DNA of 64,000 nt from Octopus vulgaris (lineage: Eukaryota), in NCBI GenBank assembly GCA_951406725.2, contig OX597832.1, positions 26,536,001 to 26,600,000 on the forward strand, read 5' to 3'. The stretch's first letter is position 1; every line of letters begins with the position of its first letter. A program made the position numbers and the translations under genes. Positions 1 to 64,000 of the stretch are shown here, piece by piece. Below the pieces are notes generated by a model. That model was not told where the DNA came from, searched no databases, and was given only the letters and a program-made list of their open reading frames with translations.

Positions 1-75
1 AGTTGTTTTCATTAATTCTGTCATTATCCTGTCCTTGAGGAGACCTATTGAGTCAAGTACATCAACATCAAAATC

Positions 76-372
76 AATCATCATCATCATTGTTCGACCA
101 TGGTCGAGACAATGGAATTTACCATGCTACGCCAGACTTCACGGTCCATAGCATTACGGAGGTCCTGTTTCTGGATGCCTGTATCCCTGGAGATTACATC
201 AGGGTAGGAGAGTGTGTGCCCTCTGGTATCGCGAGCAGATAGCTTCCAGAGGAGAAGAGTAGAAATTACCTCTTTTTCAGCTCTACAACAATGTCCAGCA
301 AACTGGACTCTCCTACCTTTCACAGGAGATGACACAGGTGGTAGTTTCCCATATATTTGCATTTTGGTTGGA
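76..372 (-). mobile_element. RTE-clade LINE 3' fragment with (GAT)n tail
   Basis: Translation ...PTKMQIYGKLPPVSSPVKGRRVQFAGHCCRA...NAMDREVWRSMV has the RTE-type C-terminus (AGH...DR..WR). Near-identical to the copy at 11090-11483. (ATC)n on + at 76-91. Confidence 0.75.
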
Positions 373-951
373 AATTGTAGTTGTGATAAATAACAGCAAT
401 GAAGCTGTTTGAGTGAATTCTGGATCAAAGACTCAGAAAAATATTACTAGAATTTACCAAAATAGAATAAGTTTGTCATTTCAGGCTGGGTTTTTATTTG
501 GGGCCATCAGAAATGGTCACCAAATGGTGTGTGTGTGTGTGTAGGTGTGAGTGATGAAGTGGGGTGGAGGAGAACGAATTTATTGTTGTTGCTATTGTCG
601 TATAAAAGGGACCAAGAGATGGTAACTAGGGGTCACCCCCAGTGTGTTCTTCCATAGAAGTCCCAAAGCTGCTTCACAAACAGGAACCCCAGGAAGTGAT
701 TTGTGATTCGGAGCTGACCCTTTCATTACGGTTAAAATAACATCATATTTCTTAAACTCTCAATACACATGAATTGTTTCTGTCAAATATAGACAAGAAA
801 TCAAAACAGTCTGAGCTGCTCGCCGTGTTTAGTTGTGGATGCTCTTGTTTAACCCCAAATTACCAATTGTCCAGCTGATCTCAGACCCAAGACGGTCGAT
901 ATTTGATTATCTTCTTTTTTTATGTAAATCCTGGACTACACTGTCCGATGT

Positions 952-1260
952 ATCTTTGTGTGTGTAAGACGGCGAGGCGTTATTAGAGATAGATTTAGCT
1001 GGTATTTCTAGCAGGTATCGCGACCACTTCCTCGCCGGCTAGTTGACAGTCATTCAAACTGATGTGGAATGTCGTTCCAGCGGACACTGACCTTATTCCT
1101 TTACCGTCTTTGTGTGTGTGAGAGAGACGGCGAGGTGTTATTATAGATTTGGCTGGTATTTCTAGCAGGCAGCGCGACCACTTCCTCGCCGACTCGTTGA
1201 CAGTTAATTAAACTGATATGGAATGTCGTTCCAGCGGACACTGACCTTTATTCCTTTACC
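952..1260. repeat. Two-copy tandem duplication (~155 bp unit) in PYROXD1 intron 1
   Basis: 952-1105 and 1107-1260 share tctttgtgtg...agacggcgagg...gctggtatttctagcagg...ggaatgtcgttccagcggacactgacctt(t)attcctttacc. Confidence 0.85.
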
Positions 1261-1445
1261 ATAAAATACACTCTATTACCAATATTCCAATTACTAAGAT
1301 AATAAACTAAATCGAATTGTCTGATACTAATAAAGGAAGTTACACTAATTATAAGTATTTAATACGACAAGTACTTAAACGTTGTTTTATTTCTAACTTT
1401 ACGAAGCTTCAAATGATCACACATAGAATTATATATTAGTGTTAC

Positions 1446-1514
1446 CGTCTCAGCACAGGTCACACCAGCAATGCCTCCACCGATTATAACATATTTCGCT
1501 TTTGAGACATTCAT
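1446..1514 (-). CDS. PYROXD1: Pyridine nucleotide-disulfide oxidoreductase domain-containing protein 1, first coding exon (remaining exons not found in window)
   Basis: ATG at 1514; MNVSKAKYVIIGGGIAGVTCAET then a phase-0 GTAAC donor at 1445. The GxGxxG FAD-binding motif matches the PYROXD1 N-terminus (human KFVVVGGGIAGVTCAEQ, recalled). Confidence 0.85.
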
Positions 1515-1649
1515 CCTGGCTTGGAAACCAACCATCAGCTGTCGCAATAAGGGGACACAACTGCTATTGCCGGTGTAGAGGGAATTATAGTAAACCTTTC
1601 TTTTAAAGTCCTGTCGACGTAATTTTTAGAAGGCCGTAATATATATATA

Positions 1650-1868
1650 TTTCTTTACTACCCACAAGGGGCTAAACACAGAGGGGACAAACAAGGACAG
1701 ACAAAGGGATTAAGTCGATTACATCGACCCCAGTGCGTAACTGGTGCTTTATTTATCGACCCCGAAAAGATGAAAGGCAAAGTCGACCTCGGCGGAATTT
1801 GAACTCAGAACGTAACGGCAGACGAAATACGGCTACACATTTCGTCCGGCGTGCTAACGTTTCTGCCG
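1650..1868 (-). mobile_element. SINE family B (tRNA-like head, central GCCGAGGTCGACTTTGCCTTTCATCC domain, AAAGAAATA end)
   Basis: Same sequence recurs at about 8843-9058, 9105-9315, 27277-27665, 28036-28230, 30790-31120, 31735-32100, 32845-33028, 48322-48530 and 51165-51548. Confidence 0.75.
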
Positions 1869-1980
1869 ATATACTTGCATAGCAAGTGACCTGATCTGAG
1901 ATCGTGTGCTGGAACGAAAACAGTTGCAGCGTGGAAGGTGTTTATAAGCCATTTAAGAAACACACAACATTTAAATTTAA

Positions 1981-2031
1981 TTTGTCAAAATATTTTCGTC
2001 AATTTGAGACCGCGACCTGTTCACTGACAAA
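1981..2031 (-). ncRNA. Minimal hammerhead-ribozyme-like motif, G3:C8 core variant, copy 1 (stem II weakened)
   Basis: Minus strand UUUGUCA-GUGAACA-G-GUC..GAC-GAA-AAUAUU-U-UGACAAA: 7-bp stem I, palindromic stem III. Confidence 0.5.
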
Positions 2032-2056
2032 ACTTCGTGCTGTATCTATCTATCTA

Positions 2057-2096
<40 letters not shown>

Positions 2097-2182
2097 TATA
2101 AACAATTGCAGCGTGAAAGGTGTTTATAAGCTATTTAAAAACACACAAAAACCGTTAGATTCACTTCAATATTTAAATTTAA

Positions 2183-2233
2183 TTTGTCAAAATATTTTCG
2201 TCGCTTTGAGACTGCAACCTGTTCACTGACAAA
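2183..2233 (-). ncRNA. Minimal hammerhead-ribozyme-like motif, G3:C8 core variant, copy 2
   Basis: Minus strand UUUGUCA-GUGAACA-G-GUUGC-agucucaaa-GCGAC-GAA-AAUAUU-U-UGACAAA. Stems I and II pair; palindromic stem III as in Penelope-associated dimeric hammerheads. Confidence 0.6.
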
Positions 2234-2579
2234 ATTTTGCAGATACAGCACGGAATTTTGTCAGTAATATATACTTTCATTATAAGCGGTAGAAATAGTA
2301 TTGGTTCACAATAGCAGTCTGTATATCTTACTTAACGTGGATTTACATGTAGAAAGCCACAAAACTGCAGTATTCGTCTTGAGAAAGTTTCCCGTATGGA
2401 CGTATAATGTTAAAAAGCAAAGAAATCTACCAGTTGTGGGCAAAAAGTGCCCAGGTAGCATCGGTAGAATTGCTAAACCATGATTTCTGTATATTTGCCC
2501 ATTATCAGTAACAAGTTTCATCTATCAACCGCATGCTTAGACAAACCTGGCCCCTACTTATGACGTGCAAAATACTTTC

Positions 2580-2962
2580 CATAGCCCACTTATGCATACC
2601 TTTTCCTTCTTTGCTCACTAAAACTCTGCTTGCGAAGACCTGTTGAGGCAAGTGAAATCAATTAATCAAAAGCAAAATCAAAATCAAATTCAATTGGCAC
2701 CTGTGCCGGTGGCAGGTGTAAAAGGATTTGAGCGAGGTCATTGTCAGTACCGCCTGACTGGCCCCCGTGCCAGTGGTATGTAAAAGCACCCACTACACCC
2801 TCGGAGTGGTTGGCGTTAGGAAGGGCATCCAGCTGTAGAAACTCTGCCAGATCAAGATTGGAGCCTGGTGCAGCCATCTGGTTCACCAGCCCTCAGTCAA
2901 AATCGTCCAACCCATGCTAGCATGGAAAGCGAACGTTAAACGATGATGATGATGTTGATGAT
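2580..2962 (+). mobile_element. 3' UTR/tail of RTE-type LINE family D ending in (GAT)n
   Basis: Shared core gagtggttggcgttaggaagggcatccagctgtagaaa...catgctagcatggaaagc..acgttaaacgatgatgat. Other copies at about 4048-4595, 6645-7055, 40027-40540, 46690-47118, 50835-51137 and 53113-53390. Confidence 0.7.
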
Positions 2963-3431
2963 GACTGATATACTTCTATGCTTTTTAGAGCTCTACCTCT
3001 ATACGAGATACTTTCTCGAGACAAATGCCGCAGTTTTGTGACTTTCTTATATATATTCACGTTAAGGAAGATATATAGATTGCTATTTAGTGCCATATAC
3101 GTTTTGTTTTTATCTCCAGGATTCAAAACTATCCTAATTAGATTTGATTTTGATGTTGTTTATCACCAAATTACCAATTCAATCCACCGTGTGGAGAACT
3201 ATTATCAAGGACCTTCCACTTGTGATTCTCCCGATGTCCTTTGAGTCTTGGTTTACTTTGGACAATGCCATCTACAATGTCTCTTTCCAAAGATAATAGG
3301 ATATAATTTGAGGGAATCTTGGCTGCTGTATTTAGCAAGCTAAGTGGCCATGTAAAAGATATTTCCTGTTAATGGCTTGCCAGCTCATGTCAAACTGTCC
3401 AACCCATAACAGCATGGAAAATGGACATTAA

Positions 3432-3481
3432 ATGATGATGGTGATGACGACAATGACAACAATGACGATGATAATGATGAC

Positions 3482-3524
<43 letters not shown>

Positions 3525-3578
3525 CCGACGACGATGTTGATGATGATGATGATGACGATGATGATGATGACGATGACA

Positions 3579-3618
<40 letters not shown>

Positions 3619-3650
3619 CGACGATAACAATGATAATGATGGTGATGCAT
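3432..3650. repeat. (ATG/ACG)n trinucleotide microsatellite
   Basis: Directly visible; source of the poly-M/poly-H/poly-S pseudo-ORFs. Confidence 0.95.
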
Positions 3651-4047
3651 CTAGGTTGAGTGTGGATGATGGTTGCAGAAGGTTAGGGAGGAAATCAAGG
3701 GTCATATCATCTGGGCCCTGTTGAATGTGGCAGCATGTAGGTCATAAATAGAATAGAAGAAAGAGATTAGGGGGACAAAACCAAACATACACACACCCCA
3801 CCCGGTAAATACCAGAGTTGAGTGAGAGTTGGTCAGAAAGAGTTCCATTGTCACATGTCATGATGACACAATCCGATAGGGAGCTCACCATTCCAAGAGA
3901 CAAAAGATGGCTAGAACCTGCAGACAGGAAATTATGATGACATATTCACAAGCCAGACGTCGAGACAAGAGCTTTGCTGACATCGAGAACAGCAACATTG
4001 CCTTCACTGACCTTCTCTAAACTATTGTTGGACAATCATCTATCAAA

Positions 4048-4595
4048 GGTCTCACCGAGGAAATGACTAGAGCCTGGGACCTTTGGAAGTATGCTGTGCG
4101 TGAGAAGACCCGGCAGGACAAGTGAGGCCATAATCCCGTGGCCTCTACCTGGGATGTAGCCAGCCCACTTATGCATTCCTTTCCTTCTTGGGACACAAAA
4201 CTCCACTTCTGAAGACCTGTCGAGGCAAGTGAAAATCAGAATCGTAATCGATCAACATCAATGGAATTTGTAGCTGTGATACCAGTGCCGGTGGCACGTA
4301 AGAGAACCATCCGAACGTGGCCATAGCCAGTGCCGCCCTGAGTGGCACGTAAAAAGCACCATCCGATCATGGCCGTTTGCCAGCCTTGTCTGGCACCTGT
4401 GTCGGTGGCATGTAAATAGCACCCACTACACTCACGGAGTGGTTGGCGTTAGGAAGGGCATCCAGCCGTAGAAACACTGCCAGATCAGACTGGGCCTGAT
4501 GCAGCCTTCTGGCTTCACAGACCCCAGTTGAACCGTCCAACCCATGCTAGCATGGAAAGCAGACGTTAAACGATGATGATGATGATGATGATGAT
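4048..4595 (+). mobile_element. RTE-type LINE family D 3' end including the last codons of the ORF
   Basis: 4048 onward translates GLTEEMTRAWDLWKYAVREKTRQDK*, like RTE C-termini, followed by the family D UTR and (GAT)n. Confidence 0.65.
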
Positions 4596-5164
4596 AAATT
4601 CAATGATTTACATAGAATAGTTTAAAACCAGTTTAAAACCAGAGGGGAAAAGTAGAAGTAAAAATATGAAGAAGAGGTCAGCGTACGTCAATGTACCCAC
4701 ATATCTATATTTGTTGCTATGTGCGTGATTGTGCAGAGGTCAAGTCTAAGCATGCATGTGCTTGCATATGAATCTGTTGTGAAAATGTTTTCGTGTAACA
4801 ATGTTATTTGCAGGTTATTGTGCATGAGGTGGAGGAGGGGGAGACGAAAATGTATCCATTATTATGGAAGCTCACGTATTTTGCTGTAACTAAAGACACT
4901 TGCGTTTCCTTGTCGAGCGTTCAGCACTGAATAAACACAGAGGTAAACATACGCATACACACATGCATACACGAACACACACACACACACAAACATGCGC
5001 ATAAATGCACACGTCTATGGAAATACACATGAAAGCACAAACAGATAAAATCAAATCTGTATATGAATATACATCAGTGCATTGGTAAACATAGCATTTT
5101 GGCTTATGAGACTGGGATTATAGATTAGAAAAAAATTATATGCTACTTCTGTTGTGTGTGTGTT

Positions 5165-6214
<1,050 letters not shown>

Positions 6215-7351
6215 TAATGAAAAGCCTGTCTGAAATTCCATCTACCAAGCTTTCAATTCATTTATTGTGGATCTTGGCCCATTTTCCCATGGTTCACTTT
6301 CTCAAACAATACACCTGCAGGAGAAAGAAAAGTAAGTTCTGTTTGACCTTTTCGATTTCTGTCTCATTATTCAGCCACCGAAATGCCAAATGCCAGCAGG
6401 GACAGAGTTAATTCATAGGTAATTAGAAACTTGCTGTAACAAATAATTTCCTAGGTTCTCAAGCCAGGATTCGAAACCAAATCTACATTTTTCAACCAGT
6501 TCCTTTCCTACTGGATGCAGCTTTTGCACTTAGAAATGTGTGAGTCAATTGTCACACTTAGTTAAGTTCTATTGCTTAAGTTAACGTTCTTAAACTCATT
6601 ATTTTCCATTCTTCTCTGACCTACATCCAGCTTTCCAACATATATCATCATCATCATCATCATCATCATCGTTTAAGGTCCGTTTTCCATGCTAGTATGG
6701 GTTGGACGTTTAAACCAGGGTCTGGTAAGCCATGGAGGCTGCACCAGGCTCTAGTCTGATCTGGCAGGGTTTCTACAGCTGGATGCCCTTCCTAAAGCCA
6801 ACCACTTTGTGAGTGTAGTGGATGTTTTTATGTGCCACTGGCACAGGGGCCGGAGCAGACTGGCAAACGGCCATGATCGGTTGGTGCTTTTTACGTGCCA
6901 CCGGCACAAAAGTCAGTCAAGGCGGCGTTGGCATCGGCCATGTTCGATTGGTGCTTTTTATGTGCCACCGGCACAGGTATCACAACTACAATTTCCATTT
7001 GATATTTATTTTGATGTTGATGTACTTGACTCAATAGGTCTCCTCAAGCACAGCCGGTCATGTGCCACCATGTGGTTACATGATGGGAAAGATGTCTGTG
7101 ATAATTGAGGTTGAATCTGGAAATGCCGTTATGTATAAATAAAAATGTGTGTGTGTGTGGGGGGGAAAAGGTTCGTGAGTGGCAGCTGCAAAATGGATGC
7201 AGACATACCAAATGCACTGTACTTTAATTACAAGTCTTTCATTTTAAATATTGCTTGCTTTGACTTCAGTGCCAAGGGCTGCATCCCATATATATATGTA
7301 TATATATACATACACACATACACATATACACAGGTAGATAGATAGATAGAC

Positions 7352-7420
<69 letters not shown>

Positions 7421-7639
7421 TAATATATACATAGAAGAAGAGAGAGAGAGAAAGAGAGAGATGTACACACACAGACACACATATCTACCCATGTACCTAT
7501 CTACATATATATGCACACACACACACGTGTGTATGCATGTGTGTATTGACCTTTTATCAATATGACAAATTATAAAATTTTTTCTCTAGTTTTATGCAGT
7601 TTTAAATATCAAAGCCTTTCAATGTCCATTTATGATTTA

Positions 7640-8027
7640 TCTCTCTCTATATAAAGCTGAAGTTGTCTGTGTATGGCAGGTTTGGTAGCCTTCAACTAAC
7701 ACTATCCCCTCCGAGACCCTGCAGCGCAAGTTGACCAAAATTGAGAGTATGATAGAAGAAGGCTTGCTCTTCCTTCCGTATGAGATAAAATTCAAATCGG
7801 ACCATGTTAACACCAAAAATTATTTACATCAAAAAGGTGCTTTTTTTCTATGAAAATCCTGATTTTTTATGATTTTTTTACTGTTGTGTCGCCATTTTCC
7901 GGTGTATTTCCACCAGAAAAATGTTCACTTAAAGAGAATAACAAGCTACATAATGCAAAATTTTTACTTTTCAAAAATTCCAATTCTAAAGGGTCGAAAC
8001 AAACCCAAGCAACGCCGGGTGATATAG
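7640..8027 (+). mobile_element. Non-autonomous Helitron (same family as 17188-17799), degenerate 3' end
   Basis: A|TCTCTCTCTATATAAAGCTG start; 3' ccc..gcaacgccggg hairpin then ATAG|T. Confidence 0.7.
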
Positions 8028-9056
8028 TAACAAAAAAAAAAACCCCAAAAACTCAACATAAAAACTTACTTATAATTAAATAGATACTATTACTTTCTGT
8101 AACAGTACACATACAACTGTTTTATTGCTAGCACCTTGCCTCAGATTAAATCTCCAAAATTATTACCATAAAAGCATTGTAATTCACCTCTACCTAGTTT
8201 ATGGTTCTGTATATTACATACGAAAACCATTACCTTTCTTACAAGCCAAATATAGTTTTATGCATTAATAAAGTCTTTTAATAAAGCAGCAATTTGGCAG
8301 AATTGTTAACACAGCAGGCAAAATGCTTAAGGGCATTTCATCTATTTTTATGTTCATCTGACTTTACCCAAGGGCCAGATGTTGTGTTAAACATGGTGAC
8401 AAATTAAGTCTGTCCTAACCACCCAAGAAAAGGAACATAGTTTACTCAAAAGTCTTTGATAAATGACACTTTACCAAAAAGATTCCTCTACTAGGTGCAC
8501 AAGTGGCTATGAAGTAAGTAGCCTGCTTACCAACTACATGGTTCCGGGTTCAGTCCCACTGCGTGGCACCTTGGGCAAGTGTCTTCTACTATAGCCTTTA
8601 GTTTTATATATAAAGATTACTGGGCCTGTAAAATCGATATGCAATTGGGGCCATGGTATTTTCACTTCCTGCCAAGGTTCACATTTTGAAGTAAGTAGTT
8701 TCCTTGCCAGCACACATCCCCTGCAGCCTATTACCAGGTTTTCGACTTCCTTGTGTCAAAATTTGAAATCATCATCATTATCATCATCATCATCATCATC
8801 ATCATCATGGTGGTGGTGGTGGTGATGATGATCATTATTATTAAGGTGGAAAACTGGCAGAACTGTTACCGCACTGGGCAAAATGCTTCGTAGCGTTTAT
8901 CCGTCTTTATGTTCTGAGTTCAAATTCCACCGAAGTTGACTTTGCCTTTCATCCCTTCAGGGTCGATGAAATAAGTACCAGTTGAGTACTGGGGTCGATG
9001 TGATTGACTTAACTGCTCCCCACAAAATCCAGGCCTTGTGCCTATAGCAGAAAGGA

Positions 9057-9103
<47 letters not shown>

Positions 9104-9321
9104 GTGGTGAGCTGGCAGAATCGTTAGCACACTGGCTGAAATGCTTAGGGGTATTTCGCCTGTCATTACATGCTGAGTTCAAATCCTACTGGGGTCGACT
9201 TTGCCCTTCGTTCTTTTGGGGTCAATAAATTAAGTACCAATGAAACAGTGGGATTGATGCAATCCACTAGTCCCCTCCCACAAAATTTCAGGCCTTGTGC
9301 CTATAGTAGAAAGGATTATTA

Positions 9322-9359
<38 letters not shown>

Positions 9360-9596
9360 TTATTAAAAAAAATTTTTTTTTCCTTCTTTCTTCAGATTTT
9401 CTTCCATTTCTCGCCGAGTGTTTTCCGTACACCTAGGGCAGAGAAGCTCGTTGTATGCATTCCCAGATTACACGCGCAAATTCAGATAAAATATGTATTT
9501 AAAAATTAATAAATAAATAAATTCATGAATGGATGTTGTTTTCACAGCGATAATGCTCTTCTCAGTACATGAGCCATTCCAGTTAACAGTTATTGT

Positions 9597-9634
<38 letters not shown>

Positions 9635-9652
9635 TCAGTAGTAGTGGTGGTG

Positions 9653-9683
<31 letters not shown>

Positions 9684-10427
9684 CAGCAGCTGTTGCAGGA
9701 ACAGCAGCAGAGTGGTAAAGTCTGTAAAAAAGCATGACTAAGTACCAAACAATGTTGTGTCAAGGTCAACTTAGCCTTCCATAACACCGAGTGACCTATA
9801 AGTCCCACCCCTAACGGCTCAATCCTCTTTGCTTGTAAACAGATATATCTTACAGTGTGTGTGCATATGTGTGTGTGTGTCTGTGTGTGTGAAGGGGTGG
9901 GCCAAGATATGTGTACGTCAGCCCCAAATTAAATTCACATAGTTATGTCACATGAACTGAAGGGGACATGTCGCAGATTAAGAAGAACCTAATTAAACGA
10001 CAATATGTGATGTGATCGTTATAAATGATAACGTTGACAAACTGATGTAATTATTCAATGCCAGGGAAGTATATCTGTGCACGTCCGTGTGTCATCGCCA
10101 TCGTCTTCATCGTCGTCATCATCATCATCATCATGATCATCATCGTCATCATGATCATCATTATCATCATGGTCATTATGATCATCATCATTTTATGAGG
10201 GGTTGCCGAAACTGGCTTTGGGTAAAAGAAAGTACAAGAGGATCGGTTAATTATGGTTTTACTCAACATATTCCTCTCTCAGATTCATACACTTATTGCA
10301 GAGGCTCTACAGATTATATAAAAGAAGTCGGAATGTTAGGCCTCTACCCAAGCCTTTTGTGTTACCCTTAAAACCAGGAACTTTTTCAGCCCCGCCTTGT
10401 GTATGTGTTAATATATATATATATATA

Positions 10428-10601
10428 TAAGGCAAAGGAGTGGCTGTGTGGTAAGTAGCTTGCTAACGAACTACATGGTTCCAGGTTCAGTCCCACTGCA
10501 TGGCACCTTGGGCAAGTGTCTTCTACTATAGCCTCGGGCTGGCCAAAGCCTTGTGAATGGATTTGGTAGACGGAAACTGAAAGAAGCCTGTCGTGTATAT
10601 G

Positions 10602-10644
<43 letters not shown>

Positions 10645-10830
10645 GTATGTGTGTGTATATGCTTGTGTGTCTGTGTTTGTCCCCCCAACATTGCTTGACA
10701 ACCAATGCTGGTGTGTTTACATCCCTGTAACTTAGCAGTTCAGTAAAAGAGACCAATAGAATAAGTACTAGGCTTACAAAGAATAAGTCCTGGGGTCAAT
10801 TTGGTCGACTAAAGGCACTGCTCCAGCACA
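10428..10830 (+). mobile_element. SINE family A (tRNA-derived head, internal (TA)/(TG) tract)
   Basis: A-box-like TGGCTGTGTGG and B-box-like GGTTCAGTCCC. Many copies, at about 8492-8600, 11775-12180, 19670-20040, 22657-23076, 25583-25987, 28788-29290, 41001-41437, 49194-49745, 51856-52224, 52317-52890, 59600-60220 and 61747-62103. Confidence 0.8.
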
Positions 10831-10899
10831 CGTCAATTTGGCATTTATTCTTTGAAGATTACCTGCCAAATTGATGATGTGTTGTAGTGTTCTTTCTGA

Positions 10900-11700
10900 A
10901 GGCACAGTGTCATTTCCATTGATAGAAACATTCCTGGAAGACCCTTTTTTCGCATAGCAAGCACCTACCCCATCACATTCTCTTGAATTAAGATGATGTC
11001 TCCAAATAATGTTGCTGTCAAGTGGGATTTGATTTTTGTCTTGGTTTCAGGACCATAGCCATAAACCCCACAATTTATCACCCACTATATATAAACCTGG
11101 ATGTTATCAAAGAAGCTTGAGAGGTGGTTGGATGGAACTTACACTCGCCTCCTTATGAGAGCTCAAAATCTTTTGTGGAAGCGTCATCCAACCAAAGTAC
11201 AAATATATGGGAATTTACCACCTGTATCATCTCTTGTGAAAGGTAGGAGAGTCCAGTTTGCTGGACATTGTTGTAGAGCTGAAAACAAGGTAATTTCTAC
11301 TCTTCTCCTCTGGAAGCCATCTGCTCGTGATACCAGAGGGCACACACTCTCCTACCCTGATGTAATCTCCATGGATACAGGCATCCAGCAACAGGACCTC
11401 CATAATGCTATGATGGACCGTGAGGTCTGGCGTAACATAGTAAATTCCATTGTCTCGACCACGGCCAAACAAGGATGATGATGATCACCCACTATAAATG
11501 TTTTCAAATAATTTTTGGCTTCTTCAACATAATGAAAGAGATCCTGCTCAGTTGAAACCTGATCTTCTTGAGACGATCACACACTGCCTCCAAGCACTGC
11601 TATAGGCAGCAAAAGTGCGACAACATTATAACTTAAGGTCAATGGGAAACAGAGTTGAAGGACAATCTGCGCCAAGCGGCCTCACTCTGTGTACTTTAGC
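10900..11700 (-). mobile_element. Highly degenerate mariner transposase remnant, interrupted by the RTE insertion
   Basis: After removing 11090-11496 the minus strand reads QDLFHYVEEAKNYLKTFIVGDKLW/VYGYGPETK (one frameshift), resembling the mariner first-catalytic-Asp motif ITGDETWVYGYDPETK. Confidence 0.5.
11090..11483 (+). mobile_element. 5'-truncated RTE-clade LINE with 13-bp TSD
   Basis: ORF LDGTYTRLLMRAQN...FAGHCCRA...MMDREVWRNIV; (GAT)n tail; TSD ATCACCCACTATA at 11077-11089 and 11484-11496. Confidence 0.85.
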
Positions 11701-12183
11701 TGTTACCATAGCAACAGTCCCAAGAGTACTTTTTGATCAGATCTCATACACACACACACACATATATATATACTCTCTCTTTTACTCTTTTACTTGTTTC
11801 AGTCAGTTGACTGCGGCCATGCTGGAGCACCGCCTTTAGTCGAGCAGATCGACCCCGGGACTTATTCTTTGTAAGCCTAGTACTTATTCTATCGGTCTCT
11901 TTTGCCAAACCGCTAGGTGAAGCACACCAGCATCAGTTGTCAAGCAATGCTAGGGAGACAAACACAGACACACAAACACACATACATACATATATATATA
12001 TATATATACATATATACGACAGGCTTCTTTCAGTTTCCATCTACCAAATCCACTCACTAGGCATTGGTCGGCCCGAGGCTATAGTAGAAGACACTTGCCC
12101 AAGGTGCCACACAGTGGGACTGAACCCGGAACCATGTGGTTGGTTAGCAAGCTACTTACCACACAGCCACTCCTGCGCCTATA

Positions 12184-12282
<99 letters not shown>

Positions 12283-12714
12283 GATACTTGTACAAGATGC
12301 CCCATGGTCAGATGGAACCCCAAACCATGTGGTTTTGAAGTGAACTTCTAACCAGTTATGCTGTTACCTAAAAAATGATGATGATGATGATTTATCACAA
12401 TAGCCCAAGTCATTTAATGAAATATTGTTTATCTTGTTGGTAATTATTCAGTTTAACGATAATTTATCTTGACCTCTTGTGTTTACACCCGTTTATTTCT
12501 AAAGTCACAACTTATCAGGGTGGGGAGTGGGGGGCGGGGCTTTTAATGTTAATTTTTTTTCGGTTTTTTCCCTGAATGGTTTGGTATGTTTGGTTGTTGT
12601 TTGCTATTATCATTCATTCCAAGTTTGTGTGAGAATGTGTGTGTGTTTGTTTATGTATTGTGTTGATTGTCCTTAGATTTGTGTGTGTGTGTGTGAAGTG
12701 GTGAGTCGAGTTTG

Positions 12715-12773
12715 TTCTGTAACAAATGAGTGTGTGACTCACATAGAATACTGCTCCCATATCTGGGATGGTG

Positions 12774-12859
<86 letters not shown>

Positions 12860-12944
12860 ATGTGTGTGTGTATGTATGTATATATTGTGTGTGTGTGTGT
12901 GTATGTTATATATATATATATATATATATGTACATATATATATG

Positions 12945-12975
<31 letters not shown>

Positions 12976-13002
12976 GTATATATATATATGTATATATATA
13001 TG

Positions 13003-13099
<97 letters not shown>

Positions 13100-13194
13100 G
13101 TATATATATATATATGTATATATATATATGTATATATATGTATATATATATATGTATATATATATATGTATATATATATATGTATATATATATG

Positions 13195-13275
<81 letters not shown>

Positions 13276-13334
13276 CACCATCCCAGATATGGGAGCAGTA
13301 TTCTATGTGAGTCACACACTCATTTGTTACAGAA
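12715..13334. repeat. 60-bp perfect inverted repeat (12715-12774 / 13275-13334) enclosing a ~500-bp (TA)n-rich tract
   Basis: ttctgtaacaaatgagtgtgtgactcacatagaatactgctcccatatctgggatggtga and its exact reverse complement. Confidence 0.95.
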
Positions 13335-15540
13335 ACCCACCCCTTCTCCACTTCCGTCTGTTGTTACCATTCCCCCCGATCTTCCCCTCTCTGCGGCTGA
13401 ACGCTCCGTCCTTGGTAGGGGTCTGCGTTTCATTCCCCTCACTCCATCCTGTAAGGAATTCCAGACGCGAGTTGATGTCCACAGCTTTGTGCGCCGTGTC
13501 CGGTTGGGTGCTCATTACCACGACTCGCCACCCACACCCAACGAAGAGGACTGCTTCACTGGCCTGGGCCGCTGACCATCCCCGTGGACGCCTGCCCCTG
13601 GCCAGATCCTAGCAGTGGATCTTTTCGCGGGCGCTTGTCAGCGTGCATTGGAGCGGTTCAACTTCTCCAGGCGCCAACGCCGCCTCAACATCTCCCCGGC
13701 TGAGCTCTTGGCTCTTCGTTCCCTCCAACGGCGCGCTGACATTATCATCAAACCGGCTGACAAGGGTGGAGCTGTAGTGGTGTGGCGCGCGGACCTCTAT
13801 AGGGCCGAGGCTTTCCGCCAACTCAATGACACCTCCTTCTATTCCCCTCTACCCTCTAACCCCACACGTAGCTACCAACAGACGGTATCCTCTACTGTCC
13901 ACGACCTCATCTCGTCCTCTCGTCTCCCCCGCACCGCATCCAACCTAATTGTGCGAACCCCACGTACCCCCACCATTTACTTCCTCCCCAAAATCCACAA
14001 ACCCAACAACCCTGGCCGCCCCATTGTCTCCGCCTGTAACTGCCCCACGGAGCTCATCTCTAAATACCTCGACCGTGTCCTTGCCCCCTAGTGGCATCTC
14101 TTCCCTCCCACATCCACGATACCAACCATGCTCTCCGGCTTTTCAACTCTTTCTCCTTTCCTCCCAGCTCCTCCAAAATCCTTTTTACTATGGACATCCA
14201 AAGCCTCTATACTGTTATCCCTCACCACGAAGGACTGCAGGCCCCTCGACACTTTCTTGACCTCCGCTCTAACCCTGTACCTGACACCTCCACACTCATT
14301 CGTCTGGCCGAACTTGTCCTTACTCTGAACTGCTTCTCGTTCGCGGGCGAGTTCTACCATCAGGTCTCGGGAGTGGCCATGGGAATGCGAATGGGCCCCA
14401 ACTATGCGAACCTGTTCGTTGGCTATGTTGAGGCCCAAATATTCTCTAATTTCACTGGTCCCACTCCTGAACTATATGGTCGTTACATCGACGACATTAT
14501 CGGTGCCACCTCACTCTCCCGCGAACATCTAGATTCCTTCCTCTCTTTCGTCCAATCTTTCCATCCAGCCCTCCACTTCACTTCCACTATCTCCAACACC
14601 TCTGTCTCCTTCCTCGACATTTCGGTTAGCATTCTTCACTCCACTCTTACCACCTCCATTCACTACAAACACACCGACTCACACTCATACCTCAACTTCT
14701 CTTCCTCCCACCCAGAACACACCAAGCTTTCCATCCCCTATTCCCAATTCCTCCGTCTACGTAGGCTCTGTAGTGACGACCATGACTTTGAGACTCAGTC
14801 TCAACGTATGGCTCACCACTTCACCCTACGTGGATACCCCCTCACCACTATCCACACCGCCCTTGCCAGAGCACGGTCCGTGGACCGTGTATCTGCTCTC
14901 TCTCCCCGAACCCGCCCTGTAGTCTCCCGCCTCCATTTTCCCCTCACTTACCACCCCACGACCCTACGTCTCCAACGCACCATTCTTCGAGCTTTCCGTC
15001 ATCTCCAGTCCGACCCGTCCACTTCACACCTCTTCCCTAACCGACCCCTCCCCTCTTTCAAACGAGCCCACAACCTTCGAGACCTTTTGGTCCATAGCTC
15101 CTTCCCTGACCCTACCTCCCAACCCGGCTCGTTCCCCTGCTCCCGCCCACGTTGCCGCACTTGCCCTTACCTCTCCAACACCACCCGCCTCACTAGCACC
15201 CACCATCGACCCTATCCCATCATCCACTCCTTCACCTGCACCTCCAGCAATATTATCTATTGCATCTCTTGCTCTCTCTGCAATTCCTTGTACATCGGAC
15301 AAACGGGACGCCGCTTGGCTGACCAGTTCGCGGAACACCTTCGTGACATCCACCTTGCGAACGACACACTGGTCTCACGCCATTTCCGCTCCACCGGTCA
15401 CTCCTTGCAACACCTATCTGTGTTCGGTTTGTCCTTACACAGAGGCCATCCGGATTCCCGTTTGCGCCGTGAACAGGAATTAATCTTCTCTCTTCGCTCT
15501 TATACGCCATTTGGTCTCAACTCTCCCCCTCCTCATCTAA
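13335..15540 (+). pseudogene. Disrupted PLE polyprotein: reverse transcriptase + GIY-YIG endonuclease
   Basis: N-region [17 protein letters not shown]; KPADKG; YFLPKIHK..PGRPIVS; RT motifs FTMDIQSLYTVIP, GVAMGMRMGPNYANLFVG, RYIDD; Cys linker CSRPRCRTC; IIYCISCSLCNSLYIGQTGR. In-frame TGA at 13573-13575 and a frameshift near 14085-14090. Confidence 0.9.
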
Positions 15541-15819
15541 CCCCCCTCTCCCCCTCCTCACCTATCCTTTCCCCCCGACCCCTACTTCTTCAGTCCTTCA
15601 TCCTTTCACCCCTACTCCCCTTCCCTTCTTCCCTCTTTCTCCCTCCCTCCTTCCCTCTTCCCCTTCCCTCTCTTTCCTCACTCCCCTTCCTTCTCCCCTT
15701 CCTTCTCCCCCCTCCTCCCCTTCCTTCTCCCCCTCATCTCTCTCCCCCATCCTCTCCCCCTCCCCCTCTTCTCCTCACTACACCACACAACTTTACACAT
15801 CACATCATATATGATGTGC

Positions 15820-16160
15820 CATACTAATACATACACCAACTAATACATACTAATACGTACTAATACATACTAATACATACTAATACATACACCAACCCTA
15901 TACATACACACGTCCAGACCCCTCATACGCACTTATACTCTCTCATACACACACACACACACACTTATACATACTAATACGTACTAATACATACTAATAC
16001 ATACTAATACATACACCAACCCCATACATACGCACGTCCAGACCAATCCTACGCACTAATACTCTCTCATACACACACACACACACACACACCCTTATAC
16101 ATACTAATACATACACCAACCCTATACATACACACGTCCAGACCCCTCCTACGCACTATT
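15820..16160 (+). repeat. Composite tandem repeat in PLE 3' region (TACTAATACA units in ~100-120 bp higher-order repeats)
   Basis: Three copies of ...atacaccaaccc(t/c)atacatac(a/g)cacgtccagacc.... Confidence 0.8.
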
Positions 16161-16329
16161 AGCTGGTCCTTCAACCCTATTATCAACCCTATTATCTCCC
16201 CTTATTTCGCTCTCGCGTCTCATGTTTGATCTTTGACCTCTGGCCAAAATCAGATCGCCATGTTGATTCGTTAGCTACTGCACGCATTTTTTTCTCTCCT
16301 TCTTTCTGTGTTTTTTTTCTCTCTGTGTA

Positions 16330-16367
16330 TCTTTCTGTTGAAGAGCGTAGGCTCGAAACGTTAAAGA
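16330..16367 (+). ncRNA. Minimal type I hammerhead ribozyme motif in PLE 3' terminal region (A6U variant)
   Basis: UCUUU-CUGUUGA-A-GAGC-guag-GCUC-GAA-ACGU-U-AAAGA. PLEs are known to carry such minimal hammerheads with a palindromic stem III. Confidence 0.7.
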
Positions 16368-17187
16368 CTTGTTTTATTTATATTTCCTGAGCGCCATACT
16401 AATACAATTGTTCGTTTGTTTTCCACCTGCCTTCGTCTTTTGTCTATTTTCATAAAGCTTCCCGTTATATATATATATATATGTATATACATATATATAT
16501 ATATAGACAGAGAGAGAGAGATCAAAACTACACTCCACCCCCAAAAGGCTGTCAGACTGGTTGCCAAGAACGTACAATGCCACTCCAGTTTCTGACCGAC
16601 TAATATGCTGTCTTCCTTGACCTATAAACTGTTCTCTTTGAACCCTGGATATAGTCCCATTCTGGCCTAGACATGCTGTCACCATTGACCCATAAACATA
16701 GTATAACATCAGGTCCTCTCTGACCCAGCGACATACTATCTTCTCTGGGCTTCAGACAAGCTATCTTGCTTGGATTATAGAAACTGCCCCCCCCCCCCCC
16801 CCACCTCTGGTTCACTCCCTTTGTCAAGGGACACACTTGTCTTCCAAAGCCTATAGAATGCCGGCTCTTCTGGTCCACAGCGTACTGTCCCTTTTGGGCC
16901 ATGGACATACTATCTCCTTGACCTTTCTACTAATGCTGTATGAGCCTCGTACCCCATGCCCCCCACTGCCCACCTAAATACTTATACGATTTCTAGCATT
17001 GGCAAAAGGTCAGATTAAGTCAACTTCAGTACTAGTATTTTATTATATCAACATTAGAAGGATAAAAAGAAAAGGTGACCTCAGCTGAATTTGAACTCGG
17101 GTTTAGTGACATAAAGCTTCCTAACTCAATACACAAAGCATAATGTCCGATACTCTACTGATTCTGCCCATTTACCATCCTTTCAAA

Positions 17188-17799
17188 TCTCTCTCTATAT
17201 AAAGCTGAAGTTGTCTGTGTATGGCAGGTTTGGTAGCCTTCAACTAACATTATCTCCTCCGAGACCCTGAGGCGCAAGTTGACCAAAATTGAGAGTATGA
17301 TAGAAGAAGGCTTGCTCTTCCTTCCGTATGAGAAAAATTCAAATCGGACCATGTTAACACCAAAAATCCTTTACATCAAAAAGGGTGCTTTTTTTCTATG
17401 AAAATCCCTATTTTTTAACGATTTTTTGACTGCTGTGTCGCCAGGTTTGGTAGCCTTCAACTAACACTATCTCCTCCGAGACCCTGCAGCGCAAGTTGAC
17501 CAAAATTGAGAGTATGATAGACGAAGGCTTGCTCTTCATTCCGTAGAAGATAAAATTCAAATCGGACCATGTTAACACCAAAAATTATTTACATCAAAAA
17601 GGTGCTTTTTTTTCTATGAAAATCCCTATTTTTTACGATTTTTTTGACTGCTGTGTCGCTATTTTTCGGTGTATTTCAACCAGAAAAATGTTCACTTAAA
17701 GGGAATAACAAGCTACATAATGCCAAAATTTTTACTTTTCAAAAATTCCAATTCTAAAGGGTCGAAACAAACCTGAGCAACGCCGGGCGATTCTGCTAG
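17188..17799 (+). mobile_element. Non-autonomous Helitron with internal ~220-bp tandem duplication
   Basis: A|TC 5' end, CTAG|T 3' end, subterminal GC hairpin (cctgagcaacgccggg), no TSD; 17225-17440 repeated at 17443-17660. Confidence 0.85.
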
Positions 17800-19184
17800 T
17801 AATAAATAATCTTAATCTCAGATTTATAGAAATGAGGAAATATGTTTGATGTTCTTTGGGTTTCACTCACTGGAATTCATCATCATCATCATTTAACATA
17901 TATGTTCCTATGACTGCATCAGTGAGATGGAATTTGTGGTGGATTCTTTACACCAGATCCCCTCGCTAGCTCTAACACATTCCTGTTTCAAACCAAGCCA
18001 ATTAAATATTTCCTCAAAGTGAAACATGTTTTTCCATGGAAGACTGAAAACAAACCATGTTAATTGTACGACAATGATCATTCACAACCCTCCTGTGATG
18101 TCACAGGGGTGCACAAAAATACACCCACACACACAACCGGCTGCTTTCAGTTCCTGTCAACCAAATCCATTCACAAGACATTATTTGACCTTGGGTTATA
18201 AAACACACCTTCCCAAGGTGTAGTGCAGTGTAACTGAACCTGTGACTCCATAGTTGGGAAGCAAACTTCTTAACCACACAGCCATGCTTGGAAAACAAAA
18301 ACATTTCATAGAGTACCATTGGAGTAAGCAGAGTTAATGAACTCAATGGCCATAGTAAGATTTGAACCTGTGATCATGTGGTTAGTAATTTTAACACCTT
18401 TAACCTCATTACCATTGTTATTTTCTTGTAATCAGACCCACCACAACTTAATTCTTCTTTCATTATAAGTTTAACTTCAGTTAACAGTTGAACGAAACTT
18501 CTACAGAGATAAACAGCAGTAATTAAATGCTCGTTAACCTCAAACTTGTTAGACATTAACAGCAGCTCCAATTATACATGTAGTTGCCATCATCACCATC
18601 ACATTAGATTACAAACAATCCCCACTGCAGTATACACCACTACGATATACTATACTGTACTGCAATTCACCATCACTACACTATGTTTCGGAGGTGCATG
18701 GCTTGGTGGTTAGAGCATTGGGATCACAAGCATGAGGTTGTGAGTTCAATTTCAAGACCAGACTGTGTGTTGTTTTCTTGAGCAAGATATTTTATTTCCC
18801 TCATCTGTAGAAATGAGTTGTGACATCACAGGTGCCAAGCTGTATCGGCCCCTTTGCCTTTCCCTTGGATAACATCAGTGTCATGGAGAGGAGAGGCCGG
18901 TATGCATGGGCAACTGCTGGTCTTCCACAAACAACCTTGCCCAGACTTGTACCTTGGAGGGGAACTTTGGTCATTCATGGCCAAAAGGGGTCTTTACACA
19001 TTACACTACGTTACACAGCAACACACCACATATTATTTAAAAGGTAGCAGATATTGTCTGATGACGAAAAACAGTCACCACATAATTCACACTTGAATCT
19101 GCCAGAACATATCGAGAACGGACACGTTCTCGTTTGGACTGTCACTGTTCTGCATCCACCTCAGGAATTACAACCAAAATTCAT

Positions 19185-19278
19185 TTTATTAAATCTCTCA
19201 AAATGAAACCAATTTGTGTATTTTCGCTTTAAGAAAAAACAGTCAAGACAAATTTGAATCAATTCATTTTATTTTATT
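19185..19278 (-). terminator. Candidate polyadenylation signals of the metallothionein gene
   Basis: AATAAA on minus strand at 19273-19278, 19268-19273 and 19185-19190, about 90-190 nt past the stop codon. Confidence 0.55.
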
Positions 19279-19370
19279 AATATAATTAATTGATCAATCA
19301 AGTAAAGAAACACATGAAAGCAATGAATGAAGAACTACAAAGAACATAGTCAAAGTGTTTTGTGGTTTCT

Positions 19371-19429
19371 CTACTTGCAGCAACTCTTCTCTGAGCCATG
19401 CTTGCAGCCGGAGTCACATTTGCAATTGC
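19371..19429 (-). CDS. MT: Metallothionein exon 3 (terminal): (G)NCKCDSGCKHGSEKSCCK*
   Basis: Acceptor ctaattctcgtttcag; phase 1 matches exon 2; CxC/CC pattern; TAG at 19371-19373. Confidence 0.9.
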
Positions 19430-21040
19430 CTGAAACGAGAATTAGAAACTTAGCATTAGGAAGGGCATCAAGCTGTAGAAACAACGCCAGACTAGACATA
19501 GGGCTGCGTCAGCAAGGAAGGCAGGTGTTAAAAATGATATTGATAAACTGAAGGTTACTAAATAGAACTTGGAGAATTTAAGAGAGAAGAGATTGAAAGT
19601 GCTATAGATCAACAAAGATCAATTAAATTTATGAAGAAACAAAAAAAAAAAAAATCCTGACATTGCCCCCTCTTTACTCTTTTACTTGTTTCAGTCATTT
19701 GACTGTGGCCATGCTGGAGCACCACCTTTAATCGAGCAACTCGACCCCGGGACTTATTCTTTTGTTTCTTTTGCCGAACTGCTAAGTAACGGGGACATCA
19801 ACACACCAGCATCGGTTGTCAAGCAATGCTAAGGGGACAAACACACATACATATATATACATATATATACATATATACGACAGGCTTTTTTCAGTTTCTG
19901 TCTACCAAATCCACTCACAAGGCTTTGGTCGGCCCAAGGCTATAGTAGAAGACACTTGCCCAGGTGCCACGCAGTGGGACTGAACCCGGAACCATGTGGT
20001 TGGTAAACAAGCTACTTACCACACAGCCACTCCTGCGCCCTGTTTTTTTCTTTTCCCAAAACATTGTCTAGAACTAAGCTGTCTTTAAGGCAGTAAGGTG
20101 TGAGCTCTGGCTTGTGCATTAGTTTTAATTACAGTACACCTGGAGGTTTTCTCAATCTCCTCTCTTTGAGATTAGGGAATTTAGGTAGATTCAGACAAGA
20201 ACGTTTCTGATTTTACCAAAAACTGAAGGAGACCAAACTTTACAAAAGAAACATGCCATACTTTCCCGGTTTCAATTCTATGTATCACCCTTCACAAGTC
20301 AGTAAAATATATTACAGGGGTCAATATAAATAATTAATTGCTTCATCGCTAGAAGGTGGCGCCCCAACATGATTGCATTCCGAATTTAGTGTATGTTTGA
20401 GGGGAGGGGGAAGAGAAAGGTATATTCTTTTAAACACGTGGACTTCAATATCCTTTTATTCTTTTATTTGTTTCAGTCATTTGATTGCAGCCATGCTGGA
20501 GCACCACCTTTTAGTTGAAGAAATCAACCCCAGGAATTAACAAAGCATAAAAGCCCACCATTCATAATAATTTTCATAAACAGGAAGAGGGCTGAAAACT
20601 CAGAAAACAAAATGTTTTGACTTGGTTCTATTGTTTTATTAATATACGTATTTGCATTCACCACATCCAATTTCTTTATTATCCACAAGGGCCCAAACAT
20701 AGAGGGGGACAATACAGCCTGATTGGGGTCAGACACACAATGATTATATGACTTTTAAAATTTTACAAAATATAATGAAATCGAATGAGATACAACAAGG
20801 ACGAAATACAAACATGAAATGAAGCAGAGAGATGGGTTACGCTCCGACCCCACGAGCCCCATTCTCCTACTGGAACCTTTGTATTCAGACTTATGACATG
20901 TTCACGAGGAATCTTTCATTCCCAGCACCCTCGCAACATGCAACCATCTTTCTTTGAACATTTTTCTTTGACAGGCATCTTCTTTCCAGCCTCACCTTCC
21001 TTTTAAGGTGGAAGATAAAATATCTCACCACATCCCCCCT

Positions 21041-21426
21041 GGATGGAAGCACTCCGTCGGTTACGACGACGAGGGTTCCGGTTGATCCGAATCAACGGAA
21101 CAACCTGCTCGTGAAATTAACGTGTAAGTGGCTGAGCACTCCACAGACACGTGTACCCTTAACGTAGTTCTTGGGGATATTCAGCGTGACACAGAGAGTG
21201 ACAAGGCCGGCCCTTTGAAATACAGGTACAACAGAAACAGGAAGTAAGAGTGAGAGAAAGTTGTGGCGAAAGAGTACAGCAGGGATCACCACCATCCCCT
21301 GCCAGAGCCTCGTGGAGCTTTAGGTGTTTTCGCTCAATAAACACTCACAACGCCTGGTCTGGGAATCGAAACCGCGATCCTACGACCGCGAGTCCGCTGC
21401 CCTAACCACTGGGCCATTGCGCCTCC
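21041..21426 (-). mobile_element. SINE family C (tRNA-derived head) with TSD, in MT intron 2
   Basis: Head GGAGGCGCAATGGCCCAGTGGTTAGG...GGTTTCGATTCCC; TSD ac(c/t)acatcccccct at 21027-21040 and 21427-21440; another copy at 63713-64000. Confidence 0.8.
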
Positions 21427-21515
21427 ACTACATCCCCCCTAAACGCCCATTGAAATAAACGAACCATTATGTGGAAATCAAAGACAACCTGTTAGAGAGA
21501 GAAAGTGTGACTCAC

Positions 21516-21635
21516 CCTCTGAGCACTGGCACTTGGGTACCTTACAGTCCTTGCATTTACATTCGTCACCACATTTACATGCTGTGTTATCACACTTTCC
21601 AGTTTTACAGGATGAACTGCAGCCACATTTTCCAC
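21516..21635 (-). CDS. MT: Metallothionein exon 2: (G)GKCGCSSSCKTGKCDNTACKCGDECKCKDCKVPKCQCSE(G)
   Basis: Acceptor tttatttcgtttcag, donor gtgagt, 120 nt, phase 1-1, 11 Cys; resembles the molluscan MT motif CKCGDDCKC..CKV.C.C. Confidence 0.93.
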
Positions 21636-21667
21636 CTGAAACGAAATAAAATAAAAATCATACTTTA

Positions 21668-22036
21668 CTAGCAGAATCGCCCGGCGTTGCTCGGGTTTGT
21701 AAGGGAAATAACAATATAAGCATTTTTAGAGAGTTATAGCCAAAAAATAGCAAAAAAAATGCATTAAAAATGGAAAAAAAATTATGTTAATTTTTTAAAA
21801 AAATTGTTGACTCATTGTAGACATTTTTAGAGAGTTACTTCCCTTATATAATAGCGAAAAAAATGATGTTAAATTATTTTTAAAATCGTAGACTCACGCT
21901 AATACCCAGAAAGGCTCGATATGAATCACGACTATAAGATACCTGCTTTTGGTTAAACTGCACCGCAAAATGTGGGAGTAGTTAGGAATCTAAATCGTAG
22001 GAGACAGACACACAACCTCTCTTTTATATATAAAGA
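21668..22036 (-). mobile_element. Non-autonomous Helitron (same family as 60877-61272)
   Basis: Minus strand A|TCTTTATATATAAAAG ... cccgagcaacgccgggcgattctgCTAG|T; inserted about 30 bp from the MT exon 2 acceptor. Confidence 0.85.
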
Positions 22037-22065
22037 TATCTTTAAGTCATACTTTGTTATAAATG

Positions 22066-22382
22066 TTTTTTTTTATGCGCCCTTTTCAAGCCTAGCCAGG
22101 CTCATGGGCCCGGTTTCCCGGTTTCTGTGGCGTATGTGTTCCCCCTTAGCTGGATGGGACGCCAGTCCATCGCAGCATTACTCAAGAAACAGGAAGAGAG
22201 AGAGTGAGAGAAAGTTGGGGGCGAAAGAGTACAACAGGGGTTGCCACCACCCCCCTGCTGGAACCTCATGGAGCTTTAGGTGTTTTTGCTCAATAAACAC
22301 ACACAACGCCCGGTCTGGGAATCGAAACCACGATCCTCCGACCGCGAGTCTGCTGCCCTAACCACTGGGTCATTGCGCCTCC
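22066..22382 (-). mobile_element. SINE with family C head but different 3' half; poly(A) tail and 8-bp TSD
   Basis: TSD TATAAATG at 22058-22065 and 22383-22390; body contains GCGATGGACTGGCGTCCCATCCAG (V-SINE-domain-like, recalled). Confidence 0.75.
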
Positions 22383-22844
22383 TATAAATGCATTAACGTA
22401 CATTATTAGCTCTGGTGGTGATCATCATCGTCATCATATTTTAATTGCTTTAATACTTTTATAATTCATTAAAGACAGAAAATCTTATGCTCAGGTTACA
22501 GCTGATGGTTTGTCGCAAAGGAAGTAGAAACCCACACATCAAAGTATAAAGTTACCACAAGACTAAAGACCTGGCCCCAATGCTTCTTCTAACAATGGAC
22601 TCTGCTAAAGGCACCCTAAGGTCCTATGGTGGATTTATGATTTCTCACACAGACATACTCTTTTACTTGTTTCAGTCATTTGACTGCGGCCATGCTGGAG
22701 CACCGCCTCTAGTCGAGCAAATCGACCCCGGGACTTATTCTTTGTAAGCCCAGTACTTATTCTATCGGTATCTTTTGCCAAACCGCTAAGTGACGGGGAC
22801 GTAAACACACCAGCATCGATTGTCAAGCAATGCTAGGGGGACAA

Positions 22845-22911
<67 letters not shown>

Positions 22912-24817
22912 TACGACAGGCTTCTTTCAGTTTCCGTCTACCAAATCCACTCACAAGGCATTGGTCGGCCCGGGGCTATAGCAGAAAACACTTGCCCAAG
23001 ATGCCACGCAGTGGGACTGAACCCGGAACTATGTGGTTGGTTAGCAAGCTACTTACCACACAGCCACTCCGGCGCCTATACAAAAACAGTTGTTTTTTTC
23101 TTTTGAGAGGTGGGAAGGAGTAAAGTTGATTCAATTGACACCCCTCCCCACAACCCTTCTATACTTGATTGGTACTTATCCCTTATCAACCACACCACAC
23201 AGACTCCGGAAGATGACTTAGGCAAACACACACAGACACACCCCCCAAGCATATATAGAGAGAGGCTATAAGTGGTTTTTATCTATCATGAAATAGATTA
23301 TTTGTTACTACAAAGAGTATACAATCACAAAATTAAGATGGGGTTGTAGGGATGTTTTCATATGAGAGAATGGGTGGCTGTGTGCGTGTTTGTGTGTGTA
23401 TGTGTAAGTTAGTGGTGGAGGGGAGTGATATGGATAGCATTGGTCGCAGTTGTAATGGTGGTGGTGTGCGGAGCTGTACAAATATACTTAGTTTACATAC
23501 ATGCCTAAACAAATGTATGGTGTGTGAGAGAGAGAGAGAAAGAAACAGTCGGTATACTTTTCAAAAAAAAACAAAAAAAAACAGCAAATAAATTTTTCCA
23601 GAACAAAATGAAAAACATTTTTTTTGAAAAACAAACTCTCAACAAAGCATGTGACGACTTGCTAAAACTTTTGCTGTCAAAAAGTAAAAACCTAATTCCT
23701 ACTGCAGGTCATTGGTGTTTTGGTATGGGGATTGTATGGGTCTCCAGATTCCAACAAATAAATAAATAGAAAAAAAAATTAACAGTTAAGTTCATATTAA
23801 AAAATTTAATACATAGAGTATTTTAAAAGTCTTAAATCTATTATTGGTGTAGAACAGTAAAATTCTTTGGAAATTAAAATAAACTCAGGGTCGTTATTCA
23901 CTTGCAAAATAATAGCTAATTTAATGTTGACATATATTCCATGCATGGAATATTTAAAGTCTAAAAATAAAAACTTTTACAAAATATTGTGAGAAAAAAA
24001 AACTATCAGTTACTAATTTTTTTATTTTTGTTTTCTGGTTTGAAATGTGTCAAGTTGCCAACAGGTTTAGGACTTTTTCTGTCCTTTATTTGCAAATCAA
24101 GAGAACTTCATTCTTCACCTTCCACTAAACAGTGAAGGATTTACTTAGTAAACTGACATGATTAACACAGTGGTGTAGGAAAACAGAAAACCCCACCTAA
24201 AGGCAGTGCTCCAGCATGGCCACAGTCAAATGAAACAAGTATAAAAATAAATGTCGACCTATTCATATTTAATGTGTGGAGTGATTAAAAAGATAACTAC
24301 AAATAAAAACATGGTGGGAAAATAAGATGAAAGAAAAATGCCCTATTAGTAATTTTACAGGCAATTATGAGAGAAACATTTTTCAGGATGTTTCAGTGTT
24401 ATTCTGATCTCATCAGCAAAAAATATATAATCTTCACTGTATCTTTTGAAGTAATGATGAATGACTCACTAAATGAATGCACCAGAATGTAGGTCTGCTG
24501 ATATAGAGAAACAGGAAGAACAACCTACCCAGTACTGTTACGGGTCGTTTGAAAATAAATATATTTATGACGTTAATGGCCACCAAAAATTAGAAACCAA
24601 CCCACCCAATATTGTTCATGATCTACATCCTAATAAAACATCCTAGTTCAGTCTATGAAAGTGAATGGTTAAAGCCGTATGTGCTCAACAGCTGTTTCGT
24701 GGGTACGTAAATTAATTTGGAAGTGATGTTTACCCAAAACATCTGTAGAAAAAAATGGTAACCCGAAAAACCATTGTCCACCAGTATTTACTGCATTGTA
24801 ATAACATTGGAATTTAA

Positions 24818-25037
24818 CCCTTTCGTTACTGCATTTATTTTGAGATGCTCTGTGTTTCTTTCAATTACTTTAAATATAACAAAGAATTTAGTAAAATAAC
24901 TTAGTTATCATTCAGCTAGTGTTAGGAACATGAATTGTGACTAAGGTTTGGTGGAAGATTTTTATTCAAAACTTATGAAAATAAGACATTTGTACACAGA
25001 ACCAGAGCCGGTTTCAGCCGGGTTGGTAACAAAAGGG
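24818..25037. mobile_element. piggyBac-type MITE
   Basis: TTAA|CCCTTTCGTTAC ... GTAACAAAAGGG|TTAA. Confidence 0.8.
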
Positions 25038-28000
25038 TTAATGGTACATTACCAAGTTCTCAATTATCATGAGTGTATTTTTCTGAAGTGGATACATAAA
25101 TTCTTGCTATATAGTAGATATGATTAAAACCTATTTCGAAATATTTCATTCAAAAACCGTCTCGTCTTGTGAGAACAAACATCTTGACAGCAATCTCATT
25201 TTGATACAAACTTCAACAAATTTTCAAGTATTTACAATTTTTTCTTATGTTGAACTTGGGAATTATTTGAATAAAAATTGTCCTTTTTTTTTTTTGTTTG
25301 ATCTTGTTCCTGATAACATTATCAGTCAAGTGACATTTAAATTTTATTCCTATATTTATTTTGGAGGTTTATATCAATATTTTTACACATACACATGTAC
25401 GATAATATGGTTAAAAAATTTGTTTCCCCGATCACATGGTCATGTGTTCAATCCCACTCTGTAACACTTTGGACTAGTGTCTTCAGCCTCTGACCAAAAT
25501 CTGAAGTGAAATTTGATAGATGTATCATAGACTGAAGCCTGTAGTACCTTGTACTATTTGAATTTGATTAAGTTATTATCACTTTACTCTTACTTGTTTC
25601 AGTCATTTGACTGCGGCCATGCTGGAGCACCGCCTTTAGTCGAAGAAATCAACCCCAGGATTTATTCTTTGTAAGCCTAGTACTTATTCTATTGGTCTCT
25701 TTTGCCAAACTGCTAAGTTACAGGAACGTAAACACACCAGCATCGGTTGTCAAGTGATGTTGGGGGGACAAACACAGATACACAAACATATACACACACA
25801 TACATATATATATATATATATGACGACAGGCTTCTTTCAGTTTCCGTCTACCAAATCCACTCACAAGGCTTTGGTCGGCCCGAGGCCACAATAGAAGAGA
25901 CTTGCTCAAGGTGCCATGCAGTTGGACTGAACCTGAAACCATGTGATTGGTAAGCAAGCTACTGACCACACAACCGCTCCTGCGCCTGTTTATACTAAGG
26001 ACACTGTTTTTATACAGATCAATAAAATAAGTATCAGACAAACTCCTGGGGTCCACATGAAGACCCTCAAAAATAGTGGCATAATATGGCCTCAGCCCAT
26101 GATTGAAACCAATTAAAAAAAGTATGTTTTATGCATGCATGTGAGTGTGTGATCCTGTCCCATCTATCAAAGGGGGTCTCTTTTACTTTGAAGGTTAGCA
26201 AGTTATAAGCTAAAACTATCAGTGCTGGTGTCATGATAAATGCACCCAGTACACTCTGTCAAGTGGTTGATCTTTGGAAGGGCATCCAGCAATAGAAACC
26301 ATGCGAATACAAAGATATTAAGCAAGACGTGATCCTCCAATTTATTGAATCCTGGACTATGGACATGCTAGGATACAGCCTTAAGGTTTAATCAATCGTA
26401 TTTACTGTATTAATTTCTATCAAATGGGGCTATGCTACCTCTTAATATAAAGTGGGTATAATTTTAAAATCCCAGTTTATACATATTAACTGTATGTCTA
26501 ATTGTACGTGTGTGTGTGTATAAAAACATTCTCGCCACAGAGGGCTCTTGGTCTTGTAGGAAACAAGACAATCCCTCTAGTGCTGGTGCCATAATAAAAT
26601 GCATCCAACTGCAGCAACCATGCCAAAAGTGGAATATGATCCCCAGGCTGGTAGTAGACTCAATTAAGAAGCAACTTGAACTGTTAATGATCCATCCAAC
26701 CCATACCAGCATAGAAAGTAGACAAAATAATGATGATGATGATAAATGATGTTATTTGCTTGGGAGTTGAATGAGTTTGCAAGTTTTCTACAAATGAATA
26801 CAGAAAACAAATTTAATACAACTAGAAGTTCAATACTAAAATACTATATATAGAGATTAATGAATAACAATTGGGGGTAGTTACGTAGACATACAACTGC
26901 CGCAATTTCATTCAATTTTCATAAACTGTCCTATTGTAAACCACTTGAAGTCAAAACTTTTTGATTTTCCTTTGTTACTGGTTACATGAAGCAGGTGTTT
27001 TGGAATCTGCTATAGAAATATTACTGAACAAACAAGTTTTTTCAGTTCTTTGTTTCTGCTGTGAAGTGTACAGTTGGACAAAGGAAGAATAAAAATTCCC
27101 AGAAAGAAAGAAAGAAAAAAACCCAATCCTAAAATCTTTGAATGAACACAAATGCTTGATAAAAATATTTTTCTAATTTTGGTTTTCTAATTTTGTATTC
27201 ATGGCGTTTCTTCGCCGCTTCGGTCGTCCGGCCGGTTTGGCGTCATGGTGTCGGGATGAAAAACCGCCTTAAAAGACGGCGAGCTGGCAGAAACGTTAGC
27301 ACGCCGGGCGAAATGCTTAGCGGTATTTCATCTGCCGCTACGTTCTGAGTTCAAATTCTGCCAAGGTCAACTTCGCCTTTCATCCTTTCGGGATCAATAA
27401 ATTAAGTACCAGTTACGCACTGGAGTCGATGTAATTGACTTAATCTCTTTGTCTGTCCCCTCTGTGGGTAGTAAAGAAATAGGTATTTTGTCTGCTGTTA
27501 CGTTCTGAGTTCAAATTCCGCCAAGGTCAACTTCGCCTTTCATCCTTTTGGGGTCGATAAATTAAGTACCAGTTTTGCACTGGGGTCGATCTATTCGACT
27601 TAATCCCTTTGTCTGTCCTTGTTTGACCCCTCTATGTTTAGCCCCTTGTGGGCAATAAAGAAATAGGAATTTTGTATTTAAGGTGGCAGAAATCATTACA
27701 ACACAAAGGAAACTTCTATGTGGGAGATCAACTCGCTAAAAGTAGCAGTCACTCTCCCTCGCATCCTTAGTGAAATTGGAATTATAAAAGAAGAATGCTG
27801 TTCTATAAAACACCAAGGTTATATTGGATGATGTCGATCTAGATACTGAAAAAGATACACACACAATGAGCTTTTCAGTTTCTGTCTTCCAAATCCACTC
27901 AGAAGATTTTGGGGTCAGCCAGGAGAGATAGTACAAGACACTTGCTCAAGGTGCTGCACAGAGGGATTGAACCTGAAGCTACATGGTTGGGAAGTATCTT

Positions 28001-29813
28001 CTCTGAAATACATAAACGCCTTGCAATATTTATATGAAGGCGGCAAGCTGGCAAATTGCTTTAGCCGCATTTCGTCTGTCTTTAAAATCCAGAGTTCAAA
28101 TTCAGCTGAGGTCAACTTTGCGTTTTGTCATTTCAATGTCAATAAAGTACCAGCTGAATACTGGGGTTGATGTAATCCACTCGCCCCCCCACCCTTCCCT
28201 GAACTTACAGGCCTTGTGCCAAAATTTGAAATCAATATTCATAGCTATCATTCTTAAGTTCAAAATGCAACCAATATCCTTCACATGGCCTTGAAGGGAA
28301 ATGCTATAAAAATAAGTTTACTATTTATCTGGGTGAACACCTGGCTTGTAGCCAATGGCAAGGATCAATATGTTCTGGTTAATTTTGTGCACGAAACAGT
28401 ATTATTAAAATAACTATTTTGTGGCTTTGAATTTCATCCAGTCACCATGGCCTTATATCTTTATGAGATCAATAAGATAGGTAATCAAGTTGATTTCATT
28501 GATTCTGTTTGTTCCAAGGAAATTTCTGATTCGGCTATTTTTACACCCAAAATAAGTCCTGCTTTGGTCTTCCACATGGAAGAACTCTTTCCTCAACAAC
28601 TGTGGTTCCGAGCCAAAATCAGACAACAATATTTCACAATTTGACAAAAAAATAGAACATTTTCAGATTTCAGAAAAATTCAAAAATAATTTAATTAGCT
28701 TTTACATTGATATTAACGATTTTACATAATTAAAATAAGCATAATTGTTTTATATGCTTATATCTATTTTTTAATGAGTCACCTTGTTAGGCACAGCTGT
28801 GTGGTAAGCAGTTGATTTTACAGTCCACACGGTTTTGGGGTTGACACAGAGTGACACCTTGGGCAAGTCTTTCTACTATATATAAATGGTTCCCAGCCTG
28901 TAGCCTGCAAAGGTAGTACTGGGGGTCCGCGAACATGTTAGCTGACAGACCTTTCTATACCCTGGGGGTCTGTGGGAGAACTCCTTTAAATAAAAGGAAC
29001 CCTTGGTAATGAAAACGTTGGGAAGCACTGTACTATAACCTTGGCCTGGCCAAAACCTTTAAGTTCATATTGTATACGGAAACTGAAAGAAGCCTGTCAT
29101 ACATGTATACACATATATATATATATGCGTGTGTCCCCTCTACATTACCGCTTGATAACCAGTGTTGGTTCGTTCACGTCCCCATAACATAACAGTTTGA
29201 CAAAGGAGACAGAATAAGTACCTCGAGTTAGAAAATAAATACTAGGGTAGACTTGTTTGACTAGAACCCTTCATGGTGGGGCCCTAGCAGGACACATTTT
29301 TTAGTGGTAAAATATTAAAGTTTGAGAATTCTAAATCGTTTTATAGTGCCTCATTCCATGCATTATGTGTTACCCGACAGCTTGTGGAGAATTATATATA
29401 AAAAAATAATCGTTATTGATATTATTATTTTTTAACCTATCTAAAAACAGAGTCATTTAAATAAGCAGTTTTGTAGAAACCGAAGCAGTAATCGTTTATA
29501 GGTCAACTCTGAAGGGCATGAATAAAAGGGGGCTTGGAATGAAAATTAGCCAACTCCATAACAAACAGAAATAAAATGGATTTTTTATTCATAAGGAGAA
29601 AGATAAGATAAATAATTGCGTAAGGAGTGTAAGATATTATAATGATGAGGTCAATGACCTTTAGAGATATATATAGAGAGAGAGAACGGGGGGGGGGGCA
29701 AGTCGGAAAGAGAAAGAATGACATAACGAGAGTGGGGGGGGGGTTATGAAGTGAATCGCGAATTTCTAAGAAACAGATATAAGGAGGTGATACGAGATAA
29801 AAGGAGATAAGAG

Positions 29814-30642
29814 GGCGATCTTTCGTTTGTAGTAGCACGTTTCCGTCGATGATTTCCGTAAAAAACTATTATTTTTTTTACATATGGGCTTGCGGGAACA
29901 TTTGAAGTAATGAGAGCGAAAGAGACTAAGAGAAAGCGATTTTATGACGAGGGAATTTCTTTTGAAGTTACCGAAGCATTGATGTACATGTGTGTGTGTG
30001 CGCGCGCGCGCGCGTGTGTTTGATGGGGTGTGGGAGACAGACAGTATGTTGTGTAAGTGAAGTGCTTCTGTTAGTGTGTGTGAAGAGACAGAGAGAGTAA
30101 TGTGTGAAAGAGAGAGATAACTGATTTTTTACTCGGTGTATGTGTATATGTATCTATGTATGTGTGTGTGTATGTATCTATGTATGTGTGTGTATATGTA
30201 TGTATGCATGTATGTGTGTGTGTGTATGTATGTATGGCCGATTCAGTGTACACTGAATCGGCCATACATACATACATACATACACACACATACATAGATA
30301 CATACACACACACATACATAGATACATATACACATACACCGAGTAAAAAAATTCAGTTATCTCTCTCTTTCACACATTACTCTCTCTGTCTCTTCACACA
30401 CACTAACAGAAGCACTTCACTTACACAACATACTGTCTGTCTCCCACACCCCATCAAACACACACACATGTACATCAATGCTTCGGTAACTTCAAAAGAA
30501 ATTCCCTCGTCATAAAATCGCTTCCTCTTAGTCTCTTTCGCTCTCATTACTTCAAATGTTCCCGCAAGCCCATATGTAAAAAAATAAAAGTTTTTTACGG
30601 AAATCAACGACGGAAACGTGCTACTACAAACGAAAGATCGCC
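29814..30642. repeat. ~830-bp spacerless palindrome (fold-back) in MT intron 1
   Basis: Centre ...ggccgattcagtgt|acactgaatcggcc... at 30249/30250; arms match to ggcgatctttcgtttgtagtagcacg / cgtgctactacaaacgaaagatcgcc, differing mainly in microsatellite length. Confidence 0.95.
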
Positions 30643-32622
30643 GATCGATTTGAATTTAAGGTCATAAAAACGAGGTCACCCAAGAGTTTATTTTATCGAC
30701 CACAATTAAAATAGAAAAACCGGAATTCAACTCTAAACGTTCAGAAACTAAACACACAGTGAGATGCAAATGAATATATCGCTTTCAAATTTTGGCACAA
30801 GGCCAGAAAGTTCGGAGGACCGGGTAAGTCGATTACATCTACCCCAGTACTCAACTGGTACTTATTTTACTAAGGCTGAAAGGCAAAGTCGGCCTCGGCG
30901 GAATTTGAACTCAGAACGTTAGACAAAATGCCTATTTCTTTACTACCCACAAGGAGCTAAACACAGAGAGGACAAACAAGGACAAAGGGATTAAGTCGAT
31001 TACAGTGCGAAACTGGTACTTCATTTATCGACCCCGAGAAAGGGTTGAAAGGCAAAGTCGACCTCGGCGGAATTTGAACACAGAACGTTAAGATAGACAA
31101 AATACCGCAAAGCATTTTGTGATATATATATATATAAATATATTTGCCGCCAAATTGAAATCCCAGGGATTGCGCGGTGAAACAACTGTTTGCGTGGCTT
31201 TTAAACTAAACAAAAGATGAGAGAAAAATCACACCAAACGACTCGAGCCATGTTTCCGTTTCATTCTTTTAAGATATCGAAATAAAACAGGATTTTTTTT
31301 CTCTCTCACATAAATAATGTCTCCTTGCATAAAACTGTCTCTGCGTACAACTCATTCATTGTCATTCAATCATATGCGACATCAATTACTTGTAATTATT
31401 ATTTTTTTTTTTTTATCTAAATGAAAAAATCTAAAGCCTTCCCTCCCCGTTACGTCTTGGTTCTAAGCCAAAATTATGATTTTATTTTTAGTCATCCAGC
31501 TTCTATTCCTTTTATAAAAGGATTTTTTGGCTGTCAATTCTTATACTGACCATATCAGTATAAAAGGCCAAGGTGGATGAATTAACTTTAAGTCGAGATT
31601 TGAACCAACAGTGTAAAAATCAAGCTCAAAATCTTCAATTCCATTTGGGGAATTAAAAGCTGTTTTAGGAAATCGAACTTGAAAATCCGAGTATCGCCAC
31701 AGAAGACACCAAAATATATTTGATACAATATATATTTCTTTACTACCCACAAGGGGCTAAACACAGAGGGGACAAACAAGGACAGACAAAGAGATTAAAG
31801 TCGATTACATCGACCCCCAGTGCGAAACTGGTACTTTATTTAATCGACCCCGAAAGAACGAAAGGCAAAGTCGATCTCGGCGGAATTTGAACTCAGAACA
31901 TAACAGCAGACGAAATACCTATTTCTTTACTACCCACAAGGGGCTAAATACAGAGGGGACAAACAAGGACAGACAAAGGGATTAAGTCGAATAGATCGAC
32001 CCCAGTGCGAAACTGGTACTTTATTTAACGACCCCGAAAGGACGAAAAGCAAAGTCGACCTCGGCGGAATTTGAACTCAGAACGTAACGGCAGACGAAAT
32101 ATATTTGATACCATATATTTATTTAACCTGTGAACACCTGAAACTTGCAGCGCTTCTTTTAGTGATGCAAAAATAAGAATATAAAATGTTGAACCTTTGT
32201 TCTTGAAGCAAAAGTCCGTTTGCCTGTCATGGACAAACGCTCCTCTCTATTCTCAGCCATCACATATTTAAATCAAACAGAATTCTTTAGAATCATTACA
32301 ATTGATATTATTAGCTCGGGGAGAAAGGTTAACTTTAGCCACTTCATTATTTATATCTAGCTATATCCCAAACTTTAACCTTAGGAACCAAATTTTTGAA
32401 ATTTATTCTGCTGACACCAGATATGAAAAGACATTCTATAGTGATCAAAAAACTTCGTATCTGCTTTAAATGTCCCAATCCAAGCATATTGACACCAACA
32501 TCTAAGATGCTTCCTGATCTTAGCCATCAACAATCTAGATCAAGTCTTCGGAAAGACGTCGCTGAAATCACCTCAGATGATGTGATTCAAAACAAATTTC
32601 TTATATAAAGTCTGTCACCCCA

Positions 32623-32796
32623 CCGACTTTGTTTCCTCATAACTTTAAGAAAAAATAAATTCTTTTAAAAATAGAATTTTCTATATATGCGTTTCAGATT
32701 GTGTAGATTCCAATATAATTGGTACCTACATCATCTGCAACGCTTTTTGTAGAAAATTTCATTAAAAATATCCCGTTATGAGGAAACAAAGTCGGT
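32623..32796. mobile_element. Short MITE-like element with CCGACTTTGTTTCCTCATAAC inverted repeats
   Basis: Inverted repeat at about 32623-32643 / 32775-32795; related pieces at 33160-33295 and 38594-38850. Confidence 0.6.
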
Positions 32797-32799
32797 TAG

Positions 32800-32835
<36 letters not shown>

Positions 32836-33841
32836 CGTATAAAGCAGTATTTCGTCTGCCGCTACGTTCTGAGTTCAAATTCCGCCGAGGTCGACTTTGC
32901 CTTTCATCCTTTCGGGGTCGATAAATTAAGTACCAGTTACGCACTGGGGTCGATGTAATCGACTTAATCCGTTTGTCTGTCCTTGATTGTCCCCTCTGTG
33001 TTTAGCCCCTTGTGGGTAGTAAAGACATATATATATGTGTGTGTGTATATAAACGGAATTCAATGTAAAAGATGGTTGGGCGCGCGCACTCACACACAAA
33101 TACTATATTACAAAATGAAGCTTAATATTTTGTAGATATATGTGAGGCATGTCACTATGTGTGCACGCCCATTTTTTTCTCCCATGAAATTTCGATGTAA
33201 CTGGAATCTAGACTCTCTGGTGTTTGGAGAAAATTCCATTAAAAAGCATCCGTTTTTCTCAAAGTTATGAGGAAACAAAGTCGAAGGGTGCATACTTGTG
33301 CAGATATATTTATATATACATACATTTATACACACACACACACGCAGGCCAGGGATGTGTGTGAAAGCGCGTATAAGAGTTGTAGTGTAGCTTATTTAGC
33401 CTGAGGTCAGCTGTGATCCAACAACCGATGAAGCAAAGATGTTAAGGCTCAAAAAGCCCGATCTTTTCCCCTTCTTTCAGGATTGTAACAGATTATTTAG
33501 ACTTCAATTTATTTTCTTAAGGCAGAGAGATCAAGCTGATGTTTTCAGCAGACACTAAAGTTTGGTGTCAGAAACTAAGTTGACAAACTGACAGAAAAAT
33601 GTTTGTTTGTTTTTTGGCGAAACTCTGTGGGTTAGTAGTATTTGCAAACATTATAATTAAATAAATAATTGCTTTAATGAATGTGGCAGTGGTTACTGAC
33701 AGACTCCGAAAATATCTCTCGAAAAAATAACCTATCAACAGAAAATATAAACAAAACTTTAAAGTTCAAATATATAAAGTTCAAAGGGTTAAATCAAAGT
33801 GCCAACGAGGGGGTAAAATGTGAGTTTATAAATACACACAC

Positions 33842-34160
33842 AGCTTCTGAAGCGCTCGTGTCCCTCGAAACATTGCGCACGGCCCATTGCCTAATCGCCC
33901 TAAGCATGCTCAATATTTCTGGAGCTGACTTTCCAAAGTTCAACGCAAATTTACCAAATGTTTCACGTTGGCTTTCTGTTCCAAATTCCTGCCCATGACA
34001 AAAATCGCAGACTACAGCATACACGTAATATCAAAATTTTACAATTTGCCAAGTAAACACAGCGATGTCACTCGGCACATGGCCTTATAAAGGGCCACTT
34101 CTAGCTCTCAGTGCGCACGCGAACGTGCTGCCATGTATTGGCGCGCTGCGGAAACCTTTT
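33842..34160 (-). mobile_element. Mariner transposase N-terminal remnant
   Basis: GTESQRETFGKFALNFGKSAPEILSMLR resembles the mariner HTH start (EQR..IKFC..LGKSA.E...ML). Confidence 0.6.
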
Positions 34161-34185
34161 AATACCACTTCGTAATATACGCACA

Positions 34186-34352
34186 AAGGCAGCTCAAAAG
34201 GTCGCCGTTTTGACACCGTGGTCGAAAATCCGGAACGAATTGCAGAAGGTTCTCGATTCTCTTATGGAAAACGACTTCCAGGCCGGATTCTAAAAGCGCC
34301 AGGAACGCGGGGACCAGGGCAGTGCTGCGCAAGGTGACTATTTCGAAGATAA
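34186..34352 (+). mobile_element. Mariner transposase C-terminal remnant
   Basis: With frameshifts: ...RRFDTVV..RNELQKVLDSLMENDFQAGF*KRQERGDQGSAAQGDYFED, matching the mariner C-terminus (W.RC...QGDYFE). Confidence 0.7.
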
Positions 34353-34799
34353 TGTTTATACACACACACACGTAGTTTGGCGCACAAACTTTAGTACAAT
34401 CTTAGTTTAGGTTACCAATTGACTGATCAACGAGAATGCTCAACGGTCCAATAGGTAGTCGGTGCTACAACTTTGTACATGTTTGAATTAAGCGAATGGA
34501 AAGAATAGATCTCAAATACTACGTAGTAGTTTTGTTTCCGTTCACGAAAACATTTTATGCTTGTAAGCCATATAAGATTGGCTGTATAAAGTTAAGAAAT
34601 CTAGATCAACCCTTCAGACCCCCAGGGGATAGACATCTAGGGTAGAACTGTCCTTCCCTTCACACTGAAGTTTGATTTTAATGGAGATTTTGGCTGCTAT
34701 TTCTAACAAGCCGAACGACCACGTTGGCTCGCGTTTCCTGGACTCCGTGTTTATTGTCCAATGTCCAATGTTATGGAAACTAACGAATTATATACATAC

Positions 34800-34848
<49 letters not shown>

Positions 34849-35449
34849 CACACACATACATGTACGCACAATAGAAGCCGCTTACTGTGATCACTTGAAG
34901 CCTTTTCGATAATAACTGGTTGACAACATTAAGTAAATATAGTATAAGACCTAATTTGATAGCAATAACCGGTTGATAACAATAAGCAAATAGGGATTCA
35001 CTAATTTCTATAGCAATAACCAAAACAAATAAAGCGCTTAGGGTTCACCAGATTTCGATAACAATAACTAAAAGCAAAATGAGTCCGGGACCCACAGATT
35101 TGGGTGACAATAACTGGTATAAATGACCTTAACCGAAGTGTTTATATATGAAATATTGAAACGCATATCTTTTTTCTTGATCGCCATTTATAGGATCTTT
35201 CTCTCTCTGCGGATTCAACGAAGTTGCTCTTTGATAAGGGCCGTGGCGGGTCCCTTACAGCACCCCTTTCTTCAGAGAGGATTTGCTTGGGGGTGGGTGG
35301 GGGAGGCTGTAGGGTTCTTGTCATAAACAAAAAGCAGTAAAATGATCTGGAACTATTGTTTGACGACGGATCGGATCGGTTTGTAGGTACAACACAGAAT
35401 GGAAATGAAAGAGATATAATGATGGCTACTAAAGGACAGGTGATATATT

Positions 35450-36198
35450 GAAAAGAAAGAAAGAAAGATAGATAGACAGAGAAATAGATAGACAGATAGA
35501 AAAAGAGATAGATAGATAGACAGACATATATAGAAAAATAGATAGACAGATAGATAAACAGACAGAGAAATAGATAAATATAGACAGAAGGATAGATAGA
35601 CAGAAATATATAGACAGACAGAAATAGATAGACAGAGAAATAGATAGGTAGAGAAATAGATAGGTAGATAGAGAAATAAAGATAGATAGATAGACAGACA
35701 GATATATAGACAATCAGAGAAATAGATCGATAAATAGAGAGATATAGACGGACATGAACAGGTAGATATAAACAGTCTCCCACATTGGCTCATAGTCGAG
35801 CAAACATGTAAATAGACAGACAATAAGATATAGACGGACATGAACAGGTAAGACAAATAGCTAGACATAGACAGATAGATAGACATTGATAAATAGACAC
35901 AGACTCCCTCGATGGATCATACTCGAACCAACATGTAAATAGTTAGACAGACAGATAGACAGCAGTGAGACAGATACATAAATAAACAGACATAGACAGA
36001 CATGAACAGGTAAGACAAATAACTAGACATAGACAGATAGACAGACTTCTTCATTAGATCATACTCGAACCAACATGTAAATAGTTAGACAACAATGAAA
36101 CAGACAGACAGAGATAAACAGATATAGATGGAGATGAACAGGTAAGACAAATAACTAGACATAGACAGAAAGATAGACAGACAGACAGACAGACAAAC

Positions 36199-36283
<85 letters not shown>

Positions 36284-36480
36284 TATAGCTAGATAGACAG
36301 ATAGATAGATAGGTAGATCCTGATAAATAGACATTGATAAATAGGCATAGACTCCCTCATTGAGTTAGACAGCAGTGAGACAGACAGACATAGATAAACA
36401 GACGGATTTAGACGGAGATGAACAGGTAAGACAAAAAGCTAGACATAGACAGAAAGAAAGAAAGAAAGCTAGATAGATGG
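35450..36480. repeat. (GATA/GACA)n-rich block with ~120-bp higher-order repeat
   Basis: Recurring ga(c/g)atgaacaggtaagacaaa...ctagacatagacag units; lies at the start of MT intron 1. Confidence 0.85.
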
Positions 36481-36525
36481 ATATAAAAAGGGATGAAAGA
36501 CCGTTTTTTTCCCCAAAAAACTTAC

Positions 36526-36556
36526 CCTCCAAGGTACAGCAACAACTGTCTGGCAT
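36526..36556 (-). CDS. MT: Metallothionein exon 1 (coding part): MPDSCCCTLE(G)
   Basis: atcATG start, 31 nt, phase-1 GTAAGT donor; like the short first exon of molluscan MTs (MSDPCNC..TG); phase fits exon 2. Confidence 0.85.
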
Positions 36557-36666
36557 GATTGATGCTTTAGAAGTTTAATATATTCAATGGAAGGACAACA
36601 AAGTCTACTTTGTTGTTGTTGCTCTGGTGAAGTGTGTCTATGCTGTTGTAGTAACGGAAAAACACG

Positions 36667-36673
36667 TATTATA
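36667..36673 (-). promoter_or_regulatory. Candidate TATA box of MT gene
   Basis: TATAATA on minus strand about 110 bp upstream of the ATG. Confidence 0.55.
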
Positions 36674-37006
36674 GACGGCTGCCACTGATATATATCCTAT
36701 ATGTATATAGAACTATATATGTGTGTGTATATGGTGTGTATATGCGTGTGTATGTAAGTTTTAAATACAAGTGGTCATGTAGACATGTGTGTGTGTCTAT
36801 GGAAGCTGTTTAATGTCTGACTCTGTTAACCACTTTTGACAGAGGAATAGACGGAGTGGGAGGAAGGGGAGGCTTGCGTTGAACGTAGGCGCATACGAAG
36901 GGGGGAGATGAAGAGGATAGGTAAGAGGGGGGGAAAGTAAGAGACGCGCATACGTTAACGCGTAGAAGGACATAAACGCATAGAGGAAAACGACATGTAG
37001 GCATTT

Positions 37007-37317
37007 TGCACGCATGCACGCAACGCACGCATTTGCAGTGAGACACACACACTCACACACATATATATACATATATATGTGTATGTATAATAGATGCACT
37101 CACGCGAAAGTGCACATGCGCAAATGTAGAGACGCACACACACACATAGGCGTACACATACAGATGCACGCACGTACTTATACACATATGCTCATAGACG
37201 CGTAGCTATACACACACATACGCACACTTGTACACATACGCACATAAGATACATAAGCATACATACATGTAGATATACACACATACACACGGAAATGACC
37301 GAAGAGTAACGTGTGCA
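37007..37317. promoter_or_regulatory. Cluster of five metal-response-element cores (TGCRCNC)
   Basis: TGCACGC 37007-37013, 37015-37021, 37165-37171; TGCACTC 37095-37101; TGCACAC (minus) 37311-37317. All upstream of MT exon 1, but in CA/TG-rich sequence. Confidence 0.5.
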
Positions 37318-37702
37318 AAGTCAATAATCTTAGGGTGGGTCGGTCACAAGTGACGCACGCACACACACACGCACGCATACACACACATACACACACACAC
37401 ACTACATACATATACGTATAAAGTCATACACGTACATACATTCATATGTGCTGTCACACATGCATACACATAAATGCAACCTGCTGCCCCCTCCCTCCAC
37501 GTCACTCCCTTATTGGATCATACTCGAGCCACCGACAGAAGCCTGCTAGAAATAGCAGCCAAATCTTTCTCTGAACTCGCAGTCTTCATTTTTCTGAATT
37601 AAAATAAATATAAAATAAATGTAATTTATATTTCGTTTTTGGGGATCCCGTTTTTGGATTTGGTTTGCAAGATTCTTTATATGAGTTCGTGTGTTGAAGC
37701 AT

Positions 37703-37936
37703 ATTCTGTTGTGTCTGGGGAGAGTCATTTTCTTTTTGTGCCTTATAATTTAACACACTAAGCGGTAAAATTTCCACTTTTTTCTTATTTTTAAGAGTCA
37801 AAACTATTGAAAATGTTGCAAGAAGCAACGAGAATTTTAGGACAATAAAAATAAGAAAAAAGTGGAAATTTTACCGGTGAGTGTGTTAAATTATAAGGCA
37901 CCAAAAGAGAATGACTCTCCCCAGACACAACAAAAT
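37703..37936. repeat. ~90-bp-arm inverted repeat with ~50-bp spacer
   Basis: 37703-37793 vs 37846-37936 (tgttgtgtctggggagagtcatt... / ...aatgactctccccagacacaaca). Confidence 0.9.
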
Positions 37937-38874
37937 GTAATTTATTTTATAAAATAATGGTAATTATGGATATATTATTTGTTTGTCGTTGGTAGAATGA
38001 GTTTGGTTTACACTCGCCAATATAGTTTTTGCTGATCTGTATCAGAGACTTATTTGCGGGGAAGAAAGTGGAGGAAAACCAAATTTCGAAACCACATTAG
38101 TTTCTCACCCATTACGTCATTTTGTTCTTATGACCAGGAAAGCTGCCCATTATTATTATTATATCTGGAACCGATTTTCCAAGGTTACGCTCTTGAATAA
38201 ACTGCTAAAGCTCGAGGCGAAAGAGGGAGAGGTCCTCTTTCGATGTCTGTTTCCCGTCTTTAATAATTAAACAGCAATAAAATACTGAATTCTTCATCAA
38301 TATCTTTATGATCGTGATGTATTTTGGCACCATCCAAAAGATTAAATGGGCATTTAATGAAGGCATATTTCAGAGCAAGTTCATGAAAGCTGTTGAAGTC
38401 TCATTTCTTGTATCACTCTGTCGAGCAAAGAAAGCATTCCTCTCCTCGATTTAATGCCGTATGGGCAATTCAAGATCTTGTGGTCCTTCACCAAACATTT
38501 CTTTCTTCTTCAGCAGTGTTAAAGACATAAAATCAGAAAATTTCAAACTACATGGCGCAGCAAAAAGAGTGATTCTGGGCATACTTATAGAAATGTGCCC
38601 CCCCATCGACTTTGTTTCCTTATAACTTTCAGTAAAATAGATATTTTTCTAATAAAATTTTCTGCAAACACGTCTCAGGATGTGTAGATTACGTTTATAT
38701 CGGAATTTAGTGTGAAAAAAAAAATCTTTTTAAATTGGTGACCACGCGGACATAGAATCAAATATCACATTTTTAAAAATTCCATTTCATTTTGTAGATC
38801 TGTATGGGTGCGCCCTCCAACATTTTTCTTTCCTTTTCACATTAAATTCCGAAACTGATCGGGTGTTAGTTTAC

Positions 38875-39131
38875 GGGTAGTACTTAAGAACAGTGGTCCC
38901 AGTGCGCGCACTCGCGTACTCGCGCTAGCTAGTCGTGACTAGTCGATCCTACTTCCTAGCAAAGTAAATAAAACACAAAATAAATCATTTTTTTACACTA
39001 AATAATTTTTGTTAAACAAAGTAAATAACACACAAAAACACAAAGTAAAGATCGACTAGTCATGACTAGCTAGCGCGGATGCGCGAGTACGCGAGTGCGC
39101 ACACCGGGACCACTGTTCTTAACTAGTACCC
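38875..39131. mobile_element. MITE with ~75-bp GC-rich TIRs and apparent 2-bp AC TSD
   Basis: AC|GGGTAGTACTTAAGAACAGTGGTCCC ... GGGACCACTGTTCTTAACTAGTACCC|AC. Confidence 0.8.
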
Positions 39132-39356
39132 ACCTGTTGTCAAGTGATGATAGGAAATACGGTGACAGGTAATAAAGTCACAGGTTAAAAAAAGTCACAG
39201 TGATAAAGTCACTATTTTGGCTAGGAAAAAAAAGTCACAATTAATTTGTGGGACCCTGACAAAACCTCGCTAGGATAAAACCCTCGGACAAAACCCCTGT
39301 GACTTTTTTTACCTGGATTTGGACACACACACTCTCTCTCTCTCTCTCTACCTATC

Positions 39357-39395
<39 letters not shown>

Positions 39396-39761
39396 CTCTC
39401 TAACAATGGGCTTCCACTCAGTTTCGGATTACCAAATCCACTCATGAGGCTATAATAATTAGGAGCTTGCCCAAGGGGCTGCGCAATGGGACTGAACTTG
39501 AAACCACGCTGTTGCAAAGTGAGTCTCTTGTTACCCACACAGCCATTCCTTAATAAATTACTTTGAAATATTCTATTAATTTTTTTTTATAGGTACCAAA
39601 AATGTTTATGTTATCGATTTAAATTACAAAAGCTGTCTGACTGCCAAGGGCTTGTCCTTGACATATGGTGCCGTCAAATTACTCTAAATCGCAAACAATA
39701 GCTTTTATTTCTATACAGGTTTGTACAGAAGATCCAAAAGTGCCGCTCCATAAGAGTGTCG

Positions 39762-40735
39762 CCTGGGTGCGAATTTTTTTTTTTAATTCCCACGAGAGTT
39801 CCTGCTCCCAGTAACGAACTCATTTGCATACAGCCAATCAGAGCTCACCTTGAAAAAATCCACATGCTGTGTGCTACTGTTTCCAGATCAACACCAACAT
39901 TTTAAATTAGGAAATGTACAAAATCAGTCAAAAAATTAGGAAAGTACACTCATTTACATTTTCTCGTAAATTATGCAAATTGGCAACACTTATGGCATCA
40001 TTGGTGAGCAGCTCTCCATTCACTTTCATCATCATCATCATCATCGTTTAACGTCCACTTTCCATGCTAGCATGGGTTGGACGATTTGACTGAGGGCTGG
40101 TGAACCAGATGGCTGCACCAGGCTTCAATCTTGATCTGACAGAGTTTCTACAGCTGGATGCCCTTCCTAACACCAACCATTCCGAGAGTGTTGTGGGTGC
40201 TTTTACGTGCCACTGGCATGGGGCCAGTCAGGCAGTACTGGCAACGACCTCGCTCGAATCTTTTATATATGCCACTGGCACAGGTGCCAGTAAGGCGATG
40301 CTGGTAACGATCACGTTTGAATGGTATCTTTTACGTGCCACCAGCACGGAGGCCAGATAGCCACTCTGGCAACGATCATGCTCAGATGGTGCTCTTAACA
40401 CCCTACTAGCATGGGGCTCGAGTGCCAGTAAGGCGATGCTGGTAACGATCATGCTCAAATGGTGCCGTTTAAGTGCCACTGGCACTGAAGCCGGTTGGCT
40501 GCTCTGTCAATGATCACACTCATATGGTGCTCTTTGCTACCCGCTACACTAAATTTCACATTTGTCTCCCCTACTAACCCGTTTTGCTATAACACACATT
40601 TTCCACTGAACTCAACCAGAATATTTTCGTGACGAGGTGGACACTAGTTTGATAGATGAGCTCTGATTGGCTGTATGCAAATGAGTTCAATCCTGGGGTC
40701 TGGAACTCTCGTGGGAAAAAAATTTCACACCTGGG
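39762..40735. mobile_element. Non-autonomous DNA element with ~85-bp inverted repeats; family D LINE tail nested inside
   Basis: ttcccacgagagttcc...gaactcatttgcatacagccaatcagagctc (39762-39849) vs reverse complement at 40657-40735. Confidence 0.65.
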
Positions 40736-41157
40736 ATAGGCCCCTTCATCTCACAATCCCTTAGCTATTCTACTGAGGGAGAAGATAGTCAATTAGATTT
40801 ACTTCAGCGCTTTAATAATCCCGAAAGAATGTAAGGAAAACATGCCATTAGTTTCTCCAGCCTGCTGATTTCTATTCTCTTGTTCACTGCAGTTGCAAAC
40901 TTAGATTTTGCACTTTACATTTTGGCACCTTCGAAGTCAAACATATTTTTAGATATATTTAAGACACTAATTTCAAACAGGTAATCAGTTTTACTCTGTT
41001 CGTGGCTGTGTGGTAAGTAGCTTGCTAACCAACCACATAGTTCCGGGTTCAGTCCCACTGCGTGGCATCTTGGGCAAGTGTCTTCTGCTATAGCCCCGGA
41101 CCGACCAAAGCCTTGTGAGTGGATTTGGTAGACGGAAACTGAAAGAAGCCTGTCGTA

Positions 41158-41232
<75 letters not shown>

Positions 41233-42273
41233 GTGTGTGTTTGTCCCCCTAGCATTGCTTGACAACCGATGCTGGTGTGTTTATGCCCCCGTCACTTAGC
41301 GGTTCGGCAAAAGAGACCGATAGAATAAGTACTGGACTTACAAAGAATAAGTCCCGGGGTCGAGTTGCTTGACTAAAGGCGGTGCTCCAGCATGGCTGCA
41401 GTCAAATGACTGAAACAAGTCAAAGAGTAAAAGAGTATTTTAAAATTACAGCATGATGCCTTATTTCTTTATATGTTTGAAGTTACTGATGCATTAAAAT
41501 TAGGGACTCCAATCACACCTTACAGGCGTTTGGCTTATTCTTTGGTATATTTGTGTCTCTAATTTCAAAAACATCAGTTTTGAACTCTCAGCTCTAATGA
41601 GTTAATTATCTTCATTTTGATAATAACGACAATACAAGACCTCCTACAGTCATGAATGACCATGGGATTGCACTTAGAAGTTACCTTCTGAGGCACAAGT
41701 CCGGGCAAGGTTGTTTATGGAAGACCAGTAGTCGCCCATGCATACTGGCCTACCCTCTCCATGCCACCGATGTTATCCAAGGGAAAGGCAAAGGGGCTGA
41801 TACAGCTTGGCACCAGTGACGTTGCAACTCATTTCTACAGCTGAGTAAACTGGAGCAATGTGAAATAAAGTGTCTTGCTCAAGAACACAACATCCAGTCC
41901 GGGAAAGAACTATCTCATGACTCAGAGCCAGACACACGAACCACTGAGCCATAACAATACTAATAATGTTACTTATACATTGTTGCTATTAAAACAACCA
42001 CAATTTCAGTGCAAAAGCTTAAAGCAAGGAAATTTTATGACTCTTAGATAAGAAAGCTTCTAAAATATTCTTATTTCATAAATTCAATGCACAAAAGTGA
42101 GTTATGCATGGCCTTGGTTTGTCCTAGTTGGCAGAAATTTGTAAACAACTGCTGTGCAGAAGTCTGTCGTTTTGCATGCATTTGATGCAGGACCAGTTAA
42201 AAACCAGTTTTTGTGTCACAAAGGAAACTTAGCCACTCAATACATATCTATCTATCTATCTATCATTCTATCT

Positions 42274-42444
<171 letters not shown>

Positions 42445-43047
42445 AGAAGGTTTGAAAATGCAATTTTAAAGATGTTTATTCACTTGACCGGTTTCACTTT
42501 TTTTAGAAAAAGATTGTCAAATGTAAAGCTTTGTATAAGCTTTGTTGTGTTAAGTACTGGATGTCATAAAAGTATTAAGATACATATGTACATTCTTTGA
42601 TAATAATAAGAAAATGTTAAAAACAGTTTACAAGAAAGTATTAGGAGTTCAATAAAAATCATGTTTGTTTGGTAGTATATATATACACACAGAAGGAGAT
42701 ATATTTAAGAGTTTACAAAGAATTCCAGAGGAACCAACCTGTCTTTCTGGCATTTTTTATCTTGTGTGTAGCTAAGGATTGTTTGCTATTTTAAGGGACA
42801 GTGTGGGAGGTTGGTTGGGGTGGGGGAAAGGAAGAGCAATGTGGAATTAAAAGGATTTTTAAAATTCTCCTAATACTTTTTTTGCTAGTTCACAAAAACT
42901 TTTTTTTCTAATATTAATGATGAGAACTGATGACGATGACAGTGAAGACGATGACGACGACGATGACGAAAACGATGATGTCGATCATGATGATGAAATG
43001 TCACAAAGAAAAACTTTGTTCTTTAGTCTATAAAACGCTAATAGTTT

Positions 43048-43113
<66 letters not shown>

Positions 43114-43348
43114 ATCTTCATTTCTCTTCGTCTAACATAACCGCAGCTGTGAACTGGTTTTCTTTTGTTCCGTTGCTGCCATCAGTCATTGGACTGTAGC
43201 CGCGGCCATGATGGAGCATCTCATCACTTATGTTTTAATATAATGTTCTTGTTTGTGACACGTTTCCAGCTTCTTGTGTTTCCTTTTGTATTAGGTGGTA
43301 AATCATCACCACCACCACTACCACCACCACCATCATCACCACCACAAC

Positions 43349-43392
<44 letters not shown>

Positions 43393-43839
43393 CTATGCAC
43401 AAGGACCTCTAATGACATATTCATGATAAAAAAAAAGGTGGGTTGATAAGATCCTAGCTTTAATAAGGGTGTCACGAAAGGCCTGGTCAGAGGCCCACCC
43501 TTCTGAGTTCTTTTACATTTGGGTCAAGCTTTTCACGAGTGGACTTCTTTGTTGCTAAAAGCTCATTTATCCCCATACCATTGGAATCAAACCAGTCTCA
43601 GTGCTGTCTCTTCTTAAAATCTAACGACCTTTGATCCCATTTTATACATTCCATCCTGAAAAGATGGCCATGAAACATCAAAATGAACATTGTTGCATCT
43701 CTCCTGAAATAACTGCCAAACATAGACTTTCCATTTCTTCAAAGATTTTGCCTTTTTCCTTATTGATGACAGTGTTCTTTATCCATGGGATTTCAGATTT
43801 GATATGTGCTAAAATCTTGTCTTTATTATGTATAATCGT

Positions 43840-43985
<146 letters not shown>

Positions 43986-44027
43986 TATATACATACAAGA
44001 TATATATATATATATATATATACATAC

Positions 44028-44428
44028 ATACAAGATAAGAAAATGGAGAAATACATCTAAATCAAATATCAATTACACGATAATACTCTATCACATACTT
44101 TATTAGACCACCACATAAGAGACTGTAGGGTTACATATAAAAAGCAGTATATTTAACCCTACAGTCTCTTATGTGGAGGTTTAATAAAGTATGTGATTGA
44201 GTATTATCTGTAATTGATATTTGATTTAGATGTATTTCTCCATTTTCTTATCTTGTATTAGTAATTTGTGGTAAATCATTTTACCTTTTGCCCATATAAT
44301 ACAGTAAATGAATTGATTGCATCACAATTATTAACATTTATGTATTAACTTTGTTGGGTACTTCACTAGCAGTATATTGGATATATGTTATCCCATGGAG
44401 GGTTGCATTTACAACCCCTATCTCAATT

Positions 44429-44430
<2 letters not shown>
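44028..44430 (+). mobile_element. AT-rich (TA)n-inserted element with terminal fold-back (44028-44133 / 44154-44258) and ...CTCAATT end
   Basis: Inverted arms directly visible; last ~100 bp identical to 57158-57253; (TA)n on both sides. Strand inferred from the shared end. Confidence 0.7.
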
Positions 44431-44469
<39 letters not shown>

Positions 44470-44472
<3 letters not shown>

Positions 44473-44798
44473 CTTCGTTGAACTGTCTAAAGTCATAAGA
44501 CACCCGCTGTCTTTGTTCTGTTATTACTATTATTGTTTTTTGTATTTATATTCGTGTGGCATCGTCCGTTTTTCTGTCCTTGTTTCATATACATTCAATC
44601 CTTTTTCCAAGAAATCTAATGCTTGTAGCTTAGTTTTTCCTCGGGGCTGACCAGATCGGAGCGATCTCAAGATTAATCAGCCGAAATTGCGAGGATGATC
44701 CGGTTCTTGACTGAAGATTGAAGGTTTCGAATGTCCCATCCGTGTTTTTTGTATCGTCTTCTAAATGTTTTGCGTTCTTGTCCCAGTTTGTATTTTTC

Positions 44799-44800
<2 letters not shown>
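44470..44800 (+). mobile_element. (TA)n-flanked T-rich element with conserved RNA-structure motif (copy A)
   Basis: Homologous to 47955-48240; compensatory base changes between copies. Confidence 0.65.
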
Positions 44801-44846
<46 letters not shown>

Positions 44847-45479
44847 GTGTGTGTGTGTGTGTGTGTGTCCATGATGAAAGCTTCTGGTGAAACAAAATAT
44901 ACCTTGTCATATTTATGGGTATGAATAAAATGTATGTGTGTCTGTATGTGTATGTATACGTGTGTGTGTGTGTGTGTGTGTGTGTAATAATAGACAATTT
45001 GAAATATAGAATGCAAACAGTGCTACTTAAAGACTGACAAGAATGGACAAAGTGCCAAATGATGACAATGGAATGTACTTCCGCTGTCCTCTTGGCATGA
45101 GGTGACCAACACCGACAAATAAGAAAGTGGAGTGTTCATATCTATAAATATGTTAGTTTTCACAGACCATGTGACAGAATTAATAGGATTAGCAAAGATA
45201 ATTAGCACTTGAGACTTATCTAACCCGTGATAGATGTAAGGAAAATAGATTTTAACGAGTTTTTATATCAGTCGACCCGAGACTGACCTTGGGTCTAAGA
45301 TACAAACTTCCTGGTTTGAAGTGACCATAGCCAGGTGCAGCTTCCCAACCACATTGTCCTGGGTTCAATCCCACTGTGTGGCACCTTGGGAAAGTGTCTT
45401 GTACTGTAGCCTCAAGCTGACCAAAGTCTTGTAAGTGGAATTGGTAGATGGAAACTGAAAGAAGCCTTTTGTATATCTT

Positions 45480-45744
45480 AACACTGAACACCTTTTTGAT
45501 CTCCATGTGTCTAACACACGTGGACATGCCTACAAAGTCAGAAAACAATACAGCTCCCATGACTTTCGGAAACATTTTTTCACGCTCAGAGTTGCTGAAG
45601 CATGGAATAAACTGCCTGCGTCAGTTGTTGACTGCCATGACACTGCATCTTTTAAGGCCCTCATGCTTTCCGAAATCCGCCGAAACTTCACCTGATTATA
45701 TATACACTTTAGATGAGTTGTAGTGCACCTGAGCACTGTACACA

Positions 45745-45770
<26 letters not shown>
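45480..45770 (+). mobile_element. CR1-clade LINE 3' fragment with (ATT)n tail
   Basis: SNTRGHAYKVRK...RKHFFTLRVAEAWNKLPASVV...FK is the characteristic CR1 ORF2 C-terminus. Confidence 0.8.
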
Positions 45771-45776
<6 letters not shown>

Positions 45777-46283
45777 AAACTGAGAATGTCTGTCTGTCTG
45801 TGTGAAGCCCTAAAACTCGAGAACTACCCAACCGATTACATTCAAATTCTACACATGCCTTACTTAGGGTCCAAGCAGTGTCATGGGCCAAAATTTTCAG
45901 CTTCTTGCCTAATGCGAGTCCAGAATAATCTCTTATCTCTTACACTCTTTCAGTATTACGTGTCAAAAGTGAAACAACAACATCTCTCTATTGTAATGTG
46001 AGGTACTTTCACTTTAATAGTTCCACTTTAATACTGAAACTATTAAAGTGAAACTATTATCTCACATATATACATGCATATATATATTATCGTTTCCATG
46101 TTTTTGTTTTTGTCTCTCGTTGTGCTCTATGTTTATTTGCGGTGTCCTGTACTCATATATGCATGTATATATACATATAGATGTAGGTATGTACATATAT
46201 GTATGTATGCATATGTTTTATTTATTAATTTGTTATTTTATGATCGAATGCCACGCATTCACTTCCAAGTAAGTTTTATCTTA

Positions 46284-46325
<42 letters not shown>

Positions 46326-47078
46326 CCCTCTGCTTTGCCCATTTGCAGAGATAAAGCCTGTATATTGATTCCATCACATGCGGCCTTGATAATTTAGTAG
46401 GTTGACCTGACCACATTGCATTTTCTTACCACTGACCAGTAGACATTAAACAACTTCTTATTTTAGAATATGTACCGCCATAAATAAACATAAACTATTG
46501 GAACCATGCTCTCCTTTCTTGTTTGAAGTGCAGAAAACTGGGTCACCAGAGTCAATTATTCTTTCTCCCTCCTAAAAACTCCAATAACCCCTAAATTTCT
46601 CTGTTCTGACCAAATACACGGTATTCTGGTAAATTCATTCTACCAACTGAAATAATAGCAGAATCAATGTAAATGTTTTTGTTCCATGGATTGATCGTTG
46701 CTAGAGCAACAAGCTGGCATCTGTGCCGATGGCACATAAAACACCATTCGAGTGTGATCTTTACCTGCATTGCCTTACTAGCACTTGTAAAAAACATTCG
46801 AGTGAGGTCATTGCCAGTGCCACAGGACTGGCTCCTGTGCAGGTGGCACATAAAAAGCACCATTTGGGCATGGTCATTGCCAGTACTGCCTGACTGGCCC
46901 TTATGCCGGTGGCACATAAAAGCACCCACTACACTCTTGGAGTGGTTGGCATTAGGAAGAGCATCCAGTTGTAGAAACCATGCCAGATCAGATTGGAGCC
47001 TGGTGCGGCCATCTGGTTCGCCTGACCTCAATCAAATCATCCAACCCATGCTAGCATGGAAAGCGGACATTAAACGAC

Positions 47079-47118
<40 letters not shown>

Positions 47119-47544
47119 TTAAATCATTCTAAATGTCTTTTAGTTTGAAGTTCATGAATTCCTCTGACAAAAATGGTTTCTTTACAAAGACGTAATATTT
47201 CCATTAATCAGTTAAAAATGTAATTAGAAACGGCTGCAATGCATTGACACCTGTACTTTTCTGTTAATCATTTATTTTTTACTCACCTGTCTTGGAATCT
47301 GCCCTTCATAAATATTATGGACAGTATATTTAACATAAAGTGCATGTCTGGACAGCTACAAGAAGATTTCCTACACTCAGCTGCGTTTAACTGTCTGCAT
47401 ATACTGCAATAATATCATTTGGCAAGTACTTATGTAACAAGTTTGGTATTTAATTAATATTGTTGTGTGTGTATATTATTCTGACTTAGAGAGGTGCCTC
47501 AGTTTAAGTACCTAATTCAATTGAACCTTAATTTTATATATATA

Positions 47545-47929
47545 CTAGCAGTATCGCCCGGCGTTGCTCAGGTTTGTAAGGGAAATAACTATAAAGCATT
47601 TTTAGAGAGTTATAGCCAAAAAATAGCAAAAAAATGGAAAAAAAATGATGGTAAATTTTTTTTGAGAGTTAAAAAAGTTAGAGTTGCGTCCCCTAGACGG
47701 TCTGTGGTTTGGGTTTCTAATTCTCGACCCCATGTCGAATTTATCGATTTTTTTCAGAACTGGGGGAACTTTTCAAAATTTTCGCTGCGTTAGTTTTGAA
47801 TTATGACATTGGGCTATGTGTGTGTCAAGTTTCATCAGAATCGGTTGAAAGCCGTGGTCAGAGTGAGGGTACGAGAAAACAGACACACAGAAACACGCAC
47901 AGACAAACTGCCGTTTATATAGAGAGAGA
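47545..47929 (-). mobile_element. Non-autonomous Helitron
   Basis: Minus strand A|TCTCTCTCTATATAAAC ... gcaacgccgggcgatactgCTAG|T; 3' end shared with the other Helitrons here. Confidence 0.8.
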
Positions 47930-47954
47930 TGTGTGTGTGTGTGTGTGTGTGTAA

Positions 47955-48240
47955 CACTATCTGTTTTTTTTTTTGTCCTTGTTTTTGTATACATTCACTG
48001 CTTTCTTCCAAGGAATCTAATGCTCTTAGCTTAGTTTCTTACTTGAGGCTGGTCAGATTGGAGTAATCTCGAGTATAATCAGCCGAAATTGCAAAGATAA
48101 TCTGGTACTCGACTGAGGAAAGAAAACTTCGAATGACCCGTCCTTGTTTTCTTTCTATCGTCTATCTGGATGTTTTGTTTTCTCCTTTTTGTATCACCTA
48201 ACTGTCCAGATGTTTTGCGTTCTTGTCTGATTTTGTATTT
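47955..48240 (+). mobile_element. T-rich element with conserved RNA-structure motif (copy B), followed by (TA)n
   Basis: Homologous to about 44560-44800. Confidence 0.65.
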
Positions 48241-49344
48241 TATATATGTATATATATATATATCACAAAAAAAATTTCAGGCCTTGTGCCTTTAGTAGAA
48301 AGGATTATTATTATTATTATTAAGGTGGTGAGCTGGCAGAGTTGTTAACACACTGGGCAAAATGCTTAGTGGTATTTTGCTCATCACTATGTTCTGAGTT
48401 CAAATTCCGCCAAGGTCGACTTTGCCTTTCATCCTTTCAGAGTCAATAAATTAAGTACCAGTGAAACACTGGGGTTGATATAATCCCCACCCCACAAATT
48501 CAAGGCCTTGTGCCAAGAATAGAAAGGATTATTTTACTATTATTTATCTGTTTATGTGAAACAAAATAGCCTCAAACCAGGAATAATGGCTGCTTTGTTA
48601 CCATTGATTTGTTGATACTTCATCACCTCAAATGTTTTCCTCCTCCTCCTCTTCCTTCTCTCTCTCACACACTTTGCCTTTGTCTCTCTCTGTTTATTTT
48701 CCAGGCTCTAGGCTGTTTTTCCTGTCAACTACCATAACCTAATGACTCTGTTGTCTTGAGTTTTTAAAAAAACAATTGTACCGAGTTATTGAAGAGAATA
48801 ATACAAACAAAAATATCTGTCTAGCCATTTACTAACACACCCCAGCCTGTATTTTAGCCCATTATTTACGTATTTAAATGTGTCCTGTACCATCAGGAGT
48901 ACAAAATGCTTGTAGTAGACAATAGGCATTTATGAAGTGAATTATCAACAAAAAAAGCTTTATTAATCTGAGAAATATGTAGCAATATTTTGGGAACAAA
49001 AAATATGACGAGAAAGTCATTATCATCGTCACGATTCTCATTATCATTTTATGTCCATTTTCAATGCTTGTATGTTTTGGCAGCTGGACAGGATCAGATG
49101 CATTGGAGAACCTTGTGTTGCTCATACGTATGTTTTGGGCATGGCTTTCTAGGGCTAGCTGATTTGTACAAGCACATATGTGCCAATATATATTGTGTGG
49201 TAAGTAGCTTGTTTACCAAGTACATGGTTCCGGGTTCAGTCCCACTGCATGGCACCTTGGGCAAGTGTCTTCTACTATAGCCTCGGGCCGACCAAAGCTT
49301 TGTGCGTGGATTTGGTAGACAGAAACTGAAAGAAGCCCGTCGTA

Positions 49345-49380
<36 letters not shown>

Positions 49381-49384
<4 letters not shown>

Positions 49385-49530
49385 TTCCTCTGTCTTCCCT
49401 TCTCCTATGTTTCCGACAAAGAGCTCCGCTCGAAACGTTAAACCCTCCTTTCCTGAGCGTCCAATAATACTATATTTGTTCCACGTCCTCGCGTTGTGTT
49501 TTTTTGTGCTTTCTTGTTTGGATTAACTTT
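49381..49530 (+). mobile_element. Short PLE-pLTR-like element with hammerhead motif (49409-49443), nested in the (TA)n of a family A SINE
   Basis: GUUU-CCGACAA-A-GAGC-ucc-GCUC-GAA-ACGU-U-AAAC, followed by ttcctgagcgtccaataatac, similar to the PLE 3' end at about 16384-16403. Confidence 0.7.
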
Positions 49531-49749
49531 ATATATATATATGCGTGTGTGTGTTTGTCCCCCCTAGCATTGCTTGACAACTGATGCTGGTATGTTTATG
49601 TCTCTGTTACTTAGCGGTTCGGCAAAAGAGACTGATAGAATAAGTACTGGGCTTACAAAGAATAAGTCCTGGGGTCGAGTTGCTCGATTAAAGGCGGTGA
49701 CCCAGCATGGCCACAGTCAAATGACTGAAACAAGTAAAAGAGAGAGTAA

Positions 49750-50181
49750 TTATTATTTGAGGGAATAAAATCCAAACTTACAAGGAAAAAGAATTCAATT
49801 TAGAAATACTAAATCAAATTCCACACAAAATAATATATATATAAAATATTAGAAAAACCCCCACCTTTTATCAATTCAAAAAGAATAACTAAATTACACC
49901 ATCTAGAAAATTACATATAATAGAAAAGTTAAAATTAAAATAATTAAAAAGTAAAGATTAAGTAAATTACAAAAATAATATAATATATATAATAGGTAGA
50001 AAAACATAAAAACCTATTATATACATTATATTATTTTTGTAATTTACTTAATCTTTAGTTTTTAATTGTTATTTTAATTTTAACTTTTCTATTATATGTA
50101 ATTTTCTAGATGGTGTAATTTAGTTATTCATTTTGAATTGATAAAAGGTGGGTTTTTTCTAATATTTTATATATATATATA
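49750..50181 (-). mobile_element. AT-rich element with terminal fold-back (49834-49997 / 50012-50181)
   Basis: ~165-bp inverted arms; minus-strand end ...ttattccCTCAAAT; abuts (TA)n. Confidence 0.6.
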
Positions 50182-50569
50182 CTTCAAAGAAAAAATGTGT
50201 GAATTGTAACTTTGCCAATAAAGAAACCCAAACACTTTTATAAATGTGGAAGATGTACCCAGCTCTTCTTTGTAAAGTTGTATTTATGGACGTCATTACT
50301 ATTATTTAAGGCCCTCACGTGAAATGAAATGTTTTAAGAATTAGCTCAGTCACTGGATATAAACACACAATGTAACATTCACACACATGCAGACACGTAC
50401 ACACACACCTCACTCTGTAACAACAGATATGAATGATGTTGGATGATTGACAGTAATTTATGACAATATTTGGTATATTTTGGCACAAGACTTTAACACA
50501 ATCATAAGTGTATGTGTGTATGTATATATGAACATACATACACACACACACATATAGATATATGTGTTT

Positions 50570-50765
50570 GTGACCGCATGTGTATCGTTGGTGATTTTTT
50601 TCCCTCCGTCTTCCCTTCTCTGGATCTTTCCTTTTCCTATGTTTCTGACAAAGAGCTCCGCTCGAAACGTTAAACCCTCCTTCTTCCCTTCCTTCCTGAG
50701 CGTCCAATAATACTATATTTGTTCCACGTCCTCGCGTTGTTGTGTTTTCATGTTTGGATTAACTT
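50570..50765 (+). mobile_element. Short PLE-pLTR-like element with hammerhead motif (50641-50675)
   Basis: GUUU-CUGACAA-A-GAGC-ucc-GCUC-GAA-ACGU-U-AAAC; ends gtttggattaact then (TA)n. Confidence 0.7.
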
Positions 50766-50792
50766 ACATATATATATGTATATCTATATCTA

Positions 50793-50838
<46 letters not shown>

Positions 50839-52570
50839 CATCATCTTCATCGTGTAACATCCGTTTTTCATGCTGGCATAAGTTGGACAGTTTGACTGCG
50901 GACTGACGAAACAGATGGCTGCACCAGGGTCAAGCCGATCTGGTAAAGTTTCTACAGCTGGATGCCCTTCCTAACTTCAACCACTCCGAGAGTGTAGTGG
51001 GTGCTTTTATGTGCCACCGACACGAGGGCCAGTCAGGCGGTACAGCCAACGGCTGCGCTCGAATGGTGTTTTTTACGAGTCACCTGTAAACCCATGCTAG
51101 CATGGAAAGCGGACGTTAAACGATGATGATGATGATGGGAAACTCTGCAATCAAGCACACATATATTTCTTTATTGCTCATAGGAGGCTTAACACAGAGG
51201 GGACAAACGAAGGGTATAAGTCGATTACATTGACCCCAGTGCGTAACTGTTATTTATTTAATCGACCCCAAAAGGATGAAAAGCAAAATTGACCTCGGTG
51301 GAATTTGAACTCAGAACGTAGCGGCAGATGAAATATTTATTTCTTCATTGCCCACAGGGGGATAAACATAGAGGGGACAAACAAGGGGATTAAGTCGATT
51401 ATATCGACCCCAGTGCATAACTGTTACTTATTTAATCGATCTCGAAAGAATGAAAGGCAAAGTCGACCTCGGCAGAATTTGAACTCAGAACGTAGCGGCA
51501 GATGAAATATTGCTAAGCATTTCGCCCGGCGGGCAAACGATTCTGGCAGACACACACATATATGCAAATACGAATTACTAAACACAAACATTAAATATGC
51601 ATAATGCAGGTATAGTTAGGTGCGTGTGTGCACATACTGGTTATAAACTTCAGACTCAAACTTAATACTTGATGCAAGGGAGATAAATATTTGGGACTTA
51701 TTCGTTTACTAGAAAAGGGAGATAACAATGTGAAACATATTCGTTTACTTCAAAATGTATATCGACGTATATGAGTGTATATCTCTGTATATACACACAC
51801 ATACATATGTATACACGCGTGTGTATATATATATATATATATACACACACACATATACTCTTTTACTTGTTTCAGTCATTTGACTGTGGCCATGCTGGAG
51901 CACCGCCTTTAGTCGAAGAAATCGACCCCAGGACTTATTCTTTGTAAGCCTAGTACTTATTCTATCGGTCTCTTTTGCCGAACTGCTATGTAACGGGGAC
52001 GTGAACACACCAGCATCGATTGTCAAGCGATATTGGGGGGGGGAACAAACATAGACACACAAACATATATATACGACGGGCTTCTTTCAGTTTCCGTCTG
52101 CCAAATCTACTCACAAGGCTTTGGTCGGCCCGAGGCTGTATTAGAAGACACTTGCCCAAGGTGCCACGCAGTGGGACTGAACCTGGAACCATGTGGCTCG
52201 TAAGCAAGCTACTTACCACACAGTCAATCCTATATATATCTATATATTTATATAAATATCTATACGGATATATATATACACACATATCGGTATATGCATA
52301 CACACACACACACATATACTCTTTTACTTGTTTCAGTCATTTGACAGTGGCCATGCTGGAGCACTGCCTTTAGTCGAGAAAATCGACCCCAGGACTTATT
52401 CTATCGATCTCTTTTGCCGAACCGCTAAGTTACGTGGACGTAAACATACCATCATCGGTTGTCGAGCAATATTTGGGCAAGAGTCTTCTAATATAGCCTC
52501 GAGTTGACCAAAGCCTTGTGAGTGGATTTGGTAGACAGAAACTGAAAGAAGCCCGTCGTATATATGTATA

Positions 52571-52655
52571 TGAGCGTCCAATAATACTATATTTGTTCCA
52601 CATCCTCGCGTTGTTGTGTTTTTTCTTTGTGCTTTCATGTTTGGATTAACTAACT
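52571..52655 (+). mobile_element. More truncated copy of the same element (no hammerhead), in a SINE (TA)n tract
   Basis: tgagcgtccaataatactatatttgttccac...gtttggattaact then (TA)n. Confidence 0.7.
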
Positions 52656-55600
52656 ATATATATATATATATATGTATGTATATGTGTGTATATGTTTGTG
52701 TGTCTGTGTTTGTCTCCCCAACACCGCTTGACAACCGATGCTGGTGTGTTTATGTCCCCGTAACTTAGCAGTTCCGCAAAAGGGACCAATACAATAAGTA
52801 CTAAGCTTACAAAGAATAAGTCCTGGGGTCGATTTCTTTGACTAAAGGCGGTGCTCCAGCATGGCCACAATCAAACAAGTAAGAGAGTATATTCTTGGAG
52901 GGACTTGAATGAATTAATACAATCTTCTTTTGTTATTCGACTTTTTGGCTGAGACATCGGCCCTGTTGTCTCCCAAGGGTTGACCAGATTGCATTGCTTT
53001 GAGATTTTGATTATGTGACTTTATTTTTAGGGTGACATTGTAGGGCAGGTGTGAGAGGCTGAATCTACCCAGTCTGAGCAAATAACACTGGTAGAATATT
53101 TCGGTAAGATATCATCATCATCGTTTAACGTCCGTTCTCCAAGCTGGCATGGGTTGGATGGTTTGACTGAGCTCTGGAGAGCCAGTGGCTGCACCAGGCT
53201 CCAATCTGATCTGGAAATGTTTCTACAGCTAGACGACCTTCCTAATGCCAACCACTCTGAGAGTCTAGTGGGTGCTTTTCACATGCCACCAGTACAGGAG
53301 CCAGTCAAGCAGCACTGGCATCGACCATGTTCAGATAGTACTTTTTACGTGCCGCCAGTCAGGGGCCACTGGCCACAGCAACGATATGGTAGGTTTAAAT
53401 GCTGAAAGGTTAAAAATTCTCAAATATTCTATTAATTTCTCCATAAACTGCATCTGTGAGGAAACTTTCAGTAGAATTACACCAAAATTATTGAAACATT
53501 TAAGAAGAATCAACTTTTCTCAAATAAACTCATTTGTTACTCTTACCAATTCCATTTGACATGGAATTCTTTTTTTTTTTCCAAAAACAGCTCCAAAGAC
53601 TTTAGAAAGCAACATAAATTATTAAAAAAATTTTAATGAAACAATAATATTATTATTTACTAATTTTGATTTTCTCGTTTTTTTCCGTTTTAAATAAATA
53701 GATTTTAAAAAAATTTTTTATTTACTTTCAGTTACAATTTCATTTTGATTTTTGTTGTTGAGTCTTTTCTATGGATAAAATAAAAAAAAAACATGATGAA
53801 CATTATTATAACAACCACATATAGATAATGAGACAACACAAACACGGATGAACACCACAGCATCATTAGCTATGATGTTTTAAATGCTTTCAAATTATTT
53901 GTACAGCAGTAATATTAGGGGGGGGAGTAACTTCAAGTTATCTCCCTTTAATACTAACATACCACTACTACTACTACTACTATTATTATTATTATTACTA
54001 CTGTTAAGTTACACCTAGAGATATTTCGTTAATAATAATAATTACTATTAATTTTCTATATACATCATCTGTGTCCATGTGTGTGTATGCTACAGATTAC
54101 ACACACATACTATATTCTAGTGTGTACACACACTATTCCCAGTGCATACACACAGTTGCACAAATACACACACATTTCCCTGTACACATACACATATTTA
54201 CAAATGCACACACATTTACGTGGATGACACAGATTAAAGAAACACGCACACACACACACACACATGAATGCATACACACATTTACACAAATGAATGTGTA
54301 CGCACAGACATATACACACCTACACACACACACACAGTCCACCACAGGGTCCAGTCCTTGCTGCAATGTGGTGACTTGTATGCCTCAATGGCCTTGGGAG
54401 CTATGACAGTGAAGGGGCAACGTCCTGGTAAGGTCTCCCATGCAGGCATGTCAAAGGATAGAGGCCAGAAATATATGGACCAACTCCTTCCAGAAGCAAA
54501 AATGGGTTTGCCTAGGGCCAGCTTCACCTCATCTAGAAAGAACAGCAAAGAATATAGAGGCATCGATGACAATTCAGAACCACCAAGACCTAGAAGAGAG
54601 AAGCCTTCCTTGAAAAGAGAGCTCAGAGTGGAGAACAGTCAAGAAAAGTCATCAATGGTCTATTCTCTGTAAGGCGTAAAAGATTTAACATAACACACAC
54701 TGAGATGGTGGTTGAGTGGACAGGATGCCAGCCGAAAGGTCTGAGGTTCTTATCTTCTATCAGACAGCAATATTTTGTGCACATCAGTCCACTAAACAAT
54801 GAATAGATTCCATGAAAAGGAAATGTCCATCTTTAGTAAACAGCAGGGACAACTGTCACCCCATGGATGTTTCATTAGCTTGCAGTGCTGGTTTCAATAA
54901 CTTCTCTGTGTAAGGGGTTATGAGTTGGGCTCCACCAGCAGGGTTACCCTCCTTGCACGCAATTCTTGTTTCTGATTTACGTACAAAGCCAGTAGCTTTG
55001 AGGGGGATGGGGTTAGTCAACTCCATCAATCGTGGTAATTCACTGGTACGCTTGACCAACTCTGGAAAGATGAAAAGCAAAGGTGACCTCAGAAGGATTT
55101 CAACTTTGAACGTATTTAAAGAACTGGAGTGAATGCTACAAAGCATTTTGTCCGATACTGTAACAATTTTGCCAACCCATATCCCCATCTACCCCTTCTC
55201 ACACATAATGCTATATTGAAGAGAGAATCAATCACTAGAATGTCTACTCTTCAAAAAGTAGGGCCGTTGCCACTATCACATGTCTATCCTATATAAAACT
55301 AACCAAGACCTCAGCCCACCACCACTATAACAAAAATATATATAAAACCCAGAAAATCAGGGCTAACCTATCATCTTGAATCCTTAAGAAACTAGAAGAA
55401 TTATCTTTGTTCTTAACCTATAACCATATGTGCGCAAAATGGTGATCTCATATCAAGATAAACAGCACATAACCTTGCAGGTGGGGCCCAGTTAGAATTT
55501 TCTTCTAGTCGAGTAACCCCGTCCCGCTCAAAAGGTCCCTGAATAAGGGTTGTTTAAGGATGTTGAAAGAACCACCCATGTTTCCAGAGGTGAATTATTC

Positions 55601-56192
55601 AAACCCTAAAGAATCCCTTTCAACACATGTCTATGATGCTCCCCCACTACTTCTGCTCATGATCAGAGATGCACATATCGTCAGCTACCAAGGGGCGTGC
55701 TCAACCGGTTATGGTCAAACAACTGACAAGCAAATCTGTGGTATTGAGCAGAATATTTGCTGTAGCCCATCTTTTATCCCAAGACAAAACAATGTACATG
55801 ATAATACTTCCAATCAGTTAAGATCAGAAGACATGAGAACCACTGCCTGGTATTCCATCAGGACATTTATTATTATTATTATTATTGAGTGAGAGAGCAG
55901 TGCATGCCATCAAAGTGACACTGGGGTAAAATATACGAAGCCCAGTATACCCATCATGACTACCCATCTGTATTATTATTATTATTACTATTATTATTAT
56001 TATTCTATTCAACTTTAAATAATAACAGCCAAAGTCTTTTGAGCAGCTTGTAAAAAATGTAACTCTGTCTTCTGGAGGATTTTCTCAGCTGAGAGTTAAA
56101 AAGAAAAAAATGTTACCTTTTATTCCTCCTAACCAGCTGCCTGTGACCATGCTGGAGTAGTGTTTTATAATATATATATATATATATATATA

Positions 56193-56470
56193 TTAACAAT
56201 TGAGGATAAAATCTTTAAAAGAAATTATCAGTAGTCAGCGTGAAAAACCTCGTAAGAGAAAAAATCCATAAATTCTTCCTCTTTGAAAATATTCATTTAT
56301 ATTATAATGAGGGTACTACTATTAGTAGATACCAACACGCTAAGAGGGACCAATGCAGTCAAAACTACTAAAAATAAACAAAAATAAACAACTAAAAATA
56401 AATATTTTTAGTAGTTTTGACCGCATTGGTCCCTCTTAGCGTGTTGGTATCTACTAATAGTAGTACCCTC

Positions 56471-56481
<11 letters not shown>
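56193..56481 (-). mobile_element. AT-rich (TA)n-inserted element with terminal fold-back (56298-56376 / 56403-56481)
   Basis: Inverted arms directly visible; minus-strand end ...ttttatcCTCAATT; (TA)n on both sides. Confidence 0.65.
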
Positions 56482-56514
<33 letters not shown>

Positions 56515-57147
56515 TATATAATATGAGGGTTTTAGCTCCTCTTTCTAGCAGGTAGGCACCTTGTGTGCCCTGTGCCCTTTTCATGGATATAAATTTCAAA
56601 TCTTAATTCTATAGCTATCTAATGTTATTTAAGGCCTGCAGCTACCTATATTATTATTATTATTATTGTTGTTATCATCAACTATTTATATTTACTGCAG
56701 ATAATAAAAACAATAATAATATCTATATAAATATTCAATTCTGAATATTTACTCCTTATTTACTCAGAATTTTCTTCCAGCTGAGCAGCCCATCCTGCTC
56801 AAAAGGGTTCCTGAATAAGAGTAAAGGATGTTGAACGAAAGACCCATGTTTCCAGAGGTGAATTATTCAAACCCCAAAGAATCCCTCTTAGCACTGAAGC
56901 TGTTCTGATTTTGGCCCTAGAAAATTCAGAACACTTCAGTAGATTTCAACGTAACGAGTTAAGGGATTTTTTCTTCAGTTGGCAAAACTTGCTGATGAGG
57001 GTTGAGGCTTTTGGCCAGAACTAGAAATCACAATCCAAGTAGATCCAAATACCAAAATATTTAACTTTGAGCTGTATTTGGTTATATCAAAATTGTTTAA
57101 CCTTTTTGCCTGCATATGGTTGTTTTTATATATATATATATATATAT

Positions 57148-57250
57148 TGCAATCCTTAACATGTATGTATTAACTTTGTTGGGTACTTCACTAGCAGTAT
57201 ATTGGATATATGTTATCCCATGGAGGGTTGCATTTACAACCCCTATCTCA

Positions 57251-57253
<3 letters not shown>
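57148..57253 (+). mobile_element. Truncated copy of the 44028-44430 element in (TA)n
   Basis: tatgtattaactttgttgggtacttcactagc...acccctatctcaatt identical to about 44339-44429. Confidence 0.75.
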
Positions 57254-57281
<28 letters not shown>

Positions 57282-58131
57282 CTGCGCAGATGCAGCCCCT
57301 CGTCGGCAATAAAAAAATGCCAACTAGATGGTAAAAGTTTTTATTTTTTCATTTCATTCCTGTCAAATTCTATCCCTAATTTTTGTGGTTATAGAACCTA
57401 GCTGTTCTTTCTAGCCTGTTGAATCCCACGAGTGGATTCCTTATGTGTTTAAATGTACACTGTATTTTATATATATATATATGTTGTGAATCTGCCAAAC
57501 TGCTGCTTGGCTGAACGCCAGGAATCCTAACAATTAGACTGTACCTCTCTGTGTGTATGTATGTGTGTGTGTGTCTGTGTCTGTGTGTGTGATCAACCCA
57601 AGTTAAAAATAAGAGAAGGAAATAATATTGTAATCAACATCATAACAAAAGACAAAGACAAACACACTCAGACTTCTGGAAGAATTTTTGGAGTTTTCCA
57701 ACTTCATTTTCTCTGTGTGTGTGTGTGTGTGTGTATGTGGGGTTTTGGCAATAAACATCTTTGCAGAAGGAGGACACGAGAAAAAATGCTGTATGAGTGG
57801 GGAGAAGGGGAAAAAAAAAAAAAAAAAAAAAAAATCAACATTTATAAATTTTGCCCAGAATCTAGGCAAGGATGCCCCACAGTTATTCTTGAAATTTTTG
57901 TATAACTTACAAAAAATTTTTTAAAAACCCCCAAAAAATGAAAAACACAAAAAAATATGAAATAAAAAAAGAAAACAATAAAAATGGGGGGGGGGGATGT
58001 TGGAAAAAAAGAAATAAATGTTAAACATCCAGCTAATATATTTATATTTTTTGTTTGTTTATATTTATATTATGATGTTCTTTTTTTTTTTTTAAATATT
58101 TATAAATATTTAATTAAAAAAAAAAAATTCA

Positions 58132-59108
58132 TCAAACAAAACGTGGTTGACGATCATCTGAGGGCGAACGTGCAAGGGGAATGAGTAATTCCGAGGATGA
58201 GGAGTCCAGCGATTCCGTAGACGTCACTGATGGAGAACTGGATTTGCTGCTTGCAGGTTTGTGGGTGAGTGGAATCTCAGGCACCTGCATCTTTGGTTCG
58301 ATCGGTATGATGGAAGTGAGGACGACGGGGGAATTGGCAGACACAGTCCGATGTAACGGCGTCTTGGGGTTAGATGCAGAACTGGGAGAAATGCCAGGCA
58401 ACGGGTCGAAGATTTCTTCTCGGTGTCGAGGCTGGTTTGGCCTGGGAGCCGTCGTTTTCACGCACACCTTCGCCGTGACGACAGGTGGCGATTTGATGTG
58501 GCGCAATGCCGACAGTGGCACTTCAGTGTGCTCCGACGGCAGCTTGCCAGGCTTAGAAGTGGTAGCAGGGTTAAATGAAGTGACAGTGTCTAGGCTTCTG
58601 GCAGCCGTCAGCCGGACTCCATCATCCGAATATTTAGACGGGTAATAATAGACTTTAGCGTCGGTTTTTAGCGATGTCGGAATAGCTCTCTGATCCAATG
58701 CTTTTTGTTCAGTCCTCAACAAGAAAGGAAGCGACACAGTTTCGGTCAACTTCCGGTGGTCATTTTTCTTTCCGACGTCAAAATTTGGAGATTCATGAAA
58801 AGGTTTCTGTTTATTTGTGGGGCACAAATGGAAGCTTTTGGGTTCTGTTAAATGGACTTCATGGTGATGTAGTGGCAGAGATTGTTTTTGTCGTAGTTGT
58901 TGCTGCTGCAGGCGTTTGAACTGTTGATGTTGCTGCTGCACTTGTTGCTGCTGTTGTAGTTGTTCTTGCTGCACTGGCAGCTGCTGCTGTTGTTGCTGTT
59001 TTTCCTGTTTTTCTCCTTGCGTTTCCATCTGAAGTGGAAGATGAACTTTCCCAACAATTGTATCGTCATTGGTCTTACTGGCAGCTGTCAAAGGCATCGT
59101 TATGGCAA
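58132..59108 (-). CDS. Terminal coding exon of an unidentified gene (poly-Q, Ser/Pro/Thr-rich, probably disordered C-terminus ending ...DDRQPRFV*)
   Basis: 977-bp non-repetitive open frame with higher GC than its surroundings; polypyrimidine tract + AG acceptor at 59109-59130, phase 1; stop at 58132-58134 followed by U-rich UTR-like sequence. Upstream exons not found in window. Confidence 0.8.
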
Positions 59109-59730
59109 CTAGAAAAACAAACAAAAAAAAACACAAACTGCATTATTTTTCATCCCAGCATGTTGACCAAGCGCTACACACACCAACCAGACTCTGACAC
59201 AACAGAGATCAACGCTTTACAATTACATACAACAGAAAACAGAAAACAAATTAACAATTGAGAAGAGACTTAGTCTGAAAAGGGAAAGCAGTGGTCAGTT
59301 ACAACTTTAGAAGTATCCCGGACTCAGATTTGGTGAGTAAGAGCAGCAGAAACACTGACCCATGGAAGAGGTGGGTCAAAAGAACCAGTTGTCCTTGGAT
59401 TGGAACCCTGTTCTAAATGCTTTCAACAGAGTGGACTTAGCTAAATGCACCCAAAGTCCAGATTATCATCATCATCACTATGATTTAACGTCCGTTTCCA
59501 TGCTGGCATTGGCTGGACAGTTTGAAATGACCCAGCAGGCTGTGGATGGTGTTAAACCAAAGAGGAGATCAGATTTATCTCATAACAAAAGCCAATAGAA
59601 TAAATAGAGAGGTTGGTTCGTTAGACTAAAATTCTTTAAGGCGGTGCCCCAGCATGGCCACAGTCTAAAGAAGAATAAAAGCCTTGTGAGTGAATTTGGA
59701 AGATGGAAACTGAAAGAAGCCTGTCTTGTA

Positions 59731-59774
<44 letters not shown>

Positions 59775-59814
59775 TATACACACACACACACATATATCTA
59801 TCTATCTATCTATC

Positions 59815-59850
<36 letters not shown>

Positions 59851-59892
59851 TATATCTATCTATCTATATATATATATATACACACATATATA

Positions 59893-59979
<87 letters not shown>

Positions 59980-60876
59980 GTATATGTGCATATATATGTA
60001 TGTGTGTGTGTGTCTGTCTCCCCCACCCCATCACTGCTTGACAACCAGTGTTGGTGTGTTTACATCCCCATAACTTAGCCGTTCGGCAAGAAAGACCAAT
60101 AGAATAAGTACAAGGCTTTAAAAAAAGAAAAAGTCCTTGGAGTGATTTGTTTGACCAAAACCTTTCAAGGCAGTGCTCCAGCATGGCTGCATTCAAATGA
60201 CCAAAACAAGTAAAAAAATAAGAGAATACACACACACACACACACACAGAACAGAAGACATGTCCTGGGGCCGTTCAATGAGATTGAACCTAAAGCCACG
60301 AGGTTGCAAAATACACTTCACCATGCAACCTATATGTATTATTGTCATCAGCATCGTTTTTTTTTGGGGGGGTTTTAAATCATCCTTATTTTCATTATCA
60401 TTGTTTTAATGTCCACTTTTCCATGCTAGCATGGGTCAGACAGAATTCACTTCAGCAAATTTTCTCTGGCCAAGTCCCATTCCTTTCGCCAACCCTCACA
60501 CGTTTCCACAAAGGACAAAACACAAATGACACCACTTGTATGATGATTGCACTTGCTTATAACCATCATATGATGTCAGGACAAGCAGACACACACGCAC
60601 ACACACAAACACAAATATACACGTGTCCAGAAAGTCTGCTGCAGGTAAATTCACCTGAGGAATTTCGGCCATTGGAAAAGTTCGCCACAGGAAATTTTAC
60701 TGCAAGACAATTTCACTGAAAAAAAAAAGATGAATTACTCCCTTGGGTTTCAACCAGCCTATCCCTTATATTATTACGGCAAAGCTACGAGGTGGGGGTG
60801 AGTCGTGGCAAATAAAGCAATCTACAAGATGATTGTGTTTTCAAAAACAAAAAAATTCTGCTTAAATAAAAAGTAA

Positions 60877-61272
60877 TCTTTATATATAAAAGAGAGGTTG
60901 TGTGTCTGTCTCCTACGATTTAGATTCCTAACTACTCCCACATTTTGCGGTACAGTTTAACCAAAACCGGGTATCTTATAGTCGTGATTCATATCGAGCC
61001 CTTCTGGGTATTAGCGCGCGTCTACGATGAGTCTATGATTAAAAAAAATTTACCATCATTTTTTTCCATTTTAATGCATTTTTTTCGCTATTATATAAGG
61101 GAAGTAACTCTCTAAAAATGTCTACGATGAGTCAACGATTTAAAAAAAATTTACCATCATTTTTTTTCCATTTTTAATGCATTTTTTTGCTATTTTTTGG
61201 CTATAACTCTCTAAAAATTCTTATATAGTTATTTCCCTTACAAACCCGAGCAACGCCAGGCGATACTGCTAG
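60877..61272 (+). mobile_element. Non-autonomous Helitron
   Basis: A|TCTTTATATATAAAAG ... cccgagcaacgccaggcgatactgCTAG|T; homologous to 21668-22036. Confidence 0.85.
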
Positions 61273-61684
61273 TCTATAATATAAATTAGACATGGGCGAC
61301 CATTCTATTCTTTCTTGTCTTGAGGTTCACAGCCAAACGACTGGGTGGATTCACATGAAAAATGGCACACATGTGGAGACGGGTGCATAGATTGGAATGC
61401 AGTTTGTATTTATTTCCTAACCCCCATACTTACTGAGAAAATCGATTGAAACTTTTTCTAATAGAATTTTTCTCTTTCTTCTGCCATTAAAACAATCAGT
61501 TGCTTAGAAGCTGTTTTCTGACGGGGTGGGGGTCAGGAAATTTTCATACAGCTGGAGGCTCCAATCGAAACAGGGGTCCCGAAATGATAAGGTTGACAAA
61601 CGCTGTTATAGATTATGCCTAACCGAAAACGATCACAGCCACATCATCCAAACAGACCGGGTGAAGCCCGGGCTTAGCTGCTAG
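61273..61684 (+). mobile_element. Second, unrelated Helitron-like element directly abutting the first
   Basis: Starts TCTATAATATAAA at 61273; ends cgggtgaagcccgggcttagctgCTAG|T with a GC hairpin. Confidence 0.6.
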
Positions 61685-62572
61685 TACAATTTAAATACGA
61701 AAACAAAAAACAGTTAAATCTAAAACAGAATTATAAAAAACATACATACTCTTTTACTTGTTTCAGTCATTTGACTGTGGCCATGCTGGAGCACCGCCTT
61801 TAATTGAGCAACTCGACCCCGGGACTTATTCTTTTGTAAGCCCAGTACTTATTCTATCAGTCTCTTTTGCCGAACCGCTAAGTAACGGGGACATAAACAC
61901 ACCAGCATCGGTTGTCAAGCAATGCTATGGGGACAAACACAGACACACAAACACACACATATATATACATATATACGACGGGCTTCTTTCAGTTTCCATC
62001 TACCAAATTCACTCACAAGGCTTTGGTCGGCCCAAGGCTATAGCAGAAGACACTTGCCCAAGATGCCACACAGTGGGACTGAACCCGGAACCATGTGGTT
62101 GGTTATATAAAAACAATTGTTTTCAGAATTGTAATTTCTCTAAATAAGGCTGCCTGCCATATCTTTGAAATTATCTACACGGTGAAATTATTTTACGGCA
62201 AAATTTCCAATACGGCAAAGTTTTCTAAAGCGAGTTTCCCTGTGGCAAAAATGTTTACAGCAAATATTCCTAGAACCGGAACATACACATTATGAACTTT
62301 CATTTTCCATCTATCAAATAAACTCATAAGGTTTCAGTCAGTCTGGAGGATACAGTGGAAGACACTTACCAAAAGGTGCCATGCAGTGGGATTGAACCCC
62401 AAACTGCATGGTTGGGAAATAATTCAACCAAGCCACGCTTATGCCTTAATAAATATATTTCATACACATACACACACATAATATAACAACATTTGATGTC
62501 TATGGATATTTTTACTCATGCTGGCCACTGGTAAAAATTAATATCTAATTTTTACCCTATATTTTGAGATTT

Positions 62573-62730
62573 GTCTTCCATTCTCTGGATCTTTCCTTCT
62601 ATGTTTCCGACGAAGAGCTCCGCTCAAAACGTTAAACCCTCCTTCTTTCCTGAGCATCCAATAATACTATATTTGTTCCACGTCCTCGTGTTGTTGTGTT
62701 TTTTTGTGCTTTCATGTTTGGATTAACTTT
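62573..62730 (+). mobile_element. Short PLE-pLTR-like element with decayed hammerhead motif (62603-62637)
   Basis: GUUU-CCGACGA-A-GAGC-ucc-GCUC-AAA-ACGU-U-AAAC; ends ggattaactt then (TA)n. Confidence 0.7.
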
Positions 62731-63022
62731 TATATATATATATATAGATAGATAGAGAGAGAGAGTAAAATCTATTTGCCAGCATAAAGCGGCAGTCCTA
62801 ATGCAGGTATAAGGACACAGTTGTGCATTGGTAGCCAGCTGGAAAAGATGTTTTCCTGGGGCTAAAAAAGGCAGTAACATTGTCCTAATCAAGACAGCCA
62901 CTTGACGCTAGGAAATAGATTTTTACTCTGTAGTACCGTTACTACTTACTTCTCACTCAGAGATTTAAAACTGTTTTCCTCTCTCTCTCTCATATATATG
63001 TGTGTGTGTGTGACAGTGTTAA

Positions 63023-63238
63023 CCCATGAAGTCCCACTGTCCTATAAATAGGACACTAAATGAGAACATTAAATAACCTATGTCAGATTGTCTCAGTGTC
63101 CTATTTCTAGGACACCGAGTATTTCCATTTCTACTTGAAGTAAAGGAGTTTTAATAATTATTCTTAAACCTATTTTCCATCATCTGTAAAAATTTTAAAG
63201 TAATATTCAGAAATTGAATTACTCTGGGACTTAATGGG
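63023..63238. mobile_element. piggyBac-type MITE
   Basis: TTAA|CCCATGAAGTCCCA ... TGGGACTTAATGGG|TTGA. Confidence 0.6.
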
Positions 63239-63494
63239 TTGAAAGTAGATAACCGCATACTTCAGTTCCACTACTTCCTAATCACAAAACCATGCTGTGT
63301 ATGTACATCAATTTGTATTTATAGAAATGAAAATAAAGAATACACACACACATGTATATATGCATAGGCACAAACACATTGTTTTATTCAGTGGAATGAA
63401 GTGGAAAGAACTCAGCCAAGTATTCTAAGTTTGGTTAGCAGAATTACATAGGACACATACAGCTATTTATGTATGCTTTATGTGTATCTCTCTT

Positions 63495-63529
<35 letters not shown>

Positions 63530-63712
63530 TTATATGAAGTTAAATATATGTCATAAAAGTGACCACTGGTCACTTTATGACCAGTGGTTTCACAGACTGG
63601 ACATATATTTAACTTCATATAAATACAATGCTGCCCTAACCATCAGTGTGCTTCTCATTTGCATATATGATCCACTGACAATGTACACACACACACACAC
63701 ACACACACACAG

Positions 63713-64000
63713 TGGAGGTGCAATGGCCCAGTGGTTAGGGCAACAGACTCGCGGTTGTAGGATCACAGTTTCAATTCCTAGACCGGGCACTGTGAGTATT
63801 TATTGAGCGAAAACATCTAAAGCTCCACGAGGCTCCAGCAGGGGGTGGTAGCGAACCCTGTTGTGCTCTTTCACCACAACTTTCTCTCACTCTTTCTTTC
63901 TGTTTCTGTTGTACCTGTATTTCAAAGGACATGCCTTGTCACACTCTGTGTCATGCTGAATCTTCCCCGAGAACTACGTTAAGGGTACATGTGTCTGTGG
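63713..64000 (+). mobile_element. SINE family C (runs off window)
   Basis: GGAGGTGCAATGGCCCAGTGGTTAGGGC... matches reverse complement of about 21140-21426. Confidence 0.8.

What the first reader, a model, noticed from the sequence alone, without database searches (positions are those of the whole stretch)
19371..36556. Complete metallothionein gene spread over 17 kb and missed by the ORF track
Seen: three phase-compatible exons (31+120+59 nt) with canonical splice sites give MPDSCCCTLEGGKCGCSSSCKTGKCDNTACKCGDECKCKDCKVPKCQCSEGNCKCDSGCKHGSEKSCCK (69 aa, 19 Cys, no aromatic residues). Intron 1 is ~14.9 kb and intron 2 ~2.1 kb, both repeat-filled. Known: MT genes are usually compact and are often missed by annotation. 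Inference: a functional molluscan-type MT with an unusually long first intron for a stress-inducible gene.
Basis: partly seen in the sequence, partly recalled or inferred. Interest (0 to 1): 0.72.

Follow-up and report, generated by a model that had tools for sequence, protein, structure and literature searches.

The report
Known octopus metallothionein with long intron
This is the common octopus's already catalogued metallothionein, a small cysteine-rich protein that likely binds and detoxifies metals such as cadmium; its three exons are spliced together across a 15-kb repeat-rich intron, in a gene of ordinary length for an octopus.

Summary
Contigs from public runs join both introns, and one 587-nt poly(A)-tailed contig carries all three exons without mismatch. 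It is not a missed gene. The protein is identical to O. vulgaris CAI9736660.1 (UniRef 'Metallothionein') and one residue from the published OvuMT1. No second copy was found in the genome. Intron 1 (14,890 nt) is six times the species' median intron. But the gene (17.2-17.6 kb) is shorter than the median O. vulgaris gene (20.3 kb), intron 1 is no richer in repeats than its flanks, and large molluscan MT genes are already described. 'Stress-inducible' is untested: promoter MRE cores do not exceed trinucleotide shuffles, and cephalopod MT induction is reported as inconsistent. What remains open is the C-terminal beta1 domain, which has 7 rather than 9 Cys plus a His; I found no biochemical test of it.

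The parts
36557..36805 (-). 5' untranslated part of exon 1 (furthest contig end 36805; another ends at 36676; true start site not determined)
   Evidence: table 8 (X3 contig 36524-36805, X7 contig 36524-36676); TATATA at 36719 and TCAGT at 36688 suggest a start near 36686 (inference)
36526..36556 (-). Exon 1 coding part, 31 nt, residues 1-10, phase 1
   Evidence: joined to exon 2 in contigs
21636..36525 (-). Intron 1, 14,890 nt, GT-AG, at least 40% microsatellite and dispersed repeats
21516..21635 (-). Exon 2, 120 nt, residues 11-50 (most of the alpha domain, linker, start of beta1)
19430..21515 (-). Intron 2, 2,086 nt, GT-AG
   Evidence: joint skipping 2086 nt in 4 of 4 runs
19371..19429 (-). 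Exon 3 coding part, 59 nt including TAG
19253..19370 (-). 3' UTR with two overlapping AATAAA (starts 19278, 19273) and poly(A) addition at about 19253-19256
   Evidence: poly(T) loose ends before 19253 in X3 and X7
37007..37317 (.). Five MRE-core matches (TGCRCNC) upstream of exon 1, in a CA/CG-rich simple-sequence tract; not above trinucleotide-shuffle expectation, role unproven

Best explanation
This is the transcribed and spliced Octopus vulgaris metallothionein gene MT1, found once in this genome, whose product likely buffers and detoxifies Cd/Zn/Cu in metal-thiolate clusters and whose first intron likely grew by ordinary repeat insertion. Shown: the three exons, both splice joints, the poly(A) site, identity with the catalogued protein. 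Inferred from the Nautilus homologue: the N-terminal alpha domain (residues 5-41, 12 Cys) would hold four divalent ions with a Cd preference; the C-terminal beta1 domain (46-68, 7 Cys + His61) would hold up to three, possibly only two. Inferred: the 14.9-kb intron is neutral filler in a 2.8-Gb repeat-rich genome and adds only minutes to transcript production (elongation rates recalled, not from a call), so it need not affect induction.
For: Spliced poly(A)-tailed contigs with 0 mismatches over all three exons. Product identical to P0002 = CAI9736660.1 / UniRef A0AA36BLK1 'Metallothionein'; 1 difference from OvuMT1 and 4 from ObiMT1. Alpha-domain Cys spacing fits the coleoid pattern with one spacer of 4 instead of 3. 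Nautilus MT binds Cd7 = 4(alpha)+3(beta1) (PMC9781358). Genome search gave exon 2 and exon 3 here plus one E=6.9 hit that is not Cys-rich. Median O. vulgaris intron 2,467 nt and gene 20,288 nt (PMC10700109 Table 3). Intron 1 repeat share 0.41 against 0.45 for the window. 5' introns are generally longer (PMC7222433).
Against: Metal binding of the octopus protein itself was not tested here, and I found no test in print. The canonical 9-Cys beta1 pattern is not met. Intron 1 is 6x the median and I had no first-intron length distribution, so its percentile is unknown; per intron this 3-exon gene is long. [quoted passage not shown] Reviews report inconsistent MT induction in cephalopods and octopus Cd on 2-3 kDa ligands. 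The runs are only guessed to be RNA.
Confidence: 0.9

Rival explanations
1. The long first intron is functional: it carries metal- or stress-responsive enhancers, partly brought by mobile elements, or deliberately slows induction.
For: Seven MRE cores in 32900-34200 and five in 38700-39200 exceed di-, tri- and tetranucleotide shuffles (0-16 of 1000 reach them). Intronic binding-site repeats were proposed for the Helix pomatia CdMT gene (PMC11101346 passage).
Against: Both clusters were picked after seeing the counts. Three of the seven intronic cores lie in a dispersed repeat with at least 39 other places in the genome (3353 candidates, 40 scored). Four of the five upstream cores sit in the arms of one inverted-repeat element. 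Repeat share equals the flanks. No cross-species intron comparison was possible.
Confidence: 0.07
2. The gene is a weakly inducible or constitutive housekeeping MT with a degraded beta1 domain, binding fewer than seven ions and playing a minor part in octopus Cd storage. This is compatible with the identity above and differs only in function.
For: beta1 has 7 of 9 Cys. No MRE core in the 249 nt upstream of the ATG, and the five further up match trinucleotide shuffles (514 of 1000). Spliced contigs occur in four studies (treatments unknown). MT induction is inconsistent in cephalopods. The large Biomphalaria MT gene is not Cd-inducible.
Against: The same five cores do exceed dinucleotide shuffles (13 of 1000). 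MT level is reported to track Cd in O. vulgaris (cited in PMC9781358; original not seen), and kit-measured MT rose in Cd-exposed Sepia larvae. The large Helix gene is Cd-inducible.
Confidence: 0.25
3. The exon chain is a chance assembly, or exon 2 splices to another first exon (for example from the RhoGAP gene upstream).
For: 33 mechanical first-exon candidates exist upstream; a same-strand RhoGAP gene ends about 21.3 kb upstream.
Against: All shown loose ends at the exon-2 acceptor are exon-1 letters; the reciprocal holds; the O. bimaculoides protein maps to the same three exons; the RhoGAP exon ends in its own stop.
Confidence: 0.01

Closest known systems
OvuMT1, Octopus vulgaris metallothionein (Calatayud et al., PMC7826182 Table S2); CAI9736660.1 / UniRef A0AA36BLK1
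   Same: Identical to CAI9736660.1 over 69 aa; 68 of 69 identical to the published OvuMT1
   Different: Residue 43 in the linker is Val here and in the laid contigs of X3 and X7, Gly in published OvuMT1. The passages seen give no gene structure (the words intron and exon do not occur in the main text)
ObiMT1, Octopus bimaculoides (KOF91040; UniRef A0A0L8HQM4)
   Same: 69 aa, all 19 Cys in place, maps onto the same three exons
   Different: Four substitutions (positions 29, 35, 43, 44); its intron lengths could not be seen
NpoMT1, Nautilus pompilius alpha/beta1 Cd-thionein (PMC9781358)
   Same: Two-domain alpha/beta1 layout, 12 Cys in the N-terminal domain
   Different: Nautilus has 21 Cys and a full 9-Cys beta1 and is shown to bind Cd7; octopus has 19 Cys, a 7-Cys beta1 with His, and is untested
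Large gastropod MT genes (Biomphalaria glabrata, >11 kb, five exons; Helix pomatia CdMT)
   Same: Small Cys-rich product spread over a long gene
   Different: The octopus gene is longer than the Biomphalaria one with only three exons; Helix is Cd-inducible with four MREs, Biomphalaria is not inducible; the Helix gene length was not in the passages seen

Membership tests
Metallothionein (general) | Under 100 aa, about 15-30% Cys in CC/CxC/CCC motifs | tested here: met
   69 aa, 19 Cys = 27.5%; definition from PMC9781358
Metallothionein (general) | Lack of aromatic residues (classical criterion; recalled, and touched on) | tested here: met
   No F, W or Y; one His
Metallothionein (general) | Binds d10 metals in thiolate clusters | not testable with these tools
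   Shown only for the Nautilus homologue; metal-free single-sequence model uninformative (pLDDT 55.7)
Metallothionein (general) | Match to a curated MT profile (Pfam) | tested here: inconclusive
   0 families at E<=1 for P0002 and for the named ObiMT1, so the library does not cover this lineage; not a test of membership
Metallothionein (general) | Typical three-exon, two-intron coding structure | tested here: met
   typical structure per PMC4101491
Cephalopod alpha/beta1 MT | N-terminal alpha domain with the coleoid Cys spacing | tested here: met
   Residues 5-41 match the published coleoid pattern with one spacer of 4 rather than 3; the strict pattern did not match; ObiMT1 has the same Cys positions
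Canonical molluscan beta1 domain | Nine Cys as CxC-CxC-C-CxC-CxC | tested here: not met
   Only the first five Cys fit, then a terminal CC (7 Cys). Published as 'somewhat modified in Octopus MTs' and still filed as beta1
Octopus MT1 (OvuMT1) | Sequence identity with the catalogued protein | tested here: met
   69/69 with CAI9736660.1, 68/69 with OvuMT1
MTF-1/MRE-inducible MT gene | Cluster of MREs in the proximal promoter above chance | tested here: inconclusive
   Five cores 200-510 nt above the furthest 5' end: 13 of 1000 dinucleotide shuffles but 514 of 1000 trinucleotide shuffles reach five
MTF-1/MRE-inducible MT gene | Transcript induced by Cd/Zn/Cu | not testable with these tools
   Only contigs were available; the literature is mixed

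The most novel reading that the evidence does not exclude
The octopus's only metallothionein has a shrunken, His-containing 7-Cys beta1 domain and no real MRE promoter. It would then be a largely constitutive, lower-capacity (for example Cd6, 4+2) chelator whose labile C-terminal half is clipped off, explaining both the erratic MT induction and the 2-3 kDa Cd ligand reported from octopus digestive gland. At 17.5 kb it would also be longer than the MT genes called largest in the papers seen.
Probability: 0.12. Interest if true: 0.4.

Novelty: already known. Interest (0 to 1): 0.12.

Why it matters
Little as a discovery: the protein is annotated and published. The verified exon map, junctions and poly(A) site give a junction-spanning qPCR assay for the one detected MT gene of a cadmium-accumulating food species, where MT has mostly been measured by indirect protein assays with conflicting results. 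The reduced beta1 domain is a simple, apparently undone biochemical test.

Tried and rejected
Run search: no RNA holder listed on record; the laid runs are guessed RNA or of unknown kind. X14 gave no cover over exon 1. A processed retrocopy as source of the spliced contigs was considered and rejected: no full-length match elsewhere in the genome (the first look scored only 5 candidates). Paralogues: the C11 hit (E=6.9) is not Cys-rich. Wider homologue searches returned only the octopus cluster plus one unrelated 734-aa protein, so no squid or cuttlefish alignment could be built. Pfam: no family. PDB by sequence: only a chance fibrinogen match at E=0.086. Single-sequence AlphaFold model pLDDT 55.7, pTM 0.30, so no fold search was run. 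No tRNA genes in the window. No long coding frame in either intron was recognised by eye among ORFs of 90 aa or more; these were not scanned against family libraries. PMC4326271 (part 2 of 6 read) gave no MT data. Earlier scan notes: none near this place, six word hits unrelated.
Full report
Observation. They give 69 residues with 19 Cys, 12 Lys, one His and no F/W/Y. The introns are 14,890 and 2,086 nt; ATG to stop spans 17,186 nt. A six-frame scan for Cys/Lys-rich stretches flagged only exon 2, and 33 mechanical first-exon candidates exist upstream of it, so the choice of exon 1 needed outside evidence.

Splicing. Contigs from four runs of four studies (kind guessed as RNA) were laid on 19050-21900. 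All 4 of 4 skip 2,086 nt at the intron-2 boundaries. In 3 of 4 the letters beyond exon 2 are exon 1 (no row shown for X13; the table was cut). X3 and X7 end in poly(A) at 19253, just downstream of two AATAAA. Laid on 36330-41100, X3 and X7 show exon-2 letters beyond the exon-1 donor, X14 does not cover exon 1, and X17, which looks genomic, runs through the donor without a joint. One 587-nt contig of X3 accounts for all three exons with no mismatch across the two calls. The 5' ends reach 36676 and 36805; contigs cannot fix a start, but TATATA at 36719 and TCAGT at 36688 point to about 36686 (inference).

Identity. The product is letter for letter P0002 = CAI9736660.1, 'Hypothetical predicted protein [Octopus vulgaris]' at NCBI and 'Metallothionein' at UniRef, recorded on a 71.8-Mb contig. 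It differs from published OvuMT1 at one linker residue (Val43 versus Gly; PMC7826182 Table S2) and from O. bimaculoides ObiMT1 at four; ObiMT1 maps onto the same three exons. So the gene is annotated and published; only an ORF track misses it. Pfam finds nothing for either octopus protein, which probably explains the 'hypothetical' label (inference). A search of the 2.80-Gb genome found exons 2 and 3 here and one E=6.9 hit that is not Cys-rich, 5 of 5 candidates scored: one copy as far as this search sees.

How it works. Cephalopod MTs are alpha/beta1 two-domain proteins (PMC7826182). The Nautilus protein binds Cd7, four ions in alpha and three in beta1, with a Cd preference set by alpha (PMC9781358). 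Here residues 5-41 hold 12 Cys and fit the coleoid alpha spacing with one spacer lengthened by a residue. Residues 46-68 hold only 7 Cys: the first five fit beta1, then a His-containing stretch and a terminal CC replace the last two CxC motifs. The authors noted this as 'somewhat modified in Octopus'. I infer a Cd/Zn-thiolate chelator with a four-ion alpha cluster and a two-to-three-ion beta1 cluster. Metal binding of the octopus protein was not tested here, and four paper searches showed no such test and no description of its gene structure; subscription papers are outside the library. A single-sequence structure model was uninformative.

Is the intron unusual? A published O. vulgaris annotation gives a median intron of 2,467 nt and a median gene of 20,288 nt with 8.42 exons per transcript (PMC10700109 Table 3). 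Intron 1 is six times the median intron, intron 2 is typical, and the gene is shorter than the median gene, though long for three exons. First introns tend to be the longest (PMC7222433). I had no first-intron distribution, so the percentile is unknown. Tandem and within-window dispersed repeats cover at least 41% of intron 1, 40% of intron 2 and 45% of the window: the intron looks like its surroundings. Long MT genes are known in molluscs: Biomphalaria glabrata over 11 kb and not Cd-inducible, Helix pomatia among the largest known and Cd-inducible. Length therefore does not predict inducibility. The octopus gene is longer than the Biomphalaria one, which is a curiosity.

Is it stress-inducible? 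Unknown. The window has 35 MRE cores. None lies in the 249 nt above the ATG. Five lie at 37007-37317 in a CA/CG-rich tract: 13 of 1000 dinucleotide shuffles reach five, but 514 of 1000 trinucleotide and 266 of 1000 tetranucleotide shuffles do (36806-37805). Two other clusters, chosen after the fact, beat the shuffles (7 cores in 32900-34200; 5 in 38700-39200). Three of the seven are in a genome-wide dispersed repeat and four of the five are in the arms of one inverted-repeat element; the remaining cores were not traced. Reviews call cephalopod MT induction inconsistent and doubt that MTF control applies (PMC5397501), and report octopus Cd on 2-3 kDa ligands (PMC4101491). Against that, MT is said to track Cd in O. 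vulgaris (cited; original not seen) and kit-measured MT rose in Cd-exposed Sepia larvae (PMC10466719).

What I saw of each paper: PMC9781358, part 1 of 5 plus passages; PMC7826182, passages plus four rows of Table S2 (its supplementary figures were not among the files held as text); PMC4326271, part 2 of 6; PMC7084494, PMC11101346, PMC5578137, PMC10700109, PMC5397501, PMC10466719, PMC4101491 and PMC7222433, passages only. Egg et al. 2009 and Raimundo et al. 2010 were seen only as cited. Supplements of the genome paper were not opened and may hold intron distributions.

Verdict. A real, spliced, correctly reconstructed gene, already known as Octopus MT1. The long intron is best read as ordinary octopus genome expansion. 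Interest is low; the one worthwhile follow-up is the metal stoichiometry and inducibility of an MT with a 7-Cys beta1 domain.

Noticed in passing
window 58132-59142 (-): Last coding exon of an ARHGAP29/45-like RhoGAP (matches residues 826-1142 of the O. bimaculoides protein P0005), with a Gln-rich C-terminal tract, about 21.3 kb upstream of MT exon 1 on the same strand. No other exon of it was matched in the window.
   Followed up: partly
window 13576-15827 (+): Retroelement with reverse transcriptase (E=2e-6) and a weak GIY-YIG match, consistent with a Penelope-like element (label recalled), coding region spread over two reading frames.
   Followed up: partly
window 38875-39131: About 257-nt element with long terminal inverted repeats (MITE-like), very high depth in the genomic-looking run X17; its arms carry four MRE-core matches about 2.1-2.3 kb upstream of the MT gene.
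   Followed up: partly
window 33843-34300: Dispersed repeat in intron 1 with many copies at about 75% identity, containing a TATAAA and three MRE cores.
   Followed up: partly
window 21538-21540 (-), codon 43: Val here, in CAI9736660.1 and in the X3 and X7 contigs, but Gly in published OvuMT1 and in ObiMT1: a linker polymorphism or a difference within the species complex.
   Followed up: no
window 36778-36786 (-): Two short upstream ATG frames (3 and 5 codons) lie in the longer 5' end seen in X3 but not in the shorter one of X7.
   Followed up: no
P0002, P0003: Octopus metallothioneins match no Pfam family at E<=1 and find no other MT among 50%-identity cluster representatives, so profile-based annotation does not name them.
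   Followed up: partly
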